Origin: Clostridia bacterium
GTDB taxonomy: Bacteria > Bacillota > Clostridia > Oscillospirales > CAG-272
DNA: 64,000 nt
Assembly (NCBI GenBank): GCA_017959065.1
Contig: JAGDBK010000064.1
Coordinates: 1,775 to 65,774, forward strand
Direction of reading: 5' to 3'
Positions 1-64,000 of the stretch are shown here, piece by piece. Each line of letters starts with the position of its first letter. Position 1 is the stretch's first letter. Made by a program: the position numbers and the translations under genes. Below the pieces are notes generated by a model that was not told where the DNA came from, ran no database searches, and saw nothing but the letters and a program-made list of their open reading frames with translations.

Positions 1-1784
1 TCTGCGGCGTTTTCCTTCAGATATGGATATACCGTATCCTCCTCCAGCACTTTTTTCATCCGGGCGAGAATCTTTGTGTGTATTTCTCCGTAACCTCCCG
101 GCCAGGAAATCTCCATTTTTCCGTCTACAGCTTTGACATAGATCAGTTTTCTGGGTATATCGAGTTCTTCAACTTCCCAGACTTTTCCGGCCAGGGCAAA
201 CCGGTCCCCGACCGGAGGCGGTGACGGAATGGTCCCGATCTCATCGGATCCGCAGCGGACGGTGAATTCCTCATCATCCCTGAAAACGGCATAGAAATGG
301 AAATCATTTACAAGACGTTCCCCTTTCAATCCGATGATCAGGGTCTTTTCGGCAGTGTACTCAAGGAAATCGTTTTCTATCATTGAGACGAGCAGACTGC
401 GGTAATCTTCCTTTGAAACATGTGAGAACGGCGGAAGCGAGAGAATCTTCTCTGCCATCCTTTTCGGAGACAGTTCACCCGAACACATAAGAAGGGAAAG
501 GGTCTGCTGGAAAAGCAGACTGAACGGAAGCTTTTTGTTTTGAGGAGGCTCGATGAAGCGCTCTTCCACATAGAGCTGGATGATAGCGATCGCCTGAAGC
601 AGGCTCCAGGGGATCAGCTGGGGCAGAGGAGTGTTCGGAAGGGGAACCCCTTCCCTGAAAACCATCATCATTTCCGGCGGAGCCTCTCTTCTTCCGGATC
701 TGCCCAGACGCTGAAGAAAAGACGACACCGAGTTCGGGGCCCCGTTGTGAAGGATCCTTTCCAAACGGCCTATGTCGATACCGAGCTCCATGGTCACAGT
801 AGCGCATACAACGCTCTGAACGTCCTCCTTGAGCTTTGATTCGGCATATTCCCGAAGAGATGCGGACAGGTTGCCGTGGTGTATCAGAAAAACGTCACGT
901 TCTCCGCGCGCTTTGGCGATCTGTCTTAAGGTCGCGGTAATGTATTCGGTCTCTTCGCGCGAGTTGGAAAAAACGATTGATTTTTTATCTTTTACGCAGT
1001 CGTACATATATTCATAGCCGGGGTCAAGCGCTGCGTGTGTCTTGCTTCCGGGGCCGTTTTTTTCTCCCGTATAAAAATGTTCGAGTCCGAGGCGCCATCT
1101 TATGCCGTTCCCTGGAAATTCTGGGACTATGGTACCTCTCCCGCTCCCCGCCTCAAGCCATTTCGCTGTCGTTTCAGTGTCTCCCACGGTAGCGGACAGT
1201 CCTATCCTCCTCGGTGAGCAGCCGGCGATTCCGGACAACCGGCACAACTGGCAGATTATCTGATATCCCCTGTCGTAGCCGATCAGTGAGTGAAGCTCGT
1301 CTATGATAACGAAACGGAGATTGCGGAATATCCGGATGATATCCGGGCCTCTGCGGATCAGCATGCTTTCCAGAGACTCGGGGGTTATCTGGAGCACTCC
1401 GGACGGATTGCTGAGGAATTTTGACTTTGAGGAGGAGGCGACATCGCCGTGCCATTTGGTAACCGGTATGCCTGTATAGTCCAGAAGCTGGTCTATCCGT
1501 GAAAACTGATCGTTTATCAGGCTTTTAAGCGGAGCGATATAAAGCACTCCGACAGATTCCGGCGGATCTGAACAAAGCATGGAGAGTATCGGGAAGAATG
1601 CCGCTTCGGTTTTGCCGGAAGCAGTGGAGGAAGTCAGAAGAAGGTTTTCCTCAGAGTTGAATATAGCTTCAGCGGCGGCAATCTGGATAGGTCTGAGTTC
1701 ATTCCAGCCGCGGGAATAGATATACTCCCGGATAAATGGTGTAAATCTCGAAAAGATCTCATCGGCAGTTGGAAGCTGATTCAT
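1..1784 (-). CDS. Lhr-like DExH-box SF2 helicase, first ~594 codons only (gene runs off the left edge); SngC-like third gene of a Shango-type operon
   Basis: The frame is open from ATG 1784..1782 (SD GGGGAGG 4 nt upstream) to the window edge. It is absent from the ORF track because it has no stop in the window. My translation begins MNQLPTADEIFSRFTPFIREYIYSRGWNELRPIQ. Motifs seen: Walker A TASGKTEA (1602-1625), motif II DELH (1290-1301), motif III GLSATVGD (1179-1202). Confidence 0.85.
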   Translation of the reverse strand, partial: MNQLPTADEIFSRFTPFIREYIYSRGWNELRPIQIAAAEAIFNSEENLLLTSSTASGKTEAAFFPILSMLCSDPPESVGVLYIAPLKSLINDQFSRIDQLLDYTGIPVTKWHGDVASSSKSKFLSNPSGVLQITPESLESMLIRRGPDIIRIFRNLRFVIIDELHSLIGYDRGYQIICQLCRLSGIAGCSPRRIGLSATVGDTETTAKWLEAGSGRGTIVPEFPGNGIRWRLGLEHFYTGEKNGPGSKTHAALDPGYEYMYDCVKDKKSIVFSNSREETEYITATLRQIAKARGERDVFLIHHGNLSASLREYAESKLKEDVQSVVCATVTMELGIDIGRLERILHNGAPNSVSSFLQRLGRSGRREAPPEMMMVFREGVPLPNTPLPQLIPWSLLQAIAIIQLYVEERFIEPPQNKKLPFSLLFQQTLSLLMCSGELSPKRMAEKILSLPPFSHVSKEDYRSLLVSMIENDFLEYTAEKTLIIGLKGERLVNDFHFYAVFRDDEEFTVRCGSDEIGTIPSPPPVGDRFALAGKVWEVEELDIPRKLIYVKAVDGKMEISWPGGYGEIHTKILARMKKVLEEDTVYPYLKENAA

Positions 1785-1804
1785 GTTACCTCCCCAAAAC
1801 GCTG

Positions 1805-3160
1805 TCACAGATCAAAATCTGTCAAGCTGACGCCTGCTTTTTTCTCGACACCGTTGTTCTTTTCGGCACCGGTCCTCGTATCTGCCGGCGCGATGGATTT
1901 CAGAAGCTGATCAAAAGATGCGGATCCGTCCTGCATGAGTATGTCAAGGATCTCCAGATAGTCCCTTATTACTTCGCGGGGCGTTATCATAACATTTGCG
2001 CCCATCCGTGAAAGTTCGACTTCCAGAAAGGCGATCCGCTGCTCGCCGCTGACAGTCACTGAATCCGGATAGTACTGTTTGTGAAGGATCGAAAGCCGGG
2101 TGATCAGGGCCAGCAGTTCATTGTCCGAGAGAGGACGCAGCCGTATCAGAGGGCTTAAAAGATTGGTATAGTTCTTTCCCAGAAAAGCTCCTTCGGACAG
2201 ACGGCTTCTCAGAGCTTCGTAGCTGAAAAGACCTCTTCTGGTATCTTCCAGGAATTCCGGAGTTCCACCGAAAATAAACACCAGACCCGGGGCCCGACCG
2301 CCAAGAGTATCGTTGAAGATCGAAAGGATCTTTTCGTAATTGCCTTCTCTGGAGATCCTGTTCGGAATCTTGAAAAGATTGACGCATTCGTCTATCAGTA
2401 CCAGAAGTCCGGAGAAACCGATCTTTTTCGCAAAACTTGCGAGCAGTTTTATGTAATCGTACCAGTTGTCATCGAAGATAATCGAGGAGATCGGGATCCC
2501 GAGAGCGTTTCTTGCCTCGGTCTTCGTTGAGTACTCTCCGCGCAGCCATCTCAGGGCGGCGCTCTTTTTTTCGTCGTCATCGTCTTCGTGTGCTTTGTAA
2601 TAATATGAAAGCACACTGGCAAAATCGAATCCGCCGACGGAGTCTTCTGTCTCGCGTATAACTTTGTATATTTTTGACCTGACCAGATCATTGTACTCTT
2701 CGGTGCCGGGGATCAGCCCGCTTTCCGCGGCCTGAGATCCGATGCCGGCAAAAAAAGAGGAGATGATTTTTGACAGGGCATTGCCGTCCGGGCAGGATCT
2801 CGAAGACATGTTCCTTATCAGTTCCCGATATGTCGCCGCACCGGCACCGGAAGAACCGAACAGTTTTCTGTCAGGCGAAAGATCTGCGTCACAAACCAGA
2901 AAGCCCCTGTCAAGAGCAGTCTCCCTTATAAGCTGCATAAGGAAGCTTTTGCCGGATCCGTAACGGCCGATAATAAACCTGGTGGAACACCCGCCGTCCG
3001 CGGCGCTGTCAAGATCCGCCGAAAGCGCGGCGACCTCTTTTTCTCTTCCGATCGCTATATAATGTGCCCCTTTGCGAGGCACGACCCCTGCGGAAACAGA
3101 AGTCAGTAACGATGAAAGGACCCTCTTCGGTATCATTGTCTCATTATCGGAAGGTTTCAT
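1805..3160 (-). CDS. P-loop ATPase of the DUF2791/BrxD-like family (SngB-like)
   Basis: ORF 1805..3163; ATG at 3160 follows an in-frame TTG. Walker A is RFIIGRYGSGKSFL and Walker B is LLVLIDECVN. Its stop lies 20 nt before the helicase ATG. Confidence 0.8.
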   Translation of the reverse strand: MKPSDNETMIPKRVLSSLLTSVSAGVVPRKGAHYIAIGREKEVAALSADLDSAADGGCSTRFIIGRYGSGKSFLMQLIRETALDRGFLVCDADLSPDRKLFGSSGAGAATYRELIRNMSSRSCPDGNALSKIISSFFAGIGSQAAESGLIPGTEEYNDLVRSKIYKVIRETEDSVGGFDFASVLSYYYKAHEDDDDEKKSAALRWLRGEYSTKTEARNALGIPISSIIFDDNWYDYIKLLASFAKKIGFSGLLVLIDECVNLFKIPNRISREGNYEKILSIFNDTLGGRAPGLVFIFGGTPEFLEDTRRGLFSYEALRSRLSEGAFLGKNYTNLLSPLIRLRPLSDNELLALITRLSILHKQYYPDSVTVSGEQRIAFLEVELSRMGANVMITPREVIRDYLEILDILMQDGSASFDQLLKSIAPADTRTGAEKNNGVEKKAGVSLTDFDL

Positions 3161-3272
3161 CAAAATACCAGCGATTCTCCGTCCGGAAAGCGGCGGAGAG
3201 GATCGCTATCCCTTCAAACAGAATTTTTATATCATTAATCGGCCTGCGTCAGGCTGCCTGTTTTTCTGTCGG

Positions 3273-4946
3273 TCAGCAGACCGGGAACAAAAAACGTGAG
3301 ACTGCGTCACGGTATTCTTCAATGACCGAATAGCCTTTGTCTGTTTCCTCAAGCAGAATGTCTCCGAATGAGGAAACGGCTTTGTCATTTACGGATGAAG
3401 CTGTGTTGTCGGCGTCGATTCCCCGGATCCCCTGCTTGCCGGAAACGATGTCTTTGAGAAAACGTTTTTCCTCTTCGGACAATGAGGAAAAAATGTCGGC
3501 AAATCCGTCATCCTGAACTTCTTCAGCTGATTCCTGCGCGATGTTATCCCGCTCTGACGAAAAGCTTTGAACTGAATCATCAGAGGCGCTGCCTTCTTCG
3601 GCGTGCGTTTCATAACTGTCAGAACGCCTGTCGAGCAGAACGGCCATCTCCCAGGAGTTTTTCTCGATCTCGTCGGACAGCTTTATGTCAAATCCGGTAT
3701 GTAAAGGCTCGTATTTTTTCAAATACTCTTCGTCCTGGGCCTCAGCTCTGACTCCGCCGGTTCCATGCGGTTTTTTTGCCGCGGAAAGCGGAAGCTCTGA
3801 ATCGAGGTATTCGTACAGAACAGATCTTATCCTTTCCGGAAGCTGCGGTGCATTAAGCTTTTTTCTCAGGCCCAGAAATGAGCGTATCCGATTCTCCGTG
3901 TTTTTAACGACAGCCGTGACCAGCGCCTTGAGCTCGATTGATTCCGAGAATGAATAATACTCGATATCCAGATGCAGCCTGACATTCTGCGACGGAAGGG
4001 AAGCGGTATAGGCATCCCTTGATTTGAGCGTAAGGACCGGGGAGATGTTCCTGAGTTCAGTGTGTTCCGAGATATAGGAGAGGGCTCCGGCCATGTGCTT
4101 TGAAAACAGATCGGCGTTCTCTTCGGTAAGGATCTTGCTGTCATGCCAGTTGTAGGCGGAAGTGAGATCGATCAGCGCGGAAGATAAAATGCTGTTTTTA
4201 TCTGAATGCTCGCCTGATACGCCTGCGAGGAACAGTTCTTTAATCGATGCTTTTTTTAGTATTCTGCCTATGATCGGGCGGAGTTTGTCCCTGTCGGGAA
4301 GAAGTTTGTGGATCAGGCAGTAGTCGCACATCCATTCGCACAGATACTTATCCAGTTCAGGGAAAGAATTCCTGTAATTCAGCCATATGTCGGACATCGC
4401 AGCCAGTCCGGCCATCGGTTCAATAAGATCGGGAAAGTTTATGATCTCATACAGCATGAGGAGCAGATAGCTCAGGTCCGCTTTCGGGAAAGTACCATGC
4501 CTGACGGAGTTCCTGAGATAATAATAATAATTCAGCTGACTGCGGCTCATTGACGAATACTGCGGTATATACGAAAAGAAAGGCTGATAATCGCATTCTT
4601 CCGCGGCAGTTCCAATATTCTTGCGGCCGAATGAAATGAAATGATCATAGAAACAGTAAGGGGAGCGCCTGGAGCTGACGGTCACGTTGCCGAAAAGCGG
4701 GGAATCCGGGTGATATACGTAAAGAATCTTTGAATTGACGGGACCGGATTCTTTAAACGATAATCTGAGAGAATCCTTTGGAATATCGGCGCCGGCTTCG
4801 CCGGGATTAGCGGGAAGATCGATTTCAGCGGCCGCGGCTGTATCCGGCCGCTCTGCAGAGACAGGCGGCTTTGGCGGCTTATTGGATGATTTTTCCAGAA
4901 GCTCGCTCAGATCCCAGAATTTCTCGGACCATTCCGGCATAGGCAC
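3273..4946 (-). CDS. TerB-N / TerB-C domain protein (SngA-like)
   Basis: 557 aa; SD GGAGGAG lies upstream of ATG 4946. TerB-N-like block: FFSYIPQYSSMSRSQLNYYYYLRNSVRHGTFPKADLSYLLLMLYEIINFPD. A Pro/Ala-rich N-terminus, an acidic linker and a C-terminal block consistent with TerB-C are present. Confidence 0.75.
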   Translation of the reverse strand: MPMPEWSEKFWDLSELLEKSSNKPPKPPVSAERPDTAAAAEIDLPANPGEAGADIPKDSLRLSFKESGPVNSKILYVYHPDSPLFGNVTVSSRRSPYCFYDHFISFGRKNIGTAAEECDYQPFFSYIPQYSSMSRSQLNYYYYLRNSVRHGTFPKADLSYLLLMLYEIINFPDLIEPMAGLAAMSDIWLNYRNSFPELDKYLCEWMCDYCLIHKLLPDRDKLRPIIGRILKKASIKELFLAGVSGEHSDKNSILSSALIDLTSAYNWHDSKILTEENADLFSKHMAGALSYISEHTELRNISPVLTLKSRDAYTASLPSQNVRLHLDIEYYSFSESIELKALVTAVVKNTENRIRSFLGLRKKLNAPQLPERIRSVLYEYLDSELPLSAAKKPHGTGGVRAEAQDEEYLKKYEPLHTGFDIKLSDEIEKNSWEMAVLLDRRSDSYETHAEEGSASDDSVQSFSSERDNIAQESAEEVQDDGFADIFSSLSEEEKRFLKDIVSGKQGIRGIDADNTASSVNDKAVSSFGDILLEETDKGYSVIEEYRDAVSRFLFPVC

Positions 4947-4967
4947 TCCTCCTGACGGATAGAATTC

Positions 4968-5007
4968 GAAACAAAAGCGGGCTTCACTTCTGATGGGAAA
5001 GCCCGCT
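4968..5007 (-). terminator. Intrinsic terminator after the MGS-like gene
   Basis: 9-bp stem AGCGGGCTT (4976-4984) pairs with AAGCCCGCT (4999-5007). On the minus strand it is followed by TTTTGTTT. Confidence 0.6.
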
Positions 5008-5055
5008 AAAGGAATTAAGACGATTCAGCTTTTCGCTGCTGCGGCAGCGCCGCGG

Positions 5056-5490
5056 TTATTTGTTCGCCTTCTTTTTCTGGTTATAATAAGAATGTGGGTT
5101 AACCAGCTCTCTCCAGTCCAGGTCGCCGCGGTCCAGGGCACATATCAGCGCTTCGGCAGTGGCTATGTTGGTCGCTGTCGGAACATTGTGAACATCGCAC
5201 ATGCGAAGGAGACTGTATTTGTTGTCTTTGTCCGCCTGACTTTCATCCGGACTGTGGAAGATCAGAAGAACATCTATCTCATCGTATGCAACGCGGGAAG
5301 TTATCTGCTGAAGCGCGTCCTGATCCTGAGACAGGATGCATTCGATGTCGAGTCCAGTGGCTTCGGATATATATTTTCCGGTTGAACCGGTTGAACACAA
5401 TTCGTGCTTACTGAGGATCCCGCAGTAGGCAATGCAGAACTGGGTCATCAGTTCCATTTTGGTTTCATCGGATATGACTGCAATTACCAT
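5056..5490 (-). CDS. MGS-like (methylglyoxal synthase fold) protein with substituted catalytic residues
   Basis: Start refined to ATG 5490 (SD GGAGGA; sequence MVIAVISDETK...). It aligns without gaps, by eye, to MgsA: HELCSTGSTG vs H.LYATGTTG and NVPTATNIATA vs N.P.ATN..TA. However AHD becomes ISD, GGDQQ becomes DALQQ, and PHDPD becomes ADKDN. Confidence 0.75.
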   Translation of the reverse strand: MVIAVISDETKMELMTQFCIAYCGILSKHELCSTGSTGKYISEATGLDIECILSQDQDALQQITSRVAYDEIDVLLIFHSPDESQADKDNKYSLLRMCDVHNVPTATNIATAEALICALDRGDLDWRELVNPHSYYNQKKKANK

Positions 5491-5504
5491 TAATATCCTC
5501 CTTT

Positions 5505-6308
5505 TTAACGAGTCAGAAGTTTCTTGCGGCTTATGTTTTTCCAACCTTTGAACAGCGGTACACTGTTTCCCGAGATCCTTGCGGCAATGTTTCTGAATGC
5601 TGACGTAACATTGCGGCAGTCAAGATCGGAGGCGAGCTGGCCGTGTTCTCCTCCTATGGCGAACTCTTCGCTGAAGGGAATGATCCCAATGGTGGGAAGG
5701 ACTGCTTTTTCTATCATTTCGATAATACCGACCCTGTTCCCTACAAGAACAGATTCGGCGTCAAACTCGTTGATTATCAGAAAGCAGTTTCTGAGGCCCA
5801 GCGAATAGAGCGCGGAGGCAGAACTGTCAGCCGCTCTCAGGGCGGTCGGATGATGTGTTGAAACGATCAGAGCGGTATCGGAGACGGAGGATGCAAGTTC
5901 AAGAGGCTTTCCGAGCGCTCCGGGCGTATCAATCAGAATGTAGTCCAGTTCCATGTCTCTGGCGGCCGTTTCGAGAGCGGCCTTGAAGCTTTCCTCCTCT
6001 GGAATGGAGTCGTCGGGGGAAAACGGATCAAGATACGGAGCAGATACAGAAAACAGACCGGAACTGCGACGGTCGGCGACAGAAGCGACCGACATCGGTA
6101 CTGTCCCGCGGCACACGTCGCTGATGTCATACAGCCCGGAACTCTCGGCCCCGAGTATCAGGTCCAGACAGCGATTGCTGAAATCGCAGTCGACAAGCAG
6201 AACCCGGCTGCCCGCTTCTGCAAGATAATATCCCAGATTCGCGGTAACGGTCGACTTACCAACGCCGCCTTTGCAGGAAGTGATAAGTATTGTTCTACAT
6301 CTTTTCAT
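5505..6308 (-). CDS. MinD/ParA-family P-loop ATPase (MinD-like, orphan)
   Basis: Deviant Walker A is TSCKGGVGKSTVTANLG. The MinD-like stretch LLVDCDFSNRCLDLILGAE..YDISDV is present. The basic/amphipathic C-terminus is PLFKGWKNISRKKLL. Its stop is 14 nt before the MGS-like ATG. Confidence 0.8.
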   Translation of the reverse strand: MKRCRTILITSCKGGVGKSTVTANLGYYLAEAGSRVLLVDCDFSNRCLDLILGAESSGLYDISDVCRGTVPMSVASVADRRSSGLFSVSAPYLDPFSPDDSIPEEESFKAALETAARDMELDYILIDTPGALGKPLELASSVSDTALIVSTHHPTALRAADSSASALYSLGLRNCFLIINEFDAESVLVGNRVGIIEMIEKAVLPTIGIIPFSEEFAIGGEHGQLASDLDCRNVTSAFRNIAARISGNSVPLFKGWKNISRKKLLTR

Positions 6309-6433
6309 CTCAGTACAATGATGAGGTCCTGATTCAGAGATCGGACAGCATCCTTTCCGAATTTGATCTCAATGACTTGTGGAGACGATGTCCCTGAAAG
6401 CATACGGTTACAAGACAGGGTCTGTACCGGGAA

Positions 6434-7066
6434 TCACCCGATCAGGGAGTCAATTATCGGGGAAACGTATTTGCAGTAAAGCCCGCCGATGTACTCTGCA
6501 CCTTCGGGCGACGGATGTACGCCGTCTTTACCGAACGTGAGGGGATCCATGCCGAGAGTTCCGGCATACAGGAGTCCGTCGGTCGGGACAAAAGCATCCG
6601 CATACTCAAGGGCAAGCTTTCTGACTATGTCGATCTTCGGGTCAAGATCTTCGCGGAAGAACAGCATGCCTTCGTTATGAAGGATAAACGGTTCCATCAG
6701 CATTATCTTTGCGTTGGTCTTCTCCTTGATCGCGTCGAGAATGGTGCGGTAACGTTCCTCGAACACTTCCCCGGGGATCCAGCTGCGGTCGTCCGCGTGG
6801 TGCCAAACGTCGTTGACGCCTATCATGATGGAAACGATATCGGGCTGTATGTCGATAAAATCTCTCTGGAGGCGGGCAACGAGGTCCTTGGTCTGGTGTC
6901 CGCTTATTCCGAGGTTGATGAATTCAAACTCAATATCCGGGTATTTTGCGCTGATTTTTTCAGAGGCATATTTCGGGTAGCCTTTTCCCATATCGTGATA
7001 GTTGCTGTGATCACGGAATGCGTCGGTAACACTGTCTCCCTGAAACAGAATCTTGATTTTTTTCAT
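6434..7066 (-). CDS. SGNH/GDSL-family hydrolase
   Basis: Block I is FQGDSVTD, followed by GVNDVWH, and block V is DGVHPS. SD AGGAGAAA precedes ATG 7066. Confidence 0.85.
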   Translation of the reverse strand: MKKIKILFQGDSVTDAFRDHSNYHDMGKGYPKYASEKISAKYPDIEFEFINLGISGHQTKDLVARLQRDFIDIQPDIVSIMIGVNDVWHHADDRSWIPGEVFEERYRTILDAIKEKTNAKIMLMEPFILHNEGMLFFREDLDPKIDIVRKLALEYADAFVPTDGLLYAGTLGMDPLTFGKDGVHPSPEGAEYIGGLYCKYVSPIIDSLIG

Positions 7067-7516
7067 AATAGATTTCTCCTGTCTTAGGATTTGAGATTAA
7101 TGGCGGAAGGTAAAAAAGCCCTATATAAAATACTATCTCTTTTTTTATTAAAAATCAATAGTTGCCGGACTAATAATGATAGTTTCGCTACGGTTTCGTC
7201 AATTCGGCAGGAGTCTGCATTCCCGGTCCCGAACATATCGCGCGGGGCTGCGGGCCCGGTCCCGGGATCAGCTGTCTCAGAAGCGGTGACCTGGCATTGG
7301 CGGGCGGTTTCGGGGGCCGCATTATGGATGTTTTTTCAGTTTTTATGCATTTTCGGCTGCCTATCTGCGTACAGGCTGCGGATGCCATCCCGGAGTAAAA
7401 GGTACGGGACACCCGGAAAAGACGGATACGATGGTTCTGTCCGAAAGACGGTCTTCCTTGAGGTTGATCCGGGACCGCGGCGGGTCCGGACGGAGTGTAT
7501 TTGTTTCCAAAAATTA

Positions 7517-7545
7517 TTGTAAAAAAACCGCTGCTGCTGTATAAT
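7517..7545 (+). promoter_or_regulatory. Putative sigma-A promoter of glyA
   Basis: TTGTAA (7517-7522), 17-nt spacer, TATAAT (7540-7545), with TG immediately upstream. Confidence 0.5.
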
Positions 7546-7656
7546 CATAAAGTGGGCGAAGATGTGTTTCCGTTTGTGAAACGGGCCCATCTTTCCGGCT
7601 TTTTTATAGCATTTATACGGACATGCCCAATGATGATTAGACACGGGAGACGGGAA

Positions 7657-8907
7657 ATGATTGCAAAAACCAATATGGATCTTCTGGAGAAATTCGATCC
7701 GGAAATAGGCGCCGCAATAAAGGCGGAATTCAAGCGTGAGAGCGACGGACTGGAACTGATCGCCTCAGAAAATGTCGTGTCCGAAGCTGTCCTGCTTGCC
7801 ATGGGAAGTGTTCTTACAAACAAGTATGCTGAGGGATATCCCGGGAAAAGGTACTACGGCGGATGCGAGTGTGTGGATGTCGTTGAGAATATCGCAATAG
7901 AGAGAGCCTGCAGACTTTTCGGATGCAACTTTGCTAACGTGCAGCCTCACAGCGGAGCGCAGGCGAATTTTGCGGTCTATTATGCATTCCTCAAACCCGG
8001 GGACAAGGTCCTGGGAATGAATCTTGCCCATGGCGGGCATCTTACTCACGGCAGCCCGGTGAACGTTTCCGGTTCATATTTTGAATTCGTACCTTACGGA
8101 GTCGACGAGACGACCGGACGGATAGACTACGACAAGGTCGCCGAACTGGCGGAAAGGGAGAAGCCGAAACTGATAGTTGCCGGCGCATCCGCTTATCCCA
8201 GGATAATTGATTTCAAAAGAATGGCCGAGATAGCGCACGGCAACGGAGCGATGCTCATGGTTGACATGGCTCATATAGCTGGGCTTGTGGCCGCCGGACT
8301 TCACCCGTCTCCGTTTCCGTATACTGATGTGGTCACGACCACGACCCACAAGACTCTTCGCGGTCCGCGCGGCGGTATGATACTCACCAATGATGAAGAA
8401 AAGGCAAAAGCAATCAACAAGGCGATTTTCCCGGGCACTCAGGGCGGACCTCTGATGCACGTTATCGCCGGAAAAGCGGTTTCGTTCGGTGAGGCGCTGA
8501 AGCCTGAGTTCAGATCTTATCAGCAGCAGATACTGAACAATGCCAAAGTGCTTGCGGATACGCTTGTCAGCGAAGGTTTCTCGCTTGTTTCGGGCGGGAC
8601 GGACAACCACCTTATGCTTTGCGATCTCAGACCGTTTGCCGTGACAGGCAAAGAGATGGAACACCGCCTGGACGAGGTCCATATAACCGTCAACAAGAAC
8701 TCGATACCCAATGATCCGGAAAAGCCGTTCGTTACCAGCGGCATCAGAATAGGCACTCCGGCGGTGACTTCCAGGGGACTTGCGGAAGACGACATGAGAG
8801 TTCTGGGAAAACTGATCAGACAGTGTGCCACGGATTTTGAGGCCTGCAAGGATGTCATAAGGGAAACGGTCATAGGTATTTGCAGAAAATACCCGATCTA
8901 CGAGTGA
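7657..8907 (+). CDS. glyA: Serine hydroxymethyltransferase
   Basis: Start refined to ATG 7657 (SD GGGAGA; sequence [16 protein letters not shown]...). Motifs: [16 protein letters not shown] and [14 protein letters not shown]. Length is 416 aa. The upstream part of the track ORF is leader. Confidence 0.95.
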
Positions 8908-8920
8908 GAAAGCTGTATTT

Positions 8921-9415
8921 ATGAATGCAGAACGTAACGAAGCCGGGCTGAAAGCTGAAGCTGCCACGGCGCATCTCAAAAAAAGCGGAAAAACAGTCGC
9001 CACGGCAGAATCCTGTACCGGCGGACTGCTCGGAAAACTTATAACCGACAATCCCGGAGTCTCGGAGTTTTATCTTGGCGGCGCGGTGTGTTATTCAAAC
9101 GAAGCAAAGATACGGCTGCTCGGGGTGTCAGAGCGTACCATTTCGGAACACGGAGCCGTTTCCCGGGAAACGGCGGAGGAAATGGCTGAAGGAATTAGAA
9201 AGAAGCTCGGCGCTGATATCGGAGTATCAACGACAGGGATAGCCGGACCGGGCGGAGGCACCGAAAAAAAGCCGGTCGGTCTGGTATATGTCGGGATCAG
9301 CGACGGAAGCGGCGTTCGAAGTCATGAGCTTCGTTTAGGCAGCGGTCTTTCCAGAGATGAGATAAGAAACAGTACAGCGGAATTCGTATTTACTTTGTTA
9401 TCAGACAGCGAATAA
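8921..9415 (+). CDS. CinA C-terminal-domain protein / nicotinamide-nucleotide amidohydrolase (PncC-like)
   Basis: Motifs [21 protein letters not shown] and KPVGLVY; 164 aa, carrying only the CinA C-terminal domain. Confidence 0.85.
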
Positions 9416-9460
9416 TTCAATCCGCCGATGCGGCGGACAGATATTACAGGAGAAACAATT

Positions 9461-10525
9461 ATGGCAAGAAAATTTAGAAAAATCGGAGTATTGACATCAG
9501 GCGGAGACGCACCGGGAATGAATTCGGCTCTCAGAGAGGTAGCGCTGGAGGCTCTTTCTTCAGGTGTTGAAGTCCTGGGAATAATGAAGGGTTATACGGG
9601 ACTGATAAGCGGAGAACTAATGGAACTGACACCGGAGAGAGTCGCCGGTATTTCCCCTTTGAGCGGCACGATCCTCTATTCGGACAGATGCCTTGAATTT
9701 GCAACTGAAGAGGGAATGAAAAAGGCGGTCAGAACCTGCGAGCTCAATCAGATCGACGGTATAGTCGCAATCGGCGGCGACGGCACTTTCAGGGGAGCGA
9801 CCGATCTGACCCACCACGGCGTGCCCTGCATAGGGATACCCGGAACGATAGACAACGACATAACATCCACAGACTATACCATAGGTTTTGACACCGCAAT
9901 GAACACGGTCGTAGGGCTTGCGGATAATCTGAGGGATACCTGCGAGTCGCATGCCCGTTGCTCGGTAATAGAAGTCATGGGAAGAGACGCAGGGTATATT
10001 GCTGTCGAATCCGCGATAGCGGCCGGTGCAGTTGCCGTTGCGATACCTGAAGTTCCTTTTGATGAAGACAAGGCTGTCGAGCGGATAATCAAAGAAAGGA
10101 AAAACGGGACAAGAGCGTTTATAGTTATGGTCTCGGAAGGACTCGGATCTGAGTTCGGCGAGAAACTTACAAAGAGGATCAACGATGAAGCAAAGGTTGA
10201 GAGCAGATTTGCAAGACTCGCCCATGTGGTAAGAGGAGGCAAACCCACACTCAGAGACAGGCTTACCGCATCGATGATGGGTGAGAAAGCGGTAAAGGAG
10301 CTTCTTTCAGGCAAAAGCGATCTGGTGATTTGCGAGAAAGACAGCCGTATTGTGGCGAGAGATATTGATTATGCGCTTGTTCTCGACCGTCTTTATAAAA
10401 ACAAACTGAAAGACGGAGATCTGGAAAAATTCTCGGAAAAAGTAGTAGTCAAGATGAAAAAGGAAGCCGAGGAAGTTCGGCAGCTTGTTAAGGATCTGTA
10501 CACCACCGCAAACAGACTTGCCTGA
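9461..10525 (+). CDS. pfkA: ATP-dependent 6-phosphofructokinase
   Basis: Start refined to ATG 9461 (SD AGGAGA). Motifs: IGVLTSGGDAPGMN, IGGDGTFRGA and IPGTIDND. Confidence 0.9.
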   Translation: MARKFRKIGVLTSGGDAPGMNSALREVALEALSSGVEVLGIMKGYTGLISGELMELTPERVAGISPLSGTILYSDRCLEFATEEGMKKAVRTCELNQIDGIVAIGGDGTFRGATDLTHHGVPCIGIPGTIDNDITSTDYTIGFDTAMNTVVGLADNLRDTCESHARCSVIEVMGRDAGYIAVESAIAAGAVAVAIPEVPFDEDKAVERIIKERKNGTRAFIVMVSEGLGSEFGEKLTKRINDEAKVESRFARLAHVVRGGKPTLRDRLTASMMGEKAVKELLSGKSDLVICEKDSRIVARDIDYALVLDRLYKNKLKDGDLEKFSEKVVVKMKKEAEEVRQLVKDLYTTANRLA

Positions 10526-10560
10526 TATCGTTTTTCAACTATATGTTCAGGGGGTAAAGC

Positions 10561-11904
10561 ATGGAGAAGCTCAGAATCCACGAAAGCGGCAGATTTCTGG
10601 AATATGAAAGCGGCAAACCTTTTTTTTACCTTGGAGACACTGCATGGGATCTGGTTCACAGATTAACAAAGGACGAGATCGAACTCTATTTGTCCGTAAG
10701 GGCATCGCAGGGGTTCAATGTCATTCAGTGCGTAGCTTTGTCAGAATGGGCAAACAAGCACGGAAGATATGCACTGAAAGAGCCGAGGGACCGGCTTGAT
10801 TACGACGATGAAGGCGAGTATTCTTTCTGGGCCGGGCTGGACTTTTGCGTCGAATGCGCGGAAAAGTACGGAATATACATAGGAATGCTTCCGCTGTGGA
10901 ATACAAGCTACACTGATGGACCTATGGTATTTCAATCCTATGAGCCCGCTTTTGAATACGGTCGCTTCCTTGGAGACCGCTACAAGAATCACAATAACAT
11001 AATCTGGATCCTCGGCGGAGATGTCAAGGCGGAACCGTTTATGGATCCGGTCTTCAAGGGACTGGCAGAAGGAATCAAAGCCGGCGAAAAGGAAGACAAC
11101 CATCATCTGATCACATTCCACCCGCGCGGTCCTTCCGATACGGTAAGCGAGCTGAAAGGGGACAGAGATTACCTGGATTTCCTCGGCTGCCAGAGCGGGC
11201 ACACAGTCGGATGGTCATACGAGCCTTACAAGCTTTTCGAAAAACTGATACCGACAGGGAAACCTTATATCGATCTGGAACCTCATTACGAGGACCATGT
11301 GGCAAACTGGGTCCCGGAATTCAAGAGATACGATGCAAGCGATATCAGGCAGGGCGCATATGAGAGCGTTTTTGCAGGAGCCTGCGGACAGGGATACGGG
11401 AATCCGATAGTCGCTTTCTTCCTTTATGAGCCGCTGACTCAATACGGATGCGATTTCTACTTTGGAAATCTTATTGAAGACGGGCTCGACACCAAGGGTT
11501 GGCACCATGCCCTGCGTCATGAAGGGGCAGAGTCATTGAAACATCTGAAAAATCTAAGGCTGTCCAGACCGTATTTTGAGTTGAGACCTTCGCCGGAACT
11601 GGTTCTGAATTCAGATGATGACTATTTGTTTGGAAGGATCTCGGCCGCGCGCGGCGATGATTACGCATTTGTTTACTCTCCGCTCGGGAGGGAGATCCAA
11701 GTCGATTGTTCTCAGATAAACAAACAGTTTATACGCGCGTCGTGGTTCAATCCCAGGACCGGTGAAGAAAAACTCATATGCTATCAGAAGCCGAGAAAAT
11801 CCGTTTTTGTTCCGGAGACCTCCGGAAAAGGACAGGACTGGGTCCTGATACTTGACGGCGGAAAGCGGGACTGGAAAGAGATCGGCCAGATTACCCATGA
11901 GTGA
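10561..11904 (+). CDS. DUF4038 / GH140-like (apiosidase-like) glycoside hydrolase, copy 1
   Basis: N-terminus KPFFYLGDTAWDL...SQGFNVIQ is typical of DUF4038. It is the tandem paralogue of 11935..13293. Confidence 0.65.
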   Translation: MEKLRIHESGRFLEYESGKPFFYLGDTAWDLVHRLTKDEIELYLSVRASQGFNVIQCVALSEWANKHGRYALKEPRDRLDYDDEGEYSFWAGLDFCVECAEKYGIYIGMLPLWNTSYTDGPMVFQSYEPAFEYGRFLGDRYKNHNNIIWILGGDVKAEPFMDPVFKGLAEGIKAGEKEDNHHLITFHPRGPSDTVSELKGDRDYLDFLGCQSGHTVGWSYEPYKLFEKLIPTGKPYIDLEPHYEDHVANWVPEFKRYDASDIRQGAYESVFAGACGQGYGNPIVAFFLYEPLTQYGCDFYFGNLIEDGLDTKGWHHALRHEGAESLKHLKNLRLSRPYFELRPSPELVLNSDDDYLFGRISAARGDDYAFVYSPLGREIQVDCSQINKQFIRASWFNPRTGEEKLICYQKPRKSVFVPETSGKGQDWVLILDGGKRDWKEIGQITHE

Positions 11905-11934
11905 TCTGAGATCGAAAACAATAGGGAGGGCATC

Positions 11935-13293
11935 ATGCAGAGGCTGAAGATTTCGGACAACGGACATTTTCTTGCTTATGAGGACGGAAAACCGTTCTTC
12001 TATCAGGGAGACACTGCGTGGGATATGTTTCAGCGCCTTACGAGGGACGAAGTCGAACTGTACATGTCGGTCAGGGAATCGCAGGAATTCAATGTGCTCC
12101 AGTGCATTCTTCTCGGCGGTACCGAACCTTATGACTATCCGAACAAATACGGGCACACATCTATAAAACCCCCGTATGACAAGCTTGATTTTGATCTTGA
12201 CGGGGATAACTCATACTGGAATCATGTTGATTTCTGTCTCGACTGTGCTGAAAGGCACAATCTCTACATCGGCCTGCTTCCGATGTGGAACAACAAATAC
12301 AGCGATCCCGACGACACATTATTTACAGGATATGAACCGAGTTTCTATTACGGGAAGTTTCTGGGAGAGAGGTTCAAAGGCCGGAAGAACATCATATGGA
12401 TATTCGGGGGCGACGTTTCGGTCCTGCCCCATATGTATGATATTTTTCAGGGTCTGGCTGACGGGATCAAGGAAGGCGAGGGGGATGAACACAACCTCAT
12501 CACTTTCCACCCGAGAGGAAATGCGGACGCGGTCAGTGAGCTGAACGGGGACAAGCCGTATCTTGATTTCCTTTCTTCTCAAAGCGGACACACGGTGGAT
12601 TATTCATACGACCCCACTCAGTATTTCCCTCCTATGGCTGCGACAGGGAAACCGTTTTTCGATGCGGAGGCCCACTATGAAGACCATGTCGCGAACTGGT
12701 CGGAGGATCTGAAAAGATGGGACGGGGCTGATATCAGAGAAGGGGCATATGAGAGCGTTTTTGCAGGAGCCTGCGGACAGACATACGGTAATCCCATTGT
12801 CGCATTCTTCCTTTACGAGCCGCTCACTCAGTATAAATGTCCTTATTATATAGGCAATCTGAAGAAGTACGGATATGACATCAAAGGATGGAATCATGCC
12901 TTGAGGCATGAAGGAGCCGAGACCTTGAAGTATCTTCAGAGGCTGCGCCTGTCCCGGCCGTATTTTGACTTCAGGCCCGCCCCCGAACTGGTCGCCAATT
13001 CAGAAGATGATCTTTTGTTCGGACGTATATGCGCGGCGCGCGGAGAAGATTACGCATTCATTTATTCCCCGTACGGCAGAGAAATTAAGGTCGACTGTTC
13101 TCAGATAAAGAAGCAGTTTATCAGAGCGTCGTGGTTCAACCCCAGGACAGGGGAGGAGAAACTGATCTGCTATCTTACGGCCAGAAAAGCGGTCTTCGTA
13201 CCCGAGACCAGAGGAAAAGGACAGGATTGGGTCCTGGTGCTCGACGGCGGTAAGAGAGACTGGAAAGAGATAGGCCAGATGATCCACGAGTGA
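11935..13293 (+). CDS. DUF4038 / GH140-like glycoside hydrolase, copy 2
   Basis: Collinear with copy 1, with very high identity in the C-terminal third. An identical 36-nt DNA stretch occurs at 11356-11391 and 12745-12780. Confidence 0.65.
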   Translation: MQRLKISDNGHFLAYEDGKPFFYQGDTAWDMFQRLTRDEVELYMSVRESQEFNVLQCILLGGTEPYDYPNKYGHTSIKPPYDKLDFDLDGDNSYWNHVDFCLDCAERHNLYIGLLPMWNNKYSDPDDTLFTGYEPSFYYGKFLGERFKGRKNIIWIFGGDVSVLPHMYDIFQGLADGIKEGEGDEHNLITFHPRGNADAVSELNGDKPYLDFLSSQSGHTVDYSYDPTQYFPPMAATGKPFFDAEAHYEDHVANWSEDLKRWDGADIREGAYESVFAGACGQTYGNPIVAFFLYEPLTQYKCPYYIGNLKKYGYDIKGWNHALRHEGAETLKYLQRLRLSRPYFDFRPAPELVANSEDDLLFGRICAARGEDYAFIYSPYGREIKVDCSQIKKQFIRASWFNPRTGEEKLICYLTARKAVFVPETRGKGQDWVLVLDGGKRDWKEIGQMIHE

Positions 13294-13343
13294 CCGGCGA
13301 TCCCGTTGGGGGATTGAATCCAGGCTGATCGAAAGACAAAAAA

Positions 13344-13367
13344 GCCCTGCCTCGTTTGAGGCAGGGC
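13344..13367. terminator. Bidirectional intrinsic terminator between convergent genes
   Basis: GCCCTGCCTC-gttt-GAGGCAGGGC, flanked by an A-run upstream and T-rich sequence downstream. Confidence 0.7.
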
Positions 13368-13378
13368 CGTTTGATTTG

Positions 13379-14437
13379 TCAGGCGTCGAAAGCAACGACC
13401 TGTCCGAGTCTGTCGGATTCGCAGGCAGCTTCCATGAGTTTCATTACACGCATAAGCTGTTCGTGGGTTACGAGCTGAGTTGCTTTTCCGTCAAGAGTAG
13501 CTACCAGATTTCTGTAGAAGTCGTGAACGTCTGACTTTATCTCGGGATACGGAACTGTTTTGATCGTGTCATCGGTCCTGGGCGCCATTGTCTTTGTCAG
13601 GCCGGCAGCGGTTCTGATCGGAACAGCATCTTTAGCTTCCCAGTTGGTACAGCAGACGATTTTTCCTTTGGAGATGTTCCAGCTGCTTTTGGCTGTTCCG
13701 TCCTGGCCCTGAACATACCAGCGCGGAAGCTCAATGAAATTGGACGTCCCGACTTCAACATAGGCGCGGATGCCGTCCTCGAACATCATTACCATACGGA
13801 AACCGTCATCAACCTCGTAATTGGTGACATGGTCCATCGTACAGTAGACGGATTTGATCTTTTTCTGCGGGTAAAGAACATTAACGATCTGATCAAGAAG
13901 ATGAACGCCCCAGTCAAGCATCATACCGCCGCCGTGCTTCTTCATTCCGCGCCAGTCGCCCGGAATGCCGCGTGAACCGTGAACGCGGGATTCTATGTTG
14001 AACACGGGTCCGATAGTGCCTTCCTCAATTATCTGTTTCACCGCAAGGAAATCCTCGTCCCAGCGGCGGTTCTGATGAGTAGTGAACAGGACTTTGTTCC
14101 TTTTTGCCGTTTCTATCATTTCAGCAAGATCGGCAGACGACAGCGTAACGGGTTTCTCCGTGAAAACATTGTGTCCTCTGTTCATTGCCTCGATCGCGAG
14201 CGGCTTGTGCATATCGTTTTCGGTGGAGATCAGGATCAGGTCGATCCTCTTGTCTGCCAGAACCTCCTCAAACGAGGAGTAAGTATATATATTACGGCTT
14301 TTCGCATAATCGATGCGCTCCTGCTTGATGTCATATATCCCGAGCAGGGTGCACACGTCACTGTTTTCCAGTTCATGAGAATGCCAGTTGCCCATTCCGC
14401 CAAACCCAACAATAACCACATTCTTTTTTCTGTTCAT
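13379..14437 (-). CDS. Gfo/Idh/MocA-family NAD(P)-dependent oxidoreductase
   Basis: Start refined to ATG 14437 (SD AAGGGGA; sequence MNRKKNVVIVGFGGMGNWH). Rossmann N-terminus and an EKP motif (FTEKPV) are present. Confidence 0.85.
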   Translation of the reverse strand: MNRKKNVVIVGFGGMGNWHSHELENSDVCTLLGIYDIKQERIDYAKSRNIYTYSSFEEVLADKRIDLILISTENDMHKPLAIEAMNRGHNVFTEKPVTLSSADLAEMIETAKRNKVLFTTHQNRRWDEDFLAVKQIIEEGTIGPVFNIESRVHGSRGIPGDWRGMKKHGGGMMLDWGVHLLDQIVNVLYPQKKIKSVYCTMDHVTNYEVDDGFRMVMMFEDGIRAYVEVGTSNFIELPRWYVQGQDGTAKSSWNISKGKIVCCTNWEAKDAVPIRTAAGLTKTMAPRTDDTIKTVPYPEIKSDVHDFYRNLVATLDGKATQLVTHEQLMRVMKLMEAACESDRLGQVVAFDA

Positions 14438-14693
14438 ACTTAGTCCCCTTTGCCGCATACAATCACGTGAATACGGCAGTCTTCTTTCCTATGATAATCC
14501 GGATCCGAAGGCGGTGCTTTTTAGACCTCGCACCTTCCGGACCGTCATGGATATTATATAATACCAGGCTTTGTTTTTCAAGCAAAATGACAACAAAAAG
14601 AGTGCGTCGGACCGTCTTCGGCCCGGATCGCCATTCTCACGGCGGAGCCACTCAGCCGATCGCTGTATCGGCGTCCCCGCAGAGCGCTTTCCC

Positions 14694-14722
14694 TTGACAT
14701 CTATTTCCGTTTTTTCTATAAT
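14694..14722 (+). promoter_or_regulatory. Consensus sigma-A promoter of galU
   Basis: TTGACA (14694-14699), 17-nt spacer, TATAAT (14717-14722). Confidence 0.7.
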
Positions 14723-14840
14723 TAATCCGAATTGACAGACCACAGCCGTTGACGAGACGGCCGGCGGCGAATATGCACCGGATTTATCGCCGGTCTGATT
14801 TGATGTACCACAACGTTTTTTTAATTGCGAGGAAAAACAC

Positions 14841-15719
14841 ATGACGAAGAGAATCACCAAAGCAGTCATTCCCGCGGCCGGGCTGGGTACACGTATGCTG
14901 CCCATAGCTAGGGCGGTCCCTAAGGAGATGCTGCCTATCGTTGACAGGCCTGCAATGTCCTATTTGGTTGAAGAGGCTGCGAAAAGCGGAATTACAGATA
15001 TCCTCATAATCACCGGACGAGGCAAGGAGGCCATAGAGAATTATTTTGATTACAGTACGGAATACGACAGCAGACTTCTGGCCAAGGGAAAAGAAAGCAC
15101 TGTAAAGGAACTTCACAGAGAAGCGGAAGAAGTCAATGTCCATTTCATACGCCAGCTTGAACCCAAAGGACTCGGACACGCTATAAGACGCGCGAAATCA
15201 TTTGTCGGCAACGAACCGTTTGCCGTCCTTTACGGGGATGATATTATCTTTTCCGAGGTACCTGTGGTCAAGCAGCTCATAGGGCTCTTTGAAAAATACG
15301 GGAAGGCAGTTGTCGGCTCGAAAGAGGTTACTGTAGAACAGATCCAGAAATACAGTTCTCTGAAAGTTGAGAGCACCGGTACAAAAGACGAGTATTTTGT
15401 TTCAGACATGATCGAAAAGCCTTCACCGGACCAGATCTTTTCGCTCCTGACCATACTCGGACGAGTGATCCTGACTCCGGATATTTTTGATATTCTCGAT
15501 AACACGGAGCCGGGAGCCGGTGGGGAGATCCAGCTGACGGACGCGATGAAAGTGCTTTCTAATACAGTCGGAATGACCGCGCTTATTTTTGAGGGTACTC
15601 GTTATGATCTCGGTTCAAAGCTTGGGTTGCTTACTGCCAATGTTGACAGAGCGCTCAGGGACGAAAGTATCGGGCCGGCATTCAGAGAGTATTTGAAGAC
15701 TGTATGCAAAGGTCTTTGA
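14841..15719 (+). CDS. galU: UTP--glucose-1-phosphate uridylyltransferase
   Basis: Motifs KAVIPAAGLGTRMLPIARAVPKEMLPIVD and VLYGDD. Confidence 0.92.
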   Translation: MTKRITKAVIPAAGLGTRMLPIARAVPKEMLPIVDRPAMSYLVEEAAKSGITDILIITGRGKEAIENYFDYSTEYDSRLLAKGKESTVKELHREAEEVNVHFIRQLEPKGLGHAIRRAKSFVGNEPFAVLYGDDIIFSEVPVVKQLIGLFEKYGKAVVGSKEVTVEQIQKYSSLKVESTGTKDEYFVSDMIEKPSPDQIFSLLTILGRVILTPDIFDILDNTEPGAGGEIQLTDAMKVLSNTVGMTALIFEGTRYDLGSKLGLLTANVDRALRDESIGPAFREYLKTVCKGL

Positions 15720-15764
15720 GGTGATAAGGCCAGGACAAAAACTTTAAGGTGATTGATAAACAAT

Positions 15765-16253
15765 ATGGAAAGAGTATCAAAAGAAAACTATTACCTTGAT
15801 ATCGCCCAGACCGTTGCAGAACGGTCAACCTGCCTGAGGCGGGCATTCGGAGCGATAATTGTCAAAAATGACGTAATAGTATCCACCGGCTACAACGGAG
15901 CTCCCAGAGGAAGAGTCAACTGCTGCGACAGGGGAACATGCATTAGGGAAGATATGAATATTCCGAGAGGGGAAAGATACGAGCTTTGCCGGTCGGTCCA
16001 TTCGGAAGCCAATGCCATAATAGCCGCCCCGCGAGAACAGATGCTGGGTTCTACTCTGTATATGGTCTGTTTGGATCCGAAGGACAAGTCTCTTCAAAGC
16101 GGAACATCTTCCTGCATGATGTGCAAGAGGATGATCATAAATGCCGGCATCTCGAAGGTCGTCATAAGGGACACGGAAAATGAATTTCGGACGATCGACG
16201 TTCAGGACTGGATAACAAACGACGACAGCCTTTCCGGACAGTTCGGATACTGA
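15765..16253 (+). CDS. dCMP (deoxycytidylate) deaminase, ComEB-like
   Basis: ATG 15765 (the track ORF starts at TTG 15753). Zinc motifs are HSEANAI and SCMMCKRMIINAGI. Confidence 0.85.
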   Translation: MERVSKENYYLDIAQTVAERSTCLRRAFGAIIVKNDVIVSTGYNGAPRGRVNCCDRGTCIREDMNIPRGERYELCRSVHSEANAIIAAPREQMLGSTLYMVCLDPKDKSLQSGTSSCMMCKRMIINAGISKVVIRDTENEFRTIDVQDWITNDDSLSGQFGY

Positions 16254-16337
16254 AAGGACTCTCCCGGCATGGCCATTCCGCGTGTTTGAGATCAAAAACG
16301 ATTTGATCAATTAATTTGTAAGGATGACCGGTTTGAC

Positions 16338-17390
16338 ATGACAGAAAACGAACTCAGAGAAACTCTGAAGACAAAGAAGCCTATTGCTTTTAAAAGAGAC
16401 GGGACGTTCAGGGTTCTGTTTTTCTCTGACATCCACTGTTTCCTCGACGGCGGGGATATGCGGTCTCTGGATGCGATGGAAAAGATGATAGAAGAAAAGT
16501 CGCCCGACCTGGTCCTCTGGGCAGGAGACGGTCCCGCCGGAGCAAAAACCAGGGACGATCTGATTAAACTTATCAAGGTCTTTTCCCTTCCAATGGAAAG
16601 CCGGGGCATACCGTGGGCGGTAACGAACGGTAATCACGCTTCCGCGGCATGCAGGGACCTCTCGCTTGAAGAGATCGAGGATGTTTTTGAAAAGTGCTTC
16701 GATTTCTGTGTGACCAAGCATGTGGAGGGTATTCACGGAAACACCAATTACGTTCTGCCTGTCTATTCAACAAAAGATCCTTCCAGAATAGCGCTGAACG
16801 TTTTTTCACTGGACACGGGGAACGACATGAGCGATATCGACGGTGTCAGGATCGTCCGGGGCAGGATCTGCTCGGACGTGATCAAAAGGGCGCTTCCGGT
16901 CGGGGTCACGGCACACAATTACGACATTATTCGTTTCGACCAGCTGGCGTGGTACTGGGACGTTTCATCTTCGGTCGAAAAGATTAACGGCAAGACTCCC
17001 GCTATCATGTTCACCCACTGCTGTCCCCACGAGGCAAAGATAATCAGGGACAATCCGGAAGAGACGAAGATGGTCGGAAACTTTACGGAAGGCATCAGAA
17101 CAGGTCCTCTGAACAGTGGAGTATTTGCAACAGTCGTTGAACGCGGTGACGTGATCGGTTTCTATTTCGGACACAATCATAACAACACGGCGGAAGGCAC
17201 ATATTGCGGCATAAGGATGGGATATGTCGGAAGCGTGGGATATGAGGGTTACGGAGTCTCCGGTCATACGGACGCGGAAAAGAACAAGTACAGGGGCGCA
17301 AGGCTGCTCTCGTTTAAAGAAGACGATATTCTGAATTATTCCTCAGAGTATCTCTATTCATCGGATTATGTTAAACACTATAACAGCTGA
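16338..17390 (+). CDS. Calcineurin-like metallophosphoesterase, copy 1
   Basis: Motifs FFSDIHC, WAGDG, NGNHAS and GHNHNN. No signal peptide. Confidence 0.75.
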   Translation: MTENELRETLKTKKPIAFKRDGTFRVLFFSDIHCFLDGGDMRSLDAMEKMIEEKSPDLVLWAGDGPAGAKTRDDLIKLIKVFSLPMESRGIPWAVTNGNHASAACRDLSLEEIEDVFEKCFDFCVTKHVEGIHGNTNYVLPVYSTKDPSRIALNVFSLDTGNDMSDIDGVRIVRGRICSDVIKRALPVGVTAHNYDIIRFDQLAWYWDVSSSVEKINGKTPAIMFTHCCPHEAKIIRDNPEETKMVGNFTEGIRTGPLNSGVFATVVERGDVIGFYFGHNHNNTAEGTYCGIRMGYVGSVGYEGYGVSGHTDAEKNKYRGARLLSFKEDDILNYSSEYLYSSDYVKHYNS

Positions 17391-17407
17391 GACAAAAGAG
17401 GATCGGA

Positions 17408-18472
17408 ATGAGCATTACGCAAAATGAACTGAAAAGAATCCTTTCAAACAAGTTCAGGCTATCGTTCGGAACCAGAGGGACATTCAGGATCCTGCTGTTT
17501 TCCGACTTTCATTCTCATTACAAACATCAGGATCCGCGGACATATGAGGCTTTTGAGAAAATAATAGACGACAAAAACCCCGACCTTGTCTATTTGATGG
17601 GGGATCTTCCGGGAGGGCCGGTGAAACCGGCTGAAGCAGTTGAGATGCTTTCCGCGCTGTCGCGCCCGATGGACAAAAGAGGGATCCCGTGGACGCTGGT
17701 CTTCGGGAATCACGATGACAGCATCTGCAGAGGGATGCCGATGGACAGGATCGAGAAGCTGATGGAAAAGAAATGTCCCAACTGCATGATCAAAAATTAC
17801 GGAAAAAAGATCCACGGTTATTCAAATCATGCCATCCCGGTCTACCGGAGCGAGTCAGACGATTCGATATCATTTATTCTTTACGGGCTTGATGCGGGCC
17901 GGGACATCAGCGCGATGAATGAGGATTACGAATTAAACGGGGACATAATAGAGTTTCTTTCCGCCCCGAAGAGGCTGACGGCCAGGAGAAGGTTCGATAT
18001 AGTCCGTTTCGATCAGGTTATCTGGTATTGGGAACTGTCTAAAGCGGTAGAGACGATGAACGGAAAAACGCCGGCGCTTGTCATGACTCATTCCGGCGTG
18101 CAGGAGCTGAGGGTGCTTGGAGATTTTCCAAAGAATCTGGATGTCGACGGGGAGCTTGCCGAGGAGATAAAAGTCGGCGCGATCAACAGCGGCCTTTTCA
18201 CGGCAGGATTCCAGAGAGGCGATGTGATCGGGTTCTACTGCGGACATAATCACGTCAACACGGGGGAAGGGAAATACTGCGGAATACGGTTCGGATATGC
18301 CGGAAGCATAGGATATGACGCATACGGTACAAAAAAGCCGCATTCAGACAGGGAGAGAAACCGTCTTAGAGGCGCAAGGATGCTTACTTTCGATCGGGAC
18401 GATATAATCAATTACAGATCGGAATACATTTATGCGTCGGATTATGTTGCGCCGGTAATTGAAGTCAAATGA
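17408..18472 (+). CDS. Calcineurin-like metallophosphoesterase, copy 2
   Basis: Motifs LFSDFHS, LMGDLPGG, FGNHDDS and GHNHVN. Collinear paralogue of copy 1, starting 17 nt after its stop. Confidence 0.75.
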   Translation: MSITQNELKRILSNKFRLSFGTRGTFRILLFSDFHSHYKHQDPRTYEAFEKIIDDKNPDLVYLMGDLPGGPVKPAEAVEMLSALSRPMDKRGIPWTLVFGNHDDSICRGMPMDRIEKLMEKKCPNCMIKNYGKKIHGYSNHAIPVYRSESDDSISFILYGLDAGRDISAMNEDYELNGDIIEFLSAPKRLTARRRFDIVRFDQVIWYWELSKAVETMNGKTPALVMTHSGVQELRVLGDFPKNLDVDGELAEEIKVGAINSGLFTAGFQRGDVIGFYCGHNHVNTGEGKYCGIRFGYAGSIGYDAYGTKKPHSDRERNRLRGARMLTFDRDDIINYRSEYIYASDYVAPVIEVK

Positions 18473-18528
18473 AAGGGAAGTCTTTCTGACCGGATTTCAG
18501 CAAGCGGTCTACACAAATTACACAACAA

Positions 18529-18578
18529 AAATGAGCGTCTTCGCAGCACCCCTGTCCGGGTGATGAAGACGCTCATTT
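18529..18578. terminator. Hairpin between convergent genes (probable terminator)
   Basis: 14-bp stem AAATGAGCGTCTTC / GAAGACGCTCATTT with a 22-nt loop and T-rich 3' flank. The long loop lowers confidence. Confidence 0.45.
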
Positions 18579-18619
18579 CGGTTTTCAGACTGCTTGTCTG
18601 CAGGCATAAGCTGCAGATA

Positions 18620-19711
18620 TTACATTTCCTGGTTCTGAGGGACATCCAGAAGGGAAATGCCAGATATTACCTCTTCGTCGATCCAGACATCCTTCATCCT
18701 TTCATCGATCATTTCATCGAACTTATTATTTATGATCATATCCTCAAAACTGTCGAAGAACTCATAGTATTTTTCTTCTTCGTACGCTTTCTCTTCAAGC
18801 GGAAGACGCAGAACGAAATGAACGCCGTATTCACTTTCGGCCCTGCCCCACTGACCTTCCTCAAGGCCTTCCGATATTTCTATAACGTTGCCATAGTAAT
18901 TGGTCTGCTTGGTAAAATAGAAACCGTCAGGATAGTCCGCCGCCGCCGGATCTTCGGAATACGTGAGAATCAGGTCCTCAAAGTCACTTCCCGATTTCAG
19001 CATCTCTTCCAGAGAATCCGCCCTGTCCTTGGCGTTTTTTATTTCCTCTTCTGTTTTTGCCTCGGTCTTGGCGTAACCGGAATCATCAAAAATATAATTT
19101 CCGTCTTCATCGGTCAGTATATTGTATGCGGTATTGATGAAAATCGTTTTGATATGGAGAAAATTATCATTATAGTATGATTCCCGTTCATCATCCGTCA
19201 CTTTGTCTATACCGTTGTCTCCGTACAGATACGCATACGCGGCCTTGATCTTTGCGTCCTTCTCATATATCCCTTTCAGGATCTGGGCATTGACGCCGAA
19301 CTGTGCTGCGGCCAGATTGAATTCGGCGCGGCTGCCGTATTCGTCTATAAGCTGTTTGACCTCGCTTTCTATGGAAGCATAAACGTCGTTCGAAAGAGAC
19401 AGGCCGTATTCATCGAAAAGCGCGAGGCAGATCGCATTGATCTTTATGTTGTCCTTTACTATCTCCGAAAAGAAATCGGCGATGGTCGTCGTTCCTTCTT
19501 CATCCATTGTCTTGGTCCAGAAGGAGCGGTTGTCCTGACCGCTGTTGTAGGTTGAAAGGATCTGCGCCTTGTATCTGGAAAGATAGAATTGGTATTCGTT
19601 TGCTGTCAGAACGGTATTTTTGTATTTGATTGCCGCGGAACCGGTCCCGCATCCTGAAAATGACAGCAGGAGCGCAGCGGCGCATAACACGCACAGGATC
19701 TTTTTGATCAT
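18620..19711 (-). CDS. PrsA/SurA-like foldase lipoprotein (parvulin-type PPIase)
   Basis: Lipobox LLLSFSGCG. Parvulin-like C-terminus: SGSDFEDLILTYSED...SEYGVHFVLRL. It sits immediately downstream of mfd with a 4-nt overlap, as in many Firmicutes. Confidence 0.7.
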   Translation of the reverse strand: MIKKILCVLCAAALLLSFSGCGTGSAAIKYKNTVLTANEYQFYLSRYKAQILSTYNSGQDNRSFWTKTMDEEGTTTIADFFSEIVKDNIKINAICLALFDEYGLSLSNDVYASIESEVKQLIDEYGSRAEFNLAAAQFGVNAQILKGIYEKDAKIKAAYAYLYGDNGIDKVTDDERESYYNDNFLHIKTIFINTAYNILTDEDGNYIFDDSGYAKTEAKTEEEIKNAKDRADSLEEMLKSGSDFEDLILTYSEDPAAADYPDGFYFTKQTNYYGNVIEISEGLEEGQWGRAESEYGVHFVLRLPLEEKAYEEEKYYEFFDSFEDMIINNKFDEMIDERMKDVWIDEEVISGISLLDVPQNQEM

Positions 19712-22700
19712 TTTTTCTCTTCCTCCTCTTTCTGACTGTTGATCTTTTCCATCTCTGCCAGGTAATCCTTTGACAGATCTATTAATTTATCGATAAAAGC
19801 CGGGGAATTTGTAGCTTTTATCTTTACTACGGGATCAGGCAGCATGGTGATCGTTATATTGGGATATCTGTCATGCAGTTCGAGCCATGCAAGCGGTACC
19901 ATTTCCTTCAGCTTGATTATCCCGTTGCCTCCTCTTACGGAAACAGACAGGAATCCGGCCTTTTCTCCCAGCGCTCTCAGGAATGACAGGCGGCAGATGT
20001 TCCGGGCTTCCGGGGGCAGCTCCCCGAACCTGTCGCACAGTTCTCCGCAGATATCGTCAAAATCAAGATCGGATTCTATGGTGGCGATCTTTTTATACAT
20101 TTCCATCCTTTGCGCGGAATAAGGAATGTATTTTTCGGAAAGATAAGCGTTGTAAGGCATTTCAAGCTTGCATTCGGTCTTCGGTGCCGGCTTTATGCCT
20201 TTTTCCTCAAGGATCGCCTCGTTAAGAAGTTTAATATACAGGTCATACCCGATCGCATCCATATGGCCGTGCTGCTCGGCGCCGAGGATGTTTCCGGCGC
20301 CGCGTATCTCCAGATCTCGCAATGCTATCTTGAAACCGGCTCCGAACTCGGTAAACTCCTTTATGGATGAAAGCCTCTTTTCGGCGATCTCGGAGATCGC
20401 CTTTCCTTTCGGAAATGTAAGATAGGCATAGGCGCGCCGATGGCTTCTGCCCACCCGGCCCCTGATCTGGTGAAGCTGAGCCAGACCCATACGGTCCGCG
20501 TTTTCAATAATCAGCGTATTGGCATTGGGTACATCTATCCCGGTCTCGATTATCGTGGTTGAAACCAGGATGTCGATATCTCCGGCGAGCACGGACTGCC
20601 AGATATCCTCAAGCTGGGTCTTGTCCATCTTACCGTGTGCGACAGCGATCCTCGCTTCAGGGAATTCCTCTCTCAGCTTTACAGCCCGGGAAGAGATCGT
20701 TTCTACCCGGTTGTACAGGTAGAATACCTGACCTCCGCGCATTAGTTCCTTCCTGATCGCTTCGGCGATAATCAGGTCATCGTGTTCCAGTACATAAGTC
20801 TGTACGGGGAGCCGCTCTCCCGGCGCCTCGTCGAGTATCGACATGTCGCGGATCCCGCTCATGGCCATGTTCAGCGTCCTGGGGATCGGGGTCGCGGAGA
20901 GGGTAAGCACATCCACATTGCGGGCGAACTGCTTTATCTTTTCCTTCTGGGCAACGCCGAATCTCTGTTCTTCGTCAATGATCAGGAGGCCCAGATCCTT
21001 AAATTCAATATCCGAAGACAGAATACGGTGCGTTCCAATCAGCAGGTCTATGTCTCCGCGCTTGACACGCCGGATTATCTCCGCCTGTTCCTTTGCCGTC
21101 CGGAATCTGGAAAGCATCTCCGTTTTTACCGAGAACTGTCTCATCCGGCTCTCTGCGGTAGAGAGGTGCTGGTAGGCGAGTATAGTGGTCGGGACCAGCA
21201 GAGCGACCTGCTTTCCGGCAAGGATGCATTTCATTGCCGCACGAAGAGCCACTTCGGTTTTTCCGTAACCGACATCTCCGCAGAGGAGCCTGTCCATCGG
21301 ATAGCGTTCCTCCATGTCGGATTTGATCTCTTTTTCGGCTATGAGCTGGCTTTCCGTCTCTTCAAACTCGAAAGTGCTGTTGAATTCGCGGCAAAGGTCG
21401 TCATCGGGCGGGAAAGCATATCCGGGAGTCCTGGTGCGTTCAGCGTAGAGCTTAATAAGCTCGGCTGCCATTTTCTTTGCGGCTGCTTTTGCTTTCGCCG
21501 AAGTCGTCTTCCATTCCGTCCCGCCTAATTTGGACAGTTTGATCCGGCCGTCATCGGTATGAGCGCCTATGTATTTGGAGATCACATCCAGCTGGTCGGT
21601 CGGGATAAAAAGTCTGTCGGATCCGGCATAGGTGATTTTTATGTAATCTCTGGTCACTCCGGCGACGGTGATGTTTTCAATTCCCTCATATCTTCCTATA
21701 CCGTAAGACTGGTGAACTACGTAATCGCCTTCTGTAAGGTCGGCATAGGAGAGTATTCTCTGCTCGGCGCTCCTTTTTGACTTCCCCTGGTTCCGCTTCG
21801 GTCTCTTTTTCAGGGAATATCTGTCGGGAAGCGACGTCAGAAACGCGAATTTGCTCCCTGACAGTTCAAAGCCGGAATTGAACTCTTCCGCCGGCAGTAC
21901 CAGAACTGTTCCTCCGGGCAGAGTGTCGGGGGAGTAATCCGGACTGTTGATAACGATAAATCCGTCATTTCTGAGCGAATCAGAAAGGGATCTCGCGCCG
22001 GATTCCCCTTCGGCGCAGAGAACGACATGCCATCCGAATTTTGTGTAGTTCTCAAGATCTTCGACCAGAAGAGGATACTTGTCACAGTATGAAACGGTAT
22101 GCTTTGACAGAAACGTGTACAGTCCGCCCTGCCGGGCTCCGGAAGTGTTTCTGAGAAATGTGTCGATGACGATGTTGTGGCACGGCGTGCGGTATGGCTC
22201 TATGGAAGAACCGGGTTTGGCGAACTCGGCAATCTCTGGCAGTATCAGGCCCTCTTCCAGCAGGAATTCTGTATCGGCAGAGTAATTCCATTCGCTGGCT
22301 GAGATATTGTCCTGTATTGAGTTGCTGTCTCTTGAGATCACAAGGTCTCCGCGGTTCAAATAGTCCAGCAGACAGGTTTTGTCTTTATACGCAATCGAAA
22401 CGTATTTATCCGCGAAATTGGTCGCACCCCCGTCCCGTACGGCTTCAAGGCAGGAGAGTTCCCCGCGGAGACTGTCCGATGCGGCGGGTGAAATGTCGGA
22501 AGCAAGGAGCTTTTCTATGGACTTTTTAATTCTATCGACCGCATCTTTATCCGGTACTATTTCTCTTGAAGGTATTATTATCGCTTCCTCAAGCGGGGAG
22601 ATCATCCTTTGGGTCTCGACATCGAGAACGCCGAGTCTGTCGATTTCATCGCCGAAGAGTTCCATTCTGAATGGCCCACTTGCCGGAGAATAGATATCGA

Positions 22701-23283
22701 CAATGCCTCCACGTACGGAAAACTGTCCGGGTCCTTCAAGGAGATCTACCCGGACATACCCACCGGCCACCAGATTGCGGATCAGTTCCTCCAGATTGAC
22801 GGAACCGCCCTCGCTGACGGATACGGATAAATCGAGGAACCTGTCCGGTGGAATTGTGTACATGAGCGCGGCGGAAGGAGAGGAAACGATAATGCGGCTC
22901 TTTTTGACAGTCAGTGAATAAAGCACAGATAACCTCTCATGCTCAAACTCATGGGAGGCTGTACTGTTATGATAGTTTAAAGTTCGTGAGGGGTACTGGA
23001 CTGCGTCCAGACCGGCGGAGTTCAAATATCTGACCAGGCTGGCCGCCGCAATGTCGTCCGGTACAAGACAGAAAGAAGAAGACTGCGGGTTATGCTCGGA
23101 AAAATCCGAAATAACCGCGGCTATGAATGCAGGGACAGCTCCTTCCGAAAGTCCGTTGACCACATGGGGAAGGACGGAGGTCTTCCCGGCGCAGGACTCG
23201 TGATTCAGAGCTTCTCTGAGACGCTCGTACTCTTTCTCTTTTCTGACAAATCCCTCGGAAATTCTTAGGCAATCTAAGTCCAA
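19708..23283 (-). CDS. mfd: Transcription-repair coupling factor
   Basis: 1191 aa. Motifs: LLCGDVGYGKTEVALRAA, IIDEEQRFGV and QLHQIRGRVGRS. TTG start at 23283, with SD GGAGAAA 5-6 nt upstream. Confidence 0.95.
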   Translation of the reverse strand: MDLDCLRISEGFVRKEKEYERLREALNHESCAGKTSVLPHVVNGLSEGAVPAFIAAVISDFSEHNPQSSSFCLVPDDIAAASLVRYLNSAGLDAVQYPSRTLNYHNSTASHEFEHERLSVLYSLTVKKSRIIVSSPSAALMYTIPPDRFLDLSVSVSEGGSVNLEELIRNLVAGGYVRVDLLEGPGQFSVRGGIVDIYSPASGPFRMELFGDEIDRLGVLDVETQRMISPLEEAIIIPSREIVPDKDAVDRIKKSIEKLLASDISPAASDSLRGELSCLEAVRDGGATNFADKYVSIAYKDKTCLLDYLNRGDLVISRDSNSIQDNISASEWNYSADTEFLLEEGLILPEIAEFAKPGSSIEPYRTPCHNIVIDTFLRNTSGARQGGLYTFLSKHTVSYCDKYPLLVEDLENYTKFGWHVVLCAEGESGARSLSDSLRNDGFIVINSPDYSPDTLPGGTVLVLPAEEFNSGFELSGSKFAFLTSLPDRYSLKKRPKRNQGKSKRSAEQRILSYADLTEGDYVVHQSYGIGRYEGIENITVAGVTRDYIKITYAGSDRLFIPTDQLDVISKYIGAHTDDGRIKLSKLGGTEWKTTSAKAKAAAKKMAAELIKLYAERTRTPGYAFPPDDDLCREFNSTFEFEETESQLIAEKEIKSDMEERYPMDRLLCGDVGYGKTEVALRAAMKCILAGKQVALLVPTTILAYQHLSTAESRMRQFSVKTEMLSRFRTAKEQAEIIRRVKRGDIDLLIGTHRILSSDIEFKDLGLLIIDEEQRFGVAQKEKIKQFARNVDVLTLSATPIPRTLNMAMSGIRDMSILDEAPGERLPVQTYVLEHDDLIIAEAIRKELMRGGQVFYLYNRVETISSRAVKLREEFPEARIAVAHGKMDKTQLEDIWQSVLAGDIDILVSTTIIETGIDVPNANTLIIENADRMGLAQLHQIRGRVGRSHRRAYAYLTFPKGKAISEIAEKRLSSIKEFTEFGAGFKIALRDLEIRGAGNILGAEQHGHMDAIGYDLYIKLLNEAILEEKGIKPAPKTECKLEMPYNAYLSEKYIPYSAQRMEMYKKIATIESDLDFDDICGELCDRFGELPPEARNICRLSFLRALGEKAGFLSVSVRGGNGIIKLKEMVPLAWLELHDRYPNITITMLPDPVVKIKATNSPAFIDKLIDLSKDYLAEMEKINSQKEEEEKK

Positions 23284-23470
23284 ATCATTTCTCCAGGAAT
23301 CAATAGTTCTGGACTGCGTTACCGCAATTGTCCGGATAATAATTTATCACATAGATTTTTCAATGTCAAGGCGGGTTTGAGCCGGGACCGCCTTAAGCAT
23401 GATTCCGGCTTCTGTGTATAGTTCGGGATTTTGATCCGATTTCGGCAAAAGGCCGGGACAAAACTTCCCC

Positions 23471-23499
23471 TTGACCATTTTTTTCTGTTGCGATATAAT
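23471..23499 (+). promoter_or_regulatory. Sigma-A promoter of the M23 peptidase gene
   Basis: TTGACC (23471-23476), 17-nt spacer, TATAAT (23494-23499). Confidence 0.65.
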
Positions 23500-23590
23500 A
23501 ACATTGGAGATTTGTATTTCCGTCTGATTGATCATTCTCTGTTCTCGAAAGAGGATTATTAGTTGAAAGGGAAAGTGTGGCGTTTGGCAT

Positions 23591-25228
23591 ATGAAAAGTA
23601 AATTTACCGCATTGGTCCTAGCGTTGCTGCTTCTGATTCCGAGCGCAGTGGCAGTATGGAGTTACGTTTCGACGAATAACGCGCCTTTGACCGATGATGT
23701 AATAGACACCATCGGGATATCCGATCTCGACGGCAGGTCATATACTCTGAAAAAGGACGACGATTCGGAATCGGCCGCGGAAATGTTCTCGGCCATCCTT
23801 GAAGCGAACAAGAATTCCGAGAACGTGATCGGCGGACTTCCCGAGCCTCTTATAGGAACCAAGTTCTACTCGGTTTCTTTTTACGGAAAGGGAGACACCC
23901 TGAACTATCAGTATTATTTTTCCCCGTCCTCGACAGACGCGTATTATCTTGACGAGAAAGCGCAGGCGTACAAGCTGCCGACCGATTTTGTCAACTATTT
24001 CCATGCCAGCGATTATTCCATGAGCCTGTATGACACGGCGCACGGGCCTGTTCTTACCGTGGGCGGGAAGTATGTCGTGGCTGCGAAAAAGATCAGCTGG
24101 CAGTACAAGCTTCCTGACGGAAGCTATTCGGACAACTGTTCACTTTCCTCCGAGACTACAGAGGGCGAGTATTTTCTTGATGACGGAATTAAGCTCGGCT
24201 TCACCTATCAGCCGGATCTGCTGAACGTAAAAGTCCTTGACGGCAGTACGGTGATATTTGATGACGAGTATTCCAAACTGACTCCTTTCAGGTTTGAAAA
24301 GGCAAGGAAGATCTCAGTAGAGCTCGATGTTTCCTGGTACAAAGACGAGTCGCGTGATTATTACGGCGAAGCGAAATATTCTTTTTCCACCGAGGTACCT
24401 GCGGTGGCGGATTTCGCCGTGAACAAGACACAGATCGAGCCCGGCGACTTCGTTCTCGTGAGCGTCTCCAATGTTTACGATACATCAAAGCTTTCCTTCT
24501 CCTGTGATCCTGACATAAGCTATGAACCCAAGTTCTTCCTGGACGGGACGATTGCCAGAGCGCTGGTTCCGATCAGCTATGAACTGGAGGACGGCAATTA
24601 TGCCATGACTCTTGGATACGGGCAGGAGACCAGAAAATACGACATAACGGTATCTCCCAAAAAGTTCAAAAAAGTTCCGGTGGCTATTTCTTCGGAAGTG
24701 GAAAAAGCCACGCGAACGGAAGAAACGCTGAAAGAATTTGAAGATACGCTCGGACCGATAGCCAGCGAAGGGAGTTCCACCATCAGTTTTACGAACGGCA
24801 AATTCAGGGATTATACCGTGGACGATAAAGGATTTGCGATTTCTGCCGGCATCGGCGTAACAAAGACCATTTCCCCGTCCGGAACGACATACAGACACAA
24901 CGGAGTCGATTTTAAAATCACTGTCGGCGCGGACGTCCCCGCGGTTATGGACGGTGAAGTCGTATATACCGGGTCCACCGCCCTTTCCGGAAATCTTATT
25001 GTCATCGAGCATGGTCTTGGACTGAAGAGCTGGTATGCTCATCTCGGAGAGATAACCGTCAAGAAGGGCGATAAGATCGAGAAGGGACAGATAATAGCCA
25101 AGACGGGAGCGACCGGGTTTACCAACGGAACCACCCTTCATCTTGGACTGACAGTATTTGATGTCCCGGTCAGCATCTATCCGCTTTGGGAAGAGCCGGG
25201 GCTTGAAGTGGTCGATCCGAAGCAATAA
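23591..25228 (+). CDS. M23-family metallopeptidase (membrane-anchored)
   Basis: N-terminal TM segment ALVLALLLLIPSAVAVW. C-terminal motifs: YRHNGVDF, SGNLIVIEHG and TLHLGLTV. Confidence 0.85.
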   Translation: MKSKFTALVLALLLLIPSAVAVWSYVSTNNAPLTDDVIDTIGISDLDGRSYTLKKDDDSESAAEMFSAILEANKNSENVIGGLPEPLIGTKFYSVSFYGKGDTLNYQYYFSPSSTDAYYLDEKAQAYKLPTDFVNYFHASDYSMSLYDTAHGPVLTVGGKYVVAAKKISWQYKLPDGSYSDNCSLSSETTEGEYFLDDGIKLGFTYQPDLLNVKVLDGSTVIFDDEYSKLTPFRFEKARKISVELDVSWYKDESRDYYGEAKYSFSTEVPAVADFAVNKTQIEPGDFVLVSVSNVYDTSKLSFSCDPDISYEPKFFLDGTIARALVPISYELEDGNYAMTLGYGQETRKYDITVSPKKFKKVPVAISSEVEKATRTEETLKEFEDTLGPIASEGSSTISFTNGKFRDYTVDDKGFAISAGIGVTKTISPSGTTYRHNGVDFKITVGADVPAVMDGEVVYTGSTALSGNLIVIEHGLGLKSWYAHLGEITVKKGDKIEKGQIIAKTGATGFTNGTTLHLGLTVFDVPVSIYPLWEEPGLEVVDPKQ

Positions 25229-25256
25229 CGTTCTGCCGCGATTCGGGCAGTGTACT

Positions 25257-25282
25257 CAAGAGGGCCGATATCGGCCCTCTTG
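25257..25282 (+). terminator. Intrinsic terminator after the M23 peptidase gene
   Basis: Perfect palindrome CAAGAGGGCCGA-TA-TCGGCCCTCTTG, followed by TTAATT. Confidence 0.55.
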
Positions 25283-25342
25283 TTAATTGAAGGTTTTTCC
25301 GGCCGTTATAGGCATCTCATAAACCCCGGAGGGAAAGCCAAA

Positions 25343-27406
25343 GTGAATAGATCAGAAGAAAACAGTTTAAAAAGAGTTCCGGAGCTTTTAGCGCCTGCCG
25401 GTTCCAGGGAATCGCTCGAGGCAGCCATCGAAGGCGGCGCTGATGCGGTTTACCTCGGGCTCTCTCAATACGGTGCGAGGGCGTATGCCAAGAATTTTAC
25501 AGTCGAGGGGCTTTCCGAAGCCGCAAGACTGGCCCATTCATACGGGGTCAGCGTTTATGTCACGATGAACACGCTCGTCTTCGACAGGGAACTGGACGAC
25601 TGGCTCAGGCAGGCATATAGAGCCGCTGAAGCCGGCGCGGATGCCCTTATCGTCGCGGACGTCGGCGCGATATCTTTGTGCAGGCGGTATTTCCCGGAGA
25701 TACGGCTTCACGGGAGCACTCAGATGACCTGTCATAATGCTGAGGGCGCGGAGGAGATCGCCAGACTCGGGTGCTCGCGTGTGGTCATAGCGAGAGAACT
25801 CCCGTTTTCCGAAGCGGCGGATATCATCGGTAGAACGGAAATCGAAACCGAGATGTTTGTCCATGGAGCGCTATGCGTTTCCGTTTCCGGCCAGTGTCTG
25901 ATGAGTTCGATGATCGGGGGCAGAAGCGGCAACAGAGGCGAATGCGCTCAGCCGTGCCGCCTGCCGTACGGAAAGGGTTATCCGCTGAGTCTGAAAGATC
26001 TGTGTCTCGCGCGGCATATTCCTGAGATCATTTCTTCCGGAGTCGATTCCCTCAAGATCGAGGGAAGGATGAAATCACCGGATTATGTCCTCGGGGTGAC
26101 GCGGGTATACAGAAAGCTGATCGATGATAACAGGGCGGCAACAGCGGAAGAGATCAAAGAAATGTCCGAGATCTTTTCCAGAAGCGGATTCACGGACGGT
26201 TATTACTCCGGTCATAAAGGCCGTGAAATGCTGGGGACCAGGAGCAGAGAGGACAAAGACAATACGGAAAAGAAGGCTCTCGGTTTTGCCGGCTTAACAA
26301 GGAAGATAGGACTGGACCTTAATGTCACGTTAAGACCGGATATGCCTTCGAGGCTTGAGGTCTCGGCCGGGAATGGAAAGAAAGCCGTAGTATACGGAGA
26401 AGTTTGTGAAAAAGCGGTAAACGCCCCGCTTACCGAAGAAACGGTTAAGAGGAATCTCGGACGATTCGGAGGCACGATCTACAGACCTGACAGCATATCG
26501 GTGGATATGGCTCCGGGCGTTATGCTTAGGATCTCACAGCTGAATTCGCTCCGGCGTGCTGCCGTGGAGGAGCTGGAGAAGACCCGGGACGGATCAAAGC
26601 ATAAGGAATTCCCGAAGATCGAACCATTAACGGGAGCGGATGTTCAGGAACCCCGGAGGTTCAAGATCGCGGTGTTTGAGGATCCCGGGCAGATCCCAGA
26701 CGGCGCATATGATTATTTTGACGAATTGTTTGTCCCGTTAGGAAGATATGAAGGAAGCACGGGAGGAGTTATCATGCCTGCCGTCATTTACCCGGGGGAA
26801 AGGGACCGGATCGAGCGCCATATCGAGCGGGCGGCTCGGCTTGGCGCGAAAACCGCGCTGGCGGAGAACGTTTCACAGCTCGAGATGCTCAGGAAGTCCG
26901 GATTCAATGTAATGGGCGGGATGAGGCTGAACATCACGAACAACGTTTCTGCCCGGTATTATATGAATATGGGAGTCGGCTCATTTATCCTGTCTCCGGA
27001 GATGAGCCTGCCTCAGATAAGGGATATTCGGGGAAATAAAGCCGCGGTGGTATACGGAAGGATCCCGCTGATGCTGACGGAAAAGTGCGTCATTTCGGAG
27101 TTGAGCGGGTGTAAAGGGAACGGATGTCCGGGGCATGCAACGCTTACGGACAGGACAGGGGCCGGGTTTCCGGTGCGAAGAGCCGATTCATGCGAGGCCT
27201 TCTCCGAGTGCGGGAAGTGCAGGAACGAGATTTTAAACAGCGTTCCCGTGTATATGGCCGACAGGAGAGACCAGCTTGACAGATACGACGTCAGGGGCTG
27301 GGTGTTCCTGTTTTCGGACGAAAGCAGGCCGGAAGTTGAAAGGATAATAAAATCTTTCGTCGAAGGAGAACCCATGGACGGGGCGTTCCGAAGAATTAGA
27401 TCATGA
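25343..27406 (+). CDS. U32-family peptidase (long, ~687 aa form)
   Basis: GTG 25343, with SD GGAGGGA 8 nt upstream. Motifs PELLAPAGS and the U32 signature EMFVHGALCVSVSGQCLMS. The track ORF start at 25250 lies inside the upstream terminator. Confidence 0.85.
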   Translation: MNRSEENSLKRVPELLAPAGSRESLEAAIEGGADAVYLGLSQYGARAYAKNFTVEGLSEAARLAHSYGVSVYVTMNTLVFDRELDDWLRQAYRAAEAGADALIVADVGAISLCRRYFPEIRLHGSTQMTCHNAEGAEEIARLGCSRVVIARELPFSEAADIIGRTEIETEMFVHGALCVSVSGQCLMSSMIGGRSGNRGECAQPCRLPYGKGYPLSLKDLCLARHIPEIISSGVDSLKIEGRMKSPDYVLGVTRVYRKLIDDNRAATAEEIKEMSEIFSRSGFTDGYYSGHKGREMLGTRSREDKDNTEKKALGFAGLTRKIGLDLNVTLRPDMPSRLEVSAGNGKKAVVYGEVCEKAVNAPLTEETVKRNLGRFGGTIYRPDSISVDMAPGVMLRISQLNSLRRAAVEELEKTRDGSKHKEFPKIEPLTGADVQEPRRFKIAVFEDPGQIPDGAYDYFDELFVPLGRYEGSTGGVIMPAVIYPGERDRIERHIERAARLGAKTALAENVSQLEMLRKSGFNVMGGMRLNITNNVSARYYMNMGVGSFILSPEMSLPQIRDIRGNKAAVVYGRIPLMLTEKCVISELSGCKGNGCPGHATLTDRTGAGFPVRRADSCEAFSECGKCRNEILNSVPVYMADRRDQLDRYDVRGWVFLFSDESRPEVERIIKSFVEGEPMDGAFRRIRS

Positions 27407-27529
27407 TCCGAACGCATGCCGGCCTTGGTGCCGGAAAAGAAAATGACCCCGGATTATTCAACCGGAACAGAGCAGGCAGACCGGGAAAATCCGGATGATT
27501 CATCAAATTTCGACTTGCTGAAAAAATTC

Positions 27530-27559
27530 TTGACAACAGCATCTTGTTTGTGGTAGAAT
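27530..27559 (+). promoter_or_regulatory. Sigma-A promoter of the rpmG-secE-nusG-rplKA cluster
   Basis: TTGACA (27530-27535), 18-nt spacer, TAGAAT (27554-27559). Confidence 0.6.
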
Positions 27560-27701
27560 ATTTCTACCTCTTTGGCGGGGGTTTTTTTGTCTTGCCTTTT
27601 TGCGCCGGAAGACAGAACACCGCCCGTATGAGGGAGGCAGACTAAGAAGGCAGACCGGCGCGGCCGTATGTCTTCTAATACAAGATGGAGGTGCCGATAT
27701 A

Positions 27702-27851
27702 ATGAGAGACAAAGTAACTCTTGCGTGTTCAGAGTGCAAGCACAGGAACTACGATACGAAAAAGAACAAGAAGAACAATCCCGAAAGACTCGAGATGAAC
27801 AAGTATTGCCGTTTCTGCCGCAAACACACTTTGCACAGAGAGACAAAGTAA
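27702..27851 (+). CDS. rpmG: 50S ribosomal protein L33
   Basis: Sequence [49 protein letters not shown] (49 aa). SD GGAGGTG is present. It lies inside the longer 83-aa track ORF. Confidence 0.95.
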
Positions 27852-27889
27852 TCTGATGTTAAACTGTATCTAGGAGAGGAATCGGAAAA

Positions 27890-28150
27890 ATGGCAGAAAA
27901 GAAAAAGGAAGTAGAAAAAACGACTGCCGAAAAGCCTGCGAAAAAGAGCAAGCCGGGTCTGTTCAAGAGAATTGCAAAGTTTTTCCGTGACTACAAAAGC
28001 GAACTGAAAAAGATCGTTTGGGCCAACCCCAAGCAGACTCTTTACAGATCAATCTTTGTTGTTGTTGTGGTTATCGTATTCGGTGCAGTTATCGGATTGC
28101 TTGACTATACGTTCAGTCAGGCTATCAATGCTCTGGCAGGACTGTTTTGA
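27890..28150 (+). CDS. secE: Preprotein translocase subunit SecE
   Basis: Lys-rich N-terminus, FFRDYKSELKKIVWANPKQT, and a single C-terminal TM segment. It sits between rpmG and nusG. Confidence 0.9.
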   Translation: MAEKKKEVEKTTAEKPAKKSKPGLFKRIAKFFRDYKSELKKIVWANPKQTLYRSIFVVVVVIVFGAVIGLLDYTFSQAINALAGLF

Positions 28151-28166
28151 CAGTTGAAAAACGAAA

Positions 28167-28709
28167 ATGAGCGATATCAATGAGATGAATGACGGCCTGA
28201 AATGGTACGTGGCGCACACTTATTCAGGTTATGAAAACAAAGTCAAGGCAAATATCGAAAAGATAGTTGAGAACCGAGGCCTCGGCGATGTGATTCAGGA
28301 CGTGGTGATACCGGTCGAGACGGTCGTTGAAGAGAGCGGCGACGGAACAAAAGAGATCGAGTCAAAGCTTTTCCCCAGCTACGTTCTGATAAAGATGGTG
28401 ATGACGGACGAAACCTGGCATGTCGTAAGGAACATTACGGGTGTTACCGGGTTCGTCGGCCCCGGATCCAGACCGACTCCGCTTTCCGACGAGGAAGTCG
28501 AAGCGCTTGCTGTTGAGGTCAGATCCGGCGTCCAGAATATCGCAGTCGGAGACGAGGTCGAGATTATTGAAAGCGCCTTCAAAGGTTTTTCTGGCGCTGT
28601 ATCGGATATCTCGGAAGACGGTTCGGAGATTACGGTTATCGTTAAAACCGCGCAGCGTGACATGCCTATTAAGCTTGAGGCACGGAACGTCAAAAAAAAG
28701 GCCGACTGA
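28167..28709 (+). CDS. nusG: Transcription termination/antitermination factor NusG
   Basis: NGN domain motif WYVAHTYSGYENKV. KOW region GDEVEIIESAFKGFSGAVSDI. Confidence 0.95.
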   Translation: MSDINEMNDGLKWYVAHTYSGYENKVKANIEKIVENRGLGDVIQDVVIPVETVVEESGDGTKEIESKLFPSYVLIKMVMTDETWHVVRNITGVTGFVGPGSRPTPLSDEEVEALAVEVRSGVQNIAVGDEVEIIESAFKGFSGAVSDISEDGSEITVIVKTAQRDMPIKLEARNVKKKAD

Positions 28710-28799
28710 ATCAAGTCGCCATAGCCGCTTCTCAGCGGCGCAGTGGGAGGGAAAAATCTTTATTTCCCGATTCTTACCACTATTTGGAGGTAATTTAAA

Positions 28800-29225
28800 A
28801 TGGCAAAAAAAGTAATGGGTTACATCAAGCTTCAGATCCCCGCAGGGAAAGCCACCCCGCAGCCGCCGATAGGTCCTGCCCTCGGTCAGTACGGTGTCGC
28901 GATTCCCGCTTTTACAAAAGAATTCAATGACAGAACCAAAAACGATATGGGTCTGATCATTCCTGTTGTCATAACCGTTTATGCGGACCGTTCATTTTCT
29001 TTCATTACAAAAACTCCGCCGGCAGCAGTGCTTATCAAAAAGGCATGCGGTATAGAAACTGCATCCGGCAGACCAAACACCCAGAAAGTCGCAGAGATCA
29101 CCATGGACCAGGTCAGAAAGATCGCGGAGACAAAAATGCCTGATCTTAACGCCTCTTCTGTTGAGACAGCCATGAGCATGATTGCCGGTACAGCCCGCAG
29201 CATGGGCATTACCGTCAAGGAATAA
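28800..29225 (+). CDS. rplK: 50S ribosomal protein L11
   Basis: Sequence [33 protein letters not shown]... Confidence 0.97.
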
Positions 29226-29240
29226 GCGAGGTGTTTGATA

Positions 29241-29933
29241 ATGAAATACGGAAAGAAATACGCTGACAGCGTCAAACTTATCGATAAGAAGAAACTTTAT
29301 GACTCTGAAGAGGCTCTTGATCTCGTATGCCAGACCTCGAAAGCCAAATTTGATGAGACAGTTGAGATCCATGTCCGTCTTGGCGTTGACAGCCGTCACG
29401 CAGATCAGCAGGTCCGCGGCGCTGTAGTCCTTCCCAACGGAACCGGAAAAAAGATCCGCACCCTCGTCTTTGCAAGAGGCGACAAGGCAAAGGACGCAGA
29501 AGCGGCTGGAGCGGACTATGTCGGAGCTGAAGACATGGTCGAGAAGATCCAGAAAGAGAACTGGTTCGACTTTGACGTCGTTATCGCTACTCCTGATATG
29601 ATGGGCGTGATAGGACGTCTCGGTAAGATCCTTGGTCCCAAGGGTCTGATGCCCAACCCCAAGGCCGGAACAGTTACGATGGATGTCGGACGCGCCGTCA
29701 ATGAAGCAAAAGCCGGTAAGATCGAGTATCGTCTCGACAAGACCAATATTATCCACTGTCCGATCGGCAAAGCTTCGTTCGGAAAGGAAAAGCTTGCCGA
29801 GAACTTCAACGTCCTGATGGGTGCCATCATCAAGGCTAAGCCGGCAGCTGCAAAGGGACAGTACATAAAGAGCTGTGTCGTTGCTTCAACAATGGGCCCC
29901 GGCATAAAGGTCAACAGCGCAAAAATCAGCTGA
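29241..29933 (+). CDS. rplA: 50S ribosomal protein L1
   Basis: ATG 29241 (the track ORF starts at TTG 29235). Motifs [12 protein letters not shown] and [14 protein letters not shown]. Confidence 0.97.
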
Positions 29934-29966
29934 CCGCATTGTGATTTTATAGTTCAGAATAAAAAG

Positions 29967-30006
29967 AAGGCTTTGCACGCAAACCCGTGTTTGCGTGCAA
30001 AGCCTT
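29967..30006. terminator. Strong bidirectional intrinsic terminator (rplA / mltG convergent)
   Basis: 18-bp perfect stem AAGGCTTTGCACGCAAAC-ccgt-GTTTGCGTGCAAAGCCTT, flanked by an A-run and a T-run. Confidence 0.85.
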
Positions 30007-30050
30007 TTTGAATTATGATCAGATCCGGGAAAAGGAAAACCGGGGGCGGA

Positions 30051-31733
30051 TTACTCGCCCTTGACAAGCGCGCTGTTCTGGAGATGCTCCTGCTCTGTCT
30101 GAGCGAACAGCATCGTACCGTCTTTCTTAGACACGAAATAATAGTAATTTGTATTGGAAGGATAAAGGGCGCAGGTAATTGCATTGTAGCCGGGATTGGC
30201 GATCGCTCCCGGAGGAAGTCCCGGATACAGATAGGTGTTGTATGGATCGTTGAATGACAGATCTTTTCCTGTGATCTCGCTCGGCCTTTCTCCTAACTGG
30301 AGCTGCATGGCATAAACAATGGTAGCGTCGCTCTGAAGCATCGGGAAGTATGTCTTGTTATTAAGTCTGTTGTGGAACACGGATGAGATCTTGTCAAAAT
30401 CTACTACGAACTTTCCTTCTTTTTCTATGAGCGATGCCAGAGTTACTACCTCGTCGATCGACATCTTAAGTTCTTCAGCCCTGAGTTTCAGATCCTCCGT
30501 GAAGATCTGGTCGAATCTTTCAAGAAATTTGACTATCGCGTTGACTTCATCCTGATATATGTATATTCCGTCCCCTTCCTCGATCCCTCTGGATTTATAG
30601 AAATAATACGTGTCCGGAAACAGATATCCTTCAAGCCTGTAATATCTTTCCGGAGACATTTTTATCTCATCCATGAATGAAAAATCGTATTCGGAAAAAT
30701 CATAGTTGTTTATGACTTCCTTGAAACCTTCCTCAGTGCCCACTTCATTTTCGACCAGAAGAGCAATTACCTCGTCGACCGTAGATCCTTCAGGGAATGC
30801 TATTCTTACGGTCTCTCTCTTTAATGATTTCTGGAACTGAGCGAACAGTTCGTCGTAACTGCTGTTCGCATTGACTACGTAATCTCCGGCTACGAATTCT
30901 GCCGTCTTTCCGCCGCGTCCGCAGTATATCTTGAATATGAGCGGGAATTTGATTATTCCTTCCTGGTGAAGGATATCGGCAAGTTCGCTCGTGGTCGTCA
31001 GTTCCGGTATCGTGACATTGAAATACTCATCCGGTTTTACAAAGGCGAACGCGTCATTGGCGATAATTATTCCTACATAGCTCAGGATAATGGATACCGT
31101 CAGTATCGCTACTATGTAAATGAGAGCTTTGAGAATGCTTTTGGGAGTTGTTACGTTTCTTTCGGCCTTTTTTTCCTTCGTCGGAGAATTCAGGATGCCG
31201 GACGGACGTTTGATCTCCCTCGTGCGCACGACTTTGTGGATCGCAGTTCTCTCATTTGCGCTGTTTCCGCCGTCGCCGGGGTACGGAGAGAATCTTTCGA
31301 TCGGTGAAGGAGAGACAGAATTCTGGACATCTGCGTTGTCCGGTCTCTGCTTTTCTCTGGGAGCGGATTCAGCCCGGGAATTGCCCGCTTGATTTGAAGA
31401 TGCAGGAGTGTTTCCGGACGGAATCTTTAGGGGTTCTGCCGGTGTAGGGGCGGAGGCCGCGGCCGCTCTGGGCGCGGAAGCAGTCTTGTTTGTTGTCTCT
31501 TTGCGTCCGTCTGACTGAACGGCGGACGGGCTTTGCTCTTTTGAAGGCGAGACAACGGAAGAAGGCAAGCGCCGGGCCGCCTTCATGACTCTTGCGGGTG
31601 AAGACGATGGCTTTGCGGAACCGGAATTCTGCCGGTTTTCCTCCGAAGGGACAGGCTTCCTGCGGGTAAAACCGCTTTCAGGAAGAAAACCGTTATCATC
31701 AGTGTCGTTATTCATTTTTTCATTTTCTTCCAT
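30051..31733 (-). CDS. mltG: Endolytic murein transglycosylase MltG (YceG-like) with a long low-complexity N-terminus
   Basis: YceG motifs: VTLASLIEKE, SDATIVYA, YNTYLYPGLPPGAIANPG and NYYYFV. A single TM segment sits near residue 205-230. The first ~200 aa are Ser/Pro/Ala/Asn-rich. Confidence 0.88.
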   Translation of the reverse strand: MEENEKMNNDTDDNGFLPESGFTRRKPVPSEENRQNSGSAKPSSSPARVMKAARRLPSSVVSPSKEQSPSAVQSDGRKETTNKTASAPRAAAASAPTPAEPLKIPSGNTPASSNQAGNSRAESAPREKQRPDNADVQNSVSPSPIERFSPYPGDGGNSANERTAIHKVVRTREIKRPSGILNSPTKEKKAERNVTTPKSILKALIYIVAILTVSIILSYVGIIIANDAFAFVKPDEYFNVTIPELTTTSELADILHQEGIIKFPLIFKIYCGRGGKTAEFVAGDYVVNANSSYDELFAQFQKSLKRETVRIAFPEGSTVDEVIALLVENEVGTEEGFKEVINNYDFSEYDFSFMDEIKMSPERYYRLEGYLFPDTYYFYKSRGIEEGDGIYIYQDEVNAIVKFLERFDQIFTEDLKLRAEELKMSIDEVVTLASLIEKEGKFVVDFDKISSVFHNRLNNKTYFPMLQSDATIVYAMQLQLGERPSEITGKDLSFNDPYNTYLYPGLPPGAIANPGYNAITCALYPSNTNYYYFVSKKDGTMLFAQTEQEHLQNSALVKGE

Positions 31734-31786
31734 AGCTTTATCCCTGCCTTTTTAAGATAATTGGGACACTGTATGTTCATGATTCG

Positions 31787-32692
31787 TCACCGGATAAATA
31801 TTACGGCAATGATATAAAGGGCGACGCATACGAGAAAAGAAGGCGACAGAAGCGCATGAGTCAGCGGCGGCTTGCCGCCGGTGCGTTCGAAATCCCAGTC
31901 TCTGTCCAGCGCGTCCCGGCCGTTTTTAAGCAGTATGCTCTCGGTCTGAGCGAATATGAAAAAGGAAAACAGCAGAAGAAGAGCAACTGTCAGGAAAATC
32001 ACGAAGATAACGTTCTGAGGGATCTTTATGATCGCGGAAATGTATTTTTCAAAAAACAGTATGTAAAGGTTGAAGATCAGATGTACCGCCATTGAAGCGA
32101 AAACGGACCGTGAAACATATGAAACGAACCCCAGAACCAGTCCGGAGAACAGATAAATCGGAAACGCTTCAAGATTCGCATGCAGGAGTGCAAAAATCAG
32201 AGATGACATAACGATCGAGCCGCCCATCCCCAGCGTGTCATACTCTTCGAGAATCACGGAGCGGCAAAGGAACTCCTCCGTCAATGCGGGAATGACTGCG
32301 AACGCAATTGAAACAAATACTGTTCTTGAAGTCAGACTTTCGGGGATCAGTTCGCTGTATGTAAGAGTATTGCTGGTTGGAATGCCGCAGAAATACATTC
32401 CGAAAGATATCAGCATACTTCCCGAAATAACCACTACAAGGGACGACAGTATAAACAGCAAGGATTTTCTGGGAGGAAGCCTGAGGCGAAGTCTGGGAAC
32501 GGGTATGGATCTAATCCTGATATAGATCAGGGCAGGGAGGAACAGAACGACCAGCTGAATAGCGGCGACTGAAAGAAATACTGTTTCGCCTTCCCCCAGC
32601 ATTGAAGAATCAATGTGTCTCAGCACCAGAGAAAGAGCCATTATTATTATCACAAGGACAGGAGCGATGATATAGGTTTTTCTGTTTTCCAT
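31787..32692 (-). CDS. CPBP-family intramembrane glutamic endopeptidase (CAAX protease-like)
   Basis: Polytopic membrane protein. Motifs LTEEFLCRS and FALLHAN. The start is uncertain (ATG 32692, 32641 or 32602). Confidence 0.75.
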   Translation of the reverse strand: MENRKTYIIAPVLVIIIMALSLVLRHIDSSMLGEGETVFLSVAAIQLVVLFLPALIYIRIRSIPVPRLRLRLPPRKSLLFILSSLVVVISGSMLISFGMYFCGIPTSNTLTYSELIPESLTSRTVFVSIAFAVIPALTEEFLCRSVILEEYDTLGMGGSIVMSSLIFALLHANLEAFPIYLFSGLVLGFVSYVSRSVFASMAVHLIFNLYILFFEKYISAIIKIPQNVIFVIFLTVALLLLFSFFIFAQTESILLKNGRDALDRDWDFERTGGKPPLTHALLSPSFLVCVALYIIAVIFIR

Positions 32693-33263
32693 CGATTGTG
32701 TATGCTCCCTTCTCTGAGACGATTATATCTACCGCGATGTCGTGTGCTTCCCGGGGGACCGAATCAAGCAGACCGCTCTCATAGACAAGACCTACCGACG
32801 TTCCCTCGAACGAGGAGAGAAATCTGTCATAGTATCCTCCGCCGTATCCTATGCGGTACCCTTTTCTGTCGATAACCAAAGCGGGGACTATGCAGACCGT
32901 GTTCCCGCATGAAAAAACCGAAGGCGCATGAGCATCAGGTTCCGGGATGCCGAACCGTCCGGGCCTGAGTTCGTCAGTGCTCCGAACGGAACGAAAAACC
33001 ATTTCTCCGCCATTCATAGTATGCGGGAAGGCGATGGTCTTTCCCGAGGAAAGACTGAAAACGATAACGGGAGTGATATCTATTTCCTGATTTACCGGAC
33101 TGTAAAGAAGAACGGATTCCGCCCTGATGAAGCAGTCCAGTGACAATATGTTGCGGCAGATGCAAAGATCAGTCTCTTTTTTTTTCGTACCGCCTATGGC
33201 CAGCCGCTTCGCGGTGCACTCCGCGCGGAGCCGGGCTTTTTCCTTCGAAGGATCAGCCGGCAT
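32610..33263 (-). CDS. 5-formyltetrahydrofolate cyclo-ligase
   Basis: Start refined to ATG 33263 (MPADPSKEKARLR). Motifs FGIPEP and GGGYYDRFL. It overlaps the DJ-1 gene stop by 11 nt. Confidence 0.85.
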   Translation of the reverse strand: MPADPSKEKARLRAECTAKRLAIGGTKKKETDLCICRNILSLDCFIRAESVLLYSPVNQEIDITPVIVFSLSSGKTIAFPHTMNGGEMVFRSVRSTDELRPGRFGIPEPDAHAPSVFSCGNTVCIVPALVIDRKGYRIGYGGGYYDRFLSSFEGTSVGLVYESGLLDSVPREAHDIAVDIIVSEKGAYTIDGKQKNLYHRSCPCDNNNGSFSGAETH

Positions 33264-33801
33264 GGCAAACTGAGCGGGAGATCGATTCGGCCTTATCTCT
33301 GCCGCATAAGGCGGCAGCAAGTTCAAGCGCGAAATCAAGCGCCGCGCCCATTGCTTTCCCTGTTATGATCTTTCCGTCACGAACGACATCATCGGAGCTG
33401 TATACTGCATCCTGAAGTTTATCTATATATTTCTGATCCGGGTAACATGTTGCATGCTTCCCGCGCAGCAGCCCCAGATCCCCGAGAATATACGGCGCGG
33501 CACAGATAGCTGCGACAAATGAACCCCGTTCCGTCCATTTCGTAATCAGCGACGACAGCTTTTCGGAAGCTGCCAGATTGTCCGCACCGGGAATTCCGCC
33601 CGGAAGGATAAACATCTCCGGAATTTCATCCCGGATATCATCCAGCTGTATATCGGCGATGACAGTGACGTTCTGACGGCTGGTGACTGACGGACCGGTC
33701 ACACCGACAGTCTGAACATTCAATCCGGCCCTTCTGAGAACATCAAGCGGACAGAGGGCTTCCACTGTCTCAAATCCGTCGGCAAGAAACAAATAGATCA
33801 T
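33253..33801 (-). CDS. DJ-1/PfpI-family protein
   Basis: Sequence MIYLFLADGFETVEAL...ILPGG...VAAICAAPYILG, with the nucleophile-elbow Cys. Confidence 0.88.
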   Translation of the reverse strand: MIYLFLADGFETVEALCPLDVLRRAGLNVQTVGVTGPSVTSRQNVTVIADIQLDDIRDEIPEMFILPGGIPGADNLAASEKLSSLITKWTERGSFVAAICAAPYILGDLGLLRGKHATCYPDQKYIDKLQDAVYSSDDVVRDGKIITGKAMGAALDFALELAAALCGRDKAESISRSVCHAG

Positions 33802-33837
33802 AAAAACGTCTCCTTACGGCTGTCAGCCGTTTCGCTG

Positions 33838-36498
33838 TTACTGTATATCGGCGTCATGGAGAACCATCTCCATATATTCCTGTTTTGTGATAAGAACTTC
33901 CCTCGGCTTCTGTCCTTCAGGAGCGCTGACGTATCCGAGTTCTTCCATCCTGTCGATGAGTTTGGCGGCCCTGCCGTATCCTAGAGACAATTTTCTCTGG
34001 ATGAGGGATGTGGAGATTTTACCGGAGTCCACTGCCAGCTCGAGAGCGGCCTTCAGCATGGGATCGCCTTCTTCATCCGATTCACCGACGGAAGAGTTGA
34101 GCAGATCTTTTTTCTTGACTCCGCATAGTTCCGCCGCGCGTTCTATGCTGGCTATGACCTCATCGTTGTACTGGGCGGTGATCTCGGTATTCCTCTTGAT
34201 AAAATCAACGACCTTTTCGACCTCTTCGTCGGATACGAACGATCCCTGTCCGCGGAGAGGCTTGTTAGCGCCTATGGGAGAATACAGCATATCGCCGCGT
34301 CCGATGAGCTTTTCCGCTCCGGCCATGTCGATGATCGTTCTGGAATCGACCTGGTTGGAAGTGGTAAACGCTATTCTCGACGGAATGTTTGCTTTTATCA
34401 GACCGGTGATGACATCAACAGAGGGACGCTGTGTTCCGACTATGAGGTGCATTCCGGCAGCACGGGCTTTCTGAGCGAGTCGGCATATCGAGGTCTCGAC
34501 ATCGTCTGAAGCGGTCATCATAAGATCGGCAAGCTCGTCAATGATAATAACTATCTGGGGGAGGAACTCCTTCTCATTGTCATTCTGAGTGATGGAGTTA
34601 TAACCCTTGATCTCTCTTGCGCCGACCTCTTCAATAAGCTCGAAACGTCGTTCCATTTCGCCCACGGCCCAAGCAAGAGATCCGGCGGCCTTCTTGGGGT
34701 CTGACACGACCGGCACAAGAAGATGCGGCAGGCCGTTGTACACGTTCAGCTCCACTTTTTTGGGGTCCACGAGGATCAGCTTGACTTCGTCCGGCCTTGC
34801 TTTGTAAAGAAGGCTTATGATGATCGAGTTGATACAGACTGATTTGCCCGAACCCGTAGCTCCGGCTATGAGAAGATGCGGCATTTTGGAAATGTCCATG
34901 TACATGGGATTTCCCACGACGTCTTTTCCCAGAGCGGCGGTGATCTTTGACGGTGCCGTCTCAAACTGCTTGTTTTCCAGAAGACCTCTGAGGCACACCA
35001 TTGACGTGGTCCTGTTGGGGACCTCGATTCCGACGGCGGATTTTCCCGGAATGGGAGCTTCGATCCTAACCCCGGACGTTGCCAGGCTCAAAGCGATATC
35101 GTCAACGAGGTTTGCGATTGAACGCACTCTCGTCCCTGCCTCCGGCTGAAGTTCGTACCGGGTAATCGTCGGCCCTTTTGTGACATTGACGACCTTTGTC
35201 TTTACATTGAAGCTGAGCAGGGTGTCAACGAGTTTCTTCGCGTTGGACCTCATTTCATTCTCGTCTGCGGCGGGCGGAGCCTCGTCTTCTCTAAGCAGGT
35301 CATACGGCGGGAATATATATGCGACTTTTTTCTTGGCGCTTTCCTGGCGCTTCTTGGCCGGGGTGTGAGAAACCCTCAGATCTGTTTCGGCGTGATCTGT
35401 TTCGGGATCAGAAGCCGGACTGTCGGCAGAGTCGGGGAGATCGTTCGGGATGTCGGGCACGATCGGCTGGGGATCGATAAAAATATTCTTCCAGTCCAGT
35501 TCGGAAACAAGAGGGCTTTTTGAATCAGTCATTTTCCCTATAACTCTCGCGTCGGCGGGATTAAGCTCCAGCTCCGGCTTTTCTGTTTCCGAATTCATTT
35601 GAGCGTTCTTTGCCGCCTCGAAAACCGAACTGTCCACTAAACTGTCGTCTTCTTCAAGGCCGTCGATCCTGATCTCGTTGTCTATGGGCGAGGGGGACTG
35701 CTGCGGATCTTCCGTCAGGGAAACATCCGGATCGAAATCGTGACGCCTGATCTTCTTCGCGGTTTTGGCCTGAGGTGCGTCAGTTACGGGCACATACGGG
35801 TCGTCGGGGTAAACAGGGCGGCTTGAATGAATGTCGGACTCCTTCTTTTCCTTGGCTTTTTTGATCCTGTAGGCGATAGCGACCATAATTGATTTCGGGG
35901 TGGCTCCGAAAAGGAAAACGAGGAAGATAAGCAGGGCGGTTATCGAGATGATCAGCGTTCCCGCTCTGTCGAATCCGGCGAGCATCAGTGTGCCGAGGAA
36001 TCCCCCGATCACACCGCCACCGGTAAGATTGATTCCGCCGTTCCAAAGGGTTGCTAAATCATAAGACCTGTATTCATCAGGGACAAAAACATGAAACAGA
36101 ACGGAGGCTATTACCGTTACGACGACAGAAAAAATAATCTTCGGGACCAGAGAATTGTTGAGGATGCTCTTTTTCCAGACGAATGCCAGATAAACCATTA
36201 AAACCGGGATGATATAGGCAGCCGGACCCAGCAGACCGAAAAACAGACTGTGGATCGCAAAGCCCACGGGGCCGAAAAGATCGAAGAAGTAACAGCCGGT
36301 TACGAACAGCGCGACGGCCACAAGGACGCAGGGAATGATCTGGTTCTTTATACTGGATGCGCGTATGGCCGCGTCTTCGGCAGACGGAATCTCCTTGCTC
36401 TTCTCTGCCTTTTTCGGCGCGTGAGATTTCGAGACAGACTGCGCGGCTTTTTTCTTATTCGCTTTTTTGCTTTTACTGTTTGCCAATTCGGAGTGCAC
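33838..36498 (-). CDS. ftsK: DNA translocase FtsK/SpoIIIE
   Basis: N-terminal TM segments. Motifs AGATGSGKSVCIN and IVIIIDELADLM, plus a C-terminal gamma-like wHTH (SLIQRKLSLGYGRAAKLID). The start is either GTG 36498 or in-frame TTG 36486; SD AAGGAG abuts the GTG. Confidence 0.93.
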   Translation of the reverse strand: MHSELANSKSKKANKKKAAQSVSKSHAPKKAEKSKEIPSAEDAAIRASSIKNQIIPCVLVAVALFVTGCYFFDLFGPVGFAIHSLFFGLLGPAAYIIPVLMVYLAFVWKKSILNNSLVPKIIFSVVVTVIASVLFHVFVPDEYRSYDLATLWNGGINLTGGGVIGGFLGTLMLAGFDRAGTLIISITALLIFLVFLFGATPKSIMVAIAYRIKKAKEKKESDIHSSRPVYPDDPYVPVTDAPQAKTAKKIRRHDFDPDVSLTEDPQQSPSPIDNEIRIDGLEEDDSLVDSSVFEAAKNAQMNSETEKPELELNPADARVIGKMTDSKSPLVSELDWKNIFIDPQPIVPDIPNDLPDSADSPASDPETDHAETDLRVSHTPAKKRQESAKKKVAYIFPPYDLLREDEAPPAADENEMRSNAKKLVDTLLSFNVKTKVVNVTKGPTITRYELQPEAGTRVRSIANLVDDIALSLATSGVRIEAPIPGKSAVGIEVPNRTTSMVCLRGLLENKQFETAPSKITAALGKDVVGNPMYMDISKMPHLLIAGATGSGKSVCINSIIISLLYKARPDEVKLILVDPKKVELNVYNGLPHLLVPVVSDPKKAAGSLAWAVGEMERRFELIEEVGAREIKGYNSITQNDNEKEFLPQIVIIIDELADLMMTASDDVETSICRLAQKARAAGMHLIVGTQRPSVDVITGLIKANIPSRIAFTTSNQVDSRTIIDMAGAEKLIGRGDMLYSPIGANKPLRGQGSFVSDEEVEKVVDFIKRNTEITAQYNDEVIASIERAAELCGVKKKDLLNSSVGESDEEGDPMLKAALELAVDSGKISTSLIQRKLSLGYGRAAKLIDRMEELGYVSAPEGQKPREVLITKQEYMEMVLHDADIQ

Positions 36499-36625
36499 TC
36501 CTTAATATCTGATAGTATTGAATAATCACAGCAGTAACCGAAAAAACGCAAGCGTCTCCGGGAGCCGGATTATAGCTGCCGGAAACAATTCTTCAGCGTT
36601 ATCCGGGAGCATCCCGGATACGTGA

Positions 36626-36654
36626 ATTATATCATAATTGAAGGAAAAACACAA
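36626..36654 (-). promoter_or_regulatory. Putative sigma-A promoter of ftsK
   Basis: On the minus strand: TTGTGT (36654..36649), 17-nt spacer, TATAAT (36631..36626). Confidence 0.5.
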
Positions 36655-36859
36655 TAACGGAGGGGTACGGCGGGGACGGACACGCAGCTTTACGCGGGAA
36701 ACGAAAAACTCACGATCCGATGCCGTAAGGTGTTTCTCTGATGCGTATGCCAGGGAAATCCGGCCGACTCCGCACTCCGGAATTTCTCTTTAAACAAACT
36801 CAGGTCTTTACAAATGTAAAAAAGGGATCCGAAAAATGCCTAAACTCCCGCTTTTCTGC

Positions 36860-36888
36860 TTTACAAAGAAACAATAATGTGATATAAT
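36860..36888 (+). promoter_or_regulatory. Sigma-A promoter of rpsO
   Basis: TTTACA (36860-36865), 17-nt spacer, TATAAT (36883-36888), with TGa upstream. Confidence 0.65.
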
Positions 36889-36910
36889 TCCTACGTATGT
36901 CCTCGACCCG

Positions 36911-36963
36911 GTATGCGGAAACAGCCTTCCCGCCTTTTTGGAAGTCTTTCACCCGCCGCATAC
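36911..36963 (+). promoter_or_regulatory. Structured rpsO 5' leader (candidate S15 autoregulatory element)
   Basis: An 8-bp helix GTATGCGG (36911-36918) / CCGCATAC (36956-36963) encloses 37 nt. It lies between the promoter and the rpsO SD. Confidence 0.35.
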
Positions 36964-37008
36964 TTAGCCGACCGGATGAATTTTTTAGTTTGAGAAAGGT
37001 GAAAAAAC

Positions 37009-37272
37009 ATGCTTAAGGAAGAGAAACAGGAAATCATCGAAAAGTATGCCGTCCATGAGGGCGACACGGGTTCTCCCGAAGTGCAGATCGCGATCCTTAC
37101 CCACAGAATCGCGGCGCTTACAGAGCACCTCAAACAGAACCATAAGGATTTCCACAGCCGTCGCGGAATGCTCAAGATGGTAGGTCACAGGAGAAATCTC
37201 CTCAACTATCTCCAGAAGAAAGATATCGAACGTTATCGTGCGATAATCGAGAAGCTCGGCATCCGCAAGTAA
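37009..37272 (+). CDS. rpsO: 30S ribosomal protein S15
   Basis: Sequence [51 protein letters not shown]. Confidence 0.97.
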
Positions 37273-37289
37273 AGCATAAGTCATTAAAG

Positions 37290-37328
37290 ACCCTGCGGGC
37301 GGGTATAACCCATTCCGCAGGGTTTTTA
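37290..37328 (+). terminator. Intrinsic terminator/attenuator after rpsO
   Basis: ACCCTGCGG (37290-37298) / CCGCAGGGT (37315-37323), followed by TTTTT. Confidence 0.7.
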
Positions 37329-37381
37329 ATGAAAAGGCCCCACTGCCGTAAAGAAAACACTCCTCTTTGACATTAAGATCT

Positions 37382-37439
37382 GTTTAGCAGTTAAATAAAC
37401 GCTCAGGCCCCGGGCATGGCGGTTATTTAAATGCTAAAC
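37382..37439 (+). promoter_or_regulatory. Long hairpin in the pnp leader
   Basis: A 17-position stem, GTTTAGCAgTTAAATAA / TTATTTAAaTGCTAAAC, with 16 base pairs and one mismatch (lower case), around a GC-rich ~23-nt loop, 50 nt upstream of pnp. Confidence 0.5.
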
Positions 37440-37487
37440 TCTAATTGACAAAGAGGATGGAAATATTGTTTAGTTGGAGGAATCAGC

Positions 37488-39572
37488 ATGTTTGAGAATT
37501 ACAAAGTATTTAATTATGAACTCGCCGGCCGTCCTCTGGTGATCGAAAACGGAAAAATGGCGGGACTGGCAAACGGATCTGTTCTTGTCAGATACGGTGA
37601 TACCGCAGTGCTCTGTTCGGCTACGGCATCAGCCGCTCCGCGCGACGGTATTGATTTTCTTCCCCTTTCCGTGGATTACGAGGAGCGTCTTTACGCCATA
37701 GGCCGTATTCCCGGCGGATACCTGAAAAGAGAAGGCCGTCCCAGCGAGAACGCCATACTGGCTTCCCGAGTGATCGACCGTCCCATCAGACCCCTTTTCC
37801 CGAAGGATCTCAGAAATGATGTCAACCTGAATCTCATGGTCATGTCTGTTGATCATGACTGTTCACCGGAGATAACCGCAATGATCGGCGCGTCCGTCGC
37901 CCTGGCAATCTCGGATATTCCGTGGAACGGACCGATCGCCGGAGTATTTGTCGGCCTTGTTGACGGACAGCTCGTGATCAACCCGACCGAGGAGCAGCGT
38001 GAAATCAGTGAACTCGAACTGACTGTCGCCGGTACCGCTCAGAAGGTCGTGATGATCGAAGCCGGTGCGAAGGAAGTTTCCGATGACAAAATGTTTGAAG
38101 CGATAATGCTTGCTCACGAAGAGATCAAGAAGCTTATCGTGTTTATCGATTCGATCATAGCGGAAGTCGGGAAAAAGAAATTCGAATATCCCTCATGCGA
38201 AGTGCCGCAGGATCTGTACGAGAGCATCAAAGAGTTCTGTATCGAGGATGTCCGCCGCGCAATGGATACGGATGACAAGGTCATCAGGGACGAGGGCATA
38301 CAGCAGATAAAGAACAGAGTATATGAAAAATATGATCCGGATTATCCCGACATGCATGTCGTGATCGATGAGATCATATACAAGATCCAGAAATATGTGG
38401 TCCGCCGCTGGCTGCTTGACGATGGGAAGCGTGTTGACGGACGGCGTCTGGATGAGATCCGTCCGCTTGCGGCTGAAGTCGGACTCTTCAAGCGCACACA
38501 CGGGTCGGCCATGTTTACAAGAGGCCAGACTCAGGCTATCACCATTGCGACTCTCGGTTCTATCGGCGAAGCCCAGATGCTCGATGATATCGGCGGTGAT
38601 GAATCGAAGAGATATATGCATCATTACAACATGCCCGGTTTTTCCGTCGGCGATCCTAAATCGTCAAGGAGCCCCGGACGGCGCGAGATCGGGCACGGCG
38701 CCCTTGCAGAGCGTTCACTTTATCCTGTGCTTCCCTCTGTTGAGGAGTTCCCGTATGCGATCAGGCTCGTTTCGGAAATCGTCAGCTCGAATGGTTCGAC
38801 TTCGCAGGCATCCGTATGCGGTTCGACTCTTGCCCTGATGGATGCGGGCGTACCGATCAAGTCGCCTGTCGCCGGCATTTCGTGCGGCCTTATCACCGAG
38901 GGCGACCGCTGGATGACTATGATCGATATCCAGGGAGTAGAAGACTTTTTCGGCGATATGGACTTCAAGGTCGCCGGTACCCACAAGGGCATTACATCGA
39001 TCCAGATGGATCTCAAGATAGACGGACTGACGCCGGAGATCATCCGCGAAGCTCTTGCCGTAACTCACAAGGGAAGAGATTATATCATCGACGAGATAAT
39101 CCTGAAGACGATTTCGGAGCCGAGACCTGATGTTTCAGAGTATGCTCCGAAGATGATTACGATGCAGATCAATGTCGATAAGATCCGCGAGGTCATAGGT
39201 ACCGGCGGCAAGGTCATTCAGAAGATAGTTGCCGATACCGGCGCAAAGATAGATATAGAGGATGACGGTACGATATATATCGCTGCGGTCAACCGCGATT
39301 CGGCCTATGCGGCAAAATCCATCATCGATTCCATAGTATTTGAGCCGGAGGTAGGTCAGATCTACACCGGACGCGTCACCAGGATCATTCCGATCGGAGC
39401 GTTTGTCGAATTCGCTCCCGGGAAGGAAGGGCTCGTTCATATTTCCAAACTTGACAAGACCAGAGTCGGAAAAGTGGAAGATGTCTGTTCCGTCGGGGAT
39501 GAGATGCGCGTGAAATATCTCGGCGTTGATGAAAAAGGCAGGATCAATCTGTCCAGGAAAGACGCTCTGTAA
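37488..39572 (+). CDS. pnp: Polyribonucleotide nucleotidyltransferase (PNPase)
   Basis: 694 aa. Motifs GDMDFKVAGT, a KH region, and a C-terminal S1 domain (GQIYTGRVTRIIPIGAFVEF). Confidence 0.97.
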   Translation: MFENYKVFNYELAGRPLVIENGKMAGLANGSVLVRYGDTAVLCSATASAAPRDGIDFLPLSVDYEERLYAIGRIPGGYLKREGRPSENAILASRVIDRPIRPLFPKDLRNDVNLNLMVMSVDHDCSPEITAMIGASVALAISDIPWNGPIAGVFVGLVDGQLVINPTEEQREISELELTVAGTAQKVVMIEAGAKEVSDDKMFEAIMLAHEEIKKLIVFIDSIIAEVGKKKFEYPSCEVPQDLYESIKEFCIEDVRRAMDTDDKVIRDEGIQQIKNRVYEKYDPDYPDMHVVIDEIIYKIQKYVVRRWLLDDGKRVDGRRLDEIRPLAAEVGLFKRTHGSAMFTRGQTQAITIATLGSIGEAQMLDDIGGDESKRYMHHYNMPGFSVGDPKSSRSPGRREIGHGALAERSLYPVLPSVEEFPYAIRLVSEIVSSNGSTSQASVCGSTLALMDAGVPIKSPVAGISCGLITEGDRWMTMIDIQGVEDFFGDMDFKVAGTHKGITSIQMDLKIDGLTPEIIREALAVTHKGRDYIIDEIILKTISEPRPDVSEYAPKMITMQINVDKIREVIGTGGKVIQKIVADTGAKIDIEDDGTIYIAAVNRDSAYAAKSIIDSIVFEPEVGQIYTGRVTRIIPIGAFVEFAPGKEGLVHISKLDKTRVGKVEDVCSVGDEMRVKYLGVDEKGRINLSRKDAL

Positions 39573-39634
39573 TTAAGAAGAAAAAAACGATAATTGTTTG
39601 AAAGATCTGTCTTCAGACTGCAATAAACCCAAGA

Positions 39635-39678
39635 AGCGGCAGGTACGGACTTGTCCGTCCTGCCGCTGAAGGTTTTTT
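39635..39678 (+). terminator. Intrinsic terminator after pnp
   Basis: AGCGGCAGGtACGGAC-ttg-GTCCGTCCTGCCGCT, followed by GAAGGTTTTTT. Confidence 0.7.
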
Positions 39679-39689
39679 GAGGATTTTTC

Positions 39690-40757
39690 ATGAACAGCAG
39701 AAACAGAAAAACGGACTATCCGGGGAGCACGGGGTATCTCAGAGATGCGGGAAGAGGCGGAAAGCCGTCCCGCAGATGGGTGTTTCCGCTGGTTTTGATT
39801 ATACTGGCGGTAATAATACTGGTTGCCGTGATCTCGGCGGCGTCCGGAAGAAACAGCGGGACCGCTCAGGATCCCTCGGGCGAAAACCTGTCCGGACAGG
39901 ATGGGACGCGGTCGGATCCGCCCGGAGAAGACACGGCCGATCCCGGCGGGGAGAACGTGCCGGAATACAGGTCCTTATCGGTCTCGTCTTCGGAGATCTA
40001 TACCGGAGACCTTATTCTGGTAAATTCCGAATACGAGTATCATTTTCCCGAGAATCAGGAAATCGTCAATATCTACGAATACAAAACGGATGACTATAAA
40101 CTGGCGAGTATTACTCTGAGGCTTGACAGACGTATCCTTGAACTGTTTAACGGAATGCTTGCGGATTTTGCTTCAACCAAAGGCAGACGGGATGTCATTA
40201 TAAACTCGGGATACAGGGATGCTTCCGAACAGCAGGAGATCTATGAATCCAGGAAACAGGCTTACGGTCAGCAATATGCGGATGCCTACGTTCAGAAACC
40301 GGGCTTCAGCGAACACCATACGGGCTTTGCCCTTGATATGGCCGTGTACACTGACAGCAAAGTTTCCATGACGTTTGATCAGGATGAGGATTTCGACTGG
40401 TTTATGTATGCGTCCCATACTCACGGATTCATTTTGAGATATGCGTCTCACAAATCCGGGATAACAGGAATATCTGCCGAGCCTTGGCATTTCAGATATG
40501 TCGGTGTCCCCCATGCGTATTATATGTATGCAAATGATCTGTGCCTGGAGGAGTATATCGATCTTCTCAGAAATTATTCATTCGAATCTGAGCATCTTGT
40601 TTTCCGTGATGACGAGGAGACCCTTTGGGAGGTCTATTATATCCCGTCATCGGGAAGTGACAGGACTGAATTGCATGTCCCGGCGAGCAGAGAATATTCT
40701 GTTTCCGGAAACAATGTTGATGGATTTATTGTAACAGCAAGGAAAACAACCACCTAG
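39690..40757 (+). CDS. M15B-family D-alanyl-D-alanine carboxypeptidase (VanY-like), membrane-anchored
   Basis: TM segment WVFPLVLIILAVIILVAVI. Motifs INSGYRD, GFSEHHTGFALDM and EPWHFRYVG. Confidence 0.85.
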   Translation: MNSRNRKTDYPGSTGYLRDAGRGGKPSRRWVFPLVLIILAVIILVAVISAASGRNSGTAQDPSGENLSGQDGTRSDPPGEDTADPGGENVPEYRSLSVSSSEIYTGDLILVNSEYEYHFPENQEIVNIYEYKTDDYKLASITLRLDRRILELFNGMLADFASTKGRRDVIINSGYRDASEQQEIYESRKQAYGQQYADAYVQKPGFSEHHTGFALDMAVYTDSKVSMTFDQDEDFDWFMYASHTHGFILRYASHKSGITGISAEPWHFRYVGVPHAYYMYANDLCLEEYIDLLRNYSFESEHLVFRDDEETLWEVYYIPSSGSDRTELHVPASREYSVSGNNVDGFIVTARKTTT

Positions 40758-40786
40758 ACCAAGTTAAGAAGGGGAGGGACCAAAAA

Positions 40787-42283
40787 ATGACGGATCGCAC
40801 GAAATATAAAAGGGCTCTGGCTCTAACAGCGGTATTGGTCGCTGTCTCGATGCTGTTTACGTCCTGCGGTATTATCATAATCAATGATAACTCCGGAGCA
40901 GATGTTACGACCGTTTCAGAGGACACGACTTCATCGCCTGATGATACGACGTCATCCGAAAAGATAGATAAATCACCTACGCTTGATTATCTTAAGCTTG
41001 CAGGTGATTATGTGACTGCGGTCCCGGCTTATGATTTTGACGGGGCCGATATAGTGATATCGGGAATCGGCGCGGAAAAGTTCGGAGGCGTAAATGCCAA
41101 CGAGGCAGGAACGATAAACAGTCTGAACAAGAGTAAGCGAAACAAACTCGTTCAGGACGCATTAAACGGGAAACTGGTCTTTACGGAACCCGATGTGGAA
41201 GGATTTTATGAATCGCTGAAAGAAGCTGTCAATTCCGGGGAGAAGTTCTCGGATCTTCTCATCGTTCCTCAGCAGGTTGTAGGAGAACTGGCTCTTGCCG
41301 GATTGCTTTATGACGTTTCCGAACTGGACTGCAATTATCAGGAACCCTATTTTGATTTCAATGCCATGCAGTCATCCGGCGGAAATGTCCTTTATGCGGT
41401 GATCGGCGACGCCACAAAAGACCCTGATTATCTTTACGGAGTCTATTTCAACAAGACTCTCGTGACGGGCGCGGGACTGGATTTGCCATATAAACTGGTC
41501 GAGTCAGGCGAATGGACATTTGACAGATTCCTTGAGTATATGGACACTGTCAGCGCATCCGAACACGGTATAGAGGATCTGGCAATTCATGCCTTCGTTG
41601 ACGTGAATTACGCGGATATCCTGTTCGAGGGCGCGGGCTTTTCAATGATAACAAGCGTATTCGGCGAGGCTCCCGTTATTACGGAGCCTACCGAGGAGGC
41701 TGAGTCTTTCATGGAAAAACTCAAGAATCTATTTGAGACAAACCCCAAATGGGCAGGAGACTCGCCGGAGACAAAATTTGCCGACGGAGAGATGCTGTTC
41801 TACGTTTCTCCCCTTCAGAGAAGCAACGCTCTTTCGACCGCAGCGGCGGACTGGGGCATAGTTCCGATGCCGAAGGGAAGCAAGGAACAGCAGAATTACC
41901 GTACTCTAGCCGATCCCGACATGCCAGTCGTGGTAGTTCCGAAGAATATTACCGACAAAGCGGAGACCTCATCTCTTGTGAGCGCGCTTTTCGCCGCGTC
42001 TTACAAATATCTCGGGACCGCTTATGCGGAAAACCAGATGTCGTATTTCCTTCGTGACTCGGAGTCCGTCAACATGGTATACAGGATCATTAATTCCGCT
42101 GTTTACGACGGAGCATATATGTTCAGTTCAGCATATGCCACTGTATCCAATGCGACTATAACATCTCTGAGAAATGCCGCTCTCGGGAAAAGCACGATAA
42201 GGAACTATTACGATTTTTACGCATCCAAGGCGGACAATTCCATGAAAGCTCTCAAGGTCAGTTCGAAGGAACAGGCCTCCTGA
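40787..42283 (+). CDS. Lipoprotein, solute-binding-protein-like (function unknown)
   Basis: Lipobox MLFTSCG followed by a Ser/Thr/Asp-rich linker. The overall pattern resembles family-1 extracellular solute-binding proteins. No adjacent ABC permease genes. Confidence 0.45.
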   Translation: MTDRTKYKRALALTAVLVAVSMLFTSCGIIIINDNSGADVTTVSEDTTSSPDDTTSSEKIDKSPTLDYLKLAGDYVTAVPAYDFDGADIVISGIGAEKFGGVNANEAGTINSLNKSKRNKLVQDALNGKLVFTEPDVEGFYESLKEAVNSGEKFSDLLIVPQQVVGELALAGLLYDVSELDCNYQEPYFDFNAMQSSGGNVLYAVIGDATKDPDYLYGVYFNKTLVTGAGLDLPYKLVESGEWTFDRFLEYMDTVSASEHGIEDLAIHAFVDVNYADILFEGAGFSMITSVFGEAPVITEPTEEAESFMEKLKNLFETNPKWAGDSPETKFADGEMLFYVSPLQRSNALSTAAADWGIVPMPKGSKEQQNYRTLADPDMPVVVVPKNITDKAETSSLVSALFAASYKYLGTAYAENQMSYFLRDSESVNMVYRIINSAVYDGAYMFSSAYATVSNATITSLRNAALGKSTIRNYYDFYASKADNSMKALKVSSKEQAS

Positions 42284-42336
42284 GGGGAAAGAGATCGGAC
42301 GATAGCATTTCTGCATCAGATTGGAGGAACTAAACA

Positions 42337-43131
42337 GTGAGCACAATTTCAGTCATGACTTTCAATATCCGGTACGATACAGCGGAAGACGGTCCTTATC
42401 AGCTCCGTCCTTACCGGTATGAATATGTAGACGAGTATCTAAAGAACTTCGCTGCGGATGTTATAGGGTTTCAGGAAGTCGATAAAGAGACACAGAAAAA
42501 TCTTGCCGGGACATTGAGCAACTACTGGGTGATAGGCGCGGGGAGGATGAAGAATTTTTCCGATGAATCCAGCTGCATAGCTTTCAACAGGGACAAGTTC
42601 CAGCTTTTAAGCTGCGATACGTTCTGGCTTTCCCCGACTCCGGGGATTTGTGATTCATATCCGCTGGAAGTTTTCCCGGGCAGAGTCTGCACGACCGTTA
42701 CGCTGATACCCAAAAGGGAAAAGGGAAGGGACGCTACACCTTTCAGAGTTTACAACACCCATCTGTTCCATAATGCGGACGAGAGGCTTTGCTATTACGG
42801 CGTTTCCGTTATTCTGGACAGGATGCTGAAAGATAAACAGTATTCAGATTATCCGGCTGTTCTTATGGGCGACTTCAATTCTGAACCGGATTCGCTGGCG
42901 ATCAGGTCTATAAAGGAATTCAAACCGTTAAAACTTGCTGATATTACGGATGATGTAGGGTATACATATCATGAATATGAAAATCCTGATCTGAAAAAAA
43001 CGAAGATAGACTATATTTTCACGGATGCCGAGTATGATCCGGATTCGATCGACAAAGTCACGGCACGCAGGAAGGGTGACAGGATGTTTCTCAGCGACCA
43101 TTACCCGATAAGAGCCGAGATCCTGCTGTGA
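42337..43131 (+). CDS. Endonuclease/exonuclease/phosphatase (EEP) family protein, copy 1
   Basis: GTG start, with SD GGAGGA 9 nt upstream. Motifs MTFNIRYD, GFQEV, GDFNSEPDS and SDHYPIRAEI. Confidence 0.8.
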   Translation: MSTISVMTFNIRYDTAEDGPYQLRPYRYEYVDEYLKNFAADVIGFQEVDKETQKNLAGTLSNYWVIGAGRMKNFSDESSCIAFNRDKFQLLSCDTFWLSPTPGICDSYPLEVFPGRVCTTVTLIPKREKGRDATPFRVYNTHLFHNADERLCYYGVSVILDRMLKDKQYSDYPAVLMGDFNSEPDSLAIRSIKEFKPLKLADITDDVGYTYHEYENPDLKKTKIDYIFTDAEYDPDSIDKVTARRKGDRMFLSDHYPIRAEILL

Positions 43132-43189
43132 CTCGGATCGGGAAACTGCGGCAGATATACAAATTCAACCGGATAACGGGGTAAGAAGT

Positions 43190-43984
43190 ATGGGAACAAA
43201 AGTAACGCTGATGACTTTCAATATGAGAATGAATGCCCGAAACGACGGGGAATATCAGTTATACCCCTACAGAATAGGGTATGTCATTGATTTCATAAGA
43301 AAAAGCGGAGTCGATGTGATAGGAATGCAGGAAGTTCAGCCGGAGACAAGGAGACTTCTGGTCGACAGTCTGTCGGCGGATTATCTGATAGCCGGCTACG
43401 GAAGGAATGACGACTTCGGCGGGGAGGCCAGCTGCGTTGCATTTAAAAAGGATAAATTCGCGCTGCTGTCCTATGATACTTTCTGGATCTCCGACACCCC
43501 TTTGGTGCCCGCTTCCAGACCTGAAGGGATCCATATCCCAAGGATCTGCACGGAAGTCACGCTGCTTCCGACAGGGATCGGTGAGACAAAACCGTTCCGT
43601 GTTTACAACACGCACCTTTTCAATGCCGTTGAAGATGATATGAGCACTTTCGGAGTCAAGGTAATCATCGAGAGAATGATAGCGGACTCCGCTGTCATGA
43701 AATATCCGATAGCACTGATGGGCGATTTCAACTGTACTCCCGAATCAAATGCAATCGCTACAATCAGAAAGTGCAAGGAACTGAAGCTCCGGGATTTAAC
43801 GGCTGACGTTGGATACACTTTCAACGGGTATGAGAGGGATGAAAAACACAGGGCAAAGATCGACTATATTTTCACCAATGCCAGAGCTGTCCCCGGGTCG
43901 GCCGCGAAAGTGACAGACCGCAGAGAAAAGGACGGTATGTTCCTCAGTGATCACTATCCCGTAAAAGCGGCAATAGTATTATAA
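43190..43984 (+). CDS. Endonuclease/exonuclease/phosphatase (EEP) family protein, copy 2
   Basis: Also 264 aa and collinear with copy 1. Motifs MTFNMRMN, GMQEV, GDFNCTPES and SDHYPVKAAI. Confidence 0.8.
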   Translation: MGTKVTLMTFNMRMNARNDGEYQLYPYRIGYVIDFIRKSGVDVIGMQEVQPETRRLLVDSLSADYLIAGYGRNDDFGGEASCVAFKKDKFALLSYDTFWISDTPLVPASRPEGIHIPRICTEVTLLPTGIGETKPFRVYNTHLFNAVEDDMSTFGVKVIIERMIADSAVMKYPIALMGDFNCTPESNAIATIRKCKELKLRDLTADVGYTFNGYERDEKHRAKIDYIFTNARAVPGSAAKVTDRREKDGMFLSDHYPVKAAIVL

Positions 43985-44043
43985 GGTTAAATTATTTTTC
44001 AGGTTTGGACAAAGATCTTCTTCGGGCGTGTTCCGGATCAGTT

Positions 44044-45450
44044 ATGACTAAAAATCACGGGCAGAAGATCTTTGACGCGATAGAGCATTTGAGGATGGAT
44101 AAGGTTTATTTCAAGCGCAATGCAGTTAAAATATTTCTGCTTTGTTTTATAGCATATTCTGTGATCTATGTCGGAAGAAAGAATTTCGGCGCCTGCGCGA
44201 ACGCGATGATTAGGGAAGGCGTTATTGACGAGGTCATCAGCGGGACGATACTTGCCGCCTTTCTGATAGCTTATGCGATGGGTCAGTTCATAGTCGGTAT
44301 TATCGGCGATATCGTCCCGCCCAGGGTAATGATTTCGGCAGGGCTTTTAGGGGCAGGACTGGCAAATATCTTAATGGGCATTAACAGCAATCCGGTCCTG
44401 TATATTATTATCTGGTTTTTTTGCGGCGCATCATGTTCGATGCTTTGGGCCCCGATGATTTACTGTATTTCAAACTGGATCACCGAAGACAACCAGAAAT
44501 GGGCTGGAGTCGATATCGCCGTTTCCATTCCGGCAGGAACCATCATATCGTATTTTCTCTGTTTTATATTACTGAAAGTCTCTGGATGGAGGGTCTCGTT
44601 TATCGTCTGCGGCTCGGTGCTGATTGTGACTTCCGCACTTATCTTCATTTTTTTGGGCAGAATGAAGTCATATATCTCCGAGATGGAAGAACGATCGAAG
44701 CTTACTGTTAAGAAGAATTCGGAAATTGAAGGGAAAGATTTCAAGAAGCTTTCCATACTGAGAGTCGTTTTTACTTTCGGATTGACTTTCACTGTCTTCG
44801 GAATCCTTTCCAACGGTATTCTGAAAGACGGCCTTGAGTCTTGGGTGCCGACTTATATATCTGATCTTTTCAATGAAACAGAGCCGGCTGCCTCGCTAAT
44901 ATCTATCATGCTGCCTGTAGTCAGTCTTTCCGGGGTTTTTCTGGCGACATGGGTCTGCAGACGTTTCTGCAAGTCAAATGAAATGCTTGCAAGCGGTTAT
45001 CTTTTTGCAGGAGCGGCTGTTCTTATGCTGTCTGTCCTCATACTGACGATCTTCAGTTCCGGCAGCGGAGAAGCAGCAGAAGGCAGTTCGGTTGTGACGA
45101 TGCTTGTCACTGTGTTTCTGATCAGTATGGTAATTGCAATCATGCTTGGCATAAACAATCTTTATCTGACATTTATACCGCTTTCGTTCGGTAAGATAGG
45201 AAAGGCCTCATCCGTCACGGGTTTCCTAAATTCGGTCTCATACGGTGCGGCCGCACTTTCCGGGGTGGTTTCCGGCTTCCTTCTCAAGAACGTGGGGTGG
45301 ACAGCTGCAATTGCGATGTTTACCGGATCCGCTGTTCTCGGAGCGGTTGCGGGTTTTTCCGGTTCAAGGACCTGGGGGAGGGTCAAGGAAAGGTTCTCCA
45401 AGGGTGACACAAAGCAGGATTCCCCGGCGGAGACAGATTCAGGTCAATGA
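44044..45450 (+). CDS. MFS transporter, organophosphate:Pi antiporter (OPA/UhpC-GlpT-like) type
   Basis: About 12 TM segments. N-terminal VIYVGRKNFGA resembles the GlpT/UhpC R-K-N-F motif. The start is uncertain (ATG 44044 chosen; the track ORF starts at TTG 44005). Confidence 0.7.
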   Translation: MTKNHGQKIFDAIEHLRMDKVYFKRNAVKIFLLCFIAYSVIYVGRKNFGACANAMIREGVIDEVISGTILAAFLIAYAMGQFIVGIIGDIVPPRVMISAGLLGAGLANILMGINSNPVLYIIIWFFCGASCSMLWAPMIYCISNWITEDNQKWAGVDIAVSIPAGTIISYFLCFILLKVSGWRVSFIVCGSVLIVTSALIFIFLGRMKSYISEMEERSKLTVKKNSEIEGKDFKKLSILRVVFTFGLTFTVFGILSNGILKDGLESWVPTYISDLFNETEPAASLISIMLPVVSLSGVFLATWVCRRFCKSNEMLASGYLFAGAAVLMLSVLILTIFSSGSGEAAEGSSVVTMLVTVFLISMVIAIMLGINNLYLTFIPLSFGKIGKASSVTGFLNSVSYGAAALSGVVSGFLLKNVGWTAAIAMFTGSAVLGAVAGFSGSRTWGRVKERFSKGDTKQDSPAETDSGQ

Positions 45451-45520
45451 CTTCAGGCATGCCAAAGCGTTGAGGGAGCGGACCAGTCTAGAAAATAATA
45501 CTATAACACGCATACAAAAA

Positions 45521-45543
45521 GAACCGGGATTATATCCCGGCTC
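45521..45543. terminator. Bidirectional terminator (MFS / gdhA convergent)
   Basis: GAACCGGGAT-tat-ATCCCGGCTC, flanked by CAAAAA and TTTTATTT. Confidence 0.65.
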
Positions 45544-45567
45544 TTTTATTTCTAATATCATGTTCTA

Positions 45568-46935
<1,368 letters not shown>

Positions 46936-47091
46936 CTAACGGGCATAGCTATAGCATGTCCCGTCAAAGACGCCTTTGCCTTTAACAGAATGATGAAAAA
47001 ACTGTTTCGATGTCCTGACATGAACGCCGAAACAGACTATCTGCGCCGATTATACAACACAGCATTTGAAAAGTCAACCTTTTGTGTATAC

Positions 47092-47120
47092 ATTGAAGAT
47101 TTTCTAAATAAATGATATAA
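47092..47120 (+). promoter_or_regulatory. Sigma-A promoter of glnA
   Basis: TTGAAG (47092-47097), 17-nt spacer, TATAAT (47115-47120). Confidence 0.65.
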
Positions 47121-47245
47121 TGACGACAATCTATCATTATGGGACCGAATCGATCTTGCTGAGCAGAATAGAGAAAGACGGTCTTTTCATATTTATGATG
47201 GCTGTCGGCCGGTTCGAGGGCTTATGCCGGCAGAAGGAGGTTTCT

Positions 47246-48454
47246 ATGAAATATTCAAAGGATGAGGTCCTTCAGTATGTTCATGAGGACGATGTTAAAT
47301 TTATCAGGCTGGCTTTTTGCGATGTTTTCGGTAGACAGAAGAACATTTCGATAATGCCGGACGAACTGGAAAGAGCGTTTGAAGAGGGGATACCTTTTGA
47401 TTCATCCGCGATAGAGGGGTTCGGGAACGTGACCGGAAGCGATCTTTTCATTCATCCGGATCCCGAGACAATAATGCAGCTTCCGTGGAGACCTGAACAC
47501 GGCAAGGTCGTCAGAATGTATTCGGGAATCACTTACCCTGACGGAAGAGAGTTTGAGCTTGACACCAGAAATATTTTGAAAAAGGCAATCGCCGAGGCTT
47601 CCGGCCGCGGAATTAAATTTCTGTTCGGGACTGAGCAGGAGTTTTATCTGTTTTGCAGGGATGAGAATGACAATCCGACCAAAACTCCATATGATAACGC
47701 GGGATATATGGACATCGCGCCGGATGACCGCGGGGAGAATATCCGCCGGGAGATCTGTCTGACTCTCGAGCAGATGGGCATACGGCCCGAAAACTCTTAC
47801 CACAAAGAGGGACCGGGTCAGAATGAGATTGATTTTCGCTACTCGGACACACTTTCGGCGGCAGACAATGCTGTGACGTTCCAGACCGTTGTGAAAATCA
47901 TTGCGCACAGAAACGGTCTTTGTGCCGATTTCTCGCCCAAACCGATTGAAACGGCGCCGGGCAGCGGATTTCATATCAATATTGTTCCTGATAAAGGCGG
48001 CGAAGGAAAGAATTTCAGTCATATGGTCGGCGGTATCATGGAAAAGATTGGCGAAATTACTCTGTTTTTGAATCCTTCCGACAACTCATACAGGCGTTTC
48101 GGGATGAACAAAGCGCCGGGATTCGTTTCATGGTCGAAGGGAAACCGTTCCCAGCTGATAAGGATAACTGATTATAAAGGCAACCCGTGCCGCGCGGAGA
48201 TCCGTTCTCCGGACTCCGGTTCCAATCCGTATCTTGCATTTGCTCTTCTGATCTATTCGGCAATTTACGGCATAGAGAACGGGACGCCTCTTCCTGAGGA
48301 GACAGATATCAGTCTGCTCAGAGCCGGAGATGATATTCCCGGGATCAGCAGACTTCCGGAAAGCCTGTCCGCCGCGCGCAGGATAGCTTCGGAAAGTAGC
48401 TTCGTGTCGGAGCTGGTCCCGAAACAAATATTAGAGTGTTACTGCGACAGATAA
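47246..48454 (+). CDS. glnA: Glutamine synthetase (short ~402 aa form)
   Basis: Start refined to ATG 47246 (SD AAGGAGG). Motifs VKFIRLAFCDVFG, FGTEQEFYLF and GSGFHIN. Confidence 0.9.
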   Translation: MKYSKDEVLQYVHEDDVKFIRLAFCDVFGRQKNISIMPDELERAFEEGIPFDSSAIEGFGNVTGSDLFIHPDPETIMQLPWRPEHGKVVRMYSGITYPDGREFELDTRNILKKAIAEASGRGIKFLFGTEQEFYLFCRDENDNPTKTPYDNAGYMDIAPDDRGENIRREICLTLEQMGIRPENSYHKEGPGQNEIDFRYSDTLSAADNAVTFQTVVKIIAHRNGLCADFSPKPIETAPGSGFHINIVPDKGGEGKNFSHMVGGIMEKIGEITLFLNPSDNSYRRFGMNKAPGFVSWSKGNRSQLIRITDYKGNPCRAEIRSPDSGSNPYLAFALLIYSAIYGIENGTPLPEETDISLLRAGDDIPGISRLPESLSAARRIASESSFVSELVPKQILECYCDR

Positions 48455-48499
48455 GGGCCGCCGCGGACAAATAAAGCCGATAGTGAAAGGAGGATGACC

Positions 48500-49084
48500 A
48501 TGAGCCTGAAAGAACGTGTTTACAGCGTGCTCGTAGTTTCGGCTTCTGAGACGCTTAATGAAGCGCTTCACTCTATTCTTTCTGAGTCCAGATATAATCC
48601 TGCTTTTACTGTCAGCAGCATCGGTTCCGCCAAGAGGATGCTTGCAGAGCGCAGTTTCGATTTCATTATCATTAATTCTCCGCTCCCGGACGATGTCGGT
48701 ATCCGTCTTGCCATAGATATGGGAGGATCGAAAGACACGGTGGTGCTTCTGCTTTCAAAGAGCGATGTCCATGACGAAATATACGATGAAGTCGCGGAAC
48801 ACGGCGTTTTCACCCTGCCCAAGCCCACCTCAAAAGCTCTGATATCCAATGCTCTGAACTGGATGTCGGTAATGAGGGAACGTATACGGAAAAACAACAT
48901 CAAGACTCTTTCCGTTGAGGAAAAGATGGAAGAGATCAGAGTGGTCAACAGGGCAAAATGGATGCTGATAAGCAAGTGCGGAATGACGGAAGAAGACGCT
49001 CACCGGTTTATAGAAAAACAGGCCATGGACCGATGTGTTCCCAAGAAAGAGATAGCGGAGACCATAATCAGCAAGTATTCGTGA
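48500..49084 (+). CDS. ANTAR-domain RNA-binding regulator with an atypical (pseudo-)receiver domain
   Basis: ATG 48500 is 6 nt after SD AAAGGAGG. The ANTAR region is EEIRVVNRAKWMLISKCGMTEEDAHRFIEKQAMDRCVPKKEIAETII. The receiver-like N-terminus has VVSAS and IIINSPLPDD at the acidic-pocket and phospho-acceptor positions. Confidence 0.8.
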   Translation: MSLKERVYSVLVVSASETLNEALHSILSESRYNPAFTVSSIGSAKRMLAERSFDFIIINSPLPDDVGIRLAIDMGGSKDTVVLLLSKSDVHDEIYDEVAEHGVFTLPKPTSKALISNALNWMSVMRERIRKNNIKTLSVEEKMEEIRVVNRAKWMLISKCGMTEEDAHRFIEKQAMDRCVPKKEIAETIISKYS

Positions 49085-49116
49085 AAAAAAGTCACCCGTT
49101 ACGGGTGACTTTTTTG
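49085..49116. terminator. Bidirectional intrinsic terminator
   Basis: AAAAAAA-GTCACCCG-tta-CGGGTGAC-TTTTTT. Confidence 0.8.
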
Positions 49117-50268
49117 TCATTTTCTTTTGAAATACTCGTAGAACAGGCAGGGTATCATTCCGTTATACAGCTTTTTGATCTTGTCCGCTTTTCTTCCGTA
49201 AAGCTTTTGGAATTCGGGGTGAGATGTAAGGATGTAAATCTGCCAGTTGTCAAGAGTGGAAAAATGCCTGCCCATTTTGCGGTAGAGACTATCTACTCCA
49301 CCCGGGACGCTTATTCTTTCCCCGTAAGGGGGATTTGATACGATCGTACCTCTCCTGCCCATAGTGGTGATCGCAAGCGCGTCTTTTACAAAGACTTTAA
49401 CGTTGTCTCCGACCCCCGCGTTCTGCACGCATAGTCCTGCTGTTTGAGTTGCGGAAGGATCAATGTCGGAGGCGTATGCTTCGAACGGGCTTCTTCTGAC
49501 CAGAGATTCCGCTTCATCCCGTGCATGTCTCCATATCCTGCGGTCGATCTGAGGAAATGATTCGGATGAGAACCCGCGGTTTTTACCGGGAGCGGAGTTT
49601 GTCATTATCAAAGCGGCTTCTATAGCTATCGTTCCGGACCCGCAGAAAGGATCCCAGAACAGTACGTCTTCCCGCGGTCTGGATATCGTTGCGAGGGCGG
49701 CAGCCAGAGTTTCTCTCAGAGGAGCGGTAAACTGCTGAGGACGGTATCCCCTTTTGTGCAGAGGTGCCCCGGACGTTTCTATCATTACAGATACATTGTC
49801 CTTCAAAATGAAGAACTCGATTCTGTATTTCACGCCGGTCTCTTTGAACCATGATATCCCGTAAACCGATTCCAGCCGCTGTACGATTGCTTTTTTTATA
49901 ATGCTCTGGCAGTCCGGAACGGAGAAAAGCGTACTTTTAATACTGTGTCCGGTTACGGGGAACGAATCATCTTTGGATATCCATTCTTCCCAAGGAATCC
50001 GTTTTACACCGTCAAAAAGCTCGGTGAAAGAAACAGCATTGAATTCGGAGAGCCTGATATAAAGGCGTTCGGCATATCTTGCAAAAATGTTGAAACGTGC
50101 AACGGCGTCAATATCGCCGCTGAAAGTCACTCTGCCGTCTATTGTTTCGATCTTCTTATATCCGAGCGCGGTGATCTCCTCGCCGAGCAGATGCTCGAGC
50201 CCGAAAAGACAGGTTGCTACAAATGTCAAAACAGCGCTTCCTTTCCAACCGGTTTCGCTTAAAAACAT
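49117..50268 (-). CDS. THUMP-domain class I SAM-dependent RNA methyltransferase (RlmL/YpsC-like)
   Basis: Motifs TCLFGLEHLLGEEI, DPFCGSGTI and VSNPPYGERI. Confidence 0.85.
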   Translation of the reverse strand: MFLSETGWKGSAVLTFVATCLFGLEHLLGEEITALGYKKIETIDGRVTFSGDIDAVARFNIFARYAERLYIRLSEFNAVSFTELFDGVKRIPWEEWISKDDSFPVTGHSIKSTLFSVPDCQSIIKKAIVQRLESVYGISWFKETGVKYRIEFFILKDNVSVMIETSGAPLHKRGYRPQQFTAPLRETLAAALATISRPREDVLFWDPFCGSGTIAIEAALIMTNSAPGKNRGFSSESFPQIDRRIWRHARDEAESLVRRSPFEAYASDIDPSATQTAGLCVQNAGVGDNVKVFVKDALAITTMGRRGTIVSNPPYGERISVPGGVDSLYRKMGRHFSTLDNWQIYILTSHPEFQKLYGRKADKIKKLYNGMIPCLFYEYFKRK

Positions 50269-50461
50269 GAAACCGGTCAGGATTATTATACCAAAACAAC
50301 TGCCGCAAAAAAACCCGTTTTCCTAAACAGTTCCTATTTTGGAAAATGCTTTTTTAAAATACTGCGGAAAGTTAAAAAAGGCAAAAAAGAATAAATATCC
50401 GTTTTTCGCCCTTTAGAATGCATATTAAACGATTATTTATTGCAAACAAGTTGAACATTAA

Positions 50462-50490
50462 AACATATTGTGGTATAATTCTTGCAGATT
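50462..50490 (+). promoter_or_regulatory. Sigma-A promoter of the amino-acid ABC transporter operon
   Basis: TTGAAC (50462-50467), 17-nt spacer, TATAAT (50485-50490), preceded by TGg. Confidence 0.65.
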
Positions 50491-50519
50491 TTTTAATTCT
50501 TTTTACGGAGGGATTATTA

Positions 50520-51275
50520 ATGAAAAAAATTATAGTCTTATTGCTCTGCGTAGCATTTATTCTTGTATGCTTTGCGGGCTGCGGAAATGCCGAGCCTGCC
50601 GGTGATAATACTGAGAAGAAAGTATATAAGATGGGCACAAACGCTGCATTTCCGCCTTATGAGTATAAGGAAGGCGAAAAATTCGTAGGCATCGATGTCG
50701 AAATCGCGACCGCGATAGCAGAAAAGCTCGGCGGTACTCTTGAAGTGGTCGACATGAACTTTGATTCCATCATTACTTCAGTGACGCAGAACGAAGTCGA
50801 TTTCGGTATGGCGGGCATGACGGTAAGACCCGACAGAGAGGAATATGTTGACTTCTCCTCAAGCTATGCTACCGGTGTCCAGTGCGTAATAGTCAAGGCG
50901 GATTCGTCCATAGCTTCGATCGAGGATCTTGCGGGAAAGAAGATAGGTACTCAGCTCGGTACCACCGGGTTTATGTATGCTTCTGATGACTATGGAGAAG
51001 AAAACGTTATCGGATATGACAAAGGCGCTGATGCTGTCATCGCTCTGAAGGGCGGCGACGTCGACGCTGTCATCATTGACAATGAGCCGGCAAAGGTTTA
51101 TGTTGAAGAAAACGCAGGGTTGACAATACTTGAGACCAAGTATGCGATCGAGGATTATGCTATAGCCGTAAACAAAGGCAATACCGAACTTCTCGACAAA
51201 ATCAACAAGGCGCTTGAGGAACTGACTGCTGACGGCACAATAGACGCAATCATTGCAAAATACATCAAGGCGTAA
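50520..51275 (+). CDS. Amino-acid ABC transporter substrate-binding lipoprotein (family 3)
   Basis: Start refined to ATG 50520 (SD GGAGGGA). Lipobox CFAGCG. Motifs AFPPYEY, GIDVEIA and FGMAGMT. Confidence 0.88.
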   Translation: MKKIIVLLLCVAFILVCFAGCGNAEPAGDNTEKKVYKMGTNAAFPPYEYKEGEKFVGIDVEIATAIAEKLGGTLEVVDMNFDSIITSVTQNEVDFGMAGMTVRPDREEYVDFSSSYATGVQCVIVKADSSIASIEDLAGKKIGTQLGTTGFMYASDDYGEENVIGYDKGADAVIALKGGDVDAVIIDNEPAKVYVEENAGLTILETKYAIEDYAIAVNKGNTELLDKINKALEELTADGTIDAIIAKYIKA

Positions 51276-51298
51276 AAACTGTTTTTGAATAATATGGT

Positions 51299-51352
51299 TT
51301 TTAACGGGGATTGCCGCTGCGTGCCGCAATCCCCGTTAAAGTATTCTTTTTT
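51299..51352 (+). terminator. Intra-operon hairpin/attenuator between the SBP and permease genes
   Basis: 15-bp stem TTTAACGGGGATTGC / GCAATCCCCGTTAAA, followed by GTATTCTTTTTT. Confidence 0.6.
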
Positions 51353-51397
51353 CATATCAGTTCAGGACTTTTGAAAGAATCTGGAGGTTTGGACCTT

Positions 51398-52786
51398 ATG
51401 TCAAAGAAGAAGGTCATTATTATCGCAGCTGCGGCAGTTCTGCTTATCGCCGGGGTGCTGTTCGTTCTCTTTGTGTCTGTCGGCGGGAACAAAAAAAGCA
51501 GGGAGATTGCTGTCGAAGAGGCCGAGAATCTTATAAAAAGTACCTTTGATGCCGCTGCCGTTTCCAAACCTCTTGAGGCGATTTCGCAGAAATACAGTTT
51601 CAAGGTCAATTCCTTGGAATACGGGAACGAGAAAGACATTATTGCCGAGTGCGAGATCAGTTCTGTCAGAGTCGCGGAAGTGATAAGAAACAATTACAGC
51701 AGTTTCCTTTCTTCCGATGTGAAAAAACTTAACGGCCTGATGTACAAATCTGCGCTGGATTTCAAAATAGAGTTCGAAAAGAAGCTGACAGAACTGGTCG
51801 ATACCGCAGAGGGCTTTTCGGAAACGAGAAACATCCGGATATATGATACCGAGGACAGAGGGCTGGTCGTATATACAGACGATGACCTGGTCGATACGGT
51901 TTACGGCGGAATCATAACCGTGATCGATGAGATAGGCGGTATTGAATCATATCAGACGGTCGAAGACGGGAAGACCGTGGAGAAGAAGATCGAGTCAACA
52001 AACGTAAAGAAAGGTCTTATTCAGGCGATCTCTCCAAGATACGATCCTACGGTGCCGGACACATCCAATGCGCTTGGCAGATGGTGGAATGGAGTCAAGA
52101 AGGATTTCGTAAACAACTTTATAATGTATGACAGATGGACGACCATCTTCAAGGGGCTGGCTGTTACCATTGAACTGACAGTACTGGCGCTGCTTATAGG
52201 AATTATTATCGGTTTCGCCGTTGCTTTTGTCAGATGCACTCATGACTGCCGGCCAAAGAACGGTCCTTTGATCTCTGTGCTCAACGCGGTTTCAAAAGTT
52301 TATCTGACCGTGATACGCGGAACGCCTGTTGTCGTCCAGATAATGATCATCTATTTTGTCATTTTCATGCCTCTGCGGGTTAACAAGTTTCTTTCAGCTG
52401 TTATTTGCTTCGGATTGAATTCCGGTGCATATGTCGCAGAGATCGTCAGAGGTGGGATCATGTCTGTCGACGCAGGTCAGAGCGAAGCCGGAAGGAGTCT
52501 TGGGTTCAGCTATGCGGCAACGATGACTTATATCATATTCCCGCAGGCGTTCAAGGCAGTTCTCCCTGCATTGGCAAATGAATTCGTAGTGCTTCTCAAA
52601 GAGACTTCCATCGCTTTCTATATCGGCCTTGGGGATCTTATGTATGCGGGGAATGCGATCAGGGCAGCGACTTACAGCCCGTTCATGCCGCTTGTGGCTG
52701 TTGCTCTCATCTATCTGGTTATGGTCGTCGGTCTCTCGAATCTTGTCGGAAGATTAGAAAAAAAGCTCAGGAGCAGTGACAGGTGA
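51398..52786 (+). CDS. Amino-acid ABC transporter permease fused to a ~245-aa N-terminal extracytoplasmic domain
   Basis: ATG 51398 (SD GGAGG). N-terminal TM segment [21 protein letters not shown]. The C-terminal HisM/GlnP-type core contains [23 protein letters not shown]. Confidence 0.85.
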
Positions 52787-52787
52787 T

Positions 52788-53558
52788 ATGAGTACGGTTG
52801 AAAACAGGACGCAAAAGGGCGAAGTCATAATTAAGGTCACTGACCTCAAAAAAAGCTACAAGGAAACCATTCACGCTCTCCGCGGGGTGAGTCTGGAAGT
52901 CAAAAAAGGAGAGGTGGTTGTCATAATCGGTCCTTCCGGCAGCGGAAAGTCCACGATCCTGAGATCTCTGAACCTTCTGGAGATCCCCACTTCCGGGAAA
53001 ATCTATTTTGAAGGGGAGGATATCACGAGCCACAAGGCGGATCTTAACAGAATCCGCCAGAAAATGGGCATGGTATTCCAGCAGTTCAACCTTTTTCCGC
53101 ACATGACCGTTTTAAAGAATATGACGATCGCCCCGAGAAAACTGCTGAAACTGACCAAAGAGGAAGCCGAAACAAAGGCAATTAAACTTCTTGAAAAGGT
53201 CGGACTGGCCGACCGAGCCGACGCATATCCGAGTCAGCTTTCCGGGGGACAGAAGCAGAGAGTCGCAATAGTCAGAGCGCTTTGCATGGAGCCTGACGTT
53301 ATGCTGTTTGACGAGCCGACGTCCGCGCTCGACCCGGAAATGGTGGGAGAGGTCCTGGAAGTTATGAAGAGACTTGCAAAGGACGGTATGACCATGGTCG
53401 TGGTAACGCACGAGATGGGGTTCGCACGGGAAGTCGCCGACAGAATAATCTTTATGAGCGACGGGCTCATTGTGGAAGAAGGAAGCCCGGAGGAAATTTT
53501 CGACAGGCCGAAAAACGACAGGACAAGGGAATTCTGCAGACGTGTCAGCAGCCAGTGA
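52788..53558 (+). CDS. Amino-acid ABC transporter ATP-binding protein
   Basis: Motifs [24 protein letters not shown] and [14 protein letters not shown] 52788 lies 1 nt after the permease stop. Confidence 0.93.
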
Positions 53559-53635
53559 TCACAAAACCAGGTGTCCTTTTCCGATAATTAATCAAGTCTT
53601 CAGGTCTCCGTCGTTTATGCCGGGTTCCCTGAAAC

Positions 53636-53664
53636 TTGACAATAATGCGTAATAGTGGTAAGAT
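53636..53664 (+). promoter_or_regulatory. Sigma-A promoter of the NahK-like kinase gene
   Basis: TTGACA (53636-53641), 17-nt spacer, TGg-TAAGAT (53659-53664). Confidence 0.6.
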
Positions 53665-53699
53665 AAAAATCCACGATAATTATCTGGATGAGGAAGAAA

Positions 53700-54815
53700 A
53701 TGAGAAAAGAAGATATTAAGAGCGTTGCGGAAAAGTTTGATCTTCCCGGCAGGTTTGAGGCATGCGAAGAAATAACCGCCGGGAATATTAATACCACTTA
53801 CAAGGTCGTATTTAAAGAAGAATCCGGAAAAGAAAACAGTTACGTTCTTCAGAGAATCAATACGGTAGCGTTCAAGGATCCGGTCGGACTTATGAACAAT
53901 GTTCGTCTTGTAACTTCCTATATAGAGCAGGAGCTGTTGAGCCAGGGCGTGAAAGACACCAAGCGCAGAGTGCTCCACTTCATTCCGTCAATGTATGGAG
54001 ATATTCTTTATGAGGAGAACGGGAATTACTGGAGAGTTGCTCATTTTATAGACAATGCTATCGCTTATGATCTGATAACCGACCCCCGCCAGTTATACGA
54101 GGCGGGCAGAGGGTTCGGAGAATTTCAGAGACTTCTTTCTGAATTTCCGGCGGAGAAGTTAACGGAAACCATCCCGAATTTCCATAACACGAAGAAGAGA
54201 TTTGAAGCGTTTGAAGAATCGGTTAAAGAAGATCCCGTTGGAAGAGTCGGTTCCGTCCGTGAAGAAATCGAGTTTCTCATGGAAAGAAAAGAAAAGATGG
54301 GCAGAATCGTCGAACTCATAGAAGACGGGACTATTCCCCTGAGAGTGACCCATAACGACACCAAACTCAATAATGTTATGCTGGATAAAGACACCGGAAA
54401 GGCGGTATGTGTCATTGATCTTGACACTGTGATGCCCGGTACAGTCCTGTATGATTACGGCGATGCGATCAGATACGGCGCAAATACCGCGGCTGAGGAT
54501 GAGGAGGATGTATCGCTTGTCGGACTGGATATGAATCTGTTTCGTCTGTTTACAGACGGCTTTGTGTCGGAGACCGCGTCCGTGCTTACTGATCCTGAGA
54601 TCCAGTATCTTCCTTTCGGCGCATATGTTATGACTGCCGAACTGGTGCTGAGATTCCTTAAAGACTATATTGACGGCGACGTTTATTTTAGAGTCAAGAG
54701 ACCGGGACACAATCTTATCAGGACAAGAGCTCAGAAAAAACTTCTGGAGAGCATAGAGACTCATTATGACGAGATGTGCGGATATGTACAGAATCTGATC
54801 GCCAAAAAAGACTGA
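53700..54815 (+). CDS. N-acetylhexosamine 1-kinase-like phosphotransferase (NahK/LnpB-like, APH fold)
   Basis: Motifs GNINTTYKV, QRINTVAFKDP, IPLRVTHNDTKLNNVMLD, VIDLDTVMPG and HNLIRTRAQKKL. These closely parallel Bifidobacterium NahK as I recall it. The start is ATG 53700 or 53688. Confidence 0.75.
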   Translation: MRKEDIKSVAEKFDLPGRFEACEEITAGNINTTYKVVFKEESGKENSYVLQRINTVAFKDPVGLMNNVRLVTSYIEQELLSQGVKDTKRRVLHFIPSMYGDILYEENGNYWRVAHFIDNAIAYDLITDPRQLYEAGRGFGEFQRLLSEFPAEKLTETIPNFHNTKKRFEAFEESVKEDPVGRVGSVREEIEFLMERKEKMGRIVELIEDGTIPLRVTHNDTKLNNVMLDKDTGKAVCVIDLDTVMPGTVLYDYGDAIRYGANTAAEDEEDVSLVGLDMNLFRLFTDGFVSETASVLTDPEIQYLPFGAYVMTAELVLRFLKDYIDGDVYFRVKRPGHNLIRTRAQKKLLESIETHYDEMCGYVQNLIAKKD

Positions 54816-54826
54816 CAGCAATATCA

Positions 54827-54873
54827 AAAGACCCGTCCGGGAGCGGAAATGGTTCCGCCCGGACGGGTCTTTT
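54827..54873. terminator. Bidirectional intrinsic terminator
   Basis: 15-bp stem AAAGACCCGTCCGGG / CCCGGACGGGTCTTT, extendable by a flanking A-T pair within the A/T-runs. Confidence 0.8.
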
Positions 54874-54899
54874 CAATTTGACTGTTTCCGCCGCGGATA

Positions 54900-56159
54900 T
54901 CAATACTGATACAGATCGGCGAACGGCTCAAGTTTATCAAGATTGAACATGGTATCTTCGATATCATTGCGATGATACCATTTGCCTCTGGTAAAGTCGG
55001 GGAAGAATACCGTGGCGCCAGAAAGAGCAATCGACTGCTCGCTCAAAGCGGTAATTGCCATATATGTTGCCGTGTCGTAAGTATCTATCGGAGGCCTGGT
55101 CTGGGTCCTGACGGATTCGAAAAACGCACTTAAAACAAGCCAGTCCATTCCACCGTGTCCGCCGTGGGCGGAATAATTCTCCCAGATCTTGTGCTTGTAC
55201 TTCTCAACGTATTCTTCAGCATTGCCCCACATACCGTTCTGGGACCAAATGAAATCGTCGTGGACTTCATCCAGAAATACGCTGTAATTGTCTTCGCAAT
55301 AAAATCCGTTGGTGCCTCTGATGGTAAAGCCCCTTGAATACGGGCGTGCCATGCTAGTATCCAGGGTAAGGACGACTGTCTGACCGCACTGGCACTTCAG
55401 GATCGTAGTGACTACATCTCCCTGATAGAAGTTCACGTTTGCAAGCGGCGTGTCCTTGTGCTCGCCGCGCATTACGAACTCATGAAGTCCTTTCGAACAG
55501 GAAGCGACGGAATTCAGGGTCATGATCCTGTTACCGTTATTGATGTCAAGGACCTTGGCGATCGGGCCGAATTCATGAGTCGGGTAATTCTCGCAGTTTC
55601 TGTTTATGTAATTACGGAGTCTGTAATGACGTTCTTCCTTGCCGTATGTTATCTCTCCTCTCAGGTCGTGGTGATAACCGCCTGCGCAATGGACAATCGT
55701 GCCGAAAAGCCCGCTGCGGACCATATTCAGGACAGACAGCTCTTCTCTGCCGTAACAGCAGTTTTCCAGAAGCATGCAGTGTTTGCCTGTTTCTTCGTAT
55801 GTCCTGACGAGCTGCCAGCAGTCTTCAACGGAATAAGCGCCTCCGACTTCGGTGGCAGCCTGAAGTCCTGCTTTCATTGCAGCCATGGCTACTTCAAGAT
55901 GCGATTCCCATGCGGATGAAATGACGACTGCTTTAAGGCCTGATACAGCGATCGCTTCCTTATAGTCCGTAAAAGCTGCCGGACGGGGATAACCGGCTTT
56001 CTCAACGATGTCTGCTGCTCTTTTTGCACGGTCTTCGTAAACGTCGCATACAGAGACTACTCTAATGTCACGCTCACACATTGGAAGGATTTCACTCTGA
56101 AGCAAACCTGTTCCGCGTCCGCCGAATCCGATGATCGCAATGTTGATGTAATTGTTCAT
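54900..56159 (-). CDS. Gfo/Idh/MocA-family oxidoreductase, GH109-like size and architecture
   Basis: Rossmann N-terminus IAIIGFGGRGTG; 419 aa; no signal peptide. The GH109 (NAD-dependent glycosidase) assignment is only an inference. Confidence 0.7.
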   Translation of the reverse strand: MNNYINIAIIGFGGRGTGLLQSEILPMCERDIRVVSVCDVYEDRAKRAADIVEKAGYPRPAAFTDYKEAIAVSGLKAVVISSAWESHLEVAMAAMKAGLQAATEVGGAYSVEDCWQLVRTYEETGKHCMLLENCCYGREELSVLNMVRSGLFGTIVHCAGGYHHDLRGEITYGKEERHYRLRNYINRNCENYPTHEFGPIAKVLDINNGNRIMTLNSVASCSKGLHEFVMRGEHKDTPLANVNFYQGDVVTTILKCQCGQTVVLTLDTSMARPYSRGFTIRGTNGFYCEDNYSVFLDEVHDDFIWSQNGMWGNAEEYVEKYKHKIWENYSAHGGHGGMDWLVLSAFFESVRTQTRPPIDTYDTATYMAITALSEQSIALSGATVFFPDFTRGKWYHRNDIEDTMFNLDKLEPFADLYQY

Positions 56160-56387
56160 TTTGGCTTTACCTCCGTAAAAATGGCTGAAAAACGTGAAAA
56201 CGCACCGGTAAGCTGCTGCATGTGAGGCAGATAAATCCGAACGTTTTCTTGGATAATTATATCATATTGAAATCAGGCAAAACAAGAAAAATACAATCTT
56301 TTTTCTTGATAAGTTTTTATCCGTCCGGAAGATGCTCTTTGATGCGGACAGCTGGTAATTATATCTGGAATAAGTATTGTTTTGCCG

Positions 56388-56942
56388 TTATCTGATTTTT
56401 TTGATCATAGAATATTCGTTGAGCAGTTTTCCGTCTTTCAAACGGATGGCATCAGGTTTGATACCGGTTATTCTGAATCCGAATTTTTCATACATAGCCC
56501 TTGCGCGGGTGTTCCCTTCAATGAAATCAAGTTCTATCTGAATGATTTTTTCGTTTTTCTTTGCGATCTCAATCAGTTCCTGAAACATTCTGGTACCGAT
56601 CCCCTGTCCCCAGTAATCACGCAGGACAGCGACAGCGACGCTCGCACGATGGCAGGTCTTTATGGACTTGCTCCATGAAATCTGGCAGACTCCGGCAATT
56701 ATTCCGTCAATCTGGCAGACGAGCATTGCTTCGTTTTCCGAATTGTTGACCCTGTTAATAAGGGTTTTCTCGCCTTCAGCCGTATACTTGCCGCACTCTT
56801 CCGGGTATCTGAGCAGATAATCCGTTTCCCCGGCTGTAATTCGGAGATAATCGAGCATACCGGGAATGTCTTCATCATTCGGACATCTGATCAGTGCGCT
56901 TCTTCCATCCTTCAGCGTGAAATCTATTTCCTGAATAATCAT
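56388..56942 (-). CDS. GNAT-family N-acetyltransferase
   Basis: Start refined to ATG 56942 (SD AAAGGAAAA). The acetyl-CoA loop is RDYWGQGIGTRMFQELI. Confidence 0.85.
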   Translation of the reverse strand: MIIQEIDFTLKDGRSALIRCPNDEDIPGMLDYLRITAGETDYLLRYPEECGKYTAEGEKTLINRVNNSENEAMLVCQIDGIIAGVCQISWSKSIKTCHRASVAVAVLRDYWGQGIGTRMFQELIEIAKKNEKIIQIELDFIEGNTRARAMYEKFGFRITGIKPDAIRLKDGKLLNEYSMIKKIR

Positions 56943-57008
56943 TTGTTTTCCTTTCTCAATATGAAAACAAACCTCTTTTGCTTTCTGAAACAAAAGAGGT
57001 TTGTCTGG

Positions 57009-57100
57009 TGGCGGAGAAGGAGAGATTTGAACTCTCGCGCCGGTTACCCGGCCTACACCCTTAGCAGGGGCGCCTCTTCGGCCAACTTGAGTACTTCTCC
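57009..57100 (-). tRNA. tRNA-Ser (anticodon GCU), CCA encoded
   Basis: The reverse complement reads GGAGAAGTACTCAAGTTGGCCGAAGAGGCGCCCCTGCTAAGGGTGTAGGCCGGGTAACCGGCGCGAGAGTTCAAATCTCTCCTTCTCCGCCA. Acceptor stem is GGAGAAG/CTTCTCC, anticodon loop is CUGCUAA, the variable arm is long, and the T-loop is GTTCAAATC. Confidence 0.93.
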
Positions 57101-57124
57101 AAAAACTCGTCTCGAGCCGTGAAG

Positions 57125-57153
57125 ATTATAACATAGAGAAAAGGGTTTTTCAA
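57125..57153 (-). promoter_or_regulatory. Sigma-A promoter of tRNA-Ser
   Basis: On the minus strand: TTGAAA (57153..57148), 17-nt spacer, TATAAT (57130..57125), about 25 nt upstream of the tRNA 5' end. Confidence 0.65.
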
Positions 57154-57241
57154 TAGAAATAATAAAAAACCCGCTTAAGCAGAACTTGAGATGACCTCTG
57201 AGTACGGTGAGACGGCCGGTATTAACAAATACAGAAAACAT

Positions 57242-57290
57242 CCGCGGCAGCAGCCGGGTTAACAACCCGCGGCAGCAGCCGGGTTAACAA
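57242..57290 (+). repeat. Perfect tandem direct repeat, 2 x 24 nt (25-nt period)
   Basis: CCGCGGCAGCAGCCGGGTTAACAA occurs at 57242-57265 and again at 57267-57290, ending 5 nt before the thrS -35 box. Confidence 0.95.
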
Positions 57291-57295
57291 TTCAC

Positions 57296-57324
57296 TTGAC
57301 TTTCTCAGAAAAAAGGTATAGACT
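57296..57324 (+). promoter_or_regulatory. Putative promoter of the thrS T-box leader
   Basis: TTGACT (57296-57301), 17-nt spacer, TAGACT (57319-57324). An alternative -10 is TATAGA with a 15-nt spacer. Confidence 0.5.
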
Positions 57325-57334
57325 ATACGCGCGG

Positions 57335-57521
57335 GATATGGTTCACTTCCTTTATTTCCTTACAGAGAGGATGTCCTGTGGCTGAGAGACATCTGTGACG
57401 GGGATATGAATTACCACCTGCGTGGAAAAAATCATATTATTGGACTTGAAAGTTAAAAATACGGGTGGAACCGTGCAGTGTTGTCTGCACCCCGGAGCGA
57501 GATGTATGTCGCTCCTTTTTT
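57335..57521 (+). promoter_or_regulatory. T-box riboswitch leader (Thr specifier ACC) with terminator
   Basis: Stem I has the AGAGAG element (57363-57368). The candidate specifier is GAATT-ACC-A (about 57408-57417). The T-box sequence is AAATACGGGTGGAACCGTG (57456-57474). The terminator is GGAGCGA (57494-57500) / TCGCTCC (57509-57515) plus T6. Confidence 0.85.
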
Positions 57522-57633
57522 GTTTTCGTCCGGAATGTGGGTTTCAATGGTTCGGACATGTGATTGCCTTGTGATCAATGCGGGGCGGCAGCCCGGTAAA
57601 TAATAAATAATAATTATTGTAAGGATGATGGGA

Positions 57634-59571
57634 ATGAAGATTGTTTTTTCAACCGGAGAAGTATTTGAAACGGAAAATGAACTAAGCGTTTACGATGCTG
57701 CCAGGGAACTGGGAATAGTGAGCAGGGCTCATATTGCTGCAGAAGTTGACGGTGAGCTTGTCGGAATGACGTATAAGCTCTCTTCAGACTGTGAAGTTAA
57801 GTTATTGACATTTGATGACGACGGCGGAAAACATGTGTTCAGACACACCGCTTCGCATATCCTTGCCCAGGCGGTCAAACGTTTGTATCCTCAGGTGAAG
57901 CTCACGATTGGACCTGCGATCGATACGGGCTTTTACTATGATTTTGACGCACCCAGCCATTTTTCCGCGGAGGATATCAGCGCTATCGAAAGCGAAATGT
58001 CCAAAATCGTAAAGGAAAACTATTTGATCGAAAGATTCACCCTTCCGAGGGACGAGGCGAAAAAGCTCATGCAGGAGCGCGGAGAGGATTACAAGCTCCT
58101 CCTTATCGACAGGATCCCTGAAGGCGAAGACATTTCTTTTTATCGTCAGGGAGAGTTCGTCGATCTTTGCGCCGGCCCTCATCTTTTTTCAACAGGTGCG
58201 GTAAAAGCGTTCAAACTGACACAGTGCACCGGCGCATACTGGGAGGGCAATTCGGACAATAAGATGCTGTGCAGGGTCTATGGAATAGCTTTTCCTGCCA
58301 AGGACCAGATGCGCGATTACCTGGCAAAGCTTGAGGAGGCAAGGAAAAACGACCACAATAAACTCGGGCGCGAGCTTGAGCTGTTTACCACGGTGGATAT
58401 AATAGGTCAGGGGCTGCCTATCCTTCTTCCCAAGGGCGCAAGGATTGTCCAGACGCTTCAGCGCTGGATCGAGGACGAGGAACAGAAACGCGGTTACCTG
58501 CTCACGAAAACTCCCTTTATGGCAAAACGCGAGCTGTACAAGCTGTCAGGACACTGGGATCACTATCTTGACGGAATGTTCGTACTGGGAGATCCGGACG
58601 ATTATTCAAAAGACTGCTTTGCGCTCAGGCCGATGACATGTCCGTTCCAGTATCAGGTTTTCCTTAACAGGCAGCGTTCATACAGAGATCTTCCCATGAG
58701 ACTCGGAGAGACGTCGACTCTGTTCCGCAACGAAGACTCAGGGGAAATGCACGGCCTCATCAGGGTCCGTCAGTTCACCATATCTGAGGGCCATCTCATC
58801 CTTCGCCCGGATCAGCTCGAGGACGAATTCAGAGGCTGTCTTGAACTTGCAAAGTACTGCCTGACCACGGTCGGCCTTTATGACAAATGCACTTTCCGGT
58901 TTTCACAGTGGGATCCTAAAAACCGTGAGAAGTATATCGGTACCGAGGAAATGTGGGACGAGGCCCAGGGCGCGATGAAGAAGATCCTTGAGGATCTCGG
59001 CGTAAACTATTTCGTCGGGGTTGGGGAAGCAGCTTTCTACGGACCGAAACTTGATATCCAGTACAAGAATGTTTTCGGAAAAGAAGATACCCTTGTAACA
59101 ATTCAGATAGACCAGATGCTTGCCGAGCAGTATGATATGTACTACATCGACGAAAACGGCCAGAAAGTTCGTCCGTATATTATCCACCGTACTTCGCTCG
59201 GATGTTACGAAAGAACTCTTGCGTATATGATCGAAGAGTTCGGCGGTGCTTTTCCGATGTGGCTGAGTCCGACTCAGGTCGAAGTGATCCCGGTAGGAAA
59301 CGATTTCAACGATTATGCCAAAGAAGTTGCTGAAAAGCTTTCTGCGGTTGGGATCCGGGTACATCTTGACGCAAGGAATGAGAAGATCGGATATAAGGTT
59401 CGCGAGGCAACGATGCAGAAGATCCCCTATATGCTTGTCGTCGGTGAGAGGGAAAAGGAGAACGGCACAGTTTCCGTGCGCACCCGAAAAGGGCAGGACG
59501 AGGGGACGAAATCTGTCGGTGAATTCATATCCTATGCGCTTGAAGAAATCGCCAGCAAGAAGATAAAGTGA
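57634..59571 (+). CDS. thrS: Threonine--tRNA ligase
   Basis: ATG 57634 (SD AAGGATG). It has a TGS N-terminus and class II core motifs (RVRQFTISEGHL, IIHRTSLGCYERTLAYMIEE); 645 aa. Confidence 0.96.
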   Translation: MKIVFSTGEVFETENELSVYDAARELGIVSRAHIAAEVDGELVGMTYKLSSDCEVKLLTFDDDGGKHVFRHTASHILAQAVKRLYPQVKLTIGPAIDTGFYYDFDAPSHFSAEDISAIESEMSKIVKENYLIERFTLPRDEAKKLMQERGEDYKLLLIDRIPEGEDISFYRQGEFVDLCAGPHLFSTGAVKAFKLTQCTGAYWEGNSDNKMLCRVYGIAFPAKDQMRDYLAKLEEARKNDHNKLGRELELFTTVDIIGQGLPILLPKGARIVQTLQRWIEDEEQKRGYLLTKTPFMAKRELYKLSGHWDHYLDGMFVLGDPDDYSKDCFALRPMTCPFQYQVFLNRQRSYRDLPMRLGETSTLFRNEDSGEMHGLIRVRQFTISEGHLILRPDQLEDEFRGCLELAKYCLTTVGLYDKCTFRFSQWDPKNREKYIGTEEMWDEAQGAMKKILEDLGVNYFVGVGEAAFYGPKLDIQYKNVFGKEDTLVTIQIDQMLAEQYDMYYIDENGQKVRPYIIHRTSLGCYERTLAYMIEEFGGAFPMWLSPTQVEVIPVGNDFNDYAKEVAEKLSAVGIRVHLDARNEKIGYKVREATMQKIPYMLVVGEREKENGTVSVRTRKGQDEGTKSVGEFISYALEEIASKKIK

Positions 59572-59593
59572 TTCGTTCGGCAAAAAAAACATG

Positions 59594-59643
59594 AGCCGGT
59601 ACGGAAAACGGAGATTTCTCCGTTTTCCGTACCGGCTTTTTTC
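59594..59643. terminator. Bidirectional intrinsic terminator
   Basis: 20-bp perfect stem AGCCGGTACGGAAAACGGAG-attt-CTCCGTTTTCCGTACCGGCT, flanked by A8 and T6. Confidence 0.88.
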
Positions 59644-59655
59644 TGTTTTAGGAGC

Positions 59656-61635
59656 TTATTCGGACTGGATCAGATAGTACATTGATCTGAAGTTCGTGCC
59701 GACTGTGAATGACAGCACGCCGTCTTTGTATTCTGAGGGAATGGCACCGACGTAAAATCCTTCTGAATTGACCGCCCATACCCTTAGGTCCGGACATTCT
59801 GTCCTGATCTTAATATCGGCATTGATGACTTCGATCATGATAGGAGGGTGACCGTAGTCTATCATTTTCTCGTCAAGGAACCGGGCATCCTGATTAAAGG
59901 CTCTTCCGACAGTGGTAAGCAGAATGTTCTTGGACGAAGAGATCTTTTCACCGTCCAGTGAACTCATTGCGACCACGGCAAAATCATTGCTGCATTTCAC
60001 CGAAACGTCATTGAGCTCGGTCTCGCCGTTTTTCGCCAGGAAACCGTAAACGCACTTGGTGAGCTCGGTATCGACAGTGCCGAGATTCTTTTTCCAGCTC
60101 CTGTAGAGCTGTCCGTTGTCTGATCTGACCTCGCCGACTTCTTCAGGAACAAGTATCTCGTTTTCGCTGACAGTACGGTCGGTGTCACTGATGGCGCTGC
60201 CGTCTCCGAGATCAACCACGATACGTGAAAGCTCACTTGATGCCGTAAACGCCGGACCGGGGGACGAGATAAGGTCGTTGATCTTGACGGCTATCTTTTT
60301 TGACGCGGGAGCTACGTCGCCTCGTCTCGTGATCAGGGCTGCATGATAGAACAGTCCGAACTTCGCGGGATCGTTCCATGTGGAGAAGATCCCTTCTCTG
60401 TATGAAACGCCTCCGATAGTCTGGGAGGAACCCTCTTTTCCGAGCATTTTCATGTTTTCAAGTCTTGTTCCGTATGCGTATGTGTGTATGGCAAATCCGG
60501 AATAACCCTGAAGCGCGCCGACGGATGCGAAGAATATCGGAGCTTCCGCTCTGAAACTGTTTGGCCAGGGCATATCCCACTCGGAAATAAACATTGGCAT
60601 GTCATCGACATGAGACTTGGGGAAAATACCGCTTCCGTTGTCATAAAGCTGGGTTATGCCCTTGTTCATGCATGCCTTGTCGAATTCTCCCCAGTGCCAG
60701 TCATAGACATAATGATGGTTGTCGATATAATCCGTTTCTTTCGAAGTCAATGTGCAGGCGCCAAAAAGCTGCCAGTTCGTTCCGGTGACGGGAATCTTAA
60801 TGCCCAGTTCGCGGATATATCCAATCATCTCATTGAAATAGCTGTTCTGGACTTCGATCTTATAATCCAGAAGAGGCCCCGTGATCTTTTCGTTAAGATC
60901 GCAGCCTTCAGCGTCGTATTCGATTCCTTTGCTGTCGAGCCAGGCTCTGAAGTTCTTTCTGAACTCGGTTGCGTAGGGTTCCGTTTCTATAGGATACCAG
61001 GAGAAGAGATCGCACTCATTGACGAGCTCCGCCATCACGAACACGGGATCGTCCTTGTAAGCCAGGCCTGTATAGGGATTGACGTGAGACCATAGCATCG
61101 AGAACATTTCCTTCTGGAGTTCGATCATCCTGCGGTTGTACATGCAGTAGGGCTTGGCAGCGTCTTTCAGCCCGATCGCGTTTTCAATTCCGTCGCTGTT
61201 CTTGAATTTCCTGTATGTAAAGGAATCCATGTAACAATAGATGCCTTCCTGCTTGAGACAGTAGATATAATAGTCGAGCCTGTCCAGACTGACGGGATCG
61301 AGTACGCGGGTCGTATCTATTCTCGGCCCTTTGGTGAATGAGTAGATGTTCGGAGTGTCCCACTCAGCGTCGATCTGATGGAAACGGACGAGATTTATCC
61401 CGAACTTTGCAAGTCTTCTCGCAGACTTTTCAGCATAATCTCGGTCCGGGAAATTTGCTCCTCCGTTCAGATTGGTTCCCCAGAACCTTGCGACCGTTCC
61501 GTCTTCGAATTCGAAATGGTCGCCGTTTGCACGAAGAAACCCGTGCTTTCCAGCGGGACGTTCATCTTTGAAAACGAAGCGCAGATCTATGGGCGCATCG
61601 TCCGGATAAGCCGGAAATGGTATGTAATCTGCCAT
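59656..61635 (-). CDS. Clan GH-A (GH5-like TIM-barrel) glycoside hydrolase, cytoplasmic
   Basis: Motif FWGTNLNGGANFP...GINLVRFHQID. The candidate acid/base is in MAELVNECDLF and the candidate nucleophile in MFISEWDMPW. No signal peptide. The family call is an inference. Confidence 0.6.
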   Translation of the reverse strand: MADYIPFPAYPDDAPIDLRFVFKDERPAGKHGFLRANGDHFEFEDGTVARFWGTNLNGGANFPDRDYAEKSARRLAKFGINLVRFHQIDAEWDTPNIYSFTKGPRIDTTRVLDPVSLDRLDYYIYCLKQEGIYCYMDSFTYRKFKNSDGIENAIGLKDAAKPYCMYNRRMIELQKEMFSMLWSHVNPYTGLAYKDDPVFVMAELVNECDLFSWYPIETEPYATEFRKNFRAWLDSKGIEYDAEGCDLNEKITGPLLDYKIEVQNSYFNEMIGYIRELGIKIPVTGTNWQLFGACTLTSKETDYIDNHHYVYDWHWGEFDKACMNKGITQLYDNGSGIFPKSHVDDMPMFISEWDMPWPNSFRAEAPIFFASVGALQGYSGFAIHTYAYGTRLENMKMLGKEGSSQTIGGVSYREGIFSTWNDPAKFGLFYHAALITRRGDVAPASKKIAVKINDLISSPGPAFTASSELSRIVVDLGDGSAISDTDRTVSENEILVPEEVGEVRSDNGQLYRSWKKNLGTVDTELTKCVYGFLAKNGETELNDVSVKCSNDFAVVAMSSLDGEKISSSKNILLTTVGRAFNQDARFLDEKMIDYGHPPIMIEVINADIKIRTECPDLRVWAVNSEGFYVGAIPSEYKDGVLSFTVGTNFRSMYYLIQSE

Positions 61636-61659
61636 TTTTTAACCTCTTTCGCTTATTAT

Positions 61660-63015
61660 TCATATGATTTTTATTCCGAGTATAGAACAAAGGTCCCTGA
61701 TCTCGGAGGTGCGGTCTCCGTAAACGATAAAATAATGCTGACATGCGACTTTGTCCGCAAAGTCCTCAACATCATCAAGAAGGATCTCCAGCCCCGGAAG
61801 CTGAGGCGCGGGCTGTGTCCATCCGCACTCCTCCCATTTCCTGGGCGTAACTCCTGTTCCGGTGACCATGTGGAGATAATAACCGCCGTCTGCGTAAGCG
61901 AGCCTGCACATGGTCAGTTTGCCGGTCTTGACTTTCGAAACGTTCAGTATACCTTCAGAAAGCTCTCCGAAAGCGGCGGGCATAACCGTGATTTCGCCTT
62001 CGGTTATCTCTGCGGGAACGAAATCCGGAACACCGGCAAGAACTCTGTCCTCAAAGAACTCGTAAAACTCGAGATATGCTCCGCACTGCCCTGTCAGATG
62101 GCGCAGCATGAGCTGGGTGATCTCTCCCAGAGAATCATTTTCCGGTACGGTAGACAGGCCGTCTATGTTCGAAAGAAGCATAAATATCGGTGCGGGGGGA
62201 TAACCCAGAAGTTTTTTCATACCGTCAACGTCTTTGAGAGAAATGGCTTCGTATCCCCGCTCGCGGCATATGTCCCTGACAGCAATATAATACCCGGCGG
62301 CACGCATAAGAGAATCGCGATTCGGTTCCTTGAGGAATTTCCATCCGGACATGTATTTGTCGATGATCGCGTTCTTTTCATCATCTGAAACTTTTTCGTA
62401 ACGCTGAGCGACTTCAAGCATTTCGAAGGATTCTATTTCCGGGCCGATGACTTTTTTCAGTGATGATCCGTCGAAGAGCGTTCCATACAGATTCATATCC
62501 CTGTAACCCATCATGCCCGCCCTGGCGTGACGAAGTTCGGAGGCAGCGATCGCCGCGCGGCAGTACTGGCTTACTTTCTTTGCTCCGCTTTGGTTTCCGA
62601 CGATATCATATACATATTTGAATTTATAACCCAGATCGGAAAGGACCTTTCTGAGAGCGGTCGTTCCCGCCTGATCCGCGGTGGTGACCAGCCGTCCGTC
62701 GTCTTCATACCATCCGCAAAGGCCCCACAGAACTATCGGAAGATGCCGATAGTGTTCCGCGACTTTTATAACCGCATGAGTGGGGATCCAGCCTGCTATG
62801 CAAAGGATGAGAGCCTCGAATTTTTCCGCGGAGAGCTCGCTTACCGCACGCTTGACATCATTTTCCTCGTAATCGTCTGACACGGGGAAGACTTTTACGA
62901 GATCGAGCCCCTCTCTTTCCAGTTCGGAAACAGCATCAGAGCATTTTTTAACTATGACGTCCACCGGGGTGTTGACTTCTCCGAACCCCACAAAACCAAT
63001 TTTCTTCACTCCCAT
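61660..63015 (-). CDS. L-fucose/L-arabinose isomerase-family protein
   Basis: Start refined to ATG 63015 (MGVKKIGFVGFGEVNTP). Its size and N-terminal swivel-domain pattern are typical of this family. The ATG overlaps the upstream kinase stop (ATGGGAGTGA). Confidence 0.65.
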   Translation of the reverse strand: MGVKKIGFVGFGEVNTPVDVIVKKCSDAVSELEREGLDLVKVFPVSDDYEENDVKRAVSELSAEKFEALILCIAGWIPTHAVIKVAEHYRHLPIVLWGLCGWYEDDGRLVTTADQAGTTALRKVLSDLGYKFKYVYDIVGNQSGAKKVSQYCRAAIAASELRHARAGMMGYRDMNLYGTLFDGSSLKKVIGPEIESFEMLEVAQRYEKVSDDEKNAIIDKYMSGWKFLKEPNRDSLMRAAGYYIAVRDICRERGYEAISLKDVDGMKKLLGYPPAPIFMLLSNIDGLSTVPENDSLGEITQLMLRHLTGQCGAYLEFYEFFEDRVLAGVPDFVPAEITEGEITVMPAAFGELSEGILNVSKVKTGKLTMCRLAYADGGYYLHMVTGTGVTPRKWEECGWTQPAPQLPGLEILLDDVEDFADKVACQHYFIVYGDRTSEIRDLCSILGIKII

Positions 63016-64000
63016 AAACCGCCTTTCCAATTATTTAATCTGTTGTCTATCGTGTTGAACCTTGATATGGCTTCGCTGTAATCTGCCCCGCTCGGGACGT
63101 ACACTTTATCCGTGGCTACGATATCCCTGACTGCCGAGTCTATGCTTTCAAGCGCGCCTATTCCGACTCCGGCCAGAATGGCGGAACCGAGGCAGGCCGT
63201 CTCCGTGTTTTTCAGCGTGACGAGATTCTTACCGGTGACATCAGCTTTGATCTGACACCAGAGAGGACTCATTGCACCGCCTCCCATCGTCTTGATCGTC
63301 TCATACGTGCCGCCGAGATAGTCAAGGTTGTTTTTCAGCATGAATGCGACAGCTTCAAGGATGCTTCTTGCAAAGTGTCCTACTGAATGTCCCAGAGTCA
63401 TTCCGAAAAACACTCCCTGAGCGGAAGGATTGTAGAACGGAATGGTAGATCCGCACAGATATGGAAGCATTGTAAGTCCTTCGCTTCCGGGCGGAACTGC
63501 CTTTGCCAGTTCGTCAAGCTCTTTAAATGATTTTTCCGGGCAGAAAGTGTTCCTGAACCATTTCAGCGCCATACCTGCGGTCGGTGACCATAACAGGAGA
63601 CAGTATTTCCCTTTGACAGCGTGATAGTGGCAAGGGATTTTTGAGTTCGGATCAAATTCAGGTACGCTTCCGCTCACGGCACATATGGCCATAGTCGTAC
63701 CGGTCATTTCGCTTGCTTCGCCTTCGCCGATTATTCCTGCGCCTATCGCCCCGGAGATCTGGTCAAGAGCTCCACCTGCAACAGCTATGCCGTCTTTAGT
63801 GGCCCCGATTATCTCTCCTGAACCGACCAGCTCCGGAAGCTGATCGCGGGTTATTCCTATAAAGGACAGCATTTCGTCCCACCATTCTCCGGAATTGATG
63901 TCGAAATAGATCGTGGAGGACTGCATTGTGCGCTCGGATGAGAAACGGCCGGTCAGACGGTAAATGAGATAATCCTCCAGCATGAAGATCTTCCCGATCC
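63006..64000 (-). CDS. FGGY-family carbohydrate kinase (xylulokinase-like), C-terminal ~330 codons; 5' end beyond the window
   Basis: Motifs YLIYRLTG, GALDQISGAIGAG and MGGGAMSPLWCQIKADVTGKN. The frame stays open upstream of the track Met (..IGKIFMLEDY) to position 64000. Confidence 0.85.
   Translation of the reverse strand, partial: IGKIFMLEDYLIYRLTGRFSSERTMQSSTIYFDINSGEWWDEMLSFIGITRDQLPELVGSGEIIGATKDGIAVAGGALDQISGAIGAGIIGEGEASEMTGTTMAICAVSGSVPEFDPNSKIPCHYHAVKGKYCLLLWSPTAGMALKWFRNTFCPEKSFKELDELAKAVPPGSEGLTMLPYLCGSTIPFYNPSAQGVFFGMTLGHSVGHFARSILEAVAFMLKNNLDYLGGTYETIKTMGGGAMSPLWCQIKADVTGKNLVTLKNTETACLGSAILAGVGIGALESIDSAVRDIVATDKVYVPSGADYSEAISRFNTIDNRLNNWKGGLWE

Follow-up and report, generated by a model that had tools for sequence, protein, structure and literature searches.

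Three neighbouring genes at the left end of the window (the whole 64,000-nucleotide stretch of DNA that was analysed) raise the question of whether they constitute a working anti-phage system, and by what means such a system might act. Shango was named and tested by Millman et al. (2022) and Johnson et al. (2023) in E. coli and P. aeruginosa hosts, as the original prediction had correctly stated. Anti-phage activity is known only for these E. coli and P. aeruginosa homologues, and is modest (10-100-fold; Millman et al. 2022; Johnson et al. 2023). A preprint of September 2025 still terms the mechanism unclear, in agreement with what had been claimed. We consider it likely that the genes described here make up a functional chromosomal Shango system (SngABC) of an uncultured ruminant-gut Clostridia bacterium, which was acquired once, has been inherited vertically and provides a cytoplasmic, nucleic-acid-directed defence. 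What the data show directly is the set of genes, the integrity of the catalytic motifs, the action of purifying selection, the homology with the validated family and the history of synteny.

The three genes and their products

At the left end of the window stands an intact operon of the Shango type with three genes, sngA (3273-4940), sngB (1805-3160) and sngC (1-1784), which lie co-directionally on the minus strand. Searches with the PADLOC models returned SngA (9.9e-42, model positions 83-524 of 528), SngB (3.3e-160) and SngC (2.9e-215, model positions 4-590 of 720), each as the top match and nearly at full length. The expected Pfam domains were likewise recovered: SngA matched TerB_N (4.8e-14) and, just below the cut-off (24.4 bits against 26.3), TerB_C (3.8e-5); SngB matched BrxC_BrxD (2.6e-144) over model positions 1-412 of 414; and SngC matched DEAD (2.3e-28) and Helicase_C (6.9e-14), with a weak match to WH_Lhr. 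As the HMM E-values range from 1e-41 to 3e-215, the operon is not a product of chance, and the Shango composition and order that had been proposed were upheld, as was every motif quoted for the three proteins. The A-B-C order was also seen in about 55 GTDB loci and on an annotated Paenibacillus plasmid, SngA being kept as the first gene in most of the loci compared. Firmicutes have Shango-type operons in abundance, RefSeq-annotated Paenibacillus among them, and a Clostridial host is therefore not remarkable; the operon is an ordinary member of an already known defence family. The three protein families and their order agree with those of the Shango of E. coli (Millman et al. 2022) and P. aeruginosa PA14 (Johnson et al. 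2023). The operon differs from these in its host, an uncultured ruminant-gut Clostridia MAG in which it is known from sequence, in its place, which is a fixed position among housekeeping genes with vertical inheritance in the clade and no defence hotspot, in its subfamily of SngA, and in the roughly 110 nt that separate sngA from sngB.

For sngA, the ATG at 4940 is the most likely start codon and would give a soluble protein of 555 aa, because a ribosome-binding site read from the sequence (GGAGGAG, 4946-4952, minus strand) lies 5 nt upstream of this codon and the GTG at 4946 falls inside that site. The open reading frame list had given 3273-4946 on the minus strand (557 aa, GTG start), and while the gene itself stood, this start is probably not the one used; gene callers also gave 555 aa on near-identical contigs. 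SngA begins with a short N-terminal motif, from which a disordered linker leads to a beta-hairpin and the helical core of TerB_N; a central alpha/beta region follows, and an acidic linker joins this to TerB_C. The motif FFSYIPQYSS...EIINFPD lies at residue 121. The Firmicute subfamily to which the protein belongs is marked by a DxFWDLxxLLPKK motif at the N terminus and by long linkers that are disordered. The AF2 model of SngA had a mean pLDDT of 80.4, and neither sequence nor fold comparison with the PDB gave a match. The model topology of TerB_C (helix-helix-helix-hairpin), together with one weak Foldseek match (ModE, probability 0.47), weakly suggests that this domain may be wHTH-like. The dN/dS of sngA was 0.14-0.15 overall (0.152 against L085 and 0.141 against L095) and 0.05-0.07 in the folded core, which is constrained as strongly as SngB and SngC, and its fast-evolving parts are the disordered linkers (omega about 1.2 at residues 444-476). 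Since the fast sites fall in linkers and the core is constrained, there is no arms-race signature on a recognition surface, which weighs against the explanation preferred here.

The second gene, sngB (1805-3160, minus strand), encodes a BrxD-family (PF10923) ORC/Cdc6-type P-loop ATPase of 451 aa. The open reading frame list gave a TTG start at 3163 (1805-3163, 452 aa, minus strand), and an alternative call began at 3136 (443 aa); position 3160 was favoured over 3136 because the codon matching the 3136 ATG is CTG in L085. Walker A (GRYGSGKS) was located at residue 65 and Walker B (LLVLIDE) at residue 252, which with the BrxC_BrxD match confirmed that the gene codes for a BrxD-like P-loop ATPase, and dN/dS was 0.054 against L085 and 0.073 against L095. 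The genes had been described as co-directional and tightly spaced. Their direction is as described, and the spacer between sngB and sngC (1785-1804, minus strand) is 20 nt long, with a ribosome-binding site, GGGGAGG, read from the sequence; sngA and sngB, however, are more loosely spaced, at 110-136 nt. The spacer between them (3161-3272, minus strand) holds a stem-loop just upstream of the sngB start, and its RNA fold (-38.1 kcal/mol, z -1.64) was not significant. L085 and L095 conserve the base of the stem, the spacer itself occurs only in the window lineage and L085, and sngA and sngB abut or overlap in L087, L088, L091 and L001.

The third gene, sngC (1-1784, minus strand), is cut by the window edge, so that the first 594 of about 736 codons of an Lhr-core-like SF2 DExH helicase are held in the window. 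From its ATG at 1784 the frame reads through to base 3 without meeting a stop codon; in L095, a contig of the same lineage, it runs 427 nt further to a stop codon, near-identical contigs continue it to about 736 aa, and a full-length homologue (P0001, 736 aa) is 96% identical. The gene is thus complete and under purifying selection beyond the window (dN/dS 0.025 against L085 and 0.037 against L095), which disposes of the concern that the helicase might be truncated. Helicase motifs I, II, III and VI are intact, with TASGKTEA at residue 54, DELH at 162, GLSATVGD at 195 and QRLGRSGRR (motif VI) at 358, and with the DEAD and Helicase_C matches they establish the gene as the Lhr-like DExH helicase that had been predicted. 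The AF2 model of full-length SngC best matched the Lhr core of M. smegmatis with ssDNA and AMP-PNP (5v9x; E 2e-21, TM 0.54), followed by MrfA (6znq) and Hel308.

Chromosomal setting and inheritance

Upstream of the operon on the minus strand lie a MinD/ParA-like P-loop gene (5505-6308, ParA/CbiA matches) and an MGS-like gene (5056-5490, Pfam MGS), both of which mark the insertion locus and stand outside the Shango system. Downstream of the MGS-like gene, and directly before sngA, lies a terminator-like hairpin (AGCGGGCUUU...AAGCCCGCU and then a U-run; 4968-5007, minus strand). Its stem of 9-10 bp was present in both the MFE and the centroid fold, and its position is kept in L085, L087, L088 and L091, with compensatory changes. 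The minus strand between this hairpin and sngA showed no sigma-70-like promoter, an observation that counts against the explanation preferred here.

The MinD-like/MGS-like pair is followed by Shango in L082, L085, L087, L088 and L095, and the order MinD-like, MGS-like, SngABC is common to the window, L085, L087 and L088 (MinD identity 61-100%). The same pair has no Shango after it in the distant relatives L089 and L090 (MinD identity 48%). The block is therefore accessory and not universal core, in line with the variable presence that the original prediction had proposed to look for. Compared with L087, the dN of SngB (0.29) and SngC (0.19) matched that of the flanking MinD (0.29) and MGS (0.24) genes, and all three sng genes are under purifying selection. 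The GC content of the operon is typical of the window and its tetranucleotide distance is slightly raised. No integrase was found in the window or 7 kb beyond, nor were mobile-element genes or other defence genes found around the operon, and nothing beyond generic cross-matches (from FtsK, ABC ATPase and methyltransferase) came from any of the 40 other window ORFs of at least 144 aa, which bears out the statement that the window has no other defence module. Inside its own subclade the operon behaves like a stably inherited resident and not like a rapidly exchanged island gene. The ancestor of a small clade would have gained Shango directly behind the terminator of the MinD-like/MGS-like pair and passed it on vertically since. 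The locus is not a defence island, and defence genes do not usually stay at a single chromosomal position through such deep divergence.

Such a history also invites the reading that the operon was domesticated, or was never an immune system, and serves as a Ter-associated DNA-processing or repair system in which a helicase, its ATPase loader and a TerB_N/TerB_C adaptor deal with endogenous damage or stress. The TerB-associated operon type was reportedly first framed as a DNA-processing system by Anantharaman et al. in 2012. The fixed chromosomal spot beside housekeeping genes in four diverged lineages, the strong purifying selection at substitution rates equal to those of the flanks, and the lack of defence-island neighbours and mobile-element genes would all fit this reading, as would the absence of the Shango operon from phage records and viral contigs. 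As the operon directly follows the MinD/MGS terminator and showed no separate promoter, read-through would further allow co-expression. The DNA-repair helicases Lhr and MrfA (YprA) are, moreover, the closest solved relatives of SngC, with which they have the order RecA1-RecA2-WH-domain 4 in common. SngC nevertheless has only 15-20% sequence identity to them, no DUF1998/MZB zinc module was detected in it, and it is encoded with SngA and SngB and not alone or with a ligase. The NCBIfam equivalog models for Lhr and the ligase-associated DEXH helicase gave 207 bits against cut-offs of about 850, and the validated anti-phage Shango models far outscore any repair family on SngABC. As the block is also accessory, and as the homologous BrxD-BrxHI pairs are dedicated BREX components, we regard a resident repair system as unlikely.

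Proposed mode of action

We infer the sensor, loader and effector roles of SngABC, and its target, as follows. The system would most likely be a cytoplasmic, nucleic-acid-directed defence, in which SngA, with its TerB_N, central alpha/beta domain and C-terminal TerB_C, may be a soluble scaffold or sensor that detects either a cue from the phage or an intermediate made of DNA or protein. SngB, a BrxD-family ORC/Cdc6-type AAA+ ATPase, would oligomerise in an ATP-driven manner and load or activate SngC. SngC might then act as a translocase on phage DNA or RNA:DNA replication intermediates, the solved Lhr enzyme that it resembles in its core being one that translocates 3'-to-5', and would stall phage replication directly, without a nuclease or membrane toxin. 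The loader-helicase logic is borrowed from the homologous BrxD-BrxHI pair of type 2 BREX (Pgl), which likewise places an ORC/Cdc6-type AAA+ ATPase next to a Ski2/Lhr-like helicase. No nuclease, toxin, pore or transmembrane domain was found in SngA, SngB or SngC.

A different mode of action was suggested by Millman et al. (2022) and later reviews, which proposed membrane surveillance for both Bunzi and Shango, since TerB associates with the membrane; a review table also assigns PF05099 to Shango. The SngA 'TerB' domain would then sense perturbation of the membrane by the phage, and SngB and SngC would trigger growth arrest or death. The membrane-association data, however, concern TerB proper. 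Bunzi BnzA, Dionysus DinB and the TerB of the ter operon (PF05099) share with SngA the 'TerB' label of the literature and the idea of a Ter-linked phage defence, but SngA and its homologues have only TerB_N (PF13208) and TerB_C (PF15615), and PF05099 was undetectable in SngA even at E<=10, as it was in each of 47 homologues. The label 'TerB protein' given to the first gene is thus a loose one, as TerB_N and TerB_C are present and TerB proper is not. The PADLOC SngA model is co-linear with the protein and leaves no room for an extra domain. No transmembrane segment was predicted in SngA (maximum KD(19) hydropathy 1.18), which also differs from those systems in having no pore-forming partner, and none of the three proteins has a strongly hydrophobic segment (maximum KD(19) 1.18-1.54). 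Published protection in liquid culture across phage doses speaks against classic abortive infection and agrees better with direct interference. Although peripheral membrane binding is compatible with the sequence analysis, membrane surveillance leading to abortive infection appears distinctly improbable.

It is very improbable that the operon is a decaying remnant, with the helicase truncated or the genes being lost. The window edge does cut sngC, L091 is without it, and in L081, a near-identical metagenome contig, sngA lacks 1 nt and the homology ends within sngC. The anomalies of L081, however, fall at a GGGG run and at a scaffold end, where errors of assembly are just as likely; the apparent loss in L095 consists of two runs of 100 N, which are scaffold gaps, and apart from these its frames are intact, as they are in the window, L082, L083, L085 and L086, with dN/dS of 0.03-0.15. 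The reading as an orphan type 2 BREX fragment (BrxD and BrxHI) beside an unrelated TerB_N gene is effectively refuted, for while SngB matches BrxD (1.5e-45; 155.9 bits with NCBIfam BREX_BrxD, far under the cut-off of 350) and SngC matches BrxHI (7.3e-123), the Sng models score far above the Brx models (532 against 154 bits for SngB, 715 against 409 for SngC), PglX methyltransferase, PglZ, BrxC and PglW are missing from the window ORFs and the 7-kb left flank, and the partner is a TerB_N/TerB_C protein that comes first in most loci.

With regard to the defence proposed here, the helicase may not be its essential effector, as SngA and SngB are kept without an adjacent helicase both in a sister clade (L001-L005, L007 and L018) and in L091, a syntenic lineage. 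Such pairs, from ruminant-gut Clostridia (also L030), have intact frames, strong SngA and SngB HMM matches and housekeeping neighbours, with no SngC within about 10 kb downstream, whereas the window operon keeps its helicase. They are also its closest GTDB relatives, with identities of 55-60% for SngB and of 28-30% over the full length of SngA.

Gene layout and family assignment

Three adjacent, co-directional minus-strand genes lie at the left end of the window in the order sngA (4940-3273), coding for a 555-aa TerB_N/TerB_C protein, sngB (3160-1805), coding for a BrxD-like P-loop ATPase, and sngC (1784-1), coding for an Lhr-like DExH helicase of which 594 aa fall inside the window, as 594 stop-free codons from 1784 to the window edge. 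As listed among the ORFs, the sngA frame opens with a GTG and spans 3273-4946 (557 aa), and the sngB frame spans 1805-3163 (452 aa). All three frames of the original prediction were recovered, but its sngA start at 4946 was not retained. The gene most likely begins at the ATG at 4940, since this codon is preceded at a distance of 5 nt by a GGAGGAG ribosome-binding site, of which the GTG at 4946 is itself a part; gene callers on near-identical contigs also gave a SngA of 555 aa. For sngB, a start at 3160 or at 3163 is most likely; a further candidate, the ATG at 3136, is replaced by CTG in L085, the homologous locus of a relative. Between sngB and sngC there are 20 nt, which carry a GGGGAGG ribosome-binding site, and between sngA and sngB about 110 nt. 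The latter spacer (3161-3272) is confined to the window lineage and L085, and sngA and sngB abut or overlap in the relatives L087, L088, L091 and L001. An RNA element in the spacer, a stem-loop just 5' of sngB, was considered and rejected, as its fold z of -1.64 was not significant and its pairing was only partly kept in L085.

Directly upstream of the operon are an MGS-like gene (5056-5490) and a MinD/ParA-like gene (5505-6308), both on the minus strand. A terminator-like hairpin with a U-run (4968-5007, minus strand) was found 3' of the MGS-like gene; five lineages keep it, with compensatory substitutions among them. The distance from it to the sngA ribosome-binding site is only about 25 nt, and a promoter scan of the minus strand upstream of sngA found no sigma-70-type promoter. 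It is therefore possible that sngABC is transcribed by read-through from the MinD/MGS genes or from an unconventional promoter.

Shango was named as a TerB-containing system by Millman et al., and Johnson et al. described a PA14 operon of a TerB-like protein, an ATPase and a DEAD/DEAH helicase which protected 10-100-fold in plate assays and, in liquid culture, strongly over a range of phage doses. The account of the literature in the original prediction agrees with both studies, including the remark that the tested systems are proteobacterial, only proteobacterial homologues having been assayed against phage. In a preprint of September 2025 it was stated that the way in which TerB-containing defence proteins protect is still unclear, and our literature search found no mechanistic study of SngA, SngB or SngC.

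Each of the three proteins had the corresponding PADLOC Shango model as its best hit: SngA at 9.9e-42 (model positions 83-524 of 528), SngB at 3.3e-160 (positions 3-422 of 439), and SngC at 2.9e-215 over positions 4-590 of 720 for the 594 aa that were searched, the remainder lying beyond the window. In Pfam, SngA matched TerB_N (4.8e-14, 53 bits against a cut-off of 25) and TerB_C (3.8e-5, 24.4 bits, slightly below the cut-off of 26.3, which is exceeded in orthologues including those of L087, L088 and L001). SngB matched BrxC_BrxD (PF10923/DUF2791) at 2.6e-144 over positions 1-412 of 414, and SngC matched DEAD (2.3e-28), Helicase_C (6.9e-14) and, weakly, WH_Lhr. In NCBIfam none of the three proteins has an equivalog, and scores against the BrxD and Lhr-type models fell far short of the cut-offs. 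The profile matches anticipated in the original prediction were thus all obtained, and its sequence motifs were all found at the expected positions. By every defining feature that can be read from sequence the operon is a member of the Shango family, with a predicted anti-phage role.

The SngB-SngC pair, SngA and a proposed mechanism

SngB is a BrxD-family ATPase in which the Walker A (GRYGSGKS) and Walker B (LLVLIDE) motifs are both intact; a sequence search of the PDB returned nothing meaningful for it. In SngC, helicase motifs I, II, III and VI are intact, the last of these (QRLGRSGRR) being an addition to the motifs first listed, and no nuclease domain was found in the protein. The nearest PDB sequences were MrfA/YprA and Lhr (6znp, 1e-29; 5v9x, 2e-29). 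When the SngC model (mean pLDDT 73; residues 225-256 and 330-386 are predicted with low confidence) was searched with Foldseek, the top match was Lhr bound to ssDNA and AMP-PNP (5v9x_A, E 2.2e-21, TM 0.54/0.52), followed by MrfA and Hel308. The predicted structure shares the RecA1-RecA2-winged helix-domain 4 arrangement of the Lhr-core SF2 (Ski2-like) helicases and is superposable on Lhr.

The original prediction had allowed that the helicase might be truncated or pseudogenised beyond the window, and this was contradicted by close relatives. L095, a contig of 126 kb, belongs to the window lineage, with 96-99% nucleotide identity; its sngC stays open for 427 nt past window position 1 and then reaches a stop, and PHP and Opp genes come next. 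The full-length homologue P0001, which is 96% identical to the window fragment, measures 736 aa and directly follows SngA and SngB on two contigs. As the 142 codons beyond the window are present and open in these relatives, sngC is by this comparison intact. L095 seems at first to lack sngB together with the 5' part of sngC; a deletion was rejected, the sequence there being two runs of 100 N that mark scaffold gaps. All three genes are under purifying selection, with Nei-Gojobori dN/dS values for sngA, sngB and sngC of 0.152, 0.054 and 0.025 between the window and L085, and of 0.141, 0.073 and 0.037 between the window and L095. A further metagenome scaffold, L081, is 99.85% identical to window 1053-7131 and lacks 1 nt of a GGGG run (window 3424), which frameshifts sngA to 516 aa; homology is lost inside sngC at window 1053 and is followed by 428 nt of AT-rich DNA, a foreign tail with no match in Rfam. 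These anomalies could mean that Shango is decaying or disrupted at the level of the strain, or could stem from the assembly.

The first gene had been described as encoding a TerB protein. This held for TerB_N and TerB_C, the only domains detected, and did not hold for TerB proper (PF05099, tellurite resistance), for which Pfam gave no match in SngA at E<=0.01 or at E<=10 and none among 47 SngA homologues (0/47). Since the PADLOC SngA model aligns co-linearly, there is no space in the protein for an extra domain. An AF2 model based on a 43-sequence alignment (mean pLDDT 80) comprises a short N-terminal helical motif (residues 4-14), a disordered linker (15-66), a well-predicted beta-hairpin with a helical and alpha/beta core (70-390), an acidic disordered linker (444-475) and a C-terminal TerB_C with helix-helix-helix-beta-hairpin-helix topology. 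Members of the Firmicute SngA subfamily share the DxFWDLxxLLPKK motif at residues 1-14 (window 4899-4940, minus strand), and the variable disordered linker of about 50 residues comes after it. The motif looks like a tethered docking peptide. No PDB entry matched SngA by profile, and none matched its fold at E<=0.001 in Foldseek, where the sole hint was that the C-terminal domain resembled the winged helix of ModE (probability 0.47). SngA, which belongs to a family of 3,705 clusters (50% identity, E<=1e-3), is therefore a structurally uncharacterised protein for which a confident model exists and a PDB counterpart does not. The idea that it is a fast-evolving sensor engaged in an arms race was examined and set aside: omega was 0.05-0.07 in the folded core, 0.36 and 1.23 in the disordered linkers and 0.24 in TerB_C, and with the excess confined to the linkers and, to a lesser extent, TerB_C there is no evidence of diversifying selection.

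It was proposed in the literature, and repeated in reviews, that Shango acts by membrane surveillance. Such a role for SngA is weakened here, as PF05099 was not detected and the protein has no hydrophobic segment, no transmembrane segment being predicted in SngA, SngB or SngC; peripheral binding to the membrane is possible. A SngA of this kind points instead to a cytoplasmic mechanism built on an ATPase loader and a helicase, for which type 2 BREX offers a model. SngB also matched the PADLOC BrxD model (1.5e-45) and SngC the BrxHI model (7e-123). In a comparative study of 2026, BrxD and BrxHI were described as a tightly linked pair in which BrxD, an ORC/Cdc6 AAA+ ATPase, may load or activate BrxHI, a Ski2-like helicase with wHTH, beta-barrel and Lhr-CTD-like DNA-binding modules. 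We propose that SngB and SngC share this loader and helicase mechanism. Unlike in type 2 (Pgl) BREX, the core genes PglX, PglZ, BrxC and PglW do not accompany the pair, none being found among the 40 other window ORFs by PADLOC or in the flanks by Pfam. The composition, intact catalytic motifs, selection and homology are shown, and the roles and the target are proposed: the system as a whole is most likely a cytoplasmic defence directed at nucleic acids. SngA would be its sensor or scaffold, SngB would act as a loader or switch driven by ATP, and SngC, a translocase of the Lhr type, would disrupt phage replication intermediates, with no nuclease or toxin taking part. The solved Lhr enzyme, to which SngC is likened, runs 3'-to-5'. 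Both the link to BrxD-BrxHI and a SngA in which TerB proper is not detected, which runs counter to the membrane-surveillance idea, are useful by-products of the analysis.

History of the MinD/MGS locus and helicase-less pairs

The genes that follow the MGS-like gene were compared among relatives. SngA, SngB and SngC follow it in the near-identical lineage (L082 and L095, with MinD identities to the window of 100% and 97%), in L085 (MGS identity 93%), in L087 (MinD 65%, SHMT 83%) and in L088 (GCA_964525525.1, MinD 61%). In L091 (MinD 60%) SngA and SngB are followed by a hairpin and a convergent gene and the helicase is absent, and in the more distant L089 and L090 (MinD 48% in both) the next gene codes for ThrRS and an aminotransferase, respectively. 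Shango is thus present at this locus in 4/4 sampled lineages of the subclade, partly present in L091 and absent from L089 and L090, a difference seen between lineages. Between the window and L087, dN was 0.29 for SngB and 0.19 for SngC, and 0.29 and 0.24 for the flanking MinD and MGS genes; these two Shango genes are as diverged as their flanks. The simplest reading, from the few lineages sampled, is that the operon was acquired once and has since been passed on vertically for a long time, which is somewhat unusual for a defence system. The Shango block (1-4946) had a tetranucleotide distance of 0.171, as compared with 0.134 +/- 0.013 (maximum 0.161) in the other 5-kb segments of the window, a weak signal at about 2.8 sd; its GC content of 0.503 is typical of the window (0.490 +/- 0.015). 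A scan of JGI metagenomes with the MinD-like query returned one locus, which was irrelevant.

Relative to L087, the SngC-MinD-SHMT-CinA block (within window 1-16250) is inverted, with one breakpoint at the sngC 3' end. The GFO_IDH_MocA, NTP-transferase and dCMP-deaminase genes that adjoin sngC in L087 are located at 13385-16250 in the window, and the GDSL-lipase gene, single in the window (6434-7066), is represented in L087 by four tandem paralogues (2792-5407).

Several loci carry an intact SngA-SngB pair but no SngC-like helicase in the stretch of up to about 10 kb that follows, where the neighbours are housekeeping genes: L001 (8382-11365), L002-L005, L007, L018, L030 and L091 (1869-4854). 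The SngB clade of the window has a sister clade made up of L001-L005, L007 and L018, and the L091 pair is the one at the MinD/MGS locus. The existence of such pairs suggests that the helicase may be dispensable or supplied in trans, and a two-gene form of this kind would not be called under three-gene Shango rules. As a sister clade and one syntenic lineage keep both genes without sngC, one could go further and regard SngA-SngB as the conserved unit and the Lhr-like helicase as exchangeable or dispensable, with the operon perhaps a long-term resident expressed by MinD/MGS read-through. We consider this broader reading improbable; if it were true, the Shango effector would not be the helicase, and the system would be nearer to a constitutive genome-maintenance/immunity hybrid than to a mobile defence-island set. 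About 2.5 kb downstream of the pair in L003 there is a gene (13863-16574) for a 903-aa FtsK/HerA-type protein with strong PADLOC matches to SspH (1e-58) and mad8 (1e-35); this neighbour could belong to defence or be an FtsK-like gene with a housekeeping role.

Distribution and the rest of the window

Shango-type operons in the order A-B-C are common among the GTDB matches, which range over Clostridia, Lachnospiraceae, Oscillospiraceae, Selenomonas, Coriobacteriaceae, Lentisphaeria, Synergistaceae and one Heimdallarchaeote; a Paenibacillus megaplasmid in RefSeq is annotated with the same trio. Phage records and IMG/VR viral contigs yielded no match. There is accordingly little new in the find itself, as Shango is already abundant in Firmicute genomes and PADLOC or DefenseFinder would flag it. 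Its value is as material for how Shango works, with one chromosomal position offering a natural series of SngABC, SngAB only (L091) and empty sites (L089 and L090).

The contigs near-identical to the window come from ENA metagenome assemblies, and the closest relatives in GTDB are MAGs from the guts of ruminants and rabbits. The best SngB match in the GTDB scan had at most 60% identity; the GTDB species representatives lack the source species, or lack a representative of it that bears Shango. In keeping with the claim that the operon is the only defence module in the window, a PADLOC scan of the 40 other ORFs gave generic cross-matches only and no neighbouring defence gene: matches to SspH/mad8, mad3/AriA, mad2 and PbeA were traced to FtsK, an amino-acid ABC ATPase, an RlmL-type methyltransferase and Mfd and were rejected. 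No tRNA, Rfam feature or integrase was found across the whole window. The remaining genes are housekeeping genes, including those for SHMT, CinA, PFK, Mfd, FtsK, PNPase, ThrRS, GDH, GS and ABC transporters, together with two apiosidase-like paralogues. Two adjacent minus-strand ORFs at 59656-61635 (659 aa) and 61660-63030 (456 aa) matched neither Pfam at E<=1e-5 nor PADLOC. The apiosidase-like paralogues, each with a collagen-binding domain, lie in tandem on the plus strand at 10561-13293 and share about 76% nucleotide identity with each other.
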